Source: Haliotis cracherodii (Eukaryota). From it: a stretch of 64,000 nt of DNA. Made by a program: the position numbers and the translations under genes. The notes under the pieces were generated by a model. It was given only the letters and a program-made list of their open reading frames with translations. It was not told where the DNA came from and made no database searches. Numbering within the stretch: the first letter of the stretch is position 1; each line of letters begins with the position of its first letter. This document shows positions 1-64,000 of the stretch, one piece after another. The stretch lies in contig NW_027266343.1 in NCBI RefSeq assembly GCF_022045235.1, positions 51,680,134 to 51,744,133 of the forward strand, written 5' to 3'.

Positions 1-760
1 AAATTATTACACTATTACAGGTTCATTATTACACTATTACAGGTGCATTATTTACACTATTACAGGTACATTATTACACTATTACAGTACATTGTAACAC
101 TATTACACTTACATTATTACACAATTACAGGTACATTGTCACACTATTACAGGTATATTACTACACAATAACAGTTACATTATTACACTATTACAGTTAC
201 ATTATAACAATATTACAGGTACATTATTACACTATTACACGATATGGCTCAAATATTACTACACAATAACAGTTACATTATTACACTATAACAGCTACAT
301 TATGACATTATTACAGTTACATTATTACACTTTTACAGGTACATTAATACAGTTACATCATTACATTATTAAAATTACATTATTGCAGTTACATTATTAC
401 GTTATTAGTTACGTTATTACCAGTACATCATTACACTATGACTATTACAGTTACGTCATTGCAGTTACATTATAACATTATTACAGTTATATTATTACAC
501 GATTACAGCTACATTATTACACTAATACATTATTACAGTTACATTATCACGTTATTAAGGTACATTATTACAATTACAATACTACATTATTACACTTACA
601 TTATTACGTTATTAATTACATTATTTCAGTTACATTATTACACTATTAAAGTTACATTGTCATGTTATTAAGGTACATTATTACAGTTACATTATTGCAT
701 AATTAAGGTACATTATGATATTATTACAGTTACTTTACTACATTATTACAGTCATATTAT
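1..760. repeat. Minisatellite with a period of about 21-22 bp (consensus near ATTACAGGTACATTATTACACT), about 35 copies
   Basis: A direct tandem pattern is visible across lines 1-720. The ORF-track peptide shows a 7-aa periodicity, which is a translation artefact of the repeat. Confidence 0.9.
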
Positions 761-3700
761 TACAATGGCGTGTCAGTTTCATATGGGAGGATGGCGGGTC
801 CAACGTGACGAAGGTCGCATTCACTGGTTATAACCGAGGAAGTAGTCGTTTAATTAACACGTTACGGAAAGCCACGAGAACGGGTAAACATTTGACAGAC
901 TGTCGATCATAATCTGGATTCGACCAGCGGATGCTGACGTGGCTAAGAGAGCGGCATTATATTTTGAACAATAACAATAAACATACATCTTCAAACCATG
1001 ATTGATGCTGCATCGTATAACTGCTATGCAAATGTGTGGTATGTGTTCAGCATGTTTAACGTGCATCAGTGAGTATATGTTACGATATCATTAGTTTTAG
1101 CAGGGCAAGGGTAATCTTTAAATCGTGGAATGTGTCACAGGAACGCTGTAGCAGGACGATGTGAAGCAGAGCAATGGGGGTCTCAGTCTCCTGGTTTATT
1201 GGTCTCTGACCGCTTTGTAACCGCGGGGTCAGGCCTGTTAGCGCCTGTACTAAGACTTTGACAACTTGTAGACACGGGGACATTTTTTATCTAAATTGAA
1301 CATATACCCATCAGCAAGCATGAACATTCCAGTCCCAAACAGGAAGATGGCGACCACGTACAGTGGAGGAGTGCCGGGCTGTGACCTTGGACAATGCGAC
1401 CCCCGCGCGTTGCGCCTCATACAAACCTGTCAGGCACTGGTCTGGCTCTTGTCTTGAAGTTTGTGATAGTGACATACAGCTAAACTGTAAGTCTTTAAGT
1501 GAGTCAGTGAGTGAGTAGGTGGGTGAATGCTTGACATCGAAACAGACCGAGGTGGCCAATATTCCAGCTATACATCTGCGTATTTTGGGGACGTATTCAT
1601 AAACATTCTCAGAATTGTCTTCAGATTTCAGAATACTCTTAATTCGCTAAAAGGATTCTTAGATGTAAGAGTAACTTTTGGTATTTCTCAGAATTTTCTC
1701 AGACTTTAAGACCTCTTTAGCACTCTAAGAATGTTTATTAATACCGCCCTGGGAACGAACTCTTCTTTCAGGGTGTTTAAGATCTGTATTTATACATATA
1801 ACAACCACAAATGGAGATCTGTCGGACATCCAACGCTCACTCACAGGGAATATATATGTCAGGGAATTATACTGTGAATGAAAATAATATCTAGTATCTC
1901 TATATATAATGTACATTATGTACCTCTACCTCTCATGTCTATGATAATATTTATTCCCATATGTAGCTAGTTTGTACTCTGCCCTACGAGGGTGTTCTGT
2001 ACAATAAATATTCTTGACTCTTGATTCTTCTCAGGGTTGTTTTTTTTCCCAAGTTGCAACCCCAACCCACACGCGCGCGAAGAACGCAGACAGTTTGCAT
2101 AATGCTGGAAATACACATTGTCAGATTCATGTTTATTCGCTCCCAGACACATAAACAAAACCCAAATATGCAGGGCGATATCAGCTGCTTCCTCTGTGAC
2201 AGGTCAGGCAGTTACTGCGGCCAGCAATTGTATAACTATGGTTTTATTGCATCGTCAGCACCAACCCCGTGACACACGTGCTTTTTATCATAATGAGCAG
2301 AACCAGTGCGTGTCGGATCCGTGGACGGCGTCTGGAACTACGTAACAGAACAGCATCAGAATCGTCGTGCCCATGCATGCACGCCCCTTAATACTTGCAT
2401 GTCTTTATCAGTATTACCCCGCTGCCCTCTCCAATGATGTCACTGGTGACACAAGCTATGGATCGAAACGTTAGGTACGAAAAGCCCCCCTCCCCACCCT
2501 TCCCTTCCCCCCTTTAGTATATATTCAAAGCAAGCGTTGACAAAGAATATACAAACAGTATACACAGAGAATATACATAATCTTAGTATATGCATATATT
2601 AACGCACGCCTCTTTTATATATAGAAGCTGAGTGTATATTTGTATTGAAATCCCCACTTCATGCAAGATAGTCAAAACAAATGAAGCTGCTATACATAAA
2701 TCTGCTAAAATACATGGATTGTCAGAAGAAAAGGTACAAGAAAAAGAGTTACAGAAAATTGTAATTGTATCGATAAATGCATAAAATTATTGTAAACATT
2801 TGTGATACCCTTCTCAACTAATTTTCCCCGATGTTGTGGAATAGAGCTGGCTAGCGCTGGCTAAGCTTGCTTTTGTATACATATCTAGATTGTTTTTGTC
2901 TTTTTCATAAAATAAATATATTCCACAGTCAGGGTGCAAGACTACCCCCATCCCATCGTGTGGAGAACCATCGAATTGTTTCAGAGTGAAAATGAAACCA
3001 TCGCCACCGTCTAACAAAAGATGTCATCGGCAATCCTTCTTCAAGAACCTTGAGGAATTTGCGCCTGGACATCTCTGAAGGCCGAAAATCTGTTGTTGAA
3101 TTTCTGCAAGGAGTTGGTTGTAATATCAGACTCCACAAGCAACATTCAGCTTTGAATTAAATAAGGTGTTGTGTATATAAAATATTGTGTATCAAATAAA
3201 ATTCCTGGAATGCCATAAATAATTTGAGTTTTAAAACTTTTGTCCTGTATATCATTTTCCTACCCAAATCTATAATATTTTTGTGTAACCTATTTTACTG
3301 TAACTTTCTTCAGATCACCAATACATAAATGCAGGTTACTGCCAATGTAAAATGTAATTCACTTTGGCAATTTACAAAATTCCTAAATATTTCAGTCATT
3401 TAAAAAATTGAGTGAAAATTGTCTATATATTTTACAGGTTGGCTAAATATTATTAAGAAATTGAAAAGGGCTTAAAAACACCACAAAAGACTAATTATGT
3501 TAGGACGAAAAGCCAAAACAAATATAAAATATACATGAAATTCAACATCAAAATGTTTGGAATTCGTTATCATTATAACATAGATTTTTCATTTAATTTG
3601 AAAAAGGACTGATATATTTAGGCTTTTTGTAAACCTAAATGAAAATGTCAGTCATTTAACACATTGACAGTAACAAACACGTTTTAACAAATCTTGGAGC

Positions 3701-4089
3701 ACGTCGCTTGTGAGGTAATAAACTAAGGGACAAAAGAAGCATACCGAGAATGTTTTTGTGTGCAAATGAAAATTGAATGAACAACGTTGTCAAATTTGAC
3801 AATACATATGTCTATTTAACCATCACTCATTCCTGCAACAGTTTGTAAAAAGTAATCTGTGGGTGGGTAATTTTGCGTAAAAATAAATTGTTTCAATGAA
3901 GCGTGGGGTAAGAAATTAACTTGCAACCACATGACCCCTAGCATGTTTGAAATGTTGTAAATTTGTGGCAACATTCCCAACAACTCTTGGAAACTAACAA
4001 AGAAATACGGAACACTTACACATATAGCGATACATTCTCGAACATACCGAGAGACTTTATATATTTTGTTTTGTTAAAACGAAATGCAT

Positions 4090-4371
4090 GAGTGAGTGAG
4101 TGAGTGAGTTTTAACGCCGCTTTTAACAGTATTCCAGTTATATCGAGGCGTGTCAGCATAATGTGGGCGGAAAGCACGAACTGATGCAGGTCTCAGACGA
4201 TTACCACTTCGGTGAAACCCACGAGCACCGGTATGGTGCTGACAAACCTAGAAACATAATCGGGGCGAACCGGGATTCGAACCCAACAATCATAGATTTC
4301 TGGCGTGCCCAAGGGACGCAACTCTGCACAGCGAATCGCGGCGCCTTAGATGACTGGGCCACCCGTGCCCC
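4090..4371 (-). mobile_element. tRNA-derived SINE, family A, full-length copy
   Basis: The reverse complement starts GGGGGCACGGGTGGCCCAGTCATCTAAGGCGC...GGGTTCGAATCCCGGTTCGCCCCG, which has a tRNA-like box A and box B. Then comes a body ...CTGGAATACTGTTAAAAGCGGCGTTAAAAC, then a (TCAC)n tail. The same unit recurs at 8879, 35053, 38643, 38901 and 43815. Confidence 0.8.
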
Positions 4372-4420
4372 CGAATGAATGAATGAACGAATGAATGAAT
4401 GAATGAATGAATGAATGAAT
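4372..4420. repeat. (GAAT)n microsatellite next to the SINE head
   Basis: gaatgaatgaacgaatgaatgaatgaatgaatgaatgaat. Confidence 0.9.
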
Positions 4421-4854
4421 GTCAGTTTTGTTTATAATTATTAACATGACACATCTGACACAAGAGACTTTCCCTGTGAGAGCATGTTGAAAGATGGGAG
4501 CTGCTTGTTTAGAGTCATGCTTGTAAAACAGTAAGAGGCTGAAGACGGGAAGTCCCTCATCCCAGTCACTGATAATCCAATTTGATTGACACTTACAATG
4601 TGTTTATACAGCCAAATTGCTCTTGACTGTCTGTTTACGAGACTTGCTCCGATGTGTCCAGCTTGTGTCTAGTTTGTGTCCAATCCTGTTATTTATGGGG
4701 CTTAGTTATCTCGTATCTGTTCCCATCACCCCTCGGTTGTGAGAATCACCGGGGTGTCTGACACCAGGAATCCTGGACGCGGTAAACGTTGTCATCAGAA
4801 CGTCACACCTTGCGCTGCAAGTCAAGGTCATGGGGGTTGGGGAGTCGGGGACTG

Positions 4855-4975
4855 GGAATAATCTGTTTAGGAGGGGGAGAGGGAAAGGTGGGCGGGGTTG
4901 AGGTCGTAGGTGGGGACGGGGGACGGCGGACGGGGGACGGGGGGATTGGTGGCAGATGGGGGTCTGGATTCAGAA
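4855..4975. repeat. G-rich low-complexity tract (GGGGACGG-like units) with G-quadruplex potential
   Basis: Runs of GGGG, GGGGG and GGGGGG separated by 1-4 nt on the + strand. Confidence 0.7.
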
Positions 4976-5087
4976 AAAAATGAATGTAAAATTATTATGC
5001 TTTCATTGAAGGCATATATGTTCTTTGTGACAGTCTTAACTCGTTTATGAAAGATGCTGACCATATACATTATTGAATATTATAACA

Positions 5088-5185
5088 CATTAGTATAGAT
5101 AAGATAAGATAAGATAATATTTATTGCAGAAACGTTCCATTACGGGACAGATGCAACTTTAAAAGACAAGACATCGTGATTCGTA
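5088..5185. repeat. (GATAA)n plus a 60-bp segment; copy 1 of a dispersed duplicate
   Basis: gataagataagataa followed by tatttattgcagaaacgttccattacgggacagatgcaa; this is duplicated at 6038-6140. Confidence 0.75.
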
Positions 5186-6037
5186 TATACATATATACAG
5201 ACATACATAATTTACATTCCTGTAGACACATACAAAAAAACAAAATAATCAATATTACATGGGTCTCTTGTATATAAACACAAGAAAAAATAATAATATA
5301 TATCAGGAAACAGTTCAAAAGCATAATTAAAACAGACACACACTGACCTATTATAATCATAATATCGGTACAACTATTTGAACTTATTTGTGTGTACATA
5401 TCTGTAAAAAGTAGAATAAACATGTAAATAACAAATCCTGTATGACAAACAACCGCGTTTATTGCATATATTGTGACAAGCACAAGTCCGCTTTCTGTGT
5501 TACGGGACGGGTACGGATATCATTCAAGACACAACAAAATTTCATATTTTCGGCCTTAAGTTGACACATAGAAAACCTCTCTTACTAAAGCTGAATTTAG
5601 ATATATTTTTTTAGCCAATTTTGAAACCCAACAAGACCATAGGGCAAGAGACCCGTAAGTGTTGCCTGCACGTCTTCAAAGTTACCTGCCCGCATTCAGA
5701 CATTATAAATATTGAAAAATCTCGAATACTAATGAATATATCGCCTCGTGATTCAGTAGAAATAATGCAAACAATTAATTGAAAATATGTGAGGAGTTGT
5801 AATAACTGAATATGTTAATAGTCTTAAAATTATCTGACAGTCCGGCAGGTGGAGGAAAATTTCATGCAGCCCAACAGAAAAGTTACCAGCCACGGGCAGG
5901 CGGGCAAGCAGTTATTTCGGACACTGTTCTTAGCTGGTGCTGATCTTATTCGATATCAATCATATGAATTTTGTTATTATTTTTTTCATCACGCAGAGCC
6001 AAAATAACCGTTTTAGTACATGTTATCGTCGTCTTAC

Positions 6038-6043
6038 ATATAG

Positions 6044-6074
<31 letters not shown>

Positions 6075-6140
6075 AGATGATATTTATTTGCAGAAACGTT
6101 CCATTACGGGACAGATGCAATTTTAAAAGACAAGACATTA
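6038..6140. repeat. (GATAA)n plus a 60-bp segment; copy 2
   Basis: Near-identical to 5088-5185. Confidence 0.75.
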
Positions 6141-7750
6141 TGATATATACATTATCATATATACAGACATACATAACAGTATAAGACCTAGCTATGCTTG
6201 TGTCGGAAAAAAAGAAGATACTTTTAAATATTTTGACACACAAACCAGAGCGTGGTGTTCTTACATTACATTGTTAAATACATAAACTATTTCCAATAAC
6301 TTTTGATTTTTAAAACTAATAAATGAATCCCATTATCTGTGAGAATTGTTAATCTTTGCTGCAGGAGAATCAAAGGCACAGATTCCGCGCCAAAGGCATC
6401 CGCAACTGATATCCCGGGTGTGATGCAAAAATGGAGTAGTCCACATTATGCCAAATCATGAAAACACAAGACTGGTCATGTTAGTTTGATAAAACAAACT
6501 TTTAAGCAGCTATTTGATATGTTCATGTGTAAGGTTTAACTTACACATCATTTTTCAACGTTCGACATAGAATACATATCCAAAATAAATGACAGGTGAC
6601 ACTCCCCATCGCACGCTCCCTACCGTCTAAATGGACTGGTCCAAGTTTATACTCAAAGCCTCTTTCGAAAAGACTTGCGTATCTCACGAACAGCAGAGTG
6701 ACATCATATGAAATAAAGGTGAGAGCGTTGTAGGTGTGTATGGTCCAGCCGTTGAAGTTTGTCTATGCGCCGTATGTGTTAATTGCTGTTGTCAGTGACA
6801 CAGCACCAGTTGTGACAGATCAAAGTAAACTTCAATGAAACATCAAACTCGGCATGCGTCCATAGGCTACCCTGACATGTTGACAGCATTTGTGTTTGGA
6901 ACATTTGCAGTCACGACTGAATTGCCCCGTTCCAAAAATAATGTCATTGATCTCTTGCAGACGACAGGAGAGGGAAGGTCAAATTTGGTTAGCTTACACG
7001 ATTGTTCAGGCTGCTGTTGCCTTATATCTTGAGCTCACAGAGTCGTTTGTCAGAAATGTTCGGTTCCTAAAGACCTCCGACTACCTGACATAAATTGTCA
7101 CACGTCGTCATCTTTATGACTGATATTTGGGGTCCGACAGTTTTTGCAATTGTAGAGGATTGTCAGGGCTACACACGGTCACTAAAGTAGTGCAAGAGGT
7201 ACAATTTTTTTCCCCCCAAATCTGGTGATATTACGCTTTACCGTATAAAGATGGGCAGGGACTTCGGGCGGTAGATCTATATTCCCTACGACTAGTCAGA
7301 GATGAGCTGTGATTTAATTGAATATGACCAATGGTGTCTATCCGTGTTGAATATTTTGTTCTAAGGCTATCTTTGTCATGTTGATGGATATGACTAGTCA
7401 GCAGTGGCAGTTTCAGGTTCGTACTGTATATTTTGGGCGATGAACAGATCACTTTTTGTCTGCACAGAAGACATTTTATTTTGCCCATGTGTTGAGTTTG
7501 GGCCAGTTATGAAATGTTATCTTCTTTCATGACTTTTTTCAAAACTGAATGAGATTCAGAAGGATTTTTATTAATCTATGTATGACTCCCGACATTGCAG
7601 GAATTATGTATATTTTCCATAAGTTAAACAGGTTTATGTTATTATGAGGCCATGAGAACTTACACCAGACCCATATGTTTCAGAATTATGACTAAAATTG
7701 CAAACTGCATATTCCTATGTGATATGATATGATATTGGTTTCAGATTGCC

Positions 7751-7826
7751 ATGGGGGACATATTCTTTCGCCAGGATGTGGAGAAACTCCTGTACAACAA
7801 GTTTGTGGTCATCATTGGTGACTCAA
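7751..7826 (+). CDS. PCED1: PCED1-like (PC-esterase domain-containing protein 1, SGNH/GDSL hydrolase-like), coding exon 1: MGDIFFRQDVEKLLYNKFVVIIGDS, with a phase-1 end
   Basis: The ATG has a good Kozak context (ttGccATGg). An in-frame TGA lies 7 codons upstream. The GDS motif is present. The donor is a GTAAGT at 7827. From memory, this matches human PCED1A ...LLHNKFVVILGDS IQRAVYKDLV. Confidence 0.75.
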
Positions 7827-7849
7827 GTAAGTGTCGCCACCCACTTCAG

Positions 7850-7990
7850 TGTTAGAAATTGGCACTAGTCCTACAGTCCCTGCCAAACTGTCCAGTAGTT
7901 AAGGTATCATAAGGACTAGTAGAAATATACCATTTGTAAGGGCAATTTGAGGACAAGTGGACTGAAACTGTTAGTTTCTGACACTGTACC
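7850..7990 (+). repeat. Interspersed repeat of about 135 bp, copy 1 (second copy at 11730-11880)
   Basis: attggcactagtcctacagtccctgccaaa...ggactagtagaaa...gtggactgaaactgttagtttctg recurs with about 85% identity. Confidence 0.7.
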
Positions 7991-8159
7991 TATGTAGTAG
8001 TCAGTGTTCCAAATATGGCATGAAAGTCAAGGGGTCCTCATCATAACCCTTTTGTAAATAGTTCAAAGATATTTTGGGCCTCTTTCAATTCATATTTCCT
8101 TTGATAAAGACCTCCAGGATCTCAGGTGAAAGTCCTTGAACGAGAATGAATCTTAAACT

Positions 8160-8710
8160 CCTCTTCCTGAGGCAAGGGTGTTAACTGACTATTAAAGTCC
8201 AGTTTAGACCCTTGTCGAACAAGGCTCCAATCCTAGAGTTACATTTTAGCTTGATTATCAAGTCTATCCATAGTCCAATCTAAATCACTAACAAACTAGA
8301 CATCCGGTTTGTAAACATCATGGATTTCAATGTGCAGGTTTCGGTTGACTGCAGCATTTGCAAAGCATGTATATTGTCAACGGGGCGTCAGCATTATATT
8401 TTGCACATCTTTACATGTTTTTAATCCAGAGGCTAAAGTGACTTGATGCACTTCGTGGGGTAAGACCTGTTTTATTACAACATAGATCTTGATCGTTGAT
8501 CAGATCGTCTTGACTGCGCATTGCCATTTTGTTTAAACCAAATGCAAGTGATATAATAGATGGAATCTGATTGGTCAGTAGGAGGGACATAATTCATAAA
8601 TTCCACCGCTGCTGCTTCGATTGAGCCATGAAATTCCAGCCTCATTCTGCAAGGGTGAGAACTCGACTTTCATAGTCAATAAATGCCCTTGCCTCAGGAA
8701 GATGTGTTAA
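8160..8710. mobile_element. TIR-bounded MITE of about 550 bp, copy 1, in PCED1 intron 1
   Basis: Terminal inverted repeats CATCTTCCTGAGGCAAGGGTG...CACCCTTGCCTCAGGAAGATG. The internal segment 8260-8400 matches the reverse complement of 11100-11190 in copy 2. Confidence 0.7.
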
Positions 8711-8749
8711 ATCCAGGGACTGTAATGGCCATGTTAATTGTACCTCCAG

Positions 8750-8829
8750 TCCAGCGAGCTGTGTACAAGGATCTGGTCTTGCTGCTCCAGAAGAACAGAT
8801 ACTTGACTGATGGCAACCTCCGAAACAAG
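8750..8829 (+). CDS. PCED1: PCED1-like coding exon 2: (I)QRAVYKDLVLLLQKNRYLTDGNLRNK, phase 1 in and phase 0 out
   Basis: The acceptor is tacctccag|tc, the donor is aag|gtaacc, and the junction codon a+tc gives Ile. IQRAVYKDLVLLLQK is a near-exact match to my recollection of human PCED1A. Confidence 0.85.
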
Positions 8830-8878
8830 GTAACCACTGCAGTATCATACTTTACATGCCCATTGGGGATGCTTGGTT

Positions 8879-9112
8879 AGGGTGGCCCAGTTGTCTAAGG
8901 CGCTGTGCAGAGTTGCACCCTTGGGCAGGCCAGAAACCTATGATTTGTGTTTCAAGGTTTGTCAGAACAATTACCGTGCTCGTGGGTTTCACCGAAGTGG
9001 TAAACATCTGAGATCTGCATCACTTCGTGCTTTCCTCCCATATTAAGCTGACACGCCGTTGATATAACTGGAATACTGTTAAAGCGGCGTTAAAACCTAA
9101 CTCACTCACTCA
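8879..9112 (+). mobile_element. tRNA-derived SINE family A copy in PCED1 intron 2
   Basis: ggtggcccagttgtctaaggcgc...ggtttcaccgaagtggtaaacatctgag...ctggaatactgttaaagcggcgttaaaacctaactcactcactcac. Confidence 0.8.
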
Positions 9113-9325
9113 CTTTACCATTGAAAAGCAAGGGATAATAAATAGCAATATAAAATTACACAAGTGTTGCGAAACAAGCACAGCTTCATGAAGGAATAAA
9201 GTTTTGAAATGTAAAATGACATGACATGAAATATCAACTGACCTCAAACATACTGATACCTATCTCTTCTTTGACAAGTTTTCCTGTTTTCTGCTTCTGA
9301 CCTTTCACCTCTCACCTTGATGCAG

Positions 9326-9558
9326 GGTGAGATGACCTTTGAGAAGGATGAGCTGATCGAAGGAGGCAAGAAGGGCAAGATGTCTAATGGTACCAACTAC
9401 CGTGAGGTCCGACAGTACGTGTCTGACTACTACCTCATCCGTTTCTACTTCGTCTGCCGCTGCTACAACGCTTACATGGAGAGCATCCTAGCCGACTTGA
9501 GCGATGAACCAAGGCCTGATGTTGTTATTCTCAACTCCTGTCTGTGGGATATCAGCAG
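9326..9558 (+). CDS. PCED1: PCED1-like coding exon 3: [77 protein letters not shown](R), phase 0 in and phase 2 out
   Basis: The acceptor is ttgatgcag|ggt and the donor is agcag|gtatgc. Remembered PCED1A motifs are present: NGT.YREVRQ, LVRFYF, PDLVI.NSCLWD.SRYG. Confidence 0.85.
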
Positions 9559-9595
9559 GTATGCCTTCTCCAACCTATTGTTCAGAAATAACTTA

Positions 9596-9810
9596 TTTAT
9601 ATATTATGTGTCTCCCGGCCGGGTCACTCTAAAAGACGTTAAAAGATGGTACTTATTGCTACACTGTCTGGCGCTCTGCATTAAGGGGCTAAAACAAGGA
9701 CTGGTCTGCTCTGAGTCAGTATACTGTGTCTGAGTGGGGTATTCATGTTAAACTGGGGCATGGTATCTCAGTGTGCAAGCACTATAAATCGGCATCAGTC
9801 CAGACTAGTA
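9596..9810 (+). mobile_element. SINE family D copy, 5'-truncated and lacking the tRNA head
   Basis: ...ggtacttattgctacactgtctggcgctctgcattaaggggctaaaacaaggactggtc...gggtattcatgttaaactgg... is homologous to 27296-27560 and to the reverse complement of 21975-22318. Confidence 0.7.
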
Positions 9811-10774
9811 CAAGCAGACACACACTTGCATGCACATTGTTATATGAGTGCAATAATCTTGGCAGATATATCAAACATATCATGAAGTGGTGCCTTTTGC
9901 TATTATTTATGGAGTTAGGGCATTTTTATTTTTCTCAATTTCCAATTTCCATAATTTGTACTTTGTCTCTAAAGGGGGTGGATTTTTTTTCCGGAGGACA
10001 ACTGAAAAAACGTATCTTTTGTCAAAACTTGGCAGATATGTCAAACAGATCTTGTTGTCGTGCCTTTTGATAATTGCTGATTTTTGGAATTTTTATTCTT
10101 CTCGGTGTCCATGGAAACATTTTGGACTCAGTCTCAAAAGGGAGTGGAAGGTGTCTTTTCTGGAACACAGCTTGAACATTTTGAAAGACTTTTCATTCAA
10201 ACTTCATACATGTATTTACCAAGGTCTTAAGTTGTGCCTTTTGCTATTTAGGATTTTAATTCTTTTTTAATTGTTTTCTGTTTTCATGGCAACAAGTTTG
10301 ACTTCGACTCTGTTCATAGTGGTGGGTTTGTCCAGACCAAAGCTCTAAAACTAATAGGTACTCTTTCTTGAAACTGCACCACGTCGTGTCGGGTTGCATC
10401 GCACACGATTGCTGTGTGTGACCCATTTGTTTAGGTGGTTACCATGGTGAGTATGGTATGTGTTAGGGTGAAATTCTTTTTGAAGCTGGAAACTTTGTTC
10501 TTCGACGTTTCCACACCAGGATTGAAAATAGAAGGAAGAAATGCAAAGTGTGAGATAGAATAAGTATAATAATATACAATTTATTATATAATTTTCAATT
10601 TGGGATAAATGGGGTTATAATACAAGTTTTGTTTAGGTATGGTAAGTATCCTGGTTTATAAATAAATATTGTATTTTGCGAGCCTTGTGTTTTTTTCAAA
10701 ACAGGATATTTACCATCTCAAAACACTCAAGCATGAAAAGGTCTTTATCATATACTGTCATTCATATATTTCGG

Positions 10775-11335
10775 CCCATCTTCCCGAGGCAAGGGTGTTA
10801 ACTGACTACAAAAGTCCAGTTTCCACCCTTGCCCAATAGGCTGGAATTTCAAGGCTCGATAGTAGCGCCATCAGTGGTTATTTCGAGTAATGTCTCTTCT
10901 TTGTATGTACTATTGACCAATCAGAATCAACCTCTCATATCACTTGTATTAGCTGCAAACAAAATGGCATTACCCAGTCAAGATGATCTGAATGATAATC
11001 AAGATCTGTATTGTAATAAAACAGGTCTTTCCTCGCGAAATGCATCGGATCATTTGAGAACCTTGATTAAAAACATGAAAATATTTGGAATACATCTGTT
11101 GGTGCCCAATTGAGAGTACACATGCTTTGCAAATCCTGCAGTTGGCGGAAATCTACACGTTTAAATCCATGTTGTTTACGAACCGGATGTTTGTTGCACG
11201 ATTTTCATTGGAGTATGTATAGACTGGTTAGTCCAGCCAAAATGTAACGCCGAAATTCCAGCTTAGTTCGGCAAGGGTGGAAACTGGACTTTAACAGGCA
11301 GTTAACTCCCTTGCGTCAGGAAGATGACTTTGGCC
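10775..11335. mobile_element. TIR-bounded MITE, copy 2, inverted relative to copy 1, in PCED1 intron 3
   Basis: It has the same 21-bp TIRs (catcttcccgaggcaagggtg ... cccttgcgtcaggaagatg). The internal region is the reverse complement of the copy-1 internal region. Confidence 0.7.
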
Positions 11336-11729
11336 AAATCCAACCATATTAGATTCCAGGAAAAAACACAAGCTGTAGAGGTTTTACAAGCACAAGAAAG
11401 AAGAAAGAAGTACTTTTCTGACCTTTTTCATTTGCATATTTAACCTTAAATGACACCAACATATTCTGATTTTATTTGTTACCTTTATCATGCTATGAAA
11501 AATACCTGTTATTTGATAACCATACTTATTATTCTTTTTGTTATGAAATGCTAGATTTATCTGAAAATATTATCTGGGTGTTTTGAACTTGTAAAATAAC
11601 ACTTTGTGCCAGAATTACATCAATCATCTTGATTGTGGTGAGTTCAGTGAGAAATACCTAATGAAGAGAACATTTTGCTTTAGTTCAAATGACATGTGAG
11701 TTGAAAAAGTTGATGTTTTACCTGCGTAG

Positions 11730-11880
11730 AAATTGGCACTAGTCCTGTAGTCCTTGCCAAATGCCCAATAGTTCAGGTATCATAAGGATTAGTAGAAAGT
11801 TGCTCTTTTTAAAGGTTTTGCTATATGTTATCATGAGAAGGACTAGTGGACTAAAACTGTTAGTTTCTATGGCTGGTTTA
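11730..11880 (+). repeat. Interspersed repeat of about 135 bp, copy 2
   Basis: Matches 7850-7990. Confidence 0.7.
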
Positions 11881-12394
11881 ACTCATAGGTTATCATGGGG
11901 TTTGACACACACACACATTTAAATTTAAAGATTTTAGATTAAATTTAATCTCTGTGATAAAAAACCTCAAATACGTTCATGTTAGGTAAATACTTGTGTC
12001 TATTGTCAAGACCTTCCCAGATTTCTAACTCATCATGATATCACAGCTGAACATGAAATTGGCATCAACGTCAGCTCAGGATATTCTCTTGAATAAATTC
12101 TTTTTTTGTGATACACGGTAAATCATGATAAAGTTGTGAGCAATAACAGTAGTGTCTTGTACCAAAATGGGATGTCATTGTGAAGTATGGAGGTCGCTTT
12201 GTTCAAATGTTGTTCAGCTTTGTAAATGTTGCTTCTTTAGAGCAACACATGTACTTTAAAGGGGCACTGATCTAAAGCAATTCCCCGGGACTGGTTGTTG
12301 CCTTTGTTATTGTTTTTTCCCGTGATTCCCCAGATGATATAGCAGAAACCTAGACAAGTTCTCGACCTGTGCTGCGCAATTCGTAAGCGCATTT

Positions 12395-12585
12395 GTCACT
12401 TTTATTGATAGTATAAGGGCGTAGGGTCACATTGATCAACAAAATGAAATAAAGTTTTGGAAATAATGAGGAAATGTAATTATTTTTGTTGGTAGCATCA
12501 TTAATCAACAAAATGAAATAAAGTTTTGGAAATAATGAGGAAATGTAATTATTTTTGTTGGTCGCATCGCTAATGGTGACAAAGT
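12395..12585. repeat. Tandem duplication of a unit of about 75 bp, 2 copies
   Basis: attgatcaacaaaatgaaataaagttttggaaataatgaggaaatgtaattatttttgttggt occurs twice. Confidence 0.85.
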
Positions 12586-13717
12586 TTTGATAAGTCACTT
12601 GCTTGGTAATTGTGGTAATTTTTGTTTACACTATTACACTTGCAACACAAAGTAAATATTTCTCCTGAGCATTGCTTATTTTATCGTGTTTATATTTTTA
12701 CAATGAAAACGTGGAACATTTTCACCTAGGAAATTTATTAAACGTCTGAATATTCAGTTATTTTACAAATTGACTGAAAAATATGTCCATCTGTATGATT
12801 ATGACAACGAATTCCAAACTTTTTTATGTTTAATATTATCACCTAGAGACCGAAAATGTTACGATGAAAAGTGCATTTCTATATTGTTTGGTTTTTCTAA
12901 TCCTACCTAATAATCTATTGAGATGTTTTAGGTCGTCTTTTGATCGTCTTAATCAATTTTAGTCAATCTGTTAAAAAAATGGACATTTTTCATTCAAAAT
13001 GACTGTAATATATACACATTTTATGAATTGCCTGAGAGAATCACATTTTACAAATTGACTGTAACATATAGACGCTTACAAAGGAAAAGACTTGTGAAAA
13101 CAACGTCTATCACGCATCGAAGAATTTCCCAACCAAGACGTAGAGGAAGAAGAATGAATCTGTCCAATGGTACAATAATGAAGGAAAACAATAGGCAAAT
13201 ATCAAAATTACAACCTACCAAATTTATGTATATAATTTTAGGCAGCTTCCTTGTTCGAGGAATGTATCCGTGAATATCCACACAAAGGAACAATGTCCCA
13301 CACGTCTGCAGCTGTACAAAGAAACTTATTTGATGCCCCGTGTCTCTGTAACAATCAAATATTTTAAAATATATATATATATATATATCGTGTGGGGATA
13401 TTATAATCAGTGTTCGTTTTTCGTAAATGTTGCTTCTTTAGAACAACACATGTACTTTAAGTTTAGAAGATACTTGAGTCGATTAGTTATGGCATGTTTG
13501 GATGTTCAGCAAAATATTGCACCACGAACATTTCGTATAGTAGTACTGATACAGGTGTCCTCTGCAAAGATTTGTCGACAATCTTGTAAGAAACTCCATT
13601 CTCTTTCAAAGCTGATGCCAAGTTCCTCATGGCCTGGGTTCCAATTCCTGTTTCACTCCGATTATGATCCTTGGTCTGTCAAAGACCATTCCCATGCTTG
13701 TAGGTTTCACCAACCCA

Positions 13718-13975
13718 TTCTTGTCATAAGGACTTAGCAGAATCGGGTGGTCAGACTGTGACTTGGTTGATGTATGTCATTGTATCCCAATTGCGTAGAT
13801 CGATGCTGATGGTGTCAATCACTGGATTTTCTGGTCCAGACTAGATTATTTACAGACTGCAGTCATATAGCTGGAAAATTGCTGAGTGAGGTGTTGAACG
13901 ACAAACAAAAGAACAACTGAAACAGCTGGAATATTAACTAGTGTGGCGTTAAACAACATTCAAACAAACAAATCT
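13718..13975 (+). mobile_element. SINE family B copy
   Basis: cttgtcataagg...gggtggtcag...cttggttgatgtatgtcat...cccaattgcgtagatcgatgctgatg...caatcactggatt...ctggaatatt...ggcgttaaacaacattcaaacaaac. Confidence 0.75.
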
Positions 13976-14019
13976 TAAAACATCACTGGTATAGTGTTCA
14001 TCCAACTCATCACTCATAG

Positions 14020-14235
14020 ACTATAATAAGCTGGTTTGTTGTTTAACACCATGTTCAGCAATATTCCAGCAACAATGTAAATAATAAGGTCTGAACCAGA
14101 CAATCCAGTGATTGAAATCACTAGCAGAAACCACACTGTTGGGGTACGATGGCATGCAACCAGCAGAGTCAGTATGCCTGGCCACATGATCTCGTAAGTT
14201 GCCTTGCGTCCAGCTAAGGTTGCTAAAGTACTCAC
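14020..14235 (-). mobile_element. SINE family B copy, diverged, inverted relative to 13718-13975
   Basis: The reverse complement aligns to the family-B body (…caatcactggattgtctggttcagacc…gctggaatattgctgaacatggtgttaaacaacaaaccagc). Confidence 0.65.
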
Positions 14236-15426
14236 GGAAATGAAAAAAAACTTTTTTCGATCTCAGATTTTAAATAAATGCAGTTAATATACAAAATATA
14301 TTAATATTCAAACAACTAAATGAGTACTTATTGGGCCTTGGCACAAATACAGCGTATCAAAGGTTTTTATGTCTTTTTACACGTAAAAGTGTGTAAAAAT
14401 ATGAACAAAACAGACGATTGTGAAACTGAGCATAACCAGGTGTTAGTAGATCAAGGTGAATGTCCATGACCTATGACACCTTGACGACAGGTGAAAACAT
14501 GTGCTTGAAACCCACGTGCATGTGATTTGTCAGAGGTTATTGATTTGTGAGTGGCATTGTGGGATAGTGAATCATCGTCAAAATATCAGAACGTAAAAGT
14601 AACATATTCCCTTCTCAAACAACAACTTACATGTCATTATTATTATGTACATAAACATAGCTGTTATTGTTATTGTTGTTTGGATAACTTTTTTTCCCAG
14701 GCTAATTTGCATAATGCCTATAGCCTGTTTCTGCCATGTCAATTTGGACTTAGTTTTATTTTTGAATGTTGAAAGTGCCTACAAATTACCTCCTGTAAAG
14801 TACATTTTGTATCGAGCACTGAGATAAAACTAGCAAATCCAGACTAGTACTGTTTCAGTTGTTTTGTTATTTCGTATTTACATCTACATAATGCTTTGTG
14901 TCGATTATTAAATCCAGCAAAACAGTTTTTTTTCATTTCCAAGAGTACTTTAGGGACCTATTCTGACCTATTCTGACTTGGAATCTCCAGGTGGCAATGA
15001 GCTGTTCAGTGATTGTGAGCAGATATACTTTATTCGACGTTGAGCTCAGTGCACTCTCAAAATTGGAAATTGTGGGCTCTTATTAGAATATAATTTTGGT
15101 GAAAGTGTTGAAAGATCGTAAATTTTCGTGGTTTACGCTGACAGCCTGAAATGATACAATAGAAAAGTGTGTGCGTATTATACATGACAGATATATTTTT
15201 CCAGAATTTAATTGCCCTTAATTAAGGGTGCATAAAACACGTGAGTGCGTATTAAACACGAATAAATAAGTCTTGTGAAAATGGATCACTCAAAAGGGTG
15301 CTAATTGGGATTGTTCACTAGCCAATATATCAGCAAATATCAGAGTGGGCTTTTATTAGAGCAGGGCGCTTATTACGTCGAATACAGTATGTTGTTAGTT
15401 AGTTCCTATATTTCTCTGTGTTGCAG

Positions 15427-16213
15427 GTATGGTGTGAGAGCCATCGATGAATACAAAGAGAACCTGAAGACCCTGTTCCGGCGGTTCAAGGAGGTGCTGC
15501 CTGCTGACTGTCTGGTCATCTGGAACACCACTCTTCCCATTTCAAAGAATGCAAGGGGAGGTTTCATTATTCCTGAGATTGAATTCATGAACTCCACTCT
15601 GCGTTTGGACATCCTGGAAGCCAACTATTATGCAGCCAAGGTCGTGGTTGAAAACGACTTCGATGTCCTTGATCTGCATTACTTCCTGCGTTATCAGCTT
15701 CACCGTCGTGCCGATGACGGCATACACTGGGACATGACGGCTCACCGGCGCATGACCAACCTGCTGCTAACTCACATCTCGGATGCCTGGGGCTTTCTTC
15801 TCCCTGGTAACGTCCAGAAAAACCAGGAAAAGAACCCAGAGGTATTCCGATTTGGAAGTAACACCATTCCTTCCCGAGCTTTGAACAGGCAGGAACAAGG
15901 TCTTCGGTCCCAACGTCGCCCACTCAATCTTGACGTGAACCGTATGTTGAAGGACATCAACCCCATGAACATCAACCGCGGCACTCTGAACAGACAGATA
16001 ATGGACACCAACAGGAAGCTGAGAAACGATTGTGGGTACAGCCGCAGCATGGAGGACAACAGCTACGCGACAGACCTTGGATCCAGGGACAACTTCCAGT
16101 GGCAGCCGTACAGCAACAACAACTTCGAACAAACGGCTCGGCATGTGGACTTCAACCGTTGTCGGTACCAACCTTACAATGGTGTACAGAGGCGCCGGAT
16201 CAGGCGGCAGTGA
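15427..16213 (+). CDS. PCED1: PCED1-like terminal coding exon: (R)YGVRAIDEYKENLKTLFRRFKEVLPADCLVIWNTTLPISKNARGGFIIPEIEF...DFDVLDLHYFLRYQLHRRADDGIHWDMTAHRRMTNLLLTHISDAWGF..., followed by an Asn/Arg/Gln-rich C-terminal tail of about 140 aa; stop TGA at 16211-16213
   Basis: The acceptor is ttgcag|g with phase 2 in. The junction codon ag+g gives Arg, which reproduces the ...SRYG... motif. Conserved motifs are present: FDVLDLHF, DG(I/V)HW (the catalytic Asp/His of an SGNH hydrolase), and LLLTH(I/V)ADAWG. Confidence 0.85.
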
Positions 16214-16904
16214 TTGGTGAAAGCGCCAGACATTATGAGACATAATCACCACACATTATCAGACATTATCACCAAATATTATCAGACATTGTGATAACAT
16301 GATTTGCATTTAACTCATAGAGCTCCAGATAAGCTTTTGGTGTTGTGGGTATTTTACTCATGCATTTTAAAATCATTGGGTATCAGTAATTCTATCTGCT
16401 TATTCAAATTTCTGTTACCCACTAGTTTTTACACGTGGGTATTTAAGTTAAATATTTAAAAACACTATTCATCTAGTCCCTGCAAACTGGTGTCATGGGG
16501 GTTCGAGAGCTTTATAGGACTCAAAAATACCACGATACTTCCACAGTGTGATGGCAAATGATCATGATGTAACTGTCATCGTGGAGTTTGGCAAGGTTGA
16601 CAGAATGCCCGTTTATAATTTCAAAATAAGTTGCTGATTTCCTAATCGAATCCGCAGGGTTACTTCACAATATTTTGATGATACGCACAAGTTTTATTTT
16701 TGTAGCGTATCTGTAATGTTCGTTGCGTATTTGATACGCTTGGATTATATTTTACTGTGTATTTCTGCATTTCTGATGCGTATTTCACGCAGATACGCTG
16801 CTTATCTGGAGCTCTGAACTCAGGCTTTTGCATCTGGTGCAAGCCTGCTTGCCTGTCAGTGCCTTGGCTATATATTGGGTTCATGAGATTCCTGCTGTCA
16901 AGAT

Positions 16905-16930
16905 CGGGGGGGGGGGGGGGGGGGGGGGAT
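16905..16930. repeat. Homopolymer of 26 G
   Basis: gatcggggggggggggggggggggggggggatg, about 700 bp downstream of the PCED1 stop codon. Confidence 0.9.
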
Positions 16931-17934
16931 GTTGTTTCAGCGTTTCCTCAAGTTATAGTGCTAAATATAACTGAAAGCGTTCATGAAAAAGGTGGCAGTA
17001 CAGTCTACAGTCTGGGATTTAAATAATAATGTATGATTTACAGAAGTTTTTATGAACAGGTGACATGGGTTGGTTAAAATATTGTGTGTGTGTGTTTGTA
17101 TGACATTGTATGTGTTGATCAGGTTAACATGGTAGTGGATAAACCTGTGTTTATCTCTACCATTACAGGTGTTCAATTATCTGCGAGAAAGGCTTGTATT
17201 GAATGTGTTGTGTTTGCCTTTGCCTGAGACAACAGGTGTACTATGCATTTGAACCGTTAATGTAACAAAATTGACAGTTAACATGTTCTTGCATTTGTCC
17301 TTGAAACTTTTCTTTCCTATCCATCAAAATTAGAGTGGACAGGTAAATAAAAAAGTTTCATGGTTTAAAGGTAGCCTGTCACAAGTCTGTGAATATATCA
17401 GTTTCTGCCTTCGTTAGAATAAAAGATGAATTATTTTAAGAATTTTCATCAATAGTGAATTATTTCTTCAAGGAACAAAGTGTTTGGACCTTGTTGGCTA
17501 TTTCAGTTTGGCACAGTGTTATTTCTGACAATTGTTCCTGTGAATTAGATGCTGTCACATTTTTGAAATATACAGTCAGTCCCCTTGGCCTATTCACCAC
17601 AAGTAGGCAGACCGTGATGCCTGTTGGGAATGGGGCCAAAGGGAGAGAACTCACCTACTGCTTGCGGTGATGTTCCTTTTGACAATGGTTTCATGAATAT
17701 AGGGTTCAGTGTATGAGACCCCACAATACCTGATGTTGGATCTTGGCATTTGTCAACATTTTAGAAACAGTATCACCTCAATTTTTTGGTATCACAGTAA
17801 TCCTGCTCTACTGCTGTAGAACACTACTTGTGAATTGGAGCTGTCCTTACAAAGATTAAGAAGTAAATAAATTGATCTCTTTTCCACCATGGCTTTGTCT
17901 GTTTCAGGATTATTGTCAAATGAGTGTGTTAGTG

Positions 17935-18065
17935 ATTGAATGTTGTTTTGTACAGCAGTCGGCAATAATCCAGCAATATGATGGCGGTCTGTATTTTGAG
18001 AATGTAAAAACAATCCTGTGATTGACATCACCAGGGTTGATCTAACCAACTGATAGGCCAGGACA
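17935..18065 (-). mobile_element. SINE family B internal fragment
   Basis: cggcaataatccagcaatatgatggcggtctgt and atcctgtgattgacatcaccagggttgatc match the reverse complement of the family-B body. Confidence 0.5.
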
Positions 18066-18089
18066 TGCATTGAACTGAGTCACACAGCC

Positions 18090-19650
18090 TTCTTTCTCTT
18101 TCTCTTTCTAGCTTTTTCTCTTTACACATCACTTCTTGTCTTCACACATCACTTCTGGTCTTCACGCAACACGTCTGTCCCACTTCACTCATCACTTCTG
18201 TCCCAGTTCACACAACACTTCTGTCCCACTTCACACATCACTTCTGTCCCACTTCACACATCACTTCTGTCCCACTTCACACAACACTTCTATCCCACTT
18301 CACACAACACTTCTGTCCCACTTCACACATCACTTCTGTCCCACTTCACACAACACTTCTGTCCCAGTTCACACATCACTTCTGACCCACTTCACACAAC
18401 ACTTCTGTCCCACTTCACACAACACTTCTGTCCCACTTCACACATCACTTCTTGTCTTCACACATCACTTCTGGTCTTCACGCAACACGTCTGTCCCACT
18501 TCACTCATCACTTCTGTCCCAGTTCACACAACACTTCTGTCCCACTTCACACATCACTTCTGTCCCACTTCACACATCACTTCTGTCCCACTTCACACAA
18601 CACTTCTGTCCCAGTTCACACATCACGTCTGTCCCACTTCACACATCACTTCTGTCCCACTTCACACAACACTTCTGTCCCACTTCACACAACACTTCTG
18701 TCCCACTTCACACATCACTTCTGTCCCACTTCACACAACACTTCTGTCCCACTTCACACAACACTTCTGTCCCACTTCACACAACACTTCTGTCCCACTT
18801 CACTCATCACTTCTGTCCCACTTCACACATCACTTCTGTCCTACTTCACTCATCACTTCTGTCCCACTTCACACAACACTTCTGCCCCACTTCACACAAC
18901 ACTTCTGCCCTTACTTCACACAACACTTCTGCCCCACTTCACACAACACTTCTGTCCCACTTCACTCATCACGTCTGTCCCACTTCACACATCACTTCTC
19001 TCCCACTTCACACATCACTTCTGTCCCACTTCACACATCACTTCTGTCCCACTTCACACATCACTTCTGTCCCACTTCACACATCACTTCTGTCCCACTT
19101 CACACAACACGTCTGTCCCACTTCACACAACACTTCTGTCCCACTTCACACATCACTTCTGGTCTACACACATCACTTCTGTCCCACTTCACTCATCACT
19201 TCTGTCCCACTTCACACATCACTTCTGTCCCACTTCACACAACACTTCTGTCCCACTTCACACAACATTTCTGTCCCACTTCACACAACACTTCTGTCCC
19301 AGTTCACACATCACTTCTTTCCCACTTCACACATCACTTCTGTCCCACTTCACACAACACTTCTGTCCCACCTCACACATCACTTCTGTCCCACTTCACA
19401 CAACACTTCTGTCCCACTTCACTCATCACTTCTGTCCCACTTCACACATCACTTCTGTCCCACTTCACACATCACTTCTGTCCCACTTCACACATCACTT
19501 CTGTCCCACTTCACACAACACTTCTGTCCCACTGTATACAACACTTCTGCCCCACTTCACACAACACTTCTGTCCCAGTACACATCACTTCTGTCCCACT
19601 CCACACATCACTTCTGACCCGTTTCTCACATCACTTCTGGCTCACTAATG
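18090..19650. repeat. Satellite with a 23-bp unit (CACTTCACACAWCACTTCTGTCC), about 65 copies, with a higher-order duplication of about 315 bp
   Basis: Perfect periodicity. The block 18126-18440 repeats at 18441-18790. The ORF-track 493-aa and 398-aa His-rich 'proteins' are repeat artefacts. Confidence 0.9.
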
Positions 19651-19689
19651 TAACTCGACTCTGTTGACTTCTGTTGTCAACCATTGCCG

Positions 19690-20210
19690 GAACAGGGTCA
19701 TCAGTGGCAATGAACAATTCTGTCCGTCGCCAATGTATCACCGCGCTCACGGAACTGAGCCTACAGCATCACTAACGGGATCGGGTGGTCAGGCTCGCTG
19801 ACTTGGTTGAAGCATGTCATCGATCCCAATTGCGTGGATCGATGCTCATGATATCAATCACTGGATTGTCTGGTCCAAACTCGATTATGTACAGACAGCC
19901 GTCATTTAGCTGGAATATTGCTGAGTGCGGCGTAAAACAACAAACAAACCAACCAGCCAACAGCAGGACTATATGGACATTTTACTCCGCTTCTATTATT
20001 ATTCTATCCGTTAATGCATGCCCGCGCTGACGGAAATATGAGCCTTCAGGACAATTATATAGACATTTTACCCCGCTTCATTTACACTTCTGTCCTTCGT
20101 CAATGTATCACCGCGCTAACGGAACAGTAAGCCCACAGCGCAACTATATAGACATTTTACTCCACTTCAATTACACTGTCTTATCACCCACACTGCATAG
20201 CTGGACAATA
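19690..20210. repeat. Tandem repeat of about 115 bp, about 3 units, interrupted by a SINE-B insertion
   Basis: tctgtccgtcgccaatgtatcaccgcgctcacggaac...ctatatggacattttactccgct recurs at 19720, 20040 and 20090. The unit contains ttacacttctgtcc, related to the adjacent 23-bp satellite. Confidence 0.7.
19770..19970 (+). mobile_element. SINE family B copy
   Basis: actaacgggatcgggtggtcaggctcgctgacttggttgaagcatgtcatcgatcccaattgcgtggatcgatgctcatgatatcaatcactggattgtctggtcc...gctggaatattgctgagtgcggcgtaaaacaacaaacaaaccaacc. Confidence 0.8.
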
Positions 20211-21974
20211 TAGAGAACACGTGCCTTCACCCTCCAATGGACCATGAGGTTTATATTCATGCAGATGGTCAGCACAGAGGCTCAGTACGTAGGGTTTGCT
20301 CTTTTAAAACATATCACTTCTGGCACACTTCACTTATTACTTCCCTACAAATTTGGATAGACCCTATCGCGGGGCAAGCTGTGTTACAATCCTTTATGCA
20401 AAAAAACCCTCTTTAAAAAAAGAATCGTTAAGGGTTACCTGTTGATTCTTAATGTAATAAAAAAAAATACATTTAGAGTAAGGCGACACTTTTTTTATTT
20501 CTTGGTTTACGGATTTCAAACTCATTTCAAAAGTGAGGCAGGCCAACTTAAAAAAAAGGAAAGCCTCACATTTTAAAAAACCCCAACTTTTTAAAAGTAA
20601 TTTTGTCCTAAAAAGTTAGGAAGGTATGAAAAGAATTATCCTGGCGTAACAAAAGTAAAATAACTAATTTTTTCAAGAACATTTTATTATATCCCTGGCA
20701 CTCAGCTTGTGCACAAATGGCAACATAACAATATTCATGTCATGGTTGAAAATGCATGATAGACGCTGCTATTTTGGCAGCATGGGCAACGTTTAACTCT
20801 TTCAACACCAGCCAACCAGAAGATTACTGCTGTGACACCAAGTTCCTCTATCTGCTGAAATTAACATCTTTGCTACTACATGTTTGGCCATACACTATTT
20901 GAAACGTCTAAAAAATCCTATCGTTTATAAATATGAAAGTTATGTGTATTACATTATTTAAATAATTCATTAACAACTAAATAAAGTTCGTTTTGAATAA
21001 AAAATAATGTAAGCTAAAACATTCATAACGTCCAGATTAAGGACCAATGATTTTTTCGGCAAATATAAGAATTCTTAAAATCCACTTACCTATTTTTTTT
21101 TTATTTTCATTTGTTTACGTTGTTGGAACATTATTTTAAAAGAATTACAAATAATATCTGTCATCACCCATTTCCCGATGATAGTGGCTGTCCGCTCACT
21201 AACATGAGGAAATACCTCCGTTTTCAAAGCTTCGTATGAATAACACATACGTCGAAGGCTGCCATGTCAGTATACATTAAAAAAACTTATATTGTTTCAC
21301 CGACAAAATCTGCTCTTGAATGAATACACGTTTGGTTCTGTAATTAATATGAATCAAATTCGGTTTCTTTTTTTTGGTAAATAGTAATCGTAGTTATAGC
21401 CTTACAAAGGTAGACCCGAGCCAGCACAACGGGGTGACATACACACGCCCTGGTTTTCAAGCTCGAGTTTCCATGTACGCTTCCAAAGGCCAAACTCGTA
21501 ACAGTAATGAGTGGCCATTTGTAAAAAGCATATTAAAAATCCGCACCCTCATGTATACTGCCTGGTTGCGAGTTTGACAATGAGAATATATCATTACCCG
21601 CAAGAAAATTCTTTTCACAAGGGGAAGTGCATAAAAAATGTATACACCTATTGTGGTACATGTAGTACACGCAGGAAACACTGGTGAAATATTAAATATT
21701 TAATGAGAAAGCGTTTCAGGAATAACATCCACTTTACAAAAGAATAATTGTAGGGATAAACTATTTTTGGAATCTGTTTGTTCTATATATAGCCATCTAG
21801 AAGGTAAAGGAAAATATATTTACTCGGAATTTGAAATTTCGGTGGGGTCAGATAAAATTTTATTAGAAAGTTTAAGAGTGCAAGTGTTCAAACAGGATAA
21901 GTGATCAAATGGAACCCGGAAAGTCTGCTCGCCATTAACACAATTTTGCTGAGATAAGATTTTTTTGTCATAAA

Positions 21975-22318
21975 GAGGTGAGGTGAAATTGGGTTTAACG
22001 TCGCATTCAAGATTATTGCACTCATACAGCGACGCGTGTGTGTGTGGCTGCTTGTACTAGTCCGGACTGATGCCGATTTATAGTGCTAGCTCACTGAGAT
22101 ACCATGCCGCAGTTTAACATGAATATCCCACTCAGACACAGCATACTGACTCCGAGCCGACCAGTCCTTGTTTTAGCCCCTTTATGCCGAACGCTAGGCA
22201 GGGTAACAACAAGTACCATGTTTTAACGTCTTTTGGTATGACGGGGTCGGGAATCGAACACCGGACCTTCCGCTCTCCGGGCGAACGCTCTACCACTAGA
22301 CCACGGAGGCGCTCTTGT
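21975..22318 (-). mobile_element. SINE family D, full-length, with tRNA-like head
   Basis: The reverse complement reads GCGCCTCCGTGGTCTAGTGGTAGAGCGTTCGCCCGGAGAGCGGAAGGTCCGGTGTTCGATTCCCGACCCCGTCA... with boxes A and B. The body is homologous to 27296-27560. The tail is ...TTGAATGCGACGTTAAACCC. Confidence 0.75.
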
Positions 22319-22689
22319 CTTAAAGAGATATGTACCATTAGAATCAAGTACTTTCAACAAAACAAAGTTAAAATAAAGACATAATACTTTCGCTTACATT
22401 AAAAGATTTAAATTTACGCGTAATAGTAATATTTGTTGACATTTCTTAAAAATAAAATCTGTGTTACCAGTCCACTTAAGCGTATTGTCCATGATTGTGC
22501 AAAGATACTTTCAGTATTCAGTCATAATTGCCACATACGCACTATTTATCTCCGCTGGTGCAATATACTTTTCTTGCAACTGAAATAAAAAATAAGTTCT
22601 TTGTTCTTGCACATTTAACCGCAATTGAGGTAATTGTCTTTAATTAGGTTTTGTGTATTCTTATATTCCAACTTTTTATCATTCAATCT

Positions 22690-22880
22690 TCAGTCCAGGG
22701 GTAGCTTAGCTGATCCATATAATTGGTTGATGCATGTCATCTATCCCAATTGCGTGGATCGATGCTCATGATGTCAATCACTGGATTGTCTGGTCCAGAC
22801 TCGATTATTAACAGACCGCCGTCATATAGCTGGAATATTGCTGAATGCGACGTTAAACATCACACTAACAAACAAACATA
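22690..22880 (+). mobile_element. SINE family B copy
   Basis: ...ttggttgatgcatgtcatctatcccaattgcgtggatcgatgctcatgatgtcaatcactggattgtctggtccagactcgattattaacagaccgccgtcatatagctggaatattgctgaatgcgacgttaaacatcacactaacaaacaaac. Confidence 0.8.
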
Positions 22881-23229
22881 GAGATAAGAAGCGAAACTCG
22901 CTAATTCAATAACTTTGTTATGTGAGAGCATCCATAATGTTACTGTTCGTATGATCCATATTAGTGTATATAGATAAGAAGCAAAATTAGTTGAGAGCAT
23001 CCATAATACAACTGACAGTTCCTGTTCGTAAGAAACTGCTGTTTTCACCGACTTGAACCTGTCGAGAAACGCCCGTTTCAAATCCGACTACGACTGATGC
23101 TCAGGTGCTCATGAAAATACTTTTGTTTAACCATAAATAACGCCTAGGCAACGTTTAAGCGTCGAGGGTATGCTGCAAACAGGACTGGCGCTAAACGTAG
23201 TTGCCAGACATTCAATACAATCACAATAC

Positions 23230-23600
23230 AATCTACAGCAGGAAACACTCATGACTTGACACGGGCCGGTCGTCCACGTGTGAAGTCACGTCAACAAGAC
23301 AACCATATTCGGTTGGTGCATCTATGGGATCGATACGAAACTGCCATATTAACAACTCGGACAATTCCTTGTTGAGAGAAATTAGTGTCAGAACCGCACG
23401 TAACCGGTCGAGGGAGCATAACATCCGGTTCCGACTTCCAGCGATACGCTATATTTTGTGTTCGCGTCCCCGTCAGCATGGTGTAGACAATATCTGAGGT
23501 ACCGAAGACAAGACTGGGACAGTATACTGTTCACTGATGAGTCCAGAGTCCACAAAGCGATCTTAGCGCTTGGACTATTGTAAGCCTATGTTAAAGTATG
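23230..23600 (+). mobile_element. Tc1-like transposase fragment (pseudogene)
   Basis: The frame-shifted translation gives ...HDLTRAGRPRVKSRQQDNHIRLVHLWDRYETAILTTRTIP... and ...RYLRYRRQDWDSILFTDESRV..., which are the classic Tc1 HTH-linker and catalytic N-terminus. Confidence 0.6.
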
Positions 23601-23961
23601 GGAGTTATCTTAGCGCTAAGATCGCATTGTGCAAGTGGGCAAAGGTTACATCTGGTTAGCTCTGAAGGTCGAAGAACGACAGGCGTCCAGGTGAACGTTT
23701 TAACTACGCTTGTGTAACGTAACCTCGTCTGTTTGGGGCTGGAAGTTGCACGTGTTGTCACAGACATTTATGTACTGTCATGACCGGCTGTTTCTTCAGA
23801 CCTATCCACCATAGAACATGCCTGGGATTGGATAGAACAACGCCAAACGACAGAACCAGAACCAACCGGTAACGCTAGCTTAGATGGGCTTATCTTTGGG
23901 TCACATTTGGGACAACACCCCCAGGCTGTTTTCAGTCATCTGATGTCTTCCAAGAACCACC

Positions 23962-24123
23962 GGGGGCGGTCGGGTAGCCTAGTGGATAAAGCGTTCGCTC
24001 GTCACGCCGAAGACCGGGTTCGATTCCCGACATGGGTACAATGTGTGAAGCCCAGTGGTGTCCCCCGCCGTGATATTGCTGGAATATTGTTAAAAGCGGC
24101 GTAAAACCAAACTCACTCACTCA
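23962..24123 (+). mobile_element. tRNA-derived SINE family C copy
   Basis: gggcggtcgggtagcctagtggataaagcgttcgctcgtcacgccgaagaccgggttcgattcccgacatgggtaca...tgctggaatattgttaaaagcggcgtaaaaccaaactcactcactcac. Confidence 0.8.
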
Positions 24124-24124
24124 C

Positions 24125-24365
24125 AACATGTGTAAATAACATAAAAGAATGGCAACGTCAAAGCTGTTTGAGGGTATTCCTGCAAAGCATCTGAGAGTAA
24201 GCACGCGTAAATAACATAAAAGAATGGCAATGTCAAGCTATTTGAGGGTATATTCCTGCAGAGCATCTGAGAGTAAGCACGTGTAAATAACGTAAAAGAA
24301 TGGCAATGTGAAAGCTGTTTGAGGGTATTCCTGCAAAGCATCAGAGAGTAAACACTTTTGTTTTC
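24125..24365. repeat. Tandem repeat of about 75 bp, 3 copies
   Basis: gtaaataacataaaagaatggcaa(c/t)gt(c/g)aaagctgtttgagggtattcctgcaaagcatctgagagtaagcacg occurs three times. Confidence 0.85.
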
Positions 24366-24971
24366 ACAACGAAAACACTCAAACATGTCTTTAAAGTGTA
24401 AGAGGAAGTTTTTGCCAAGAACTGATCCTAATTAAATCGTGTATTAGTATGGTTCTCTTATGACTGGCTTATACACTATTTCTAAAACATAACAAACAGG
24501 GAAGTTGGTCATGCAGATTGAAATACAGTCAGCTCCGGATATTTCGGGACTTCAAGTGACAATCAAAATCCTTCGTGGCAGCCCATATGATATATTCATG
24601 TGAAACATAAACTCGGGTAAGTGATATTTTGTGGGAGATATATCATGCGTAATATCACTCATGTTATCACCTTGTCCGTTTTCTCAGGAAACTTAATAAG
24701 CACATGTCAGTAGTTGACATCTTACCTTGCAGCGATAAACATGATCAAGTGTGTGGATATAGGTTGACAACAAGTATAAAGAAGCGTCTGTAAAATGAGG
24801 ATATTGTAGCTCTATTAGAGACATACTGATCTGCCCTTAAGAAACAATATCCCAATAACACGCATCAGTGACAAAAAATTATCAACACAAAGGAGATTGT
24901 ATTTGGTTAGCTATGAGAGTTAAATAAAGACACCTAGAACAGACATTATATAGACACCTAATACACATACA

Positions 24972-25155
24972 AGCTAAACAGTCTCGCTGACTTGGTTGTT
25001 GCATGTCATCGTATCCCTATTGCGTCGATCGATGCTCATGATGTAAATCACTGGATCGTCTGGTTCAGACTCGATTATTTACAGACCGCCGTCATATAGC
25101 TGGAATATTGTTGAGTGCGGCGTTAAATAACAAAGAAACAAAGAAACAAACAAGC
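24972..25155 (+). mobile_element. SINE family B copy, 5'-truncated, inserted into the 61-bp satellite
   Basis: agtctcgctgacttggttgttgcatgtcatcgtatccctattgcgtcgatcgatgctcatgatgtaaatcactggatcgtctggttcagactcgattatttacagaccgccgtcatatagctggaatattgttgagtgcggcgttaaataacaaagaaac. Satellite units lie on both sides. Confidence 0.8.
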
Positions 25156-26790
25156 TTAACACCTGATAGACGCCAAGAACAGACCTTATATAGACACCTA
25201 ATACAGAATGAAGCTAAACACCCAATAGACACCTAGAACAGACCTTATATAGACACCTAATACAGGTACAAGCTTAACACCTGATAGACGCCAAGAACAG
25301 ACCTTATATAGACACCTAATACAGAATGAAGCTAAACACCCGATAGACACCTAGAACAGACCTTATATAGACACCTAATACAGGTACAAGCTTAACACCT
25401 GATAGACACCAAGAACAGACCTCATATAGACACCTAATACAGAATCAAGCTAAACACCTGATAGACACCTAGAACAGATAGTTTATAGACACATAATACA
25501 GAATCAAGCTAACCGTCTCACAGACACCTAGAACAGACATTATATAGACACCAGTCTGGCGCCTAATACAGACACAGGTTAAACCCCCGGTAGACACCTA
25601 GAACAGACATAATATAGAGACCTAAAACAGATACTTGTAAGCTAAACACCTGATAGACACCTAAAACAAACATTATATAGACACAGGTCAGATGCCTAAT
25701 ACAGACACAGGTTAAACACCTGATAGACACCTACAACAGACATTATATAGACACCTAATACAGGTACAAGCTTAACACCTGATAGACATCTAGAACAGAT
25801 CTTATGTAGACACCTAATACAGATACAAGCTAAACACCGAATAGACACCTAGAACAGATCTTATATAGACACCTTATACAGATACAAGGTAAACACCCGA
25901 TAGACGCCTAGAACAGACATAATATAGAGACCTAAAACAGATACTTGTAAGCTAAACACCTGATAGACACCTAAAAAAACATTATATAGACACAGGTCAG
26001 ATGCCTAATACAGACACAGGTTAAACACCTGATAGACACCTACAACAGACATTATATAGACACCTAATACAGGTACAAGCTTAACACCTGATAGACACCT
26101 AGAACAGATCTTATTTAGACGCCTAATACAGATACAAGCTAAACACCCAATAGACACCTAGAACAGATCTTATATAGACACCTGATACAGATACAAACTT
26201 AACACCCGATAGACACCTAGAACAGACATTATATAGACACCTAATACACATACAAGCTAAACATCTATACCCACCTAAACAGATACTTGTAAGGTAAACA
26301 CCTGATAGACACCTAAAACAAACATTATATAGACACAGGTCAGATGCCTAATACAGACACAGGTTAAACACCTGATAGACACCTACAACAGACATTATAT
26401 AGACACCTGATACAGATACAAACTTAACACCCGATAGAAACCTAGAACAGACATTATATAGACACCTTATACAGATACAAACTTAACACATGATAGACAC
26501 TTAGATCAGACATGATATAGACACCTAATACACATACAAGCTAAACATCTATACCCACCTAGAGCATACATTATATAGACATCTAATATAGATACAAGCT
26601 TAACACATGATAGACACTTAGATCAGACATTATATAGACACCTAATACACATACAAGCTAAACATCTATACCCACCTAGAGCATACATTATATAGACATA
26701 TAATATAGATACAAGCTTAACACATGATAGACACCTAGAACAGACATTATATAGACGCCAAATACAGATACAAGCAATCACTTTTAGACG
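25150..26790. repeat. Satellite with a unit of about 61 bp (…ACACCTAGAACAGACATTATATAGACACCTAATACAGATACAAGCTAAACACCTGATAGAC…), about 27 copies, with internal sub-repeats of about 20 bp
   Basis: Visible periodicity. Each unit contains three related ACACCTNRNACAG sub-motifs. Confidence 0.9.
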
Positions 26791-26879
26791 TACATCCTTT
26801 TATACCGAAGAAAGCAACTGATCATATCGCCGGTATAATGGTTACTCCTGTTTTGGGAAAATAACATCGTTGTAAAAAT

Positions 26880-27130
26880 TGCTGTCAATTTTTTTATTTC
26901 AGTATTAATTTGGAAACGTAAACGAATTTTCACTTCACCTACGCGTTTCTTGTTTGGGAGAGAATATCTCGAAAATTCCCTTTCCTTTGTGTCTTGTACT
27001 TTAGAGAACTATGGTTTACAAGGGGTAACATGTTGCGAGCTTTTTTTCTAAAATGACAGCTGACGGTTTGTTGATGTCAGGATGACATATCACTTGCTGT
27101 GCTCCATCTGGTAGCAAGTAGAAAAAACTT
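26880..27130 (+). repeat. Direct repeat of about 250 bp, copy 1 (related copies at 27600-27870 and 47100-47250), ending in the conserved 70-bp hairpin motif
   Basis: gtttgggagagaatatctcgaaaattccctttcc...agctgacggtttgttgatgtcaggatgacatatcacttgctgtgctccatctggtagcaagtag. Confidence 0.7.
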
Positions 27131-27295
27131 TCCTAACATGTGGCAATTTCAATCAAGTTAGATATAATTAATACATGAACATATGCAGAATATTGATGAA
27201 ACACCATGCTACTTTTTATATAGTTGTTTTCCGCGCAGTGATACATCTGGATATTCATCAAATACCCAATTCCCTCCCACTGATTTACGACCGTC

Positions 27296-27560
27296 TCCGT
27301 GGTCCAGTGGATAGAGCGTCTGCTCGACGAGCGGAAGGTCGGGGTTCGATCGATGGCCACGTCATAACGAAAGACCTTAAAATATGGTAGTTCTTGTTAC
27401 CCTGTCTGCCGTTCGGTATTAAGGGGCTTAAACAAAGACTGGTTGGTTCGGAGTCAGTACACTGTGTGTGAGAGGGGTATTCATGTTAAACTGCGGTATA
27501 ATATCTCAACGGGTTGGGACTAAGAAATCCGCATTAGTCAGGACTAGTATAGGCGCGTGG
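27296..27560 (+). mobile_element. SINE family D full-length copy
   Basis: ccgtggtccagtggatagagcgtctgctcgacgagcggaaggtcggggttcgatc... (tRNA-like head), then ...ggtattaaggggcttaaacaaagactggttggttcggagtcagtacactgtgtgtgagaggggtattcatgttaaactgcgg. Confidence 0.75.
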
Positions 27561-27599
27561 GTATTGCTTACAGTTCGTTTTCCACAAACCAACGTTGCA

Positions 27600-27870
27600 A
27601 AAGTCATCAAAACAATAATATTTAACAGTAACGTTTGTAAAATTCAATACTATTTAATTCAAATAAACTATATTTCCACAAACCACTTTACACATACGTT
27701 TTCTGTTTGGGTGATTATCTGTCGAAGATACCCCTTCCATTGAGTACTTTACTAAACAGATATTGATCACAAGAGGCAAAATGTTGACGTATCAGCCAGC
27801 TGACGGTTTGTTGGTGTCAGGATGACATATCTCTTTCTGTACACCATCTGGTAGCACGTGGAAACAATTA
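27600..27870 (+). repeat. Direct repeat of about 250 bp, copy 2
   Basis: gttttctgtttgggtgattatctgtcgaagataccccttcc...cagctgacggtttgttggtgtcaggatgacatatctctttctgtacaccatctggtagcacgtgg. Confidence 0.7.
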
Positions 27871-28149
27871 GACTACAGCTGGTTGATTACCAAGCATATA
27901 AGTGAGTCGTCAGTTGTTCTTTAGAATGGGTTTGCTTTTCAAAAAGGTGTTACGTGTATCTCAACAGAGACAATGTAACACAGTTATAATCATTGGTAAA
28001 CGATATAACCATTGGTAAATGATAAAATACACTGTCATTAAACAAGGGTGAATATGTTATTGAATGTAGGATTGGTGGAGAATAATGTCAGAGCGTTTGT
28101 GTACATATCATGTGATGTTCATTTGCAATACTAGGGCATGCGTTAGGAT

Positions 28150-28330
28150 ATTCTATATTGGTTCTTTTTATGATTTATATAAAGTATGAGTGTAGGTATT
28201 ACGGTATGCTATATCAATTATCAGTGGTGTTGGTGTGTATTTATTAGGGTATGCTATATTATTATCAGTGGTGTAGGCGTGTTTATATCAGCGTATGCGA
28301 TATCAAATAATATTGGTGGAGGCGTGTATA
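28150..28330. repeat. Satellite array with a 45-bp unit (GTGTATATATTAGGGTATGCTATATCAATTATCAGTGGTGTAGGC), about 4 units
   Basis: The same unit forms arrays at 29830-29935, 30470-30720 and 33120-34350. Confidence 0.85.
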
Positions 28331-28449
28331 AACTAGCGTCCCAAAAAAACTTGGCAACTTAAAAAATGAAATTATTGAAACACAGATACTTTCACCCAAA
28401 CGTAACCAAGCCAAAACCAGTCGCCTACACCCATCGAATAAAACCTCGT

Positions 28450-29600
28450 GCAATTACTGAAGTGTAGTGCACGTGTTTTTGTGTGAAAGTGATTTTGGAA
28501 GTAAAATCATTATTCGCGTTTTTTTAAAATTGCACGTGAACAATCGCGAGAAAAACTGCAAAGTTTATCTCTTAGAGATGCAGTATGACGAAAAAACACC
28601 AATGCCCAGGTTAACACAAGAACAGCGTGAGAGGGCTATAGGAATGCAACACAGTCGCATGTTGCAAGAACATTCAACTGCTCCCGTAATACCGTTGTCA
28701 ACTTGGTCCAGCGATTGGGAGTAACAGGTCGCACATCAGACAGGCCAAGAACAGACCCGTGAAGACCCATGAAGATCTCTACCTACGCTCATTGCACCTG
28801 CGTAATCGATTCCTACCTGTGACGTCATCGGCAGCGAATGCGTTGGGTCGTGTGGTCAGCAGGCAGACAATAGCCAGAAGACAAAGGGCAGCAGGGATCA
28901 GAGCCTATAGACCTTACAGAGGGCAACTGTTGACAAATGAACATCGTCGTCGAAGACTGCGATGGGCGCAAACAGTTAGGCGTTGGCAACGACGTGATTG
29001 GCAGCGTGTCCTCTTCACTGACGAGAGTAGGTTCTGTATGTTCCATTCTGATGGCAGACACCATGTGTATCGTCGTGGAGGCGAACTTACTGCTCGTTGT
29101 TGTGTCGAAGAGGTCGTACCCTTCGGTGGTATGAGTGTCATGGTGTGGGGTGGCATTTGTGCTGATGAGAGGACGCCATTGGTCATCATTAACGGTAACT
29201 TGAATGACGTACGCTACAGGGATGAGATTTTACGCGTTGTTGTGCTTCCATTTCTTCGTCAACAACCACAGGGTATTGTGTTCCAGTATGACAATGCTAG
29301 GCCACATACTGTTAACATTGTGCAAAACTTTCAACAATTCCCATGTGTTGCCCTGGCCAGTTCGTTCACCAGCCCTTAATCCCATAGAACACCTTTGGGA
29401 TTTCATGGACAGGCAAATTCGACGACGACAACAACCTCCAACCACCAGGAATGAACTCATCCAGGCCCTCCACGAAGAATGACGACGCATCCCACGTGAC
29501 GTCATCAGGCGATTGACAAATTCAGCTCGTAGGAGAGTGTTTGCCTGCCTTCAAGCCAATGGAGGTCACACACGCTACTAGGGTGACACAAACCCCATCT
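28450..29600 (+). mobile_element. Tc1-like DD34E transposase element, frame-shifted pseudogene
   Basis: The translation pieces are MPRLTQEQRERAIGM..., NCSRNTVVNLVQRLGVTGRTSDRPR..., ...QRRDWQRVLFTDESRFCMFHSDGRHHVYRRGGE...GGMSVMVWGGI...LNDVRYRDEIL...FQYDNARPHT... and ...LPWPVRSPALNPIEHLWDFMDRQIRRR.... The DDE signature is spread across three frames. Confidence 0.85.
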
Positions 29601-29829
29601 ATAGTCATTTTGTGCCGAGCAAGTCATTTGCACGTGTAATGAAAAACTGTTTTGCATACCCCACCTGAACATTACCAGCCATATTTAAGTCGCTTGTCAT
29701 GTTATTGTTATGACTTTCCGCCTAAGGTTGTGGTAAATATTCATGTTTACAATACAGTTTATTCTGATCGTTTATGTTTTGGTGTTGTTTCGCTATCGAA
29801 CTTCAAATAAGCTGCCAAGTTTCTTTTGG

Positions 29830-29935
29830 ACGGTAGTTTATTTTAGGGTATACTATATGAATTGCCAGTTGTGTAGGCGTGTATATATTAGGGTATGCCA
29901 CATAAATTGTCAGTGGTGTAGGAAGTTTGGGAAAC
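29830..29935. repeat. 45-bp satellite, short array
   Basis: gggtatactatatgaattgccagttgtgtaggcgtgtatatattagggtatgccacataaattgtcagtggtgtagg. Confidence 0.8.
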
Positions 29936-30469
29936 AGGTGGAAATCACTTGGAGCCAGGTCTGCCAAGTATGGAGGATGAGGAATTATATCGCACAACAG
30001 CCTTTGCAAGTCGAGAGGTGTGAGAAGAGGCATTGTCATGAAGTAGAACCCCTCGCCGCTTTTTTTGATAGAATCTCTCAGGCGATGAAGCAAATCAGCA
30101 TATTAGGCACCGGTAATCGTCTTATGACTTTCTAAGTAAACAACAAGGATCACATCACTGAGTACAGTGGCCCTGACTTTCTTCACTGATCTTGAAGACA
30201 TGAATTTCTTTAGTGCCGGAGAAGGGGAATGGTGTCATTCCATGTATTGACGTTTTGACTAGGGATATAAGTGGTAAACACATTTTTTGTCATCCGTTAC
30301 TAATGTCTTTTGAAGTTTGACAAAATCCTCCGCCATTAGCTCTTAATAGTCTCAGGCAATGTCAGTTCATTTTTCTTTAAGATCAGAGTTTAGAAACTTG
30401 GGCACCAAACGAGCAGGTATCTTATTCATCTGTAAGTGTTCGTGAATAAATGTTTCAATCGATCCATGG

Positions 30470-30720
30470 CTAAGACATGTGTTAAATTATTAGTGGTGTA
30501 GGCGTGTATATATTAGGGTATACTACATCAATTATCAGTGATGTAGGCGTGTATATATTGGAGTATACTATATCAATTATAAGCAGTGTAGGGGTGTATA
30601 TATTTGGGAATGCTTTATCAATTATCAGTGGTGTAGGGGTGTATATATTGGGGTATGGTATATCAATTATCAGTGGTGTAGGCGTGTATCTATTTTGGTA
30701 TGCTATATCAATTCTGTCTC
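30470..30720. repeat. 45-bp satellite array of about 5 units
   Basis: agtggtgtaggcgtgtatatattagggtatactacatcaattatc... repeated. Confidence 0.85.
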
Positions 30721-31969
30721 GCTGTTACGAGTCCTCGTAATCACGTGAGAAGCGCGAGAGGTCACGAGTGGTCATTGTGCGCTTGGTAACGAGAGGGAAA
30801 CACGAAATCGTGTTACTCGCGACAGTATTTCGAGATTGTTCAGATGTTACACACTTGTAACAGTAAAGTAACCTTTCGGGACCGTTTTCAATGTTGTGGT
30901 AAGGGCTGTCAACAAATGTGTGAATCACATGAGACGTTTTGCCGTCGTGAATGTCCGCCATTTTGTCTTCCGAGTTTGACTTCGCAACGGCGATTTTCCC
31001 AGTCAAGATGAACTCGGGAAAGAAAACTAACACTAAACGATCATCTGTTACAAAAACAGTAGATCCCAGTCACAAAGATGATGTCCAGACTGGACCGGTA
31101 CCGGGTACTAGCAAAACTTCTTACATGGAAATGACCCACGTTGGACTGTAACACTGTCACTGATTGTTCAACGTGGTCGAACACGACTGATATGTAGAAA
31201 AAGGTGTTAATTCTACAACAGTTAAAACAAATGAATGACAAAATGACTTTGATGATGCACCTAGTTGAGAATTCCCTGGATTACGAGTCTGCTCCAGATA
31301 GGATTGAAACAAGATAGAAGTATAGGAAAACTAAAGTCAAATCTCAAATTGATGATATCCTCGCGGATACTACCCCGACAGAAAAGGATATTGCTTCATC
31401 CAATTTTCTGCAAGGTTTTGAACAAGATTACGAACTGGGTGTTGAAACGGGGCCGAAAATAAGTGGAAAGTTGGCTAGCCTCATCAACACTGTGCGAGAG
31501 AAGAAAGTTTCCGAAGAGAAAATAAAGGCTGCGTTGGACAAATGCCAAATTTCAATGGTCCCGCCATTGGTAAATAAGGAAGTTTAGGACAACCAAGATT
31601 CCGAGATAGCGTTCCTGTCATATCTGTTGTGGAGATGTTTCTATCAATACAAAAGAAAGAGATTGACTTTAGCGCAGTTAGTCCAACTGACATGTTCAAG
31701 AAAACTTTTGATACGATAGCTCTTGTGATCTGTGCCAATTCGAAATTGAATCAGAGATGGCGTGATGTTATCAGACCAGCCCTCAGTAGGTGGTATTGAC
31801 AGTTATGTTCTCAATATCCTGGAAGGATAAGTATATTTATGCCTTTCATCCTTTCAATTGTATTGGGAGGTGTTTCCAAAAGATGAAAGATATTGTACAG
31901 AAGGAACATGTGTGGTTCCAATGAGGACAACTCAAGTGTGGCTTTCGAAGTTGACAGGCATGTTAATTG

Positions 31970-32880
31970 ATTGTCCTTTTCTTGTTCACAGAGACCCTAT
32001 CCTGGCCACAAATCAGCGAGAAAACCTTCAGCCTGCCAAAGACAAGACTGTGTGCATGTAGCCTGTAAATGGACTCATTGCAGAGCAGGACATATTGAGT
32101 GCATGGCTCATTATGCAGTCATGGAAGAAGTCCACAAAGAAGCAGTACAGCCTTTACATCAGACAGTACATGAATATTGCCGTGAACAGAATACAGATCT
32201 CTTTTCACCATCTGTGGGAGTGGTTTTAGATTTCCTGACTCTGCTGTATAACAAGGGATTAGGTTACTATGCTATCAACACTACTGGAGCGGCGCTATCT
32301 AAAAGCGTTTTCAGAGAGAAGGGACAGGCAATAGGGACTCATCCTGTTATGAGATAACTTAAAGGTGTGTTTCAGTTACGACCCGCACTTCCTGAATGTT
32401 AAGTGACATGGGATACAGATTTTGTACTCTTTTATTTCAAGAGGTTGTCACCATCGGAGATCTCTCACTGAAATGTCTTACTTTAAAATTAGTTATGCTT
32501 TAAGCCTTGTTATCAGAACAAATGTCCAATCGGTTCAGTGTTTGGATTTGAGAAATATACCTATTAAGCCCTCAAAGTTTAGTGTGAGAATAGGTGACTT
32601 GATAAACACCTCTTGGCCAGGTAGATATTTACAGGAAGTTGTACAACCAGCATTTCCTCCAGATCGGAGGTTGTGTATAGTTACAGTATTACGGGAATAT
32701 ATTGCCCTAGTTGTACTAGTATGTTTATCAGAATCCCTTCAAGGCAGTTACACGAGCAACAATCTCGAGATGGATTTGGCAGGGATTGTATATGGCAGGA
32801 GTTGACATGTCCATCTTTACTCCACATTCCACTGGGGCAGCATCGACTTCAGCTGCTAGGATACAGACTATTATGAAATG
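31970..32880 (+). mobile_element. Tyrosine-recombinase retroelement/transposon fragment (Crypton- or DIRS-like), degenerate
   Basis: The translation gives ...GVVLDFLTLLYNKGLGYYAINTTGAALSKSVF... (N-terminal SAM-like core-binding domain), ...VQCLDLRNIPIKPSKFSVRIGDLINTSWPGRYLQEVVQPAFPPDRRLCIVTVLREYIALV... and, in another frame, ...SIFTPHSTGAASTSAA... (a catalytic-region HSTR-like motif). The ORF is broken by frameshifts. Confidence 0.55.
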
Positions 32881-33119
32881 TGTTGGATGGTGAAAGGAAT
32901 CTCTTTTTGCAAAATATTACAAGAATATATAATCGAAACAAGGGGGAAGTTCTGTGGATGAGAAAAGTGAAATGAATTCCAATAAATTTCAAGTGTTGGA
33001 AGAATTTGTTTGCTTCCTTTTTTATTCTATTGCTCATGTTCCTTCGTACTCTGCACAACACAGCACAACAAAATTACAATCAAACTTCACCTTCATGTAA
33101 TGCTCCTTTACTTTTTCAA

Positions 33120-34350
33120 TTGTCTGGCCTATAAGCATTTATATATATTAGGGTATGTTGTATCAAATATCAGCGGTGTAGGTATGTATATATTAGGTTA
33201 TTCTATATCAATTATCAGGGGTGTAGGAATGTTTATATTATGGTATTCTATTTGAATTATCACTGATGTATGCATGTTTATATTAGGGTATCCTATGTCA
33301 AATATCAGGGGTGTAGGAATGTATATATTAGGGTATGCTATGCAGTGTTAGAGGCGTATATATAGTAGGGTATGCTATATTAATTATCTGTGGTGTGGGC
33401 GTGTATATATTGGGGTATGCTATGCAGTGTCGTAGGCGTATATATACATAAAGGTATGATATATCAATTATCAGTGGTATAGGCGTGTATATATTAGGGT
33501 ATGCTATATCAATTATCAGTGGTGTAGGCGGGTTTATAATTATGTATATATTAGGTTTTGTAATATCAAATATTAGGTGTGTAGGCATGTATATATTAGA
33601 GTATGCTATGCAGTGTTAGAGGCGTATATATAGTAGGGTATGCTATATCAATTATCTGTGGTGTGGGCGTGTATATATTGGGGTATGCTATGCAGTGTTG
33701 TAGGCGTATATATACATAAAGGTATGATATATCAATTATCAGTGGTATAGGCGTGTATATATTAGGGTATGCTATATCAATTATCAGTGGTGTAGGCGGG
33801 TATATAATTATGTATATATTAGGTTTTGTAATATCAAATATTAGGTTGTAGGCATATATATATTAGAGTATGCCATGCAGTGTTAGAGGCGTATATATAG
33901 TAGGGTATGCTATATCAATTATCAGTGGTGTAGGCGGGTATATAATTAAGTATATATTAGGTTTTGTAATATCAATTATTAGGTTTGTAGGCATGTATAT
34001 ATTAGGGTATGCTATGCAGTGTTGTAGGCGTATATATATTAGGAAATGCTATATCCATTATCAGTTGTGTTGACTTGAATACATTTATATATGCAATTTC
34101 AATTATCAGTTGTGTAGGCATGTATATATCACGTTATATAATAGGGTATGCTGTATCAATTATCAAGGGTGTAGGCGTGTAGATATTAGGCTGTCATATA
34201 TCAATTATTAGTGGTGTAGGCTTGTATATATTAGGGTATGCTAAATCAATTATATGCGGTGTAGGCGTGGCGTGTATATATTAGGGTATGCTATACCACT
34301 TATTAGTGGTGTAGGCGTGTCTATATTAGGGTATGCTATATCAATTATCA
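33120..34350. repeat. 45-bp satellite, main array of about 27 units, with partly diverged units
   Basis: The long run of ...attagggtatgctatatcaattatcagtggtgtaggcgtgtatat... is visible across 33120-34350. Confidence 0.9.
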
Positions 34351-34351
34351 G

Positions 34352-34543
34352 TCATTCCTTATGTCTTAAATTCATGACAGGTTCTTTGTCTCTTTGAAAC
34401 TGTAAACTCCTTCCCTCAAATTTCACATAGGTGTTATCAATAAGGAAGTCCAGCATTTCACATTTCGTTCTCATGACGTTTGCTTTCAATTGCACTTTTT
34501 CGAAACTTTGAACATAGAGATGTAAACATATCGTTGGTAACAA
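34352..34543 (-). mobile_element. Retroelement reverse-transcriptase fragment
   Basis: The minus-strand peptide ...KCEMLDFLIDNTYVKFEGRSLQFQ... has the same ETLDFLIDN..V.F motif as 52128-52319. I recall this as lying just upstream of the G.P.G..APLLADLFL RT motif in invertebrate retroelements. Confidence 0.45.
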
Positions 34544-35052
34544 CGTTTTGTAACAGATGCCCCATGGATCAAGAAATGCATTTTGGCGTCCGGATTTTCA
34601 CAATTATTTTCCTTCAAACACACATTCATTATCCCGAGGAAAAAGTTGGTTATTATCGAATAAGCAAGCATGTTTTACACACTTTATGTGATTATTGTGA
34701 GACCTTATATCTTCTGTTCTTGTCCCCCATTACAGGGTCATGCCGAAGGTCACAAAATTGCATGATAACAAATACAGGATGAAAATATTTGCATGAAAGA
34801 AAATAATTTTATTCGGACACGAAACATTTCAAAACTGGAATTTCAAATTAGGTCAATGGTTATTATTCAAAACCAACTTTCATATCGTGACTGAGTGTTT
34901 AGTAAGTACATAGCTGTTACATAGCAGCGTAGGTTTACCTTAAGTTAATTTGTCCGACCTTGTGAAACCCTGTTCGTGAACATCTGGTGCTGTCCCTCAT
35001 TTTTATATTATTTTCACGACCATTTCGTCATTTACACCAAATGGAATCTGGG

Positions 35053-35328
35053 GGCACGGGTGGCCAAGTCGTCTAAGGCGCCGCGATTCGCTGTGCAGAG
35101 TTGCGTCCCTTGGGTACGTCAGAAACCTATGATTGTGGGTTCGAATCCCGGTTCGCCCCGATTATGTTTCTAGATTTGTCAGCACCATACCCGTGCTCGT
35201 GGGTTTCACCGAAGTGGTAAACGTCTGAAACCTGCATCACTTCGGGCTTTCCTCCCACATTAAGCTGACACGCCGCGATATAACTGGAATACTGTTAAAA
35301 GCGGCGTAAAACCCAACTCACTCGCCAA
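35053..35328 (+). mobile_element. SINE family A copy with intact target-site duplication
   Basis: The full unit is flanked by CCAAATGGAATCTG (5') and CCAAAATGGAATCTG (3'). Confidence 0.85.
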
Positions 35329-37289
35329 AATGGAATCTGTTTCTCCAGAAAGTTGAGACTGATTATTCTCTGGCATTGACGTTTCATATTTGGTTCATAC
35401 TTACTCCCTCAACTCTAGGAATATATCAAGTCCTATATCAAGTAAACTATCAACATGAACTGTTAATGTTGTTAACAACATATTTTATTAATTACGTAAG
35501 TATTTCGGATTTCTACCTTCAATGGATAGCCCAGTAATAGACAGTAATAAAGAAAAGCCGCATTGATTTTGAAACTTGAAGAAAGTGACATAACATTGAC
35601 TTTGGAGTTAAAGTTCTGTGTAAACGTTGGCTATGTAAATTGTGAGAAGGTACGTTAGACACTACTTGTCAACATATCAACATAACTATGACGTTTTCAT
35701 TAGTTTGTTCCTTACAGACACTGTACTCACTAATGACAAAAGAAACGAACATGTTGTAAGTGTAGAAAGGTTTATTGACAAAACAATGCCCCTACACTTT
35801 TTTTGCATTCTGTAATTCTCGGATAACGTGGTTTCCGATATCAGCTCATCCTGAAAATATAAGGCGAATTCAGATTAGCAAATGAATTACTTCATTCACC
35901 CAAACGCACATACACATACAGGTACAGACAAAGTCATACACGAGATCGCAAACACCAAACTTTAAACGCTGGCATATAATTGACTCTAGTAGGATCCATC
36001 ACATGGACACGGAAGTTGTATGTCTGTTACTTGAATTTGTTCATACTTGAATAGTTTCATATCTTAAGTAATAACAATGCTTTGATAAAAGTTGACAATA
36101 TCTTGTAGATCAAATATCGCTGGAACCTTGAACTGTTTTGTGCAAATAATCACTCGCTAACAATTACTATACATTTAATTTGCCACTTTCAAACAAAGGA
36201 TGAACAAATAGCTTGTCCCATACAGTATACAAAAACACAGTTACACTGAAGGGAAGAAACGTCTTGGCTCAGGGCGTTTTACTGGAATCAACAAAACATA
36301 ACATACCGTCATCGAATCCCGCTCATGTGCAGCTGTGATATGAAAACCAGAAAATATGCATCTGAATTACAATTTAACGTTTAACGAAAGAGTCGGTAAA
36401 TTATATAAGCGGTCTTCTCCTCTAAACACATCTGACACATCTAATTGTATAAACTGATTTTTTTGATAACCCTTATTCGAAATTATTAAGTGGATATTTT
36501 TGACGGATATTAAGATTGGACTATTTACAATCACAATTCAGTCATACAAAGCAAGCTTTTAAGCTGTTTGGAAGTGCAATAGATGTAACAAGAAAGATTA
36601 TAATGTTCAACTCTATGTTCAATTAGTAATTAATTACTTGGTCGTTGTTGTTGCTGGATGTGTTATAAAGGAAATGCGTCAGTTACTAAGCCATTTTAAC
36701 AATTCATACCAGAATGTTGGATTACACGCAATAGACGGGCATGAAGAAGGAGTCGACATGGTGTATGTTAGCGATCCAACAAAAGTAAATGATGTAGCAT
36801 TGTAGATCTCAATATCCCTGAAAGAAGAAATCTCCATTTAGTCACCTTCAATCTACCCGATTGAAGAAACTGAGGAAAGTAGGTCAACATGTGGACTGTG
36901 CAAATGATACTGATTCCTCAAATTAATGTTATGTTATATAACTTATTCCAACGCTCAAAACAGTCAACAACAAATTGAATGAATGCACCCTGATAACCAA
37001 AGGCGCATCTTAGTTCGCCTTGGGGAGCTTATCGTGAGTACAATCGACTTAAACAATTGGATGCAGCTTCTCCAAGGTTCACCCTGACCTCTAAGATACA
37101 TGTATGTCCAACAGTTTGACAGTACATGCCAAGCCTGACACCAAGATGCCTCCTTCCCAGCTACCTCTCTCATATCCAATCTGAAATCTAGTTCATTACC
37201 AACGCAACCATACTGGTATGGTGAGGTTCCTTCTAAGAATATCTAGCAGTTACGTTCCAATCCAGAACGTCTGCCTCTGACTCAACGAA

Positions 37290-38050
37290 CTAAGACACCC
37301 ATCACCCCCTTTAACTAAAAGTATATCATGTGGCGTCCCTCACCTCCTTTAACTACAAGTATATCACGTGGCGTCCCTCACCCCCTTTAACTACAAGTAT
37401 ATCACGTGGCGTCCCTCACCCCCTTTAACTACAAGTATATCATGTGGCGTCCCTCACCCCCTTTAACTACAAGTATATCATGTGACGTCCCTCACCCCCT
37501 TTAACTACAAGTATATCATGTGGCGTCCCTCACCCCCTTTAACTACAAGTATATCATGTGGCGTCCCTCACCCCCTTTAACTACAAGTATATCATGTGGC
37601 GTCCCTCACCCCCTTTAACTACAAGTATATCATGTGGCGTCCCTCACTCCCTTTAACTACAAGTATATCTTCTGGCGTCTCTCAACCCCCTTTAACTACA
37701 AGTATATCATGTGGCGTCCCTCACCCCCTTTAACTACAAGTATGTCTTGTGGCGTCCCTCACCCCTTTTAACTACAAGTATATCTTGTGGCGTCCCTCAC
37801 CCCCTTTAACTACAAGTATATCATGTGGCGTCCATCACCCCCTTTAACTAAAAGTATATCACGTGGCGTCCCTCACCCCCTTTAACTACAAGTATATCAT
37901 GTGGCGTCCCTCACCCCCTTTAACTACAAGTTTATCTTGTGGCGTCCCTTACCCCCTTTAACTACAAGTATATCATGTGGCGTCCCTTACCCCTTTTAAC
38001 TACAAGTATATCATGTGGCGTCCCTCACCCCCTTTAACTACAAGTATAAC
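37290..38050. repeat. Satellite with a 38-bp unit (CCCCCTTTAACTACAAGTATATCATGTGGCGTCCCTCA), about 20 copies
   Basis: A period of 38 was measured between successive CCCCCTTTAA starts (37381 and 37419). Confidence 0.9.
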
Positions 38051-38417
38051 ATGTGGCTACCATCAGCAAAAGATCCAGATATAAAAAGGCACAGGAACAG
38101 GATGCAAGGCCGCATGTTCAGACTTAAAACACAATTCAATTTTTATATAATATACTTACTTTCAGTTAATTATTTTTCACAAATTATGGGATAGAAACCA
38201 ACTCTGACCGAAGAACTCACTCCTATCTTTTAATTATCAAGTCACATGATGTAAAAAGGGCTCCGCACAATGTACTGATATTTACAGTGTGCAAAGACTT
38301 AAAATTCTCCACAAGACTGACATTGGTTCAACATTTACAGATGAATTACCAACAAATGCAAATCTAAAGAATAATAAGATGCCAACAATGCATTTTTCTT
38401 GTTTTGAAGTAAGAAAG

Positions 38418-38423
38418 TTTATT
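38418..38423 (-). promoter_or_regulatory. AATAAA polyadenylation signal for the secreted-protein gene
   Basis: TTTATT on the + strand, 54 nt downstream of the TGA stop at 38477-38479 (minus strand). Confidence 0.5.
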
Positions 38424-38476
38424 GTGTCGAACTGAATCATTTTGTATATATTCAAAACGTATTAAATCTTTTTTAC

Positions 38477-38637
38477 TCACGCATCATCTTTGTTTGCGAC
38501 GTAGATGAGGGAATCACAGGGGCTGACTTTAATTGAACCACAGCAATCGTCGTTTGGCTTTTTCAGCTGTTTGTATATTTCCTCTGCAGGATCATAGACG
38601 TACAGGCCACCGGGTTCATCACAAAACACTATTCTTC
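38477..38637 (-). CDS. Novel secreted protein gene, exon 6 (terminal): (G)RIVFCDEPGGLYVYDPAEEIYKQLKKPNDDCCGSIKVSPCDSLIYVANKDDA*
   Basis: The acceptor is ctctcatacag|ga with phase 1 in. The frame is open to the TGA and an AATAAA follows downstream. Confidence 0.6.
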
Positions 38638-38642
38638 CTGTA

Positions 38643-38900
38643 TGAGAGAGTGAGTGAGTGAGTGAAATGGATTTAGCACCGCTAAAAACAGTATTCCAGC
38701 TATATCACGGCGTGTCACCTTGTTATTGGGAGAAAGCCCGAAGTGATGCAGGTCTAAGACGTTTATCACTTTGGTGAAACCCATGAGCAAGGGTATGGTG
38801 CTGACAAACATTATACATTGAAACATAATCAGAGCGGACCGGGATTCGAACTCAATTTTATAGCATGCCTAAGGGACACTACTCTGCACCGTGTCCCCTG
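38643..38900 (-). mobile_element. SINE family A copy 1 of a tandem dimer, with an internal deletion in the head. Its tail abuts the exon-6 acceptor
   Basis: The + strand reads gtgagtgagtgagtgaaatgg...cagtattccagctatatcacggcgtgtcacc...ccgggattcgaactc...ctgcaccgtgtcccctgtgtatcagag. Confidence 0.75.
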
Positions 38901-39200
38901 TGTATCAGAGTGAGTGAGTGAGTTGGGTTTTACGCCGCTTTCAACAGTATTCAAGTTATATCGCGGCATGTCAGCTTAATGTGGGAGGAAAGCCCGAAGT
39001 GATGCAGGTCTCAGACGTTTACCACATCAGTAAAACTCACGAGCACGGGGGTGGTGCTAACGAACCTAGAAACATAATCGGGGCGAACAGGGATTCGAAC
39101 CCATAATCATAGGTTTCTGGCCTGCTGAGGGGACGCAACTCTGCACAGCGAATCGCTGCGCCTTTGACGACTTGGACACCCGTGCCACCTCCCTGTGTAT
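38901..39200 (-). mobile_element. SINE family A copy 2 of the tandem dimer, full-length
   Basis: tgagtgagtgagtgagttgggttttacgccgctttcaacagtattcaagttatatcgcggcatgtcagc...gggattcgaacccataatcataggtttctgg...cttggacacccgtgccacctccctgtgtatcagag. The same 13-bp flank CTGTGTATCAGAG follows both copies. Confidence 0.8.
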
Positions 39201-39906
39201 CAGAGAAATGTAGAATAAATATATGAACCTGATTCACCTCAAAACTCTATTCTACCTGTATCAGATACATATATAGTAGCGTGTCTCCTGTAACCGTGTG
39301 TGGGTTACCAGGGTCAAGTTTGAGCAGCAATATGCTGGTTAGCATAGTACAGAACAGTCAATTAACACAATACAACTCACATATAATTTTGCTATGCTAT
39401 GTAATTGATTTAAATACATACTAGGCAAATATAAATGTGTATACGTACACACCTATCATATATATTCATGTAAATAATTACGTTGTTTTGCACTATTTAC
39501 AATCTCAAATATATCAACACGAGTGGATAAAAGTGGAAAAATTCCAAGGCTTGCCGTGGAAATTTGCCACTGTTATCATCGAGTGTTGATATATTTGATA
39601 TCAAAAGACAAGAGGGATTTTATTTATCATCCAACACCATTTTTCCAACTTTTTCAATTTGTAGACAGTAATTAGCAGTGTCTTCAGTGTAAAAAGTACT
39701 GCTAACAGCTTCAGTAGGAGAGCCATTAGTGATGTTATTTGATTGTGACGTCATGGTAAACAATAACCAGTGAAGTCACAATGGTCTGCAAAGCATTGTG
39801 ATGTAATTTCATTGCAGCGCTATCTACAGATCTCACCCAAGCGATATCTCCTGTGGGAGCAAGTTTTGGATGATAAAATATAATCAATTGTATTAATTTC
39901 ACCTAC

Positions 39907-40025
39907 CATCTTCGAGAACTACAAACTCGAGAGGCGGCTCTGAAAACTTCAGGACTTGTTCCCAGTCACCGATGCCGTTGAGTGGTTTTCGAATGATTTC
40001 CTGACCATCACTCATGTACAGGTAA
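39907..40025 (-). CDS. Novel secreted protein gene, exon 5: (G)YLYMSDGQEIIRKPLNGIGDWEQVLKFSEPPLEFVVLED, phase 2 in and phase 1 out
   Basis: The acceptor is tttttgctgcag|t and the donor is gatg|gtaggt. Confidence 0.6.
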
Positions 40026-40783
40026 CTGCAGCAAAAACAATATTGTTTCATATATTGTTTAGTAGTTTCGTTGACTTGATCCATTTTCTACCCCTCATTA
40101 TACTTAACGGTTTTAACGATTAAAGAATACACAATAAGAACACCAGCCATAAACTATTCTTTGAACATAAATGTAAATATTACAAAACGTCAACCCCCTG
40201 TCAGCTCTCCGTTACACCGTCACAACCATATATCTTGTGAATCCTGTCCTGTTCTGTTACATATAGTTTGAAACACATTTAGTTTGCATATAATACAATG
40301 ACAATATATACAGGATACAGGATGCAGTCGCCTGTATGTGTATATCTGCACTCACAACTCCCACATTATCATTATCTTCTTCGATTTTCAAGGTCACGTA
40401 ATTAAATTTATGTCCCTCTTAGTTTGAAATATACCATACTTTGATAAATTTAGGTCTGAATCCGTTGACAAATTTCCTCATGTGAGTGTGTATATTATAT
40501 ATCAAAGTCTCCCCCGATGACATAATAAAGGATTATAGACAGCAGGTAGTTTTACCAATATCATCGACAAAACTCGTTCTATTATTATAAGAAATCTCTG
40601 CTAAAATCAGAGTCCATTGTATGATTTCGACCATATAACAAGCATTTCTTAATGAATCACTATCAAATAGTGACAATACTATCATACTATCACGATAGCC
40701 ATGGTAACTGCGTACAGTTAAAGATAACGTGTACTTTCACAATACCTTGCTATTCTGCTGTCAGATGTACATACCCGCCACAA

Positions 40784-40949
40784 ATGTAAATGTTGCCAAT
40801 ATCGCCTTCATATAAGCAGAAAGGGACGAAATTATCCCCAAATCTATCGACCGTATAGATGCCATTTAGAGAATCGTCGTCGAAGGTCATGGCGACATAA
40901 ACGAGATTCTCAGCAGTACTGAAGGTAATGCCATTTGCGACTCCTGTCT
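40784..40949 (-). CDS. Novel secreted protein gene, exon 4: (E)TGVANGITFSTAENLVYVAMTFDDDSLNGIYTVDRFGDNFVPFCLYEGDIGNIYICG, phase 1 in and phase 2 out
   Basis: The acceptor is gggacctccag|ag and the donor is ggcgg|gtatgt. An alternative acceptor 7 nt downstream (acag|gagtc) is also in frame. Confidence 0.55.
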
Positions 40950-41019
40950 CTGGAGGTCCCGACAACAAATCAATGACAAATTAAGACCTATAAGGATTAA
41001 AAGCGTCAGCAATCGTCAC

Positions 41020-41880
41020 ATGAAGGGATGTATACGTGCATATATCTCATGTAAAAGTTTAACAGGGTAGTTGTAAGAATATGACAGGGTGTATACGTGC
41101 ATATATCTCATGTAAAAGTTTAACAGGGTAGTTGTAAGAATATGACAGGATGTATACGTGCATAGATCTCATGTAAAAGTTTAACAGGGTAGTTGTAAGA
41201 ATATGACAGGGTGTATACGTGCACAGATCTCATGTAAAAGTTTAACAGGGTAGTTGTAAGAATATGACAGGGTGTATACGTGCACAGATCTCATGTAAAA
41301 GTTTAACAGGGTAGTTGTAAGAATATGACAGGGTGTATACGTGCATAGATCTCATGTAAAAGTTTAACAGGGTAGTTGTAAGAATATGACAGGGTGTATA
41401 CGTGCACAGATCTCATGTAAAAGTTTAACAGGGTAGTTGTAAGAATATGACAGGGTGTATACGTGCATATATCTCATGTAAAAGTTTAACAGGGTAGTTG
41501 TAAGAATATGAGAGGGTGTATACGTGCATATATCTCATGTAAAAGTTTAACAGGATAGTTGTAAGAATATGACAGGGTGTATACGTGCACAGATCTCATG
41601 TAAAAGTTTAACAGGGTAGTTGTAAGAATATGACAGGGTGTATACGTGCATATATCTCATGTAAAAGTTTAACAGGGTAGTTGTAAGAATATGACAGGGT
41701 GTATACGTGCACAGATCTCATGTAAAAGTTTAACAGGGTAGTTGTAAGAATATGACAGGGTGTATACGTGCATATATCTCATGTAAAAGTTTAACAGGGT
41801 AGTTGTAAGAATATGACAGGGTGTATACGTGCATATATCTCATGTAAAAGTTTAACAGGATAGTTGTAAGAATATGACAG
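41020..41880. repeat. Satellite with a 61-bp unit (GTGTATACGTGCATATATCTCATGTAAAAGTTTAACAGGGTAGTTGTAAGAATATGACAGG), about 14 copies, inside intron 3 of the secreted-protein gene
   Basis: A period of 61 was measured (41031 to 41092). Copies alternate between the variants catatatc and cacagatc. Confidence 0.9.
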
Positions 41881-42191
41881 GATAAAAGCATTATCTTTCC
41901 AATTACATGTCAGAATTAGAAGTGAATAATTTCATACGATGTTACAGTTGATTGGGACAAAATGTCATTTCCTAAGATCATTAGGTGCCAGAAAGGAGGA
42001 GGGGAGATCCGAGGAGTACGTTTCCATATTAAATTTCCAAGTGTTAGAAAGACTCGACACATTGTCATACACTCAAATCATAAGTGGCTTTGACATGGGG
42101 ATGCATTGCAGGTCCGAACAGATGCATTTTCTCAACAAACAAATTGATAAGAGATTTTGAACGAATGTACATGAGACGGTCATTAACGTAC

Positions 42192-42422
42192 CACGATTCT
42201 GTGCTAAAATATAGTCCTTTCCTTTGGGCATGGGTTTACATATGAGAATAAAGAAATTGTTTCTGTAGTAATCTAATGCATAGTCGGAGTTATCGAAGGG
42301 GCTTTCCAGTGTCAATCCGTCAACACTAAAACGTGTTGTGAAGCCATTTTGAATGAAACCATTTGGATCCACCACGGCAACATCAGTTCCATTACACGAA
42401 GCGACGAACACCGCACCGGTAC
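42192..42422 (-). CDS. Novel secreted protein gene, exon 3: (R)TGAVFVASCNGTDVAVVDPNGFIQNGFTTRFSVDGLTLESPFDNSDYALDYYRNNFFILICKPMPKGKDYILAQNR, phase 1 in and phase 1 out
   Basis: The acceptor is tatatacttgaag|gt and the donor is cgtg|gtacgt. The alternative acceptor hits a stop codon. Confidence 0.6.
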
Positions 42423-43102
42423 CTTCAAGTATATAGCAACAACTTAAAGTTAACGCGACAGGGATTACATTGCGCATACAATTTTGAAACTTGATTGGAA
42501 GTAACGATTGTAAGACCATGCCCGAGTTAACAAATGGCAAATTATCTCATTAGTTAATATTTATTTGGTGTAATGACTATATTTGTTTTAACGATATTAC
42601 ACAGATTCCAGGGATCTTGTATCTTTTCCTGTCCTCTCGGGCAATCAACTGAGCCACCACGCTCAAGGTCCAGAAAAGATTCCCCAAAGCACTACACATT
42701 AAAGATTACATATTTCTATATACTTTCTAATGTCATGATTATTATATCATGAATAAAATGCTCTTGAATTGCAAAGGGCGTGTGATAGAAAGTTTAACTA
42801 CCCAGTTTTAAAACACGTGTCATGCTTTTACTTATAACTGCTGAAGTTCTCTGCACTGGTACCCTCGCCGTGTAAAACTGCATCTTTGTACTAACAGTGA
42901 CCATTTATTGTTGACTTGGTTTAATGGTGATGTTTTAATGGCCTGAATCAAACTGGCCGAATCTGCCATCTAATCTCGGTCTTAGCTCTCTGTGGACCAA
43001 GTTTTAAGTCCAATCAACAGTTAATCAGTGAATTTATCGCTTCTGGGTATATGATGTAATTGCAATGCAAGAAAATATTGTTCCTGTTTCTAAAAGACTT
43101 AC

Positions 43103-43216
43103 GGTCTGGGCAGTCATCTGGAGCGGCGGTCTTGGCGGTCTGGACTGCAGTAGAGAAAGCTTGAAGAGCAGCCAAGAAGGTGTTGACTTTTGTTTCGAAA
43201 CACCTGGGGGGGTCAC
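43103..43216 (-). CDS. Novel secreted protein gene, exon 2: (S)DPPRCFETKVNTFLAALQAFSTAVQTAKTAAPDDCPD, phase 1 in and phase 1 out
   Basis: The acceptor is atcttgcag|gt and the donor is gacc|gtaagt. The frame is fixed by the phase from exon 1 and the frame needed by exon 3. Confidence 0.6.
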
Positions 43217-43814
43217 CTGCAAGATGATAGATTTATTCTAAAATGATACTTGATTACGGAAACCCTAAATCATTACAGAATGTACAGACGCTTTACTACG
43301 TGATGTAGCATGTGAATTGTATATCGTTGCCAAATACCTGAGATTATGTCATGTCAGAACAGGTGTGATGCACGTGATGTCGGAGTAGTGATTTAATATA
43401 CGCGTAACATATATGCTGTCATTGCCACTGTAAGCAAAACAATAAAAACAACCAAATAGCCAAATGAACTTTACCAATGGAAACTTTTTTATTCTAGGTC
43501 TACCAGAGATTATTTGTGGACTCTTTTGTCAGTAGAGATATCTTATGATTATGTACATTATTTTGTCACTTAAATTATATCATTGTTGTGAAGAAGGAAT
43601 TTGGCATAGAAAACTTAGATTGTGTTTTGTGACTTTACAAATAGTTATACTTATACCACATAAATATAACATGCACAGGTTTAGATTGGATTTCGTCCGG
43701 ATGATTGTTTAATAAATAGCCTAATTGACTGCTGGTGTAGATACAGATGTGCTGAAGGTGAGTAGAGACTCATTACAGATAAATGAGTGGCATGTGAAGG
43801 ACAACGCCAATGTT

Positions 43815-44048
43815 TGAGTGAGTGAGTGAGTGAGTTGAGTTTAACGCCTCTTTTAACGTTATTCCAGTTATTTCACGGCGTGTCAGCTTAGTGCGGGAGG
43901 AAAGCCCGAAATGATGCAGGTCTCAAACCTAGAAACATAATCGGGGCGAACCGGGATTCGAACCCACAATCATAGGTTTCTGGCGTGCCCAAGGGACATA
44001 ACTCTGCACAGCGACTCGCGGCGCCTTAGACGACTGGGCCACCCGTGC
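43815..44048 (-). mobile_element. SINE family A copy with an internal deletion, in intron 1 of the secreted-protein gene
   Basis: gtgagtgagtgagtgagttgagtttaacgcctcttttaacgttattccagttatttcacggcgtgtcagcttagtgcgggaggaaagcccgaaatgatgcaggtctcaaacctagaaacataatcggggcgaaccgggattcgaaccc...gactgggccacccgtgca. Confidence 0.8.
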
Positions 44049-44847
44049 AATGTCTCCCCACGAAACTGTAGGATAAAAACTACTTGTCCTGCAGGTAAAG
44101 GTGTCCAACCCCTTTCCATATTCATAAGAAACCACCGCAAAAAAGCAGAGTCGCATGTACGAATCCGACTATTTCATGAGCATGTGTACACTATCAAATA
44201 GTAATGATAACAGGTGTTACCGGACAGGTGAGTGTATCCTAACCCAAAGGAAGCACCCATCACAAACACTTGCAAAGGCAAGTCAAGTACTCACCTGTAA
44301 AAACATGGAAATATGGTACAATTCAAAATAGGGAACTGCATCAGACACATTTGTGTCATTGTTGGAAATGTTATCTAGAAGTCTACAATATAACTTTTTG
44401 GAACTTCTACAAATGCCTTGATGGTTGTAACTCTTATCAAAGGCTGGAGCTGCCTGAATATTGATCCACATAGATGGAATATTTACTTTTGGAAAGTTGA
44501 AATCATCCCTCTTGCTACACAACTGTGGATCGTAAGGCATAGATTTATGTATAAAACAGATGATGTGGTTTCATTGGTATATTTCATTTTAAAACTCAGG
44601 TAAATCTGGGAATTCATTGTTGAAATTTGTCACTGAGATGGAATAGAGTTGACTGTAAGTATCTGCCATTTCATTGCAGTACCCCCACCGCACCCCAAAC
44701 AGCAACCCAACCCTCCCCCCCCCCCCCTTTTTTTTCATTTATTCATGTTAATTGTCCACGAATTTACATGGCCCTGTACATTGCCTGGTGGACTGGCATA
44801 CCAGGGTTTATATTTGGGTTTGAGTTGCTTAAAGCAATAATACTCAT

Positions 44848-46450
44848 CTAATTATTCAGTACACATTTATTTTTATCTGCAAGATTAACATTGTTATACT
44901 GTAGTACTTTGTATTGTATTGCTAGTTCTCTTTTAAATATTCTAAAAAGGCAGTCGGTTTCAGTTACTTTACATTTGTACACAATATACTTTGATAGCAG
45001 TAGTAAATAATTCATCAAAGTACACTCCTCTGTGCCTCCTTCTATACCATACAATACAATATCTCTGTAAGTATTATAAATCTGATTATGTACATTAACT
45101 TTCGCCCATTTAAAGAATTCTATCCAAAAGGGTAATACATTTGAACAGTGAAACATGTAATGTCTAACAGTTTCTATACTACCACAATGTTCACATACAT
45201 TACTTTCTTTAATGTTAATTCTATTTAAATACTGATTACAAGGAATGATTGAGTGTAGAATTTTCAACTGCAGTTGCTTATACTTGTTTCCAATTCTCAT
45301 GTCCTTTACAAATATTTTCTATGTAAAAACATCTTCAATAGCAACTTTGAACACATTATAGATTGTATTATACCAAAATTTACTTTTACAAGGTGTGTCA
45401 GCAAGTCTGATTCCGTTAACTTCAGGATGTGGTTCAATTTTTATAGGACCCACGTTTTGGAAACTAAACATGTTCTGCCCTATTGCCTTCCTAATAGCAT
45501 TGATATACCTACTATATTTTCTTGGTGTTATGTCAATTCCATATTTCCTAGCAATTGTTTCGCGTTGAAAGAAATCCCCATTCTTTTTAAGTAATGCCTT
45601 ATATAAATAATGCCCGCATCTTTCCATTTCGCATCAAATATACTTTTTCGATTGATTAAGATATTTTTGTTATTCCAAATTATTTCATTATAGATGTCTT
45701 CTTCTCTTTGTGCAAAAAAGGTCTCCCACAAGGATACAATTTCTTTATAGAATAATGAGATTTTTAATTTATTTTAATTTGGAGACTTGGAAGTTACAGT
45801 TAAGTAAGAATTCAAGCGAACCAATGCTTTTAAAATAATGTGCAATAGGAAGTGTCCAGATCTTCTTAGAGAAATACTTGCCGAGCCAAACTAGTTTTAA
45901 CGCTGCGTTAAAGGTCCCAAAATCTAGACCATTAATGCTACCTTCTCCTTGTTTTTGGATTAACCGATTTCTTGATAATTTTTATGACTTGCTGTTCCAA
46001 ATAAAGGTAAACAGTTCTCTTTTGATTATTTTGATTATTTTTGGTGAAAAGGAAACACAACTTGCTTGATGGACTAACCTAGAAATTCCTTCAGATTTGC
46101 TTAAAAGACAACGTCCATATATTGTTAAATTTCTACTTTTCCAGATTTTAAAACGTCTTTTAATATTTTCTTAAGGTCTTTCAATATTTTCCTCGTGACA
46201 CACCGTATCAATAGCATCTATCATTACGCCAAGAAATTTATATCTATAAATTTTCTTTATGCCAAAAGGAGGAATAAAATTGTCTTTTCTAAGTGACATT
46301 ACGACTGATTTATCTAAATTCAGTTTTAAGCCGCTGTAGGCCCTTTGATTTAAATAAAATTCCAGGGTTTTCTTGACCGATTTTTTATCTCTCAGAATGA
46401 GAGCCGAATAATCTGCATAATATATTCCTTCTATTTCTTTTTCTCCAAAT
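44848..46450 (-). mobile_element. Non-LTR retrotransposon (LINE) ORF2 3' fragment: RT C-terminal part plus zf-RVT-like domain, 5'-truncated, in the sense orientation within intron 1 of the secreted-protein gene
   Basis: Minus-strand peptides: ...GIYYADYSALILRDKKSVKKTLEFYLNQRAYSGLKLNLDKSVVMSLRKD... (RT motifs near YxDD and N.DKS); ...FWYNTIYNVFKVAIEDVF...; and ...NVCEHCGSIETVRHYMFHCSNVLPFW... (Cys/His zinc-binding motif typical of RT-associated zinc fingers). Confidence 0.65.
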
Positions 46451-46593
46451 ATTAGGCCATTAATGTTTTGATCTTTTGACTTAGAAACCCAACCCTCCCA
46501 CTGCATCTCCCCAGCACACGAACACGCTTCCCACAGACAGAAAAGGTTTAATAAGTTGCATATAACCAAAGCAAAGCTCATTATGCTACTTAC

Positions 46594-46804
46594 TCAGGCA
46601 TGGACACTGTTCGGCGATGACGTCATAAACACAATCAAAGCCGTTAATAATGTTGGTGAGACTGTCGCAGAGGTCTTGAAGCTTCTGGTTCACCCGACCT
46701 GGTACTGGACACGCTGAAGATCTTCCGTTTTGCGTTCCGGCTGAAGCTTGTTGGGCGAGGAAGGCCAGGAGGAGACACGTGAAGTAGTTGGAGGAGAACA
46801 TCAT
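46594..46804 (-). CDS. Novel secreted protein gene, exon 1: MMFSSNYFTCLLLAFLAQQASAGTQNGRSSACPVPGRVNQKLQDLCDSLTNIINGFDCVYDVIAEQCPCL, phase 1 out
   Basis: The N-terminus has a hydrophobic h-region plus AXA (QQASA|G), which is a signal peptide. The donor is CTGA|GTAAGT. Confidence 0.65.
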
Positions 46805-47552
46805 TTTGATTCTTCAACCAGCTACTGACAAATATCAAACACAGACCTCATTAATGCTGTTTGTAACTGCCCACGTGGATCGCTGATTTGCATCCAAGTC
46901 ACATGGTTGTACAGACACACGTGGCTGTGTCCATCTGGTTTCAATTGATTCAGTGAAAGAGAAGTTACACATATTTTTCTAGTGATGATTTTTAAGTAAT
47001 TCTAAAATACTGGTTACACAAACCAGCAGTTTTCTATTCTAAAATGAGGATGTTGGATATCAAAAAACAAAATCCCAGGACGATTCCAGATTATAATAGA
47101 TCCCCTTTCCGACGTGTATTTTACTTCAGAGAACTACTGACAACCACAGGTAACATCTTGTGAGAATCTGTCTGAAATGACTCACTGCTGACGGTTTGTT
47201 GGTGTCAGGATGACATATCTCTTTCTACACACCATCTGGTAGCACGTGGAGACTGTAAAACACACGTTACAGTTGTAAGACACTTTATGTAATATTAATA
47301 CGTAAATATATACAAAATACCTTTTATGACAATTCTAGAATTATTTTCAACGCACATAAATAAAACCACAAAACCCATTTCCATGGTCATAAAAGAGTGT
47401 CCGTTGTTCGATTGCATCAATATCATATGTGATATGTTAGCTTTCACTTACAATCACCATTCACACATTTCAAACAATTCACTCACATTCTGTCACTGTG
47501 TCACTCACACATACACTTTCAATATACGCGACAAAACCTTTTCCATATTCAT

Positions 47553-47720
47553 CCGGGCGGTCGGGTAGCCTAGTGGTTAAAGCGTTAGCTCGTCACGCCG
47601 AAGACCCGGGGTCGATTCCCGACATGGGTACAATGTGTGAAGCCCATTCCTGGTGTCCCCCGCCATGATATTGCTGCAATATTGCTAAAAGCGGCGTAAA
47701 ACCTCACTCACCCACTCACT
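47553..47720 (+). mobile_element. SINE family C copy with target-site duplication
   Basis: ccgggcggtcgggtagcctagtggttaaagcgttagctcgtcacgccgaagacccggggtcgattcccgacatgggtaca...gcggcgtaaaacctcactcacccactcactcc, flanked by CCATATTCAT on both sides. Confidence 0.85.
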
Positions 47721-47929
47721 CCCCATATTCATCAGAAATCTCAGCAAAATGCAGAGTCGAGTGTGCGATTCCGGCTATATCATGAACATGTGAATATGAA
47801 TCACTATCAAATAGGGATGATACCAGGTGTTCGCGAAAAGGGGATCGTATCCTACCCCACCGCTGTTACCTATCACAAACACATGCAAAGGCTTTACTGA
47901 ACCGATGCGTCAAATTTACAAATGTCCTC

Positions 47930-48310
47930 TACATGTCTGCCATAAAAGGTTTAGAAAGCTTTACTGGCGTCGTGAATGACGTAACCTTGATCAAATAGCT
48001 TCTGGACAGGAGTCGTACGATGCTCTTTGAAATCTTTGACCTGCAGGGATATTGCTCGACATGAGGAAAAGTTGGCAATTGGAAACTCGAAGTCACCCAT
48101 CTTGTCATATGGTTTGTGGAGAGTGTTTGGCCACTCTGAATCTCCATGCATAGATCTAAATATGAAACACATGAGGTGGTCTCACTGGTCTCCTTTATTT
48201 CTGGTTTAGGTTGGTAAATCAGTGGAAGTGAAATGGCTATTTGATGGTTATTGAACGATATCTGATCATCGATATACCCGAAGCTTAAGTTAAACTTCTT
48301 GGCCAAATGC
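47930..48310 (-). mobile_element. Fragment of a high-copy invertebrate ORF family (LYDKRDDF-FPIVNFPF type; probably TE-derived), frame-shifted
   Basis: Minus-strand peptides ...SYLDLCMEIQSGQTLST... and ...PYDKMGDFEFPIANF...KLFDQGYVIHDASKAF match my memory of a very abundant repeated protein family in bivalve genome annotations. A related fragment lies at 63500-63780. Confidence 0.45.
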
Positions 48311-49239
48311 CCTAAGATTGCTTTGTGGAACGGGGCCCTGGTGTCAGGCTACAGAACATGAATGTCACTGCCTCAGATTCTATTCTCATATTCCTGTGTG
48401 TCCCTGGTCCACGAGATTGGGAAACCACACTACAGTCCATACCGTCAAATCACGGTGAAAAGTTTTAGTGACTGCCGTTAATTTTAGTTTACAGTCTTCT
48501 TAAATACCATTTCAGTCACACGGATAATTCAGCAACAGCCATTTACTCCTGACCCAAGCAATCTAACATAACATGTTTCGAACTCACAGCTTAGATACAG
48601 TTCAACCAAGATCTAATACATAACAACTTCTGGAAATCGACTCAGATATCAGGACTATTCACGAGTTTCATAAAATTGGTATTACATGGGAGCGAGTTTA
48701 GTATTTTATTTATTACTTGCCGCTTATATAAAAAAGAAATTCACTATCGTTTGTGAATAGGCCTATATCGACGGAATCAACAGCATGATACTATTGAGTT
48801 TAACAGAATCATTCTTCAAACACGTCAAAAGTTGACACGTAATGCCATACAGTGAACAACTTTTAGAAATCAGGATTCCGTTCCACAAAGCTATCGTAAC
48901 GCTTAGGTGATCGTAACCTATAGACTTAGGGCTGTCTGAGCTTTACTATCGCCTTGTAGAACGGGGCCCTGCATCACAAACTCGTCACAATACCCTAAGA
49001 CGTATTTGTCAAATTTTGTCGGCGAAACAATACCATGTGACATCAGCCCTGCAACAGCGTTGCTCGGGTCATCGAGTGTGTACAAGCTGTCATCTGTGCA
49101 CGCAATGTCGTTGAAAAGCCGAGTGATGTTGGGAGTTGTTAGTGAAACTTGTTCCCGCAGTACATAAGGACACGCTTTGGTATAACATAATGTGTAATCC
49201 AGCTGTATGTTTATTTAACGGGTGATCTCGGCGGGTAAT

Positions 49240-49520
49240 AAATAAAGATATTGTATATCATGAGTGTGTAACGCGGGGCTTTATGTCGTATATCATGTGT
49301 ATGTGGAGTAGGAGAGTATGCATTATGGATTGTATTTATTATTATACACTTTATAATGTGTATATGGTGTAGGAGCGTATATATAAGAATACGCTACACA
49401 ATGTATATGTGGCGTAGAAGTGTGTATATTAGAATATGCTATATTATGTTTATGTGGAGAAGGTGTGTATGTATTCGTATATGATATATCGTGTATGTGA
49501 CGAAGGAATGCATATTTATA
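49240..49520. repeat. Degenerate array related to the 45-bp satellite (units with GTGTATAT..TAG.ATA.GCTATAT)
   Basis: gtgtatatggtgtaggagcgtatatataagaatacgctacacaatgtatatgtggcgtagaagtgtgtatattagaatatgctatattatg. Confidence 0.6.
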
Positions 49521-50454
49521 CAATAACCCACGAGGTACAAGTGATTACGGAAAATATGTCACGAGTGAAATTAATGTTTAAGTTGCGAGCTTTAGCTTTA
49601 GTCATGATTAATCACTCGTACCGAGTGGGCTATTCTATTTATCACCCATAATCATAATGAAGACGTTTCAAGGAAAACAAACTGTCGCCGATCAAGAATC
49701 AGCCCTTTTGTATCAATCCGCGTTTGAAAAAAACAATGTCCACTCACTCCAATCGCATTACTCACTTAACGTGTTGTTACGCGTGACAAATATAGTTATG
49801 TTAAAAAACTATAAAGATCACCTTATTGCAGTTGTATTTCTGTCTGAATCACAGAGTGTACACTATCTAGCATTGATCAAGAAGACAAGTTTCCAAAAAG
49901 GTTCATCGGGTTTTTTAATCATGGCTTGCTTTAACAAGATCTCGTCACTGACAGACAGCCGCCGCCGTGCATCAGCATCGAATTTGAACCGTCTGATTTG
50001 CATGCCGAAATGATAAATTTGCAAAGAATAATGTTTAGTTGCACCTTTCCTGTGTCATTAACGCTCATGGTGTCTGGACGTCAGTCAGCCTGCATACTAC
50101 TCAGTGCCATTCTGTGCTGACGTCGCGGTTACAAAAACGTATACATTGTATACTAAACCGCAAAAGAAACGTTACTCCAAGTAACATTGTATGAAAAGTT
50201 GTCATTTAAATATCTGGGAATTTTTTGTCAAAGTTTCTAAAATTTAGTATTACCTTGTCCGGAAAAATGAAATTTGATGATAAAAATGCAAAGCAGATGA
50301 CAATAAAACCGATCGCCCAAACGCATCACGGCAACGTCCATGGTATTCCGATGCACGTTCCGTGTAAATTGAAATGCACATGCGTTCCCCCATTTCTTGC
50401 CCTTTTAAAATCCACCCAGATCGGATAACATTCAATCGATATTGAATTGCTACA

Positions 50455-50924
50455 ATATGCCAAGATTGTCAAGAAATCAGCGACACCAAGCCCTTGAACG
50501 ATTGCAAGCTGGACAAACCGCAAGTTGCCAATGCATTTCAAGTCCACGTAAGGACCATACACAGGCTCCAGCAACTGTACCAGACCGCCAACACTACAGA
50601 TGCCCGACCACGTAGTGGAAGACCAAGGGTCACCACCCGACGTCAGACTGTGCGACAGCATCTTCAAGTTCGCTTTGTTACTGCTGCGTAACTGCTCGAC
50701 AGACCATGGAGACACACCAGCGACACATTAGTGCGGATACCGTGCGTCGACGATTGACATGCAGACATCTCCACTGTCACAGGCCAAACCGAGGACCAAT
50801 TCTGACACCATGTCATCGCCGGGACCGTCTTCAGTGGGCAACACAGCACCAGCATTGGCGCCAGCAGCAGTGGAGAAGAGTCCTCTTCTCAGAAGAGAGC
50901 CATTACTGTATCTCAACAGCAGAT

Positions 50925-50968
<44 letters not shown>

Positions 50969-51500
50969 AAGAGAGAGTCTGGCGACGCCGTGGGGAACGT
51001 TATTCGGATGCTTGTGTTGTTGAGAGAGACTCGCGGGGTGGTCTGAGCATCGTGGTGTGGGGTGGAATTGAACTTGAACAGAGGGTCGGCCCTGTGGTCT
51101 TCCAGAACATCGGTCTAGGGAGAGGCAATGGTGTCCCAGCAGCTCGGTACATTGACCAAGCCTTGAGACCACACGCCATACCTCATTTGGCACGTCGCTG
51201 CAACCACGAGTTTCAGCATGATAACGCATGTGCCCACATTGCGAGAGCAACAAGATACTTCATCCAGCTGAATGGCATCAGAACCATGCTGTGGCCTGCC
51301 CTCAGTCCCGATTTAATTCCCATTGAGAATCTGTGGGACGAGATTCAAAGACGACTGAATGACGTCCGACCAAGGCCGACAACTACAGCTGAACTGCGTC
51401 ATTGGTTCCTCAGAGTGTGGGCTCAAGTGCCTATGGCCTTTATCAACCACCTCATCCATTCCATGTATCGACGTTGCACTGCACACAAGATACTGACTTT
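50455..51500 (+). mobile_element. Tc1-like transposase element, pseudogene, disrupted by frameshifts and an internal (GA)n microsatellite
   Basis: MPRLSRNQRHQALERLQAGQTA... (HTH), ...WRRVLFSEESHYCISTADGRER... (first D region), ...GGLSIVVWGGIELEQR...FQHDNACAHIARATRYF...WPALSPDLIPIENLWDEIQRRL... (DDE region). Confidence 0.85.
50925..50985. repeat. (GA)n microsatellite of about 30 units inside the Tc1 coding region
   Basis: gagagagagagagagagagagagagagagagagagagagcaagagagag. Confidence 0.95.
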
Positions 51501-52127
51501 TGTGATGCCATTTTCTCAGAGATTAGTGTTGTGTTTCACTTCAAGAACATTTGACACTTTAATTTCAACCTTGATGATCAGCTATGCCAAGTTTCATCTT
51601 TTTAATATGTCTCAAAGTATGTTTACAGTGTTTGGACAAATAAGGTTTCTCATATATCTATCCATGGTGACGTTTCTTTTGCGGTTCAGTATATAAACAA
51701 GTCTCACAACGTTCTTATTTCTTCATACAACGTTACAACGAAATGGCTAGACATGCTACGTGACGAGGGTCTGACACATTCATAACAGTATCCGGAAATA
51801 CATCGTGGCAGCATGCTGTGGCTCTAAGGATGATCTGAATAAAACCTACAAAAGCAATTTTGTACGACTCCGAATATATCATGCCCATGTGTTTATGACT
51901 CACTATAGTGATGATACCAGGTGTTCGCGTATCATACCTCACCGGTGGCACCTGTAAAACGGAAGTCAACCATCTTGTCATATGGTCATGTGGAAAGATT
52001 TTTATGACTCTGAATCGTTATGCACAGATCTAAATATGAAACATACGAGACAGCCTCACTGGTCTCCTTATTGTTAGTTGGTACGTTAGTGAAAGGGTAT
52101 TGTCCGTTTGACTGCTTTTGAACGATA

Positions 52128-52527
52128 TCAGATCATCTTCTTGGTCAAATTCCCTTGGTTTGACTTTGACAATCCGAGCTGTGTACGCTGAAACAGATCA
52201 GCAAGAAATGGAGCAAATTTGGTGCAGCTGGGTCTAAATGTATTTTCCTCAAATGTCACATCTACGTTATCAATGAGGAAGTCCAGTGTTTCACATATTG
52301 TTTTCTCTGTAAACTTCAAATGGCATTGGGAATGAGGATACAGCTACAAACTTTTCATGTCGGACAGCCAGACTGTGGATGACAGCTGGCTGGGACAGAA
52401 TGGGTGTCTCCCAATTCTGTTTCCCTTTTTTCAGTTTGTGCATGCTACCAATGACAATATCATGCACTAACTTAACCCACTCTGAAATACATTCTTTTTG
52501 AAATACATCATTGTTATCAGCGCACAC
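52128..52527 (-). mobile_element. Retroelement reverse-transcriptase fragment
   Basis: Minus-strand peptides ...ICETLDFLIDNVDVTFEENTFRPSCTKFAPFLADLF... (RT motif-like G.P.G..APLLADLF) and ...KLVHDIVIGSMHKLKKG... Confidence 0.5.
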
Positions 52528-53049
52528 AGCACAGTGAATGATGCGCTATACAAATGTATATATTATTATATTTATTATTATTGTTATAATTTCCCCTGAC
52601 CATGACGTATATATCTAGGATTGAAAATAATTTTGAGCTTGGTTATAGAAACATTTAGTTATTTTACTGCTGTTGTTTTTAGATATGAGGATATATGATT
52701 CACTTAACTCATGTTTTTATTACCTTGTTGGAACGTAATTTGGGCATATGTAAACCCCTTGCAATGCTTTACACTTACCCTTTTAACAAAAAAACTTGCT
52801 GTCATCACTGATATTTCACCACTATTTTTCATTTTCATATCATTTTCACCACTATGTTTCCTGTAATGGAATCTGTTTTGGCAGACTGACTATTCTCTAG
52901 ATTTGACATTATATATTTACACCCAGTTTTGAAAATAGTTCATGCATTGTTCACTTGTTTGGTTTATGGTAACGTAGGTATTTCAACGAATACAGACTTC
53001 TTTTTAGCTTCAGCTGCCAAACACTAACGTAATCTAAAACTCAAATGTT

Positions 53050-53630
53050 GATGGTGAAAGTTTCAGCTAGACAACCGAATATGACAATTTTGAAAAATAT
53101 CACTATACATGGGAGTTGCCTTTTTAGTGTTTTTCACAACAATGTCCTGGTTTCTTCGAAAGCCCATGGTAACTCGTGCAATGTGAGGCCTGGTGTTATC
53201 TTACTGGAAAGTCAAAAACGGGTGCAAGGTGACACTGGAGAATTTCCTTTTGGTATGCTAGAACGATAAAGTATTCTTGCACATGTATCAGGTCTGTAGA
53301 ATGATCACGTTGCCGCCTCCGAATCTGTCGACGTCCACAGCAGAGAGTTTGTTACAAAACGCTCATGTCTTGGCCTGTAAACATGTGTTCTTTCTTGCTG
53401 GCAGGTTCAGCATAACACGTTAAACCCCAACGCCACTGGTTCAGATTCCAGTTTTGAACGTCAGCACACCACACAACGCGTAAATGCCATTGATGTCACA
53501 ATATGGCACCAACATGCGGTCTCCTTGCTCGAAGTCCATTTTCACGCAATCGATTGCGGATTCTCTGTGCTGACACCCTACGTAAAGCAGTGCCATTGGC
53601 GGCTGTTTCTGTTGCTTAACACTCAATTAC
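53050..53630 (-). mobile_element. Tc1/mariner-like transposase fragment, degenerate
   Basis: The reverse-complement translation gives ...VDVDRFGGGNVII... and ...QDNTRPHIARVTMGF..., which are catalytic-core motifs (GGGS.M.WG and DNA.PH). Confidence 0.45.
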
Positions 53631-54117
53631 CCGGAGTTGTAGACTTCACGTCGATCCAAGTTGACTAAAATGGAATAACCGGGGCTGCAATTGTAGACTT
53701 AGCGTGGGTCCAAGCTGACTCAAGTAACATACTCAGAGATGCAGTTGTCAACTTCTTGTTGGTCTAGACTTCTTGTTGGTCTAACGTCCGACTGCGATGT
53801 TTCGAAATTCAGGTTGTAGTGTTGGTAAACTGCTATGTGTAGGTTCCAAAATTGAAACAATATGTTAACCCAGAAATCTGTACATTAATGAAACCAACAA
53901 ACAACCCAAAAGTGGTAAACAATCAACAACATTCACTAGGTTTACAAATCAGTAAACATTACTGCACAGCAATTACAATGGCAGTAAACAATAGAGCGTT
54001 AGTACTATATATAATGGCAATATTAAATATGATGGCAGTTGTCAGTATCAAATACACAAATACAGTGGTGGTACACAGCCATGTAACAAAATGCGATAAG
54101 AGACAAACACTTTTAGA

Positions 54118-54298
54118 CTACAGTAAACTACGGTTATAACGAACACGCTTATAACGAACTGACGGATACAACGAACTTATTTTTTGGTCCCGACTACTTG
54201 CTGTAGTTATGCTGTATATGTACTTATAACGAACTACGGTTATAACGAACTTAAATTAGTAGTCCCTTTGAGTTCGTTATAACCGTAGTTTACTGTAC
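54118..54298. mobile_element. Small hairpin (MITE-like) element with perfect 27-bp terminal inverted repeats
   Basis: ACAGTAAACTACGGTTATAACGAACNC ... GAGTTCGTTATAACCGTAGTTTACTGT. The internal region carries further copies of cttataacgaac. Confidence 0.6.
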
Positions 54299-54935
54299 AT
54301 CCTTTTATACCAAAGAAAGCAACTGATTACTTCCGTAGCAGTGACTTCGTGCGTATTGCTTTCCACAATATGTTTACTCTTTTTTTTAGAAAATAACAAC
54401 GTTGTAAAAGTAAAATGGTGTACTTGTGAAATTCGGTGCTATTTTGGTAAAGTAAACGACATTTCTACAAACTACTACACAGTATTTAATGAATCTGCGT
54501 GGAAAACAACTATATAAAAGGTAGTACGAGGGCTGGTCAAAACGTTCTAAGCATTACAAACAAAACCAACAATTATGAAACTATTTTTAACTTTATTTAA
54601 CGTTAACTTATTTACTTTTTTAACATATTCTCCCTGCTTTTTACAATACACCTCTCAATTCGATAGAGGAGCTTTTCCATTCCAGTCAGGAAGAGGGTTT
54701 CTGAAGCTTCCCTGAAAAACCCATTCACGGCAGCTTTGAGGTCATCGTTGTCGTCATAGCGTTCTCCACGGAGGTGTTCTTTCAGTTTAGGAAACAGGTG
54801 GAAATCACTTTGTGAAACGATGTAATTAAAAACACTTTCACAATTGTTGGTTTTGTTTTGTTAAGCTTAAAACTTTTTGACCATCAGGAGATACCAGGTG
54901 TGATCATAAAATTATGATTTGGAATATCTCGAAGC

Positions 54936-55685
54936 TTGAACATGTCACTGTGTGTGTTGGGGTATTTTCTAACATGGCTATGGATCCGACGTGTGTATAC
55001 ATGGCATACTGTGTGTTCTAGAGTATTTTATAACATGGCTCTTTATCCGACGTGTGTATACGAGCCATACAGCGAGTGTGTTGGGTCATTTTATTATATT
55101 TCTGTTTCCGACGAGTGTATACAAGGGACATTCTGTGTGTTTTAAGGCATTTTATAACTCGGCTATGTATTCGACGTGTGTATACATGACATCCTGTGTG
55201 TGTTGGGGTATGTTATAACATGGCTATGTATCCGCCGTGTGTATACATAGCATGCTGCGTGTGTGTTTAGGGTAATTTTATAACTTGGCAAATGTATCCG
55301 ACGTGTGTATACATGGCATACTGTGTGTGTTGGGGTATTTTATAGCATGGCTCTTTCTCGGACGTGTGTATATATGGCATACTGTGTGTGTGTGTGTTTG
55401 GCTATTTTGTAACATGGTGAAAATGTATCCGAAGTGTGTAGATATAGCATACTGTGTGAGGGTATTGATCTATCCGACACGTGATTTCGTGGCACACAGT
55501 GTGTGTTTTATCGTTTTTTATAACATGGCTCTTTATCCGACGTGTGTATATGTGATACAGTGTGTGTTGGGGCATGTTACAACATAGCTATGTGGCTACA
55601 TGGCATACTGCGTGTGCATGTGTGTGTTTTAGGGTATGTTATAACATGGCTATGTATCCAACGAGTGTATACATGAAAAACTATG

Positions 55686-55717
<32 letters not shown>

Positions 55718-55860
55718 TGTGTTTGTGTGTGAGTGACGGTATTTTATAACATGGCGATATATCCGATGTGTCTATACATGGCACACAGCGTTTGTTTATG
55801 TATTTGATAACATTGTTATGTTTCAGAGGTGTGTATACATGGCAAACTGTGTGAGTCTTG
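54936..55860. repeat. Satellite with a unit of about 66 bp (…ACATGGCTATGTATCCGACGTGTGTATACATGGCATACTGTGTGTGTTGGGGTATTTTATA…), about 13 copies
   Basis: Periodicity is visible. The ORF-track ORFs at 54936-55587 are repeat artefacts. Confidence 0.85.
55680..55722. repeat. (GCGT)n microsatellite within the 66-bp satellite
   Basis: gtgcgtgcgtgcgtgcgtgcgtgcgtgcgtgcgtgtgtttgtgtg. Confidence 0.9.
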
Positions 55861-56273
55861 CCTTTTACACCCAGTGAAATATGTTTCAGCAGATAATCGA
55901 GCCTGATTATTCTCTAGCGTTGATGATTTATGTAGTAAAAGGGTCATCATTGAATGATTATTATATCAATATTCAGGCGCTATCTATGGAAATTGAGAAT
56001 CAAATTTAGTGATGCTCGTATTATCAAAACTTCCTTGATACTGAAGTTTACAATTATCAAGATAATAATAATAATATGTTGAGTCATTTGTACGATTCCA
56101 TTAATATCATGAAATCATTATCAAACAGTGATGATACCACGTGTTCGCGAAAAGGTAAGCGTATCCTGTCCCATCGCTCGTACCTGGTCAAGCAAAAAGA
56201 CGAGAAAACAAGCTGTTGTTCATGTGTAAATCATAATAGTATTTTCAGGTGACATTGGTGTTCACTAAACACT

Positions 56274-56520
56274 TAGCCCGTGAAGATTCCGTGGTAGAAT
56301 AGGTCTTCAGCAACCCATGCTTGTCGTAAAAGGGTGGTCAGGCTCGCTGACTTGGTTGATGCATGTCATCGATCCCAATTGCGTGGATCGATGCTCATGA
56401 TATCAATCACTGGATTGTCTGGTCCATACTCGATTATTTACAGACCGACATCATATAGCTGGAATATTGCTGAGTGCGGCGTTAAACAACAAACCAACCA
56501 ACCGACCAAATCAATAAACA
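56274..56520 (+). mobile_element. SINE family B, full-length with 5' head and target-site duplication
   Basis: cccgtgaagattccgtggtagaataggtcttcagcaacccatgcttgtcgtaaaagggtggtcaggctcgctgacttgg...ctggaatattgctgagtgcggcgttaaacaacaaaccaaccaaccgaccaaatc, flanked by AAACACTTAG on both sides. Confidence 0.85.
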
Positions 56521-57299
56521 CTTAGAAAGGTTTTGTAAATATTCATAGTGATAGCCCCATTCTGTGAAGACACATACTTTTTGTTGTACATTGTTTCTGT
56601 GTAGTGAGATTGTTGAATTTAGGTGAGAATATTGTAGTATCCAGAGACTTCTTACGTTGGAATGTCTTCTCTAGAGCATGCTGTTTCTTGTGTTACACAA
56701 GATATTGTTTAGGGAAAGGAAATCAATAATGCTACTGAATCAGACATGAAATGTGAACAAAGAGGATAGCGATCCAGATTATGTACCTGAGGAGTACAGA
56801 GAAAGATCCAGAATCGAGTAACGAAAATTAAAATCAGAAAAACATGCAAGACGGTCAACACTGAAGAGATGTAAAAATGATTGGCACAGATACAGATAAA
56901 TGTAAATAGGTGAAAGGGAAATCGGCCAGCCTTGTACTTGCAAGAATAACTGTTCTGAAAAATTTGGAGCTGTTTTTGTTTAAAGAATCTTCCAAAAATT
57001 GTGTGAACATGCAGATGATACAACAGGATACATGCTTATTTACACCCGTGAAAAGGCGGAGGGCGACGACTTATGAGAGGTGAATTACAGGCAAGATTCC
57101 TACACATATTGTGTGAGGCAGAAAGTTGGCAACTTGTTCGAAGTCTGTTCACAGGCCTTTAGGAACACCCCTGCCATTGGAAAGTGCATTTTTGAGCAAC
57201 TTAGTAAATAAACTGCAGCGAATGGTGGGAGTGAGAGACATACCCTGAAACAGAACGTTGAGGCCCATTTCACTCCCATCACGCCAATCACTACTATCA

Positions 57300-57740
57300 C
57301 TAGTTGATAATTCGGAGACCGTGAATCAGACTTAAAATCTCCCTCAATGACGCTTTTTCATCAGGGCAGACTGAAAACATCAACTGAACTAAAGAGAGAA
57401 AATGAAATGCACCATATAAATGCTGACTCCTGTTTTGATCTGGATGAAAAACACAGATGCTTATCCTTTGATTGTCAACAAAATCTCCCCCTTTCAGACA
57501 TTTCAGAATGTGTAGGTGTACAATTTTGGACTGCATGATTTAAAAACTGGGGATGGAATAATGTATTTGTGGAGTGAAACAGATGCCAAACGAGGTAAAT
57601 CAGATGTGATTTCTTGTCTGAAAGCATCCGGTTTATGTAGACATAGAACTGCATCACATAGTGTGCTCCTCAGTGATAGCTGTGTAGCTCAAAAACAAGA
57701 ACTTAGATACGGTTACCTTACTAGCATCTCTTGTCCATGA
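57300..57740 (+). mobile_element. Fragment of an unidentified transposon-like ORF family
   Basis: Frame-shifted peptides ...CFDLDEKHRCLSFDCQQNLPLSDISECV... and ...LHDLKTGDGIMYLWSETDAKRGKSDVISCLK... resemble widespread invertebrate repeated 'uncharacterised' proteins (motifs …DLQQ.LP.P…, …Y.WHE..A.RG..EI.SCL…). I cannot assign a superfamily. Confidence 0.3.
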
Positions 57741-57789
57741 AGGGCATTATTCTAATATTGATCTTCCTAGTTCGTCGTTATACCTTCCG

Positions 57790-58020
57790 ACCCGTGAAGA
57801 TCCGGGATAGAATTGGTCTTCAGCAACCCGTAAAAGGCGACTATGCTTGTCGTAAAAGGCGACTAACGGGATCGGGTGGTCAGGCTCTCTGACTTGGTTG
57901 ATGCATGTCATCAATCCCAATTGCGTGGATCGATGCTCGTGATATTAAGCACTGGAGTGTCTGGTCCAGACTTGATTATTTAAAGTTCGGCGTTAAACAA
58001 CAAACCAGCTAACCAACCAA
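57790..58020 (+). mobile_element. SINE family B copy with target-site duplication, and an internal deletion near the 3' module
   Basis: ccgtgaagatccgggatagaattggtcttcagcaacccg...gggtggtcaggctctctgacttggttgatgcatgtcatcaatcccaattgcgtggatcgatgctcgtg..., flanked by CGTTATACCTTCCG on both sides. Confidence 0.85.
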
Positions 58021-60051
58021 CGTTATACCTTCCGGGAGTTTGCTCTTATTTAAAAGGCAAAGCGTGGATTCACTCCAGTGGTCCCCGAGGACTACGAAGT
58101 CCTTGTTCAGTGATCTAGGAGCAGGACCATTTTCGAGTTAAGATTGATGCTCATGACATGATCAGCGACTATAAAACCCAAGCTTATGATGACACATTAT
58201 CATCATAGATGGGTCAGGGATGCCATTTGGCTGTCCTACGGATTCAGCGAAGAGGTAGACCCATTACCTTGAGGGACAACAGCAGCCTCTCATCCTTCTC
58301 AGGTATATACAGAGCGAAGTTGAGCCTTGGAAAAAAATCATTCTCAAATAGAGGTGCTTCGCTTGATCATGATCACATAAATTTCCCTTCAAAGTATACC
58401 ATCAACTCATCAAAGACCCCAATCAGTCATTATCATTTTGATTATATAACTGGCTTCATCCTTCTGTTTATATTTCCGACTTCGCCGGTCAATATGTTTA
58501 CTACCCTTTTGTGTACATAACAGATTTCTCCACTCCAGTGTAACTACATCTACTCTTCTGAATAAACACTGCCTCCTACCTGTATACATACTTGTCAACC
58601 ATACTCTGTACATCACATGCTTGATAGTGGTGTTAGAACCTACACCGAAACGTCGCTCATAATTGTAATAAAGAAGTTGTTCACCCATAAATCTTATCCT
58701 TACTTAATATGATACATGTTTCAGAAGATATGAGATTTCTGATAATTATTCATATTGGATTATGTATATTACTTCTATTATTGTTCGTCGGAAATACTTC
58801 TACACTGACAGGGTAATTAATTCAGTGGAATCGTGTTTGACTTCGTGAAATATTTATCCTGCCAGTTTTACAATATCATTTGAATAAAAGTCACTGTCAC
58901 ATAAGGAATAATTCATAGAAGGAATAACATTTTTTATGTCTATTGTACTGGTTTTAGGAAAGGGGATTTCGTGTTTCTTGTAGACGGGAGTCCTTCCTTT
59001 TGTGCAATGTTTAAATTCAGGTGATCAATATTTACTTTAAACGAACTTAAAACGACCCTTAAACGTCACTATTGGAGAATATGTGGTGAGACCCAGAATA
59101 TATATATATTGAATATTTATAATTCAAAGACTTTTCCAACTCCGCACATATCAAGGGGAGTGCTGAGGGAAGACATCTGGTTCTGGGATCTTTTATATGA
59201 TGCTTGTATACACGAACTGGACCTCTTAAACATGTAGTGTGTCTTATGCATCTTTATTCACCACCTTCACATACTATCAAATGAATAATATTTCTGGCGG
59301 GGCAGACCATGCTTGAGCGTACACAGAATCAGCTTTGCCTGCTAAATTGATTCCCACAGTTACCACTGCTGCATCTTGAAACATGAAACTTTGCTGAAAA
59401 TGGCTCAAATTTTTGTAAGTTCCGGCGTTTGCGTGTGCGTTTATGAAATTCACATATTTTATCATTTCGTTCAGCTTTGTGCTTCAATATTATTAAGCAA
59501 CCCCGATTCAGGGGGTTGACTGAAGACACATAAGCGATATTGATTGTCTTATTCTTTTTTTTCCGCACACTGTTATATATTTTGTTATTTCTCTTTTAAC
59601 TCTGATACATACATGTTTCCAATTCTTTAAAAATGAATATATAGTTACAGGCTAATATGTAATCTAAAAGCGAAATGTTTATAAATTTGGAAATTGATAG
59701 ATGCATATGTCAATTTAATAGTCATAGTTCAAATATAATTTTGATTTAACCATAAAATTCATGTACCTATATCGTCACTGTGGATTTATCTCCTATTTGT
59801 ATGCAAGATCGCTTATCTATTTTTGTCTGAACAGGCATATATATCACAGAAGAAAGTTTTTCTTATTGACTTTATAACTGATATCATGATCTCATAATGT
59901 GATGAAGCTTTTATTACTTAAATCCAGAGATCATATATCGGTATATGGTTTCTGCATACATCCTAATATATTTTCCTTGCAAGAGATAAATTATTACTGA
60001 CTATGATGCCTCATAGGCCCATGAGGAGGTCAGTGGATCTGTCTGTATAGG

Positions 60052-60236
60052 TCAGTTAACTTTGTACATGTATACAATCCCTGGAAGGTCAATGAAATAG
60101 TTTGGGACGACGTCAAGTGACACAAGTGTCCACTTTCCTGCTTTTTCTAATGAGTTCATCAGTGGCTCAAGACATTCATTGTATTCCTCCACGTTCACCA
60201 AATATTCTTCTCTCATCACATTGCATATCACTCCGC
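60052..60236 (-). CDS. METTL27: METTL27/WBSCR27-like methyltransferase, terminal coding exon: (G)GVICNVMREEYLVNVEEYNECLEPLMNSLEKAGKWTLVSLDVVPNYFIDLPGIVYMYKVN*
   Basis: The acceptor is cttttacag|gc with phase 1 in. The frame is open to the TGA at 60052-60054. From memory it matches the human METTL27 C-terminus KPGGLVCLTTR...LEATLDSLERAGVWE.LV...VD.WE. Confidence 0.6.
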
Positions 60237-60394
60237 CTGTAAAAGTAAATGCATGATCATCAGTGGCAAATGTAGGATGACTGGCTTTCTCTAGTATCCT
60301 TGACATAGTTTGATACATATATTTGACATTAGAATGCGTCAGTGTTAGCCAATGTATGTATGTTTTTCACATGGGTATATCCTCTCGTTGTTAC

Positions 60395-60487
60395 CTGGTT
60401 TTGTGATCCGGAGAAGTTCCGTTAATCCAGAACAAGGAATATGTCCTTCCCCAAATCCACCACAAACAACAGCACAGTCGTACGTAT
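60395..60487 (-). CDS. METTL27: METTL27-like penultimate coding exon: (x)TYDCAVVCGGFGEGHIPCSGLTELLRITKP(G)
   Basis: The acceptor is tttttcatgccgacag|at and the donor is aaaccag|gtaaca. The motif YD.V.C.G.....HIP...L.EL.R.TKPGG is the post-motif-II region of a class-I SAM methyltransferase. The intron is 158 bp. Upstream exons were not found in the window. Confidence 0.55.
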
Positions 60488-60535
60488 CTGTCGGCATGAA
60501 AAATAGAACACATTATATATCTTAAATACTTTGAA

Positions 60536-60660
60536 AGGCGTCGTGGTGGCGTTGGTTCATCATACCGAAGGTCTGTTCTTGATTCCCCTGTCCGAGTGTC
60601 CCATTTCGTGATGTGGCGTGGACATTACCGTTAAAACGGATTAGAATCCTACTCCCCTGA
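60536..60660 (+). mobile_element. Possible short tRNA-related SINE-like element
   Basis: ggcgtcgtggtggcgttggttcatcataccgaaggtctgttcttgattcccctgtccgagtg...ccgttaaaacgg contains a box-B-like GGTTC.TGATTCC and the shared CGTTAAAAC module. It is a single copy, so this is weak. Confidence 0.3.
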
Positions 60661-60974
60661 TCAATGTACAGAGAGAACTTAATGACCGAAGGTACCACAA
60701 TTGCATTTATATATACTCTTCAAAACTGAAACACAATACGGATATTTGGGGCCACAAAAGGAAATTAGCGGACCAAGAGGTGCACAGTGAAGAGGTGTGA
60801 TGTTTTATAGTGTCAGTGACAAATTTCCCGGATCCAAATGATCACAACAAGGACATGCAAACCATTAGTCGGAAAACACGTACGAATCTGAAAACGAATC
60901 CAGGGCATTAACAAAGGGCCATTGAACTGCACGCACTGCTTGGCATCTGCGTCAATCGAACAGTAACAGTTCAA

Positions 60975-61950
60975 CAACATGCCAAGATTAACAGAAGTGC
61001 AACGAAACAACGTCATAGGCCGCTTGCAGGCAGGGGAATCCCGATCAGCTGTAGCCAGGGATTTCAAGGTAGCTCCCAGCACCATCACAAGGCTATGGGA
61101 TCGGTTTCAACAGCTTGGGTCAACACGTGATCGGCAAAGGTCGGGACGGCCAAGTGTAACCACCCTCACCCAGATCGGTACATCCGACTGCTCCACCTAC
61201 GTGAAAGGACGACCACAGCCACCTCAACCGCATCCCAAATACCCGGACTGCGCAGAATCTCCGACCGTACGAAACCGTTTAAGAGCAGCAGGTCTACGAG
61301 CAAGACGTCATGTTCGACGCGTCATATTGAGTCGACAACATCGGTGTCGTCAATAGAGGGCATGGTCTCAACTACGATGGAGAGATGTCTGGTTTAGCAA
61401 CGAATAAAGATTTCTCCTCCGTCGAGGGGATGGAAGAGCACGGGTCTGCATACGTCGGGGAAAATGTTACGCCAGCATACAGGAAGTGGACAGGTTTGGT
61501 GGGGGTAGCGTAATGATGTGGGCGGCTATCTCTCATCATGGCATCATGACAGGTTTGGTCCATATCCAGGGCAATCGTAAGGCTCAACTATATATCAACG
61601 AAATTCTCCTACCACACGTCCTCACCAACTGGAGCCAACGGCAACGGTGTTTTCTAGCAGGACAACGCTCGACCGCATACAGCATGGATCACAAGAGCCT
61701 GTCTACACAACAAGAACGTTGATGTTCTCCCCTGGCCCTCCAGATCCCCGGATTTGAACCCGATAGAGCACCTGTGAGATGAATTGGATAGACGGCTACG
61801 CCGACGTCAACCACAATCCCAGACGCTGCAGCAGTTGGCTTTTGCGTTGCAGGCCGAGTGGGCTACCATTCCCAGGATGTGATTCGCATAATCGTGTCTT
61901 CCGTGGGCAGGAGATGTAAGCCCGCTATCGATTCCAACGGGGGACGTACG
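60975..61950 (+). mobile_element. Tc1-like transposase element, frame-shifted pseudogene
   Basis: MPRLTEVQRNNVIGRLQAGESRSAVARDFKVAPSTITRLWDRFQQLGSTRDRQRSGRP... (HTH), ...GGGSVMMWAAISHHG...YINEIL..., ...LPWPSRSPDLNPIEHL.DELDRRLRRR... in different frames. Confidence 0.85.
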
Positions 61951-62211
61951 CGTTATTGAGGGTAGCTGACCTTCACCTTGGACTTTTCCAATTTACCGAT
62001 AACTGAGATGACTAAATTCACCAAGTGTTCTCTCCACAACATTCTGGCTCAATACCTTGTACGGGTCCTCGTTTAAATGTATTTTCATACCTCACACAAA
62101 TCTGGCTTGGCGTTTCTTTTTTAGAAGAGTAACTAAATACTGTTTTTGCTATTTATCATGAAAAAGGGTATAATATTAAAACACCAACATCAGTAACAAT
62201 ACAAATCATGA

Positions 62212-62215
<4 letters not shown>

Positions 62216-62258
<43 letters not shown>

Positions 62259-62280
62259 TTATTATTATTATTATTAATAG
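62216..62280. repeat. (TAC)n followed by (TAT)n microsatellite
   Basis: tactactactactactactactactactactactactattattattattatta. Confidence 0.95.
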
Positions 62281-62475
62281 TTTTCTAAAACGAGCCAGGG
62301 ATGTGGGACAAACTGTCAGTGTTGATTATGTTGATGGTTCTGTACTGCTGGACGGTACAGAAATGAGTGTCAACCAAGCGAAGTGCCAAATCAAGCCAGC
62401 CCAGACTCAGTTTTTCAAGGAGAGGCTTCCTGAGCGACCACTGCATCGAGTTTATGTGCAGAGTCCTTCGCTTGG

Positions 62476-63160
62476 ATGAAGTCGGCTGGCCAGAAAAGTG
62501 AAACAGATGGTACTCTGTTTCCTGCTCAGGACCAGTCACTTCCCACTCGAAACCGTCAATGTGTGATTTTGTATCAAAATGTAAATATGAAATGTAGATT
62601 ATGTAATGAATTTAAAGAGACTGTCCAACACATTGTCAGTGGATACCCAGATTTGGCACAAACACAGCATCTTAAGCGACATGATGGACAGGCTCGATCA
62701 TTTTATTAGGACCCGGAATATGTAGAGGGCGTCATGGAAAATTTATAAAGACAAAATTGTTTAGAATAGGCCCTTTTTCAGCCTCAGACGTATCCAGGCC
62801 AACAAACCTGATCTTGTCCTTTTTGATAAATCCAATGAAATCATTTATATTATTGAATTTTCTGTCCCTTTTAAACACCAATAATGTGATTGACAAGATT
62901 CAGGAAAAACATGGCAAATATACAGACCTCGCTTTTGAAATGTCACGCCTGCATCCCAAGTACCAAGTTGTCCGACTCCCCATTATTCTGGGTGCCTTAG
63001 GTTTGGTACCTCCCAATCTGTTGACTGACATTGGGAGAGTACCCGGGTTTGCTACCAGGAATATAGCCCTTCTGATAATCTTGGTAATGCAGAAGACTCC
63101 AGTTTTGGGGAGTCTTCACATTCTCCGAAACGTTCTGGGTGGGTTTGACTAAGCTTGGGA
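62476..63160 (+). mobile_element. LINE ORF2 C-terminal fragment (zinc-finger-like C..C...H...C motif plus conserved C-terminal tail), frame-shifted
   Basis: ...CRLCNEFKETVQHIVSGYPDLAQTQHLKRHD... and ...HGKYTDLAFEMSRLHPKYQVVRLPIILGALGLVPPNLLTDIGRVP...LLIILVMQKTPVLGSLHILRNVLG... match my recollection of the C-terminal segment of many invertebrate non-LTR ORF2 proteins (...KYQDL..E..R.W......VIP.VIGALG.V...L...L..L.........QK.A.LGTA.ILRKVL). Confidence 0.6.
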
Positions 63161-63499
63161 GAAGTCCCATTCGCTCTCTGGACTGCGTGTAGAGGGGGCA
63201 AGGGCCCTGAGCTGATGATGAGCCTAACCAGCCTGACTGTGCCAGGATCACCCAAACCCTCTCTGCTGCGTTTTCTATTTTTTTCTGTAAATAAAAATAA
63301 TGACAAATACATTTAAATTCTGTCATTGTTAATATCTCATCGATGACTGCTACATCTTAAAGCATCTTATTTTTCCACAACAGTTTCATTTTTTCAGGAG
63401 TAGGCTTATGTATCAAAATAACCAATAGGTAAATTGTCCATCCTTCAACTTACATGAGAATTAACACAGAATGCCCAAATCAAAACAATGCAATTTGTC

Positions 63500-63780
63500 C
63501 AAGAATTGTTTTCTTCAGATATAACAATTATCAGATATCATTCTGTAACTGTCAAATTGCCGATTACCTTCTATTGATTTACCCACCTGAACTGGGCATA
63601 AAGAAGGCCTGTGACACCGCCTCGTCTGTTTCATATTTCGATATATGCATAAAGATTGAGAGTGACAAACACTCTCGTCTAGACTGTATGACAAGAGGGA
63701 TGACTTTCGAACTTTCCAATGGTCAACTTTTCCTTTATGTCGAGCAACATTCCAGCAGCTCCAGCCCTTGCAAGTAAGTT
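63500..63780 (+). mobile_element. Second fragment of the LYDKRDDF-type repeated ORF family
   Basis: ...DTASSVSYFDICIKIESDKHSRLDCMTRGMTFELSNGQLFLYVEQHSS... is homologous to the minus-strand peptide at 47930-48310. Confidence 0.4.
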
Positions 63781-64000
63781 TAGCAACACTGTTCATATTT
63801 AAAGTAAAATATGATGAATAGAGCTGTTGTGTGTGATGCCTCAATCACAACTACCTTCTCGTATTAACATAAATACAAAGAATACATCTTGGGGTTTATT
63901 TGAAGGAAATCTGTCCACATAATACAAGTAAATATAAAAAGATTATTTTTTCAATGTTAATGCATTAAACAAATATGACCACTAACCAGTTTCTATCGGT

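Follow-up and report, generated by a model that had tools for sequence, protein, structure and literature searches.

Coding segments that outpace their own introns are known from snake-venom PLA2 and conotoxins, abalone gamete-recognition proteins (lysin, sp18 and VERL) evolve fast as well, and Haliotis is a classic case of fast-evolving secreted proteins. The locus described here lies in a 64,000-nucleotide stretch of Haliotis cracherodii DNA (the window, numbered from its first letter) and resembles these systems in that a coding segment outruns the adjacent introns, the product is predicted to be secreted and the genes occur in tandem; yet its fold is unrelated, sequence similarity is absent and any link of this gene to venom, sperm or egg would be conjectural. 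The locus holds a single intact gene whose coding sequence is spread over eight exons (46804-36323, minus strand; Table 1).

Family membership and predicted fold

The encoded protein adds one more member to a Haliotis family that is as yet uncharacterised, and its gene is the co-orthologue of the H. rufescens tandem pair LOC124117311 / LOC124117298. Homologues (E 9e-133 to 7e-21) all come from Haliotis, cover 91-100% of the query except for two short matches and belong to a multigenic, partly tandem family that is detectable in Haliotis only, with relatives in H. rufescens, H. cracherodii, H. rubra and H. asinina. This agrees with a preliminary description of the locus, made from the DNA letters, which had supposed a lineage-specific protein outside any named family: relatives sharing this architecture are all from Haliotis and named only 'uncharacterized protein', and no family model was reached by the product in Pfam and NCBIfam scans. 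Non-coding sequence is 75-79% identical and collinear to both H. rufescens loci, intron-6 minisatellite included, and a downstream 45-bp repeat array is also collinear with one of the two. Common to the LOC124117311 family and the H. cracherodii gene are the predicted signal peptide, the QCPC helical hairpin, the DCP(D/E)RTG motif, the six-bladed propeller, the CPS..DPT..CC tail, the eight-exon plan, the intron phases and the collinear flanks, with 66-67% identity to the closest copies and 32 of 32 family-invariant columns kept. The H. cracherodii protein differs in being 5 residues shorter, in ending on CCT instead of CCA, in the shifted acceptor of exon 4 and in blades 2-3, which are just 40-43% identical to the closest copies. 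Compared with H. rufescens, dN/dS is 0.41 overall (dS 0.56), the frame therefore being under purifying selection, and exon 5 has a dN/dS of 0.15.

Judged from its sequence, the N-terminus (MMFSSNYFTCLLLAFLAQQASA/G), which the nearest homologues share, is a putative cleavable signal peptide, and the protein is probably secreted. The mature form is acidic (pI 4.2) and holds two N-glycosylation sequons. AlphaFold2 modelling took as its subject not the H. cracherodii protein itself but the H. rufescens homologue nearest to it (67% identical), with a shallow alignment of 14 sequences, and predicts a Cys-bearing helical hairpin of ~75 residues followed by a six-bladed beta-propeller of ~260 residues, with 24 strands in six four-stranded blades and the ring closed (mean pLDDT 76.5; 10-residue blocks of the propeller 72-92, mostly >80). 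The model superposes on YWTD, NHL and SGL propellers, in keeping with the SGL/NHL-like propeller that had been suspected from strand motifs, and Foldseek is consistent with a propeller, the YWTD class showing the highest structural similarity. Outside Haliotis, family-profile matches are to NHL / YVTN propeller proteins only (E 1e-14 to 1e-4).

Hypervariable blades 2-3 and a proposed recognition role

Blade 1 (TGAVFVASC..VVDPNG) is strongly conserved, and the hypervariable region, which begins at ~42339 and runs downstream, takes in the 3' part of exon 3 together with exon 4, that is, blades 2-3. Over residues 138-240, four copies from H. rufescens and H. cracherodii are 53-62% identical to one another, compared to 86-100% elsewhere, and in DNA alignments a scrambled exon 4 sits between near-identical intron flanks. 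When the two H. rufescens tandem copies are compared, exon 4 has a dN of 0.335 and a dS of 0.151 and exon 3 a dN of 0.148, while introns 1-5 and 7 diverge by just 3.3-5.5%; non-synonymous change in exon 4 exceeds the change in introns 3+4 with an odds ratio of 6.7 (Fisher test, p 1.4e-14). Between the H. cracherodii gene and H. rufescens, exon 4 dN is 0.48 as against 15-20% in introns (odds ratio 3.0, p 1.7e-6). Synonymous divergence of exons 3-4 is raised relative to introns as well (odds ratio 2.95, p 0.002). Part of the pattern could thus stem not from selection but from a local mutational effect or from ectopic gene conversion by paralogues outside the sample. A dN/dS >1 is seen in one paralogue pair only and is not significant from coding sites alone. 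Variable positions of blades 2-3 occupy strands and loops on both faces and do not single out one discrete binding face.

To our minds, the product is probably a secreted, non-enzymatic propeller for extracellular binding or recognition, which combines a conserved scaffold with a hypervariable sector under diversifying selection. Once exported, the protein would work as a binding or recognition module and not as an enzyme, its scaffold being formed by the conserved blade 1 and blades 4-6 and its hypervariable sector by blades 2-3, where amino-acid substitution runs several times quicker than any change in the flanking introns. Diversifying selection on a ligand-contact region may produce the pattern of blades 2-3, and new specificities could arise via tandem duplication and birth-and-death of copies. 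A lectin-like or other binding role may be envisaged, perhaps in hemolymph as the preliminary description suggested, with pathogen, gamete, extracellular matrix or shell as candidate sources of the ligand. Going further, one might tentatively picture an abalone-specific recognition system, immune or gamete-related, in which a conserved four-blade scaffold carries a two-blade sector that positive selection and tandem birth-and-death diversify above the neutral intron rate; this is a possibility we regard as doubtful rather than expected. If true, it would add a new molluscan diversifying recognition family with a logic like that of FREPs or lysin/VERL in an unrelated fold.

The same features could be seen as those of a mantle secretion product, an acidic protein of the matrix or of biomineralisation, whose low pI would serve to bind Ca2+ or a carbonate surface and whose variability would reflect relaxed constraint. 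All 23 of the family members examined have a pI of 4.05-4.37 with Lys+Arg at only 4-7%, even at ~25% identity, and by sequence they are secreted, Cys-rich and confined to a single lineage, a profile typical of molluscan mantle secretome genes. Relaxed constraint is, however, unable to raise dN to 3-7 times intron divergence, the proteins lack Asp/Glu-rich runs or low-complexity repeats and are modelled as a compact globular fold, and a literature search found no link to a shell proteome or to mantle expression. We therefore consider a matrix protein unlikely.

Relation to described propellers

Three families of propellers invite comparison with the proposed binding module. The closest in structure are the YWTD propellers (LDL-receptor class B: nidogen G3, LDLR, LRP4, LRP6), which are extracellular, disulfide-containing protein-binding modules, and blade 4 of the H. 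cracherodii protein (YLYMSDGQEIIRKPLNG) resembles a YWTD blade when the sequences are compared by eye, which is not a tool result. Yet identity upon superposition is 13-17%, PF00058 (Ldl_recept_b) has no match in the H. cracherodii protein or 15 aligned members, and the architecture differs: there is no EGF domain after the propeller, a helical hairpin precedes it and a 10-residue Cys tail forms the C-terminus. Likeness to the NHL / YVTN propellers (Brat, TRIM71, NHLRC2 and the PknD sensor; prokaryotic YVTN proteins) resides chiefly in blade 6 (LIYVAN..DIEIYN) but is confined to the level of a single repeat, and PF01436 (NHL) is not matched by the H. cracherodii protein at E<=10, nine homologues at E<=1 or 15 aligned members at E<=0.1.

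With the SGL / SMP-30 / gluconolactonase family (PF08450) the protein shares the six-bladed fold, and a strand pair of the NG(I/L)xFS..LYVA type gives a weak match over NGITFSTAENLVYVA (23 residues, E 0.007-0.008, 16.2-16.4 bits), which falls below the gathering threshold of 26.3 bits and is found in one of 15 family members. That match is what speaks for a lactonase-like enzyme, a hydrolase akin to SGL / SMP-30 / paraoxonase / strictosidine-synthase proteins that would be secreted and hold a metal in the central tunnel of its propeller, yet the metal-ligand set of the SGL family is not evident in the alignment, where no Glu/Asn/Asp/His set of the catalytic-metal type is invariant and most positions that never vary in the family are Cys, Gly, Pro or hydrophobic. 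Since, in addition, one third of the propeller is hypervariable, which is unusual in an enzyme core, we rate a hydrolase as quite unlikely, and the lactonase-like option raised in the preliminary description is left without support.

Gene structure and the exon-4 acceptor

Six minus-strand segments had been proposed as a six-exon gene for ~333 aa (46804-46594, 43216-43103, 42422-42192, 40949-40775, 40025-39907 and 38637-38477). All six are present, their five GT...AG introns with phases 1,1,1,2,1 are correct, and the translation shows all the motifs quoted along with the Cys-rich stretch and an N-terminus that looks like a signal peptide. As a gene, this model is truncated: there are eight coding exons for 374 aa, the last two of which lie outside the interval, and the supposed stop TGA (38479-38477) is intronic and part of the conserved donor GAT GAT GC/GTGAGT. 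Also, four of the six exon lengths proposed (211, 175, 119 and 161), rather than three, are not multiples of 3. The corrected gene has intron phases 1,1,1,2,1,2,2.

Table 1. Features of the locus, in window coordinates.
Feature	Position	Strand	Remarks
Coding exon 1	46594..46804	-	211 nt, phase 1 at end; start codon 46804-46802; first helix of N-terminal hairpin + QCPC motif
Predicted signal peptide MMFSSNYFTCLLLAFLAQQASA/G	46804-46739	-	within exon 1, by sequence
Retrotransposon remnants, degenerate	44848..46581	-	intron 1; broken ORFs, weak reverse-transcriptase-domain matches
Coding exon 2	43103..43216	-	114 nt; second helix of N-terminal hairpin + DCPD motif
Coding exon 3	42192..42422	-	231 nt; blade 1 + blade 2
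Minisatellite, 61 bp x 14 copies	41020..41881		intron 3
Coding exon 4	40775..40949	-	175 nt, phase 2 at end; blade 3; most variable of exons
Coding exon 5	39907..40025	-	119 nt; blade 4 (YLYMSDGQEIIRKPLNG)
Coding exon 6	38481..38637	-	157 nt, phase 2 at end (GC/GTGAGT); blade 5 + first half of blade 6
Minisatellite, 38 bp x 20 copies	37302..38057		intron 6
Coding exon 7	36710..36817	-	108 nt; encodes DIEIYNATSFTFVGSLTYTMSTPSSCPSIACNPTF; basis tblastn match to homologues
Micro-exon 8, coding part	36323..36332	-	10 nt; C-C-T-stop

Homologues run 38 residues past the six-exon product, and the matching coding sequence is that of exons 7 and 8. Exon 7, which has 77-83% tblastn identity to homologues, would by the model supply the latter half of blade 6 as well as a C-terminal strand that completes blade 1. 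A GT donor follows the stop by 16 nt in the H. cracherodii gene and in H. rufescens and by 13 nt in H. asinina, which suggests a non-coding 3' exon beyond exon 8 (3'UTR intron). The same eight-exon plan with identical phases is found in the two H. rufescens copies and in a 47%-identical paralogue from H. asinina, and the junctions match those of these three independently annotated homologues, save for the exon-4 acceptor, which is shifted 9 nt in frame. The start of exon 1, its 5' upstream sequence and its donor CTGA/gtaagtag are kept in both H. rufescens copies; exon 1 of H. asinina has the ATG, similar upstream sequence and the donor gtaagt. Boundaries of exon 2 are identical in the two H. 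rufescens loci and one further homologous locus. Apart from the shifted acceptor, frame and splice sites are kept in the collinear H. rufescens locus, and the reading-frame conservation expected of a real gene is observed.

As for that acceptor, the ancestral gtcAG of H. rufescens reads gtcGG in the H. cracherodii gene, where a 6-nt insertion brings two AGs that keep the frame, 9 and 15 nt further downstream and preceded by a pyrimidine-rich tract. With the ancestral acceptor lost, correct splicing of exon 4 therefore relies on a predicted downstream AG; we take the one at 9 nt as the likely acceptor, the alternative in-frame AG placing the exon start at 40943. Loss of gtcAG might instead mean that the H. 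cracherodii copy is a recently inactivated pseudogene, whose splicing is blocked and whose frames have not yet decayed, and birth-and-death does occur in the family, an inverted, frameshifted copy adjoining the H. rufescens pair. Such inactivation seems very unlikely to us, given that the insertion supplies replacement AGs in frame, that eight of eight exons are open with the remaining splice sites canonical and conserved in position, that 10 of 10 family-invariant Cys are retained and that dN/dS, besides its overall value, is 0.04-0.25 across blade 1 and blades 4-5.

That the exon chain is a chance row of ORF fragments and no gene has next to no probability: the stretch is repeat-rich and the interval full of spurious ORFs, but no result favours such a reading, which is refuted by homologues (over its full length, 100% query coverage, the 336-aa product of the original chain matches annotated Haliotis proteins, E 9e-133), by tblastn matches exon by exon over the interval, by intron positions and phases that are the same in three other loci and by purifying selection on the coding sequence.

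Several introns hold repeats. The remnants in intron 1 match RVT_1 and zf-RVT (E 7e-5 and 7e-3), short of Pfam cut-offs, and the minisatellite of intron 6 recurs at the corresponding point of that intron in each of the two H. rufescens copies. The 61-bp minisatellite of intron 3 gives rise to a ladder of 37-aa ORFs on the minus strand.

An eight-exon gene on the minus strand

The preliminary description had joined six minus-strand segments through GT-AG introns of phases 1,1,1,2,1 into a gene for about 333 residues. This chain can be followed in the ORF listing and three-frame translation, where the signal-peptide-like N-terminus, the Cys-rich stretch and every motif quoted for the product are found as well; joined, the segments stay open over 1011 nt (336 codons). 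Its product matched 16 database proteins (best E 9e-133, query coverage 100%), and a chance chain of exons is rejected by these matches and by junctions that coincide with those of annotated homologues; judged from sequence, the chain is far beyond chance. What has to be revised is its length. Made without homologues, the six-exon model was truncated at a splice donor: homologues run about 38 residues past its stop (full-length ones all have 349-408 aa), and the presumed stop TGA (38479-38477) belongs to the donor GAT GAT GC/GTGAGT (slashes mark splice sites). By tblastn, the missing C-terminal piece, DIEIYNATSFTFVGSLTYTMSTPSSCPSIACNPTF, was placed at 36816-36712, with exon 6 ending at 38481 and exon 7, which follows ttcttctttcag, covering 36817-36710. 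The last coding exon of the annotated H. rufescens protein is a 10-nt micro-exon, cag/CTGTGCATAA, the window counterpart of which is cacag/CTGCACATGA (36332-36323). The practical yield for the window is a corrected model of the locus with eight coding exons (211, 114, 231, 175, 119, 157, 108 and 10 nt), intron phases 1,1,1,2,1,2,2 and a product of 374 aa. The organisation of the 3' end suggests that micro-exon 8 may be internal and followed by a non-coding 3' exon. A GT donor-like site (GACG/GTA) lies 16 nt past the stop in the window (36306-36322, minus) and in L001, a H. rufescens locus (25240-25256), and a donor-like GT 13 nt past the stop in the H. asinina locus L002 (21851-21863).

Exact exon sets were rebuilt from genomic loci for three homologues, namely P0001 (H. 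rufescens LOC124117311, in L001), its tandem neighbour P0004 (LOC124117298, in L003) and P0007 (H. asinina, in L002), the last only 47% identical. In each of them the coding sequence is split into eight exons in the same phases as in the window gene, exon lengths differ from it by multiples of three only, and donors and acceptors coincide at each junction with the single exception of the exon-4 acceptor. Here, ancestral ttgttgtcAG/GG has become ttgttgtcGG in the window and in-frame AGs supplied by a 6-nt insertion lie 9 and 15 nt beyond the lost site. The first of them (9 nt) is the putative acceptor in our model and starts exon 4 at 40949; the other would start it at 40943. Window introns and flanks are collinear with both H. 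rufescens loci (75-79% identity; 15-20% of aligned intron positions differ) and a search of the window for a second gene copy found none, so this gene, from another Haliotis species, is co-orthologous to the two tandem copies of H. rufescens. Loss of frame at orthologous loci had been named beforehand as an observation that would count against the exon chain; the frame is kept, as is evident from the shared exon plan and junctions and from a dN/dS of 0.41 (dS 0.56) against the P0001 coding sequence, a ratio that is as low as 0.04-0.25 for blade 1 and for blades 4-5. Pseudogenisation of the window copy is possible in light of the lost exon-4 acceptor but disfavoured by intact frames and by purifying selection elsewhere in the gene. 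A third H. rufescens copy is different: it lies downstream of LOC124117298 (L003 34039-37292), inverted and tail-to-tail with P0004, its exons 2-5 can be made out, with a frameshift in exon 3 and Ser in place of the Cys of DCPDR, and its blade 2-3 sequence is distinct from the other copies. It is probably a pseudogene, and such an inverted, frameshifted copy points to birth-and-death turnover.

A propeller family of Haliotis

The locus holds an intact, conserved gene for an acidic, disulfide-rich six-bladed propeller with a signal-peptide-like N-terminus and a hypervariable two-blade sector. The mature window protein has 38.6 kDa, a pI of 4.16, 19 Cys residues and two N-x-S/T sequons; pI is 4.05-4.37 in every family member examined. 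An AlphaFold2 model of P0001, which is 67% identical to the window protein, was made from a 14-sequence alignment (mean pLDDT 76.5; 10-residue blocks of the propeller score 72-92, mostly above 80) and contains a signal helix, two long helices (37-66, 77-101) and 24 strands between residues 113 and 372. The order of the strands, and the (L/V)(Y/F)V(A) motif that recurs in them, suggest that blade 1 takes its innermost strand from the C-terminal part encoded by exon 7. On this assignment, the six-exon product would have lacked half of blade 6 as well as the closure of the ring. Candidate disulfide pairings include C106-C362.

No curated Pfam threshold was reached, the sole match being to SGL (PF08450; 16 bits over 23 residues, below the 26.3-bit cut-off) and present in one of 15 family members; NCBIfam gave no meaningful match. 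A PDB sequence search with the protein found no match, and the family profile retrieved marginal WD40 matches only (E 0.01). When a 14-homologue profile was run against 1.84 billion representative proteins, relatives with the full architecture came from H. rufescens, H. cracherodii, H. rubra and H. asinina only, every one named 'uncharacterized protein'; beyond Haliotis, the profile reached NHL or YVTN propeller proteins of metagenomic origin (E 1e-14 and weaker, mainly over blade 6). By sequence similarity, the window protein clearly falls into a Haliotis-restricted family. YWTD, NHL and SGL propellers are nearest to it in fold, yet it fails to match the sequence model of any of these families, and the EGF partner of YWTD domains is absent from the window protein. 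Our literature search found no paper on the family, which is already predicted in public annotations yet undescribed, within the broader class of extracellular six-bladed propeller proteins; the gene flags a multigene family that abalone genomes contain solely in the form of unnamed predictions.

As for function, the protein would be secreted and may work as an extracellular binding module, whose partner could drive diversification of blades 2-3. The uniformly low pI would fit a matrix or biomineralisation role and is the one feature in its favour. An enzymatic, lactonase-type role is unlikely given that no family threshold was reached, that no invariant polar ligand set is visible in the family alignment and that one third of the fold is hypervariable.

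Exon 4 evolves faster than its introns

The main interest of the gene lies in its two-blade sector, the rate of evolution of which is several times that of the gene's own introns. Between P0001 and P0004, signal peptide, hairpin and blade 1 are 97-100% and blades 4-6 89% identical, but residues 138-240 (blades 2-3) only 57%. This corresponds to dN 0.335 and dS 0.151 in exon 4, to 0.148 and 0.110 in exon 3, and to 0.093 and 0.067 (dN/dS 1.38) over the whole gene, while introns 1-5 and 7 differ at 3.3-5.5% of aligned positions in their BLAST-alignable parts. Non-synonymous change in exon 4 exceeds overall change in its two flanking introns (odds ratio 6.7, Fisher p 1.4e-14), as it does for exons 3 and 4 against introns 2-4 (p 6e-17), in a comparison of exon and intron rates that draws on three coding sequences. 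The window agrees with this: against H. rufescens, exon 4 reaches dN 0.48 and the introns 15-20% divergence (odds ratio 3.0, p 1.7e-6), blastn alignments cover the introns and leave out exon 4, and a three-way DNA alignment places a heavily substituted exon 4 between near-identical intron flanks. Across the family, the closest H. rufescens/H. cracherodii pairs are only 76-84% identical, a comparison made on protein identities.

Gene conversion from unsampled paralogues possibly contributes to blade 2-3 divergence, since synonymous divergence is also raised in exons 3-4 (odds ratio 2.95, p 0.002), the intron figures cover BLAST-alignable parts and the rates derive from three coding sequences. 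When copying from known distant paralogues was checked, each hypervariable segment was still nearest to its own clade, albeit that of P0004 is somewhat nearer to P0005 (45%) than its sisters are (33-35%). Abalone are a textbook case of recognition proteins that evolve rapidly. Another fast-evolving, putatively secreted family in this taxon, structurally unrelated, may serve as a candidate in studies of molluscan immunity or reproductive isolation.

Repeats and neighbouring sequences

Features in and around the gene (window positions)
Feature	Position	Strand	Remarks
Six joined segments	46804-46594, 43216-43103, 42422-42192, 40949-40775, 40025-39907, 38637-38477	minus	GT-AG sites
61 bp x 14 copies	41020-41881		97% identity; intronic minisatellite inside gene
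38 bp x 20 copies	37302-38057		94% identity; intronic minisatellite inside gene
45-bp tandem repeat arrays	33142-34352, 30485-30713		downstream of gene
Interspersed repeat, ~270 bp	35050-35322, 38648-39190, 43815-44048, 4089-4372, 8880-9116		several copies, some in the gene's introns
Broken ORFs	44848-46581	minus	intron 1; weak RVT_1 (reverse-transcriptase) and zf-RVT matches
Tc1/mariner-type transposase fragments	28759-29379, 50923-51696, 60979-61356	plus	Pfam

Several of these repeats are shared with H. rufescens. The 38-bp array occupies the same intron in both copies there, expanded to ~2.9 kb in L003, the 45-bp arrays have a similar, collinear counterpart on the downstream side of the orthologue (L001 30029-31388), and the ~270-bp repeat recurs in the H. 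rufescens loci at 75-95% identity. The broken ORFs of intron 1, which on their matches are a degenerate retrotransposon insertion, have no counterpart in H. rufescens intron 1 as far as it aligns. Transposase fragments were recognised through HTH_Tnp_Tc3_2 (E 1e-10, and again at 5e-4), DDE_3 (3e-10) and HTH_28 (5e-6). An Rfam search of the window found no RNA family.

A 302-aa ORF at 15305-16213 (plus), together with 9317-9733, is non-repetitive and protein-like (..VIWNTTLPISKNARGG..DDGIHWDMTAHRRMTN..); no Pfam model matches it (E up to 0.01), and a neighbouring gene on the plus strand may include it as an exon. Finally, 66 copies of a 23-bp unit, CTTCACACATCACTTCTGTCCCA, form an array at 18140-19646, in a region of extreme GC skew (-0.62 for the 18-20 kb bin); the array yields plus-strand repetitive pseudo-ORFs of 398 and 493 aa.

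Follow-up and report, generated by a model that had tools for sequence, protein, structure and literature searches.

The host gene and the position of exon 6

The window, by which we mean the whole 64-kb stretch of DNA that was analysed, is abalone-type DNA with a G+C content of 39%, and it carries on its minus strand a gene that has no relatives other than uncharacterised proteins, secreted and rich in cysteine, of 374–382 amino acids from Haliotis rufescens and H. cracherodii. Seven such homologues were found, four of them named Haliotis cracherodii; the best reach 56–58% identity when a partial query is used and 66% when the full length is compared. No protein identical to the gene product was present in a collection of 5.8 billion proteins, and exact-pattern and protein-based scans of metagenome contigs for the locus returned nothing. 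Because Pfam gave only a sub-threshold SGL match for the host protein (E = 0.005; score 16.8 bits, cut-off 26.3), the family stays uncharacterised.

We modelled the gene by fitting open segments of the minus strand to the homologue P0001, with GT–AG junctions. The resulting model has eight coding exons, all open, in frame and bordered by GT–AG, and encodes 372 amino acids with a signal-peptide-like N terminus and conserved cysteines. Exons 1 to 4 lie at 46804–46594, 43216–43103, 42422–42192 and 40943–40775 on the minus strand, as do all of the exons that follow. Exon 5 (40025–39907) ends in ...GAAGATG, followed by gtaggt, and intron 5 is in phase 1. Exon 6 (38637–38481; 157 nt) begins GAAGAATAG and ends at the donor GC|GTGAGT. 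Exon 7 (36817–36710; DIEIYNATSFTFVGSLTYTMSTPSSCPSIACNPTF), behind the acceptor tttcttctttcag|G, was likewise placed by its fit to the homologues, and exon 8 (36332–36323) is a terminal mini-exon of 10 coding nucleotides (CCT plus the stop codon) that aligns with the terminal mini-exons of three H. rufescens loci: L001 (LOC124117311), L002 (LOC124117298) and L003 (LOC124151354), the last a more distant paralogue. In the window the mini-exon gives CCT-stop; the matching H. rufescens mini-exons give CCA-stop.

An earlier, sequence-only reading of this DNA had taken exon 6 for the last exon of the gene, and we abandon that claim. The apparent TGA stop (38479–38477) falls within the exon-6 donor, GATGATGC|GTGAGT, and all seven homologues run on past exon 6 (...NK(N/D)DA-DIEIYN.TS...CPS(I/F)...) into sequence that is encoded at 36817 behind a good acceptor. 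The C terminus of the homologues, ...NKDDA|DIEIYNATS...CPSIAC...CC(A/T)*, is encoded at 36817–36710 and 36332–36323 together. Because the TGA sits in the donor and the homologues continue into exons 7 and 8, the exon at 38637–38481 is the sixth of eight and not the terminal one.

The same reading had placed the acceptor correctly, at cag|GAAGAAT, with the AG at 38639–38638 and the exon starting at 38637. The junction between exons 5 and 6 (GAAGATG|gtaggt ... catacag|GAAGAATAGTG) gives LEDG|RIVFC, which fits the homologous proteins without an indel. The start that had been given for the whole feature, 38629, falls 8 nt inside the exon, since the exon begins at 38637. Homology and the intact reading frame of 372 codons support the view that the acceptor at 38639–38638 is the one in use.

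It could be argued instead that the gene is an unexpressed or decaying paralogue, such that no acceptor is in use and the repeats in front of exon 6 are neutral debris in a dead intron. The gene family is tandemly duplicated and fast-evolving, L002 shows an apparent partial inverted paralogue, and the want of an identical protein in the large collection, where the best whole-length match stands at 66%, points in the same direction. Against decay, however, all eight exons are open and in frame with GT–AG borders, the signal-peptide-like N terminus and the cysteines are conserved, the length of 372 amino acids is close to the 374–382 of the homologues, and annotated H. rufescens models use the equivalent acceptor beside a SINE. 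We consider a dead gene improbable.

The SINE copies in front of exon 6

Upstream of the exon-6 acceptor, which we take to be functional, the minus strand reads, in order, a flank, SINE copy 2, an identical flank, SINE copy 1, (CACT)4 and CTCTCATACAG|GAAGAAT; every element that the sequence-only reading described in this layout is present. The flank CTGTGTATCAGAG, which had been reported as 13 bp recurring after both copies, was found at just two places in the 64 kb (38898 and 39193), and the identical stretch truly extends to 15 bp (minus-strand CTCTGATACACAGGG, 39205–39191 and 38910–38896). A search of the 64-kb window for the flank with up to three mismatches gave one extra, unrelated match.

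Copy 2 (39190–38911) is the younger of the two and is full length at 280 nt, with a box A-like sequence, an exact box B and an (ACTC)n tail. The 15-mer at 39205–39191 precedes it and that at 38910–38896 follows it; because the length and position of this flank fit the target-site duplications of the SINE family, we assign the two occurrences to copy 2 as the 5′ and 3′ copies of its target-site duplication. The GGG that closes CTCTGATACACAGGG at 39205–39191 may, alternatively, belong to the SINE head as its opening bases. Copy 1 (38898–38649), the older insertion, starts GGGGACACGG. From the head that follows, some 34 nt are missing, box A among them; the copy also has a diagnostic insertion of 7 nt, and its 3′ end is (CACT)4 (38664–38649). 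Between it and the exon lies CTCTCATACAG (38648–38638), the host-derived 3′ target-site copy of copy 1, which ends in the acceptor AG and differs from the upstream CTCTGATACA at one position out of 10; its counterpart in L001 is TTCTGATACAG. With CTC at the end of the SINE tail and a run of G at the start of the head, neither target-site duplication can be delimited to better than 2–3 nt. Two other assignments for copy 1 were rejected: TCTCACACYTGG as its target-site duplication, the stretch being derived from a mariner element, and the motif adjoining copy 1 as simply its 5′ target-site copy, a 64-nt mariner fragment intervening at this point in L001 and L002.

Two further AG dinucleotides resemble the acceptor and had been proposed as decoys. 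Both exist, at 38899–38898 (decoy 1, within the 3′ target-site copy of copy 2) and at 39194–39193 (decoy 2, at the acceptor-like end of a pyrimidine tract at 39229–39193, GGTTCATATATTTATTCTACATTTCTCTGATACACAG), and not at 38900 and 39205, as had been given. A fourth, older acceptor-like copy, m1 (TCTGATACAG|GTAGAATAGAGTTTTGAGGTGAATCAGGT; 39265–39227, minus strand), had been missed. It emerged from local alignment, where it equals 32 of the 39 nt made up of the real acceptor and the first 28 nt of exon 6, with a score of 25 against 13 for the next best match in the whole window, a score reached by none of 2000 shuffles. The same copy is found in L002 at 27703–27740. Because m1 keeps GTAGAATAG, the state found in the exon of L003, we read it as an older duplication across the splice site.

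The SINE family itself is real and dispersed. Its consensus is about 285 nt long and ends in (ACTC)n, and the window holds six long copies, namely copies 1 and 2 and four more, of which those at 35050–35323 and 4085–4372 are complete and those at 43816–44048 and 8901–9114 have internal gaps. Several shorter matches in the window consist mostly of the 3′-terminal 60 nt or so, a segment that is common to a second SINE family, and the three H. rufescens loci (106 kb) hold at least seven more copies. Dispersed copies are 84–95% identical to one another, and with its consensus of about 285 bp and its many dispersed copies the family falls within the size range of SINEs (80–500 bp). All copies carry the (ACTC)n tail, the simple-repeat 3′ end of a LINE-dependent SINE, and five are surrounded by target-site duplications of variable sequence, 15, 12–15, 13, 12 and 9 bp long (CTCTGATACACAGGG, CCAAA(A)TGGAATCTG, CTATCTGTCTGGT, CTATGTGCCAGG and CTTGTATAG). 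Four of these five start with CT straight after the ...ACTCA tail, a pattern that would be expected if the nicked target pairs with the tail to prime reverse transcription, and we infer that priming in this family uses such microhomology between tail and target.

The consensus and copy 2 both contain an exact box B, GGTTCGAATCC, about 77 nt from the box A-like TGGCCCAGTCG, which fits 10 of 11 positions of what we take to be the box A consensus. A tRNA origin of the head was considered and not confirmed: neither ARAGORN nor Rfam at its gathering threshold found a tRNA in the window, and Rfam at E ≤ 10 gave only chance matches for the SINE copies, none of them to a tRNA. Strings of 15–21 nt from the SINE had no match in the literature text searched. 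A dimeric SINE that moves as a unit, in the manner of Alu, is ruled out, as all other copies are monomers and the target-site duplication brackets copy 2 alone.

Among described elements, the closest likeness is to the MESC and MetaSINE families, tRNA-related SINEs of molluscs with simple-repeat tails that include Hdi/HalSINE1 of Haliotis (PMC4758252, PMC4824008). The present family resembles these in its abalone host, its length of about 285 bp, its head with a Pol III box A-like sequence and an exact box B, its 3′ module common to a second SINE family and its short tandem-repeat tail. The MESC element of Bathymodiolus has a (CACT)n tail, and the MESC SINE of Haliotis has a (CACCT)n end and an internal (CA)n microsatellite (PMC4758252). 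Compared by description only, our family differs from the Haliotis element in its tail, (CACT)n/(ACTC)n, and in having no internal (CA)n.

Independent insertion of the two copies

The sequence-only reading attributed the repeated flank to a tandem duplication of the SINE together with its acceptor-like flank. Such a duplication, arising by unequal crossing-over or replication slippage, would account for the head-to-tail order, for the identical 15-bp flank after each copy and for the spacing of about 295 bp. An alignment of eleven SINE copies, from which we took identities and derived columns, nevertheless argues strongly for a different origin. First, copies 1 and 2 are only 76.9% identical, and a divergence of 23% is not expected to spare a flank that agrees at 15 of 15 positions. 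Second, copy 2 is nearer to the family consensus (91.6%), and to dispersed copies (90% and 87%; 89.9% to the copy at 35050–35323), than it is to copy 1, which is itself 83.2% identical to the consensus. Third, at 17 columns copy 1 and the acceptor-site copies of L001 and L002 share a derived state where copy 2 keeps the consensus, and at no column is a derived state common to copies 1 and 2; the 7-nt insertion, the head deletion and other changes are private to copy 1 and absent from copy 2. Fourth, L001 and L002 carry copy 1 alone, copy 2 being absent from the alignments of their acceptor regions. Finally, the flank matches the target-site duplications of the family in length. The two units are not each other's closest relatives; copies 1 and 2 are independent insertions, and a local tandem duplication is extremely unlikely.

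Further evidence on the independent insertions comes from the H. rufescens paralogues. Positions 38889–37302 of the window are collinear with 22624–24191 of L001 and 27889–29439 of L002 at about 78% identity, over a stretch that begins within copy 1, takes in exon 6 and reaches into intron 6. In both loci the copy 1 insertion lies directly upstream of the exon-6 acceptor (...CCCATTTCACTCACTCACTTTCTGATACAG|GAAGAATTG), at which the NCBI models of the two proteins are spliced (P0001, GRIVFCESSGAVW; P0004, GRIVFCETSGAVL). Since L002 has a full-length SINE at this acceptor, what is missing from copy 1 in the window was lost by a deletion inside the head, and we rejected the idea that copy 1 is 5′-truncated. 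L003 has no SINE at its exon-6 acceptor, and its annotated 3′ splice region reads TCATTGCCTAACGGTTCATACATTCAATTTACATTTCTCTAAAACAG|GTAGAATAGTG. The tract at 39229–39193 aligns with this real splice region of L003 (TTCATACATTCAATTTACATTTCTCTAAAACAG|GT) and with the equivalent part of L002; judged by these alignments, decoy 2 lies on what was ancestrally the pyrimidine tract of exon 6, a tract cut off by copy 1 and now displaced upstream of copy 2. The window lacks the 9 nt that hold the CCTAAC branch-site-like motif of L003.

In L001 and L002, the remnant of the old acceptor is separated from the SINE head by 64 nt that derive, in sense orientation, from a mariner-type transposase gene and read ...VLLFHDNASSHT; 28 of 29 nt (25 of them consecutive) match the window at about 30046–30018, and a gapped match covers most of the fragment. 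The label rests on the motifs HDNA...PH and PPYSPDLAPSD, which we take to be those of mariner transposases; Pfam gave no match for the short reading frame of the fragment. L002 also holds an apparent partial inverted paralogue, and no exon 6–7 match for that copy lies within the locus sequence analysed.

The analysis establishes that the insertions were independent and in what order they came, that the ancestral tract was displaced, and how the exons are arranged. We think it very likely that the whole course of events, in the order given here, was one in which a single LINE-dependent SINE family retrotransposed on two separate occasions into one and the same target sequence, CTCTGATACA..., just where intron 5 ends. 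First, before the split of the window's gene from the two H. rufescens paralogues, a full-length SINE would have inserted 0–2 nt upstream of the exon-6 boundary, its 5′ end joined to the 64-nt mariner fragment. The target-site duplication of this old insertion would have left CTCTGATACAG|G beside the exon, and the original branch-site and pyrimidine-tract region would have been pushed more than 300 nt upstream. One old insertion of mariner fragment plus SINE, with CTCTGATACA(G) on either side, is the simplest reading; the fragment may have been acquired by template switching in the course of reverse transcription, one route among several. Second, a deletion in the window lineage would have taken out the mariner fragment together with some 34 nt at the head of the SINE, and with them box A. 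Third, a younger SINE would have primed on the regenerated upstream copy of the target and produced, across the deletion junction, a perfect target-site duplication of 12–15 bp, the flank that had been described as 13 bp long. Because this duplication spans the deletion junction, copy 2 came last, and because both insertions have the left boundary CTCTGATACA, it appears that the regenerated target was hit twice. The empty site before copy 2 would read ...ATTTCTCTGATACACAGGGGACACGG..., and the decoy AGs would be by-products, formed where the target-site duplication meets the G-rich 5′ end of the SINE. In each decoy AG, the G may be no more than the opening G of the SINE head, set behind a target-site A. 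The compared loci are paralogues, 75–79% identical in DNA, and not orthologues, so copy 2 is not datable against species splits.

Repeated hits of non-LTR retroelements on one target give rise to tandem or nested SINE pairs. The present pair is alike in that the second insertion would have used a target regenerated by the first, both target-site duplications beginning at CTCTGATACA. Here the target consists of the final bases of an intron, so that every hit adds one more sequence resembling an acceptor.

Splicing signals at exon 6 and the decoy acceptors

The sequence upstream of the real AG, ttttagcggtgctaaatccatttcactcactcactcactctctcatacAG|G, is 75% pyrimidine from −23 to −4 and is free of AG for 42 nt. 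It contains CTCAC (yUnAy) motifs with candidate branch adenosines at −14, −18, −22 and −26, and GCTAAAT at about −37. The host sequence before exon 6 amounts to the last 11 nt, upstream of which SINE sequence extends for about 250 nt, so the pyrimidine tract is SINE-derived. The earlier suggestion that the SINE tail supplies the tract is thus borne out for the upstream pyrimidine stretch, which is SINE tail and differs from the tract of the SINE-free L003, but it does not extend to the last 11 nt, which are target-site sequence of the host. Since the first insertion, the acceptor would have been served by the (CACT)n tail together with this 11-nt target-site copy. From the sequence we infer that the tail works both as pyrimidine tract and as branch site, and the usual branch-site distances would probably place the latter in the last 40 nt of the SINE.

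Two well-known situations bear a resemblance to this arrangement. In the exonisation of Alu elements, as Sorek in 2002 and Lev-Maor in 2003 are said to have described, the poly-U tract of an antisense Alu becomes a polypyrimidine tract. Common to both cases is a SINE-borne run of pyrimidines directly upstream of an AG that acts as the acceptor tract. In contrast to Alu exonisation, no new exon is formed here, but an existing constitutive exon has had its tract, and probably its branch site, replaced; moreover, the SINE lies in sense orientation and contributes a (CACT)n tail instead of an antisense poly-A, and the AG belongs to the target-site duplication of the host. Exon 6 is ancestral and conserved in the SINE-free L003, and its AG lies in host target-site sequence, so that it is not an exonised transposable element; what is element-derived at this exon is the tract only and possibly the branch site. 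In the narcolepsy allele of canine HCRTR2, a SINE just upstream of a 3′ splice site reportedly displaces the branch point and causes exon skipping. The present case is similar in that a SINE of about 250–350 bp separates the exon from its original branch site and tract, and unlike it in that the insertion was tolerated. Three paralogues or more retain it, presumably thanks to the pyrimidines and CTCAC motifs that come with the tail. To say that the SINE risks disrupting the splice site was to overstate the case as far as copy 1 is concerned, this copy having been kept beside an intact exon in those paralogues.

There are precedents for tracts donated by elements, for SINEs that displace branch sites and for a target hit more than once, and the locus is a clean but ordinary case of mobile DNA remodelling the splice site of an internal exon. 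It leaves the knowledge of SINEs and of splicing unchanged. Particular to it are the sense-oriented tail that replaces the signals of a constitutive exon and the preservation, among paralogues, of empty, singly occupied and doubly occupied states alike. As a natural example it is well resolved: a SINE took over the upstream signals of a 3′ splice site and was then kept as the gene duplicated. Whether copy 2 is present or not could serve as a dating marker within Haliotis.

A bolder proposal is that the (ACTC)n-tailed family prefers targets that resemble intron ends (pyrimidine-rich, starting with CT and often ending in AG or GG) and carries a ready-made branch site and tract in its CTCAC repeats. 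We hold this to be a long shot. If it were true, the gene could survive an insertion of the SINE at a 3′ splice site, acceptors across abalone genomes would be rebuilt systematically in this way, and the double hit seen here would be a symptom of the family's target preference.

A further reading is that the decoys compete appreciably with the real acceptor, such that SINE-containing isoforms with premature stops lower the output of the gene. By simple measures both look about as good as the real site. Decoy 1, behind the tail of copy 2, has 65% pyrimidines from −23 to −4 and an AG-free zone of 38 nt, and it is a near-replica of the real site (aaaacccaactcactcactcactctgatacacAG|G). Decoy 2, behind the old tract that it retains, has 70% pyrimidines over the same interval and an AG-free zone of 34 nt, and yUnAy motifs are present at both. 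Use of either decoy would, however, bring a premature stop, after 9 codons for decoy 1 and after 28 for decoy 2, and would create an exon of 417 nt (starting at 38897) or 712 nt (starting at 39192) in place of one of 157 nt, which exon definition disfavours. Upstream of decoy 2, moreover, the window lacks the 9 nt with the ancestral CCTAAC-like branch motif. Appreciable use of the decoys therefore seems doubtful, and we favour the acceptor beside copy 1 as the one that serves exon 6. With its three near-identical acceptors in series, the locus could become a test case for how the molluscan spliceosome chooses among them.

Sequences flanking the exon-6 acceptor

In the window, the displaced ancestral tract, the former pyrimidine-tract region of exon 6, has on its upstream side an older copy of the exon-6 acceptor together with 28 nt from the beginning of the exon (39227-39265, minus strand), which is identical to the acceptor and exon start at 32 of 39 nt and has a counterpart at 27703-27740 of L002. 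This locus, LOC124117298, and L001, LOC124117311, are the H. rufescens paralogues that carry the old SINE, copy 1, at the same acceptor. The duplicate retains the GTAGAATAG state, as does LOC124151354, a more distant H. rufescens paralogue. Possible origins are a tandem duplication that spanned the splice site and a long target-site duplication. Also upstream of exon 6, a 60-nt stretch (window 39282-39341) is 95% identical to L001 22475-22534 and forms part of a unit of about 97 nt. The window has a single copy of this unit, L001 has 1.5 copies, and L002 has a tandem array of four (26890-27290).

In both paralogues, the SINE at the acceptor is joined at its 5' end to a 64-nt fragment of a transposase gene in sense orientation (...VLLFHDNASSHT; L002 27783-27846, L001 22553-22598), labeled mariner-type from protein motifs. 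The window has lost this fragment at the acceptor; a stretch that matches it lies elsewhere, at ~30018-30046. The fusion of fragment and SINE may represent a chimeric retrocopy produced by template switching.

Other mobile elements in the window

A second SINE family, with a head of the classical tRNA-like type (TAGCCTAGTGG ... GGGTCGATTCCC), is present at 47555-47721 and 24030-24124 on the plus strand. Because its final ~60 nt and (ACTC)n tail are common to the SINE at the acceptor, sequence comparison suggests that the two families share a single LINE partner. Intron 1 contains a degenerate reverse-transcriptase-bearing element (44851-46593, minus strand; weak RVT_1 match, E=0.0075), followed about 800 nt downstream by a copy of the SINE at 44048-43816. 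Three regions, 29743-30700, 50442-51696, and 60979-61722, hold remnants of transposase genes of the Tc1/mariner type, assigned solely by the motifs HDNA..., PPYLADLAPSDFHLF, and DNACAH; a Pfam search of the short reading frame at 29803-30093 gave no match.

Intronic tandem repeats and the gene family

Intron 3 harbors a minisatellite of roughly 15 units of about 61 nt (~41000-41950, minus strand), all three frames of which give the same open peptide at a 61-nt offset; L001 has a single related segment, of 45 nt (20898-20945). A tandem repeat array in intron 6 (37298-38056), which repeats every ~38 or ~76 nt, is also found in intron 6 of L001 and is strongly expanded in L002 (28670-31530). Downstream of LOC124117298, on the minus strand of the locus, lies an extra inverted paralogue of the same family (L002 34111-37292), apparently partial, with matches for exons 2-5 only. 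Its presence points to a tandem or inverted cluster of these genes in H. rufescens.
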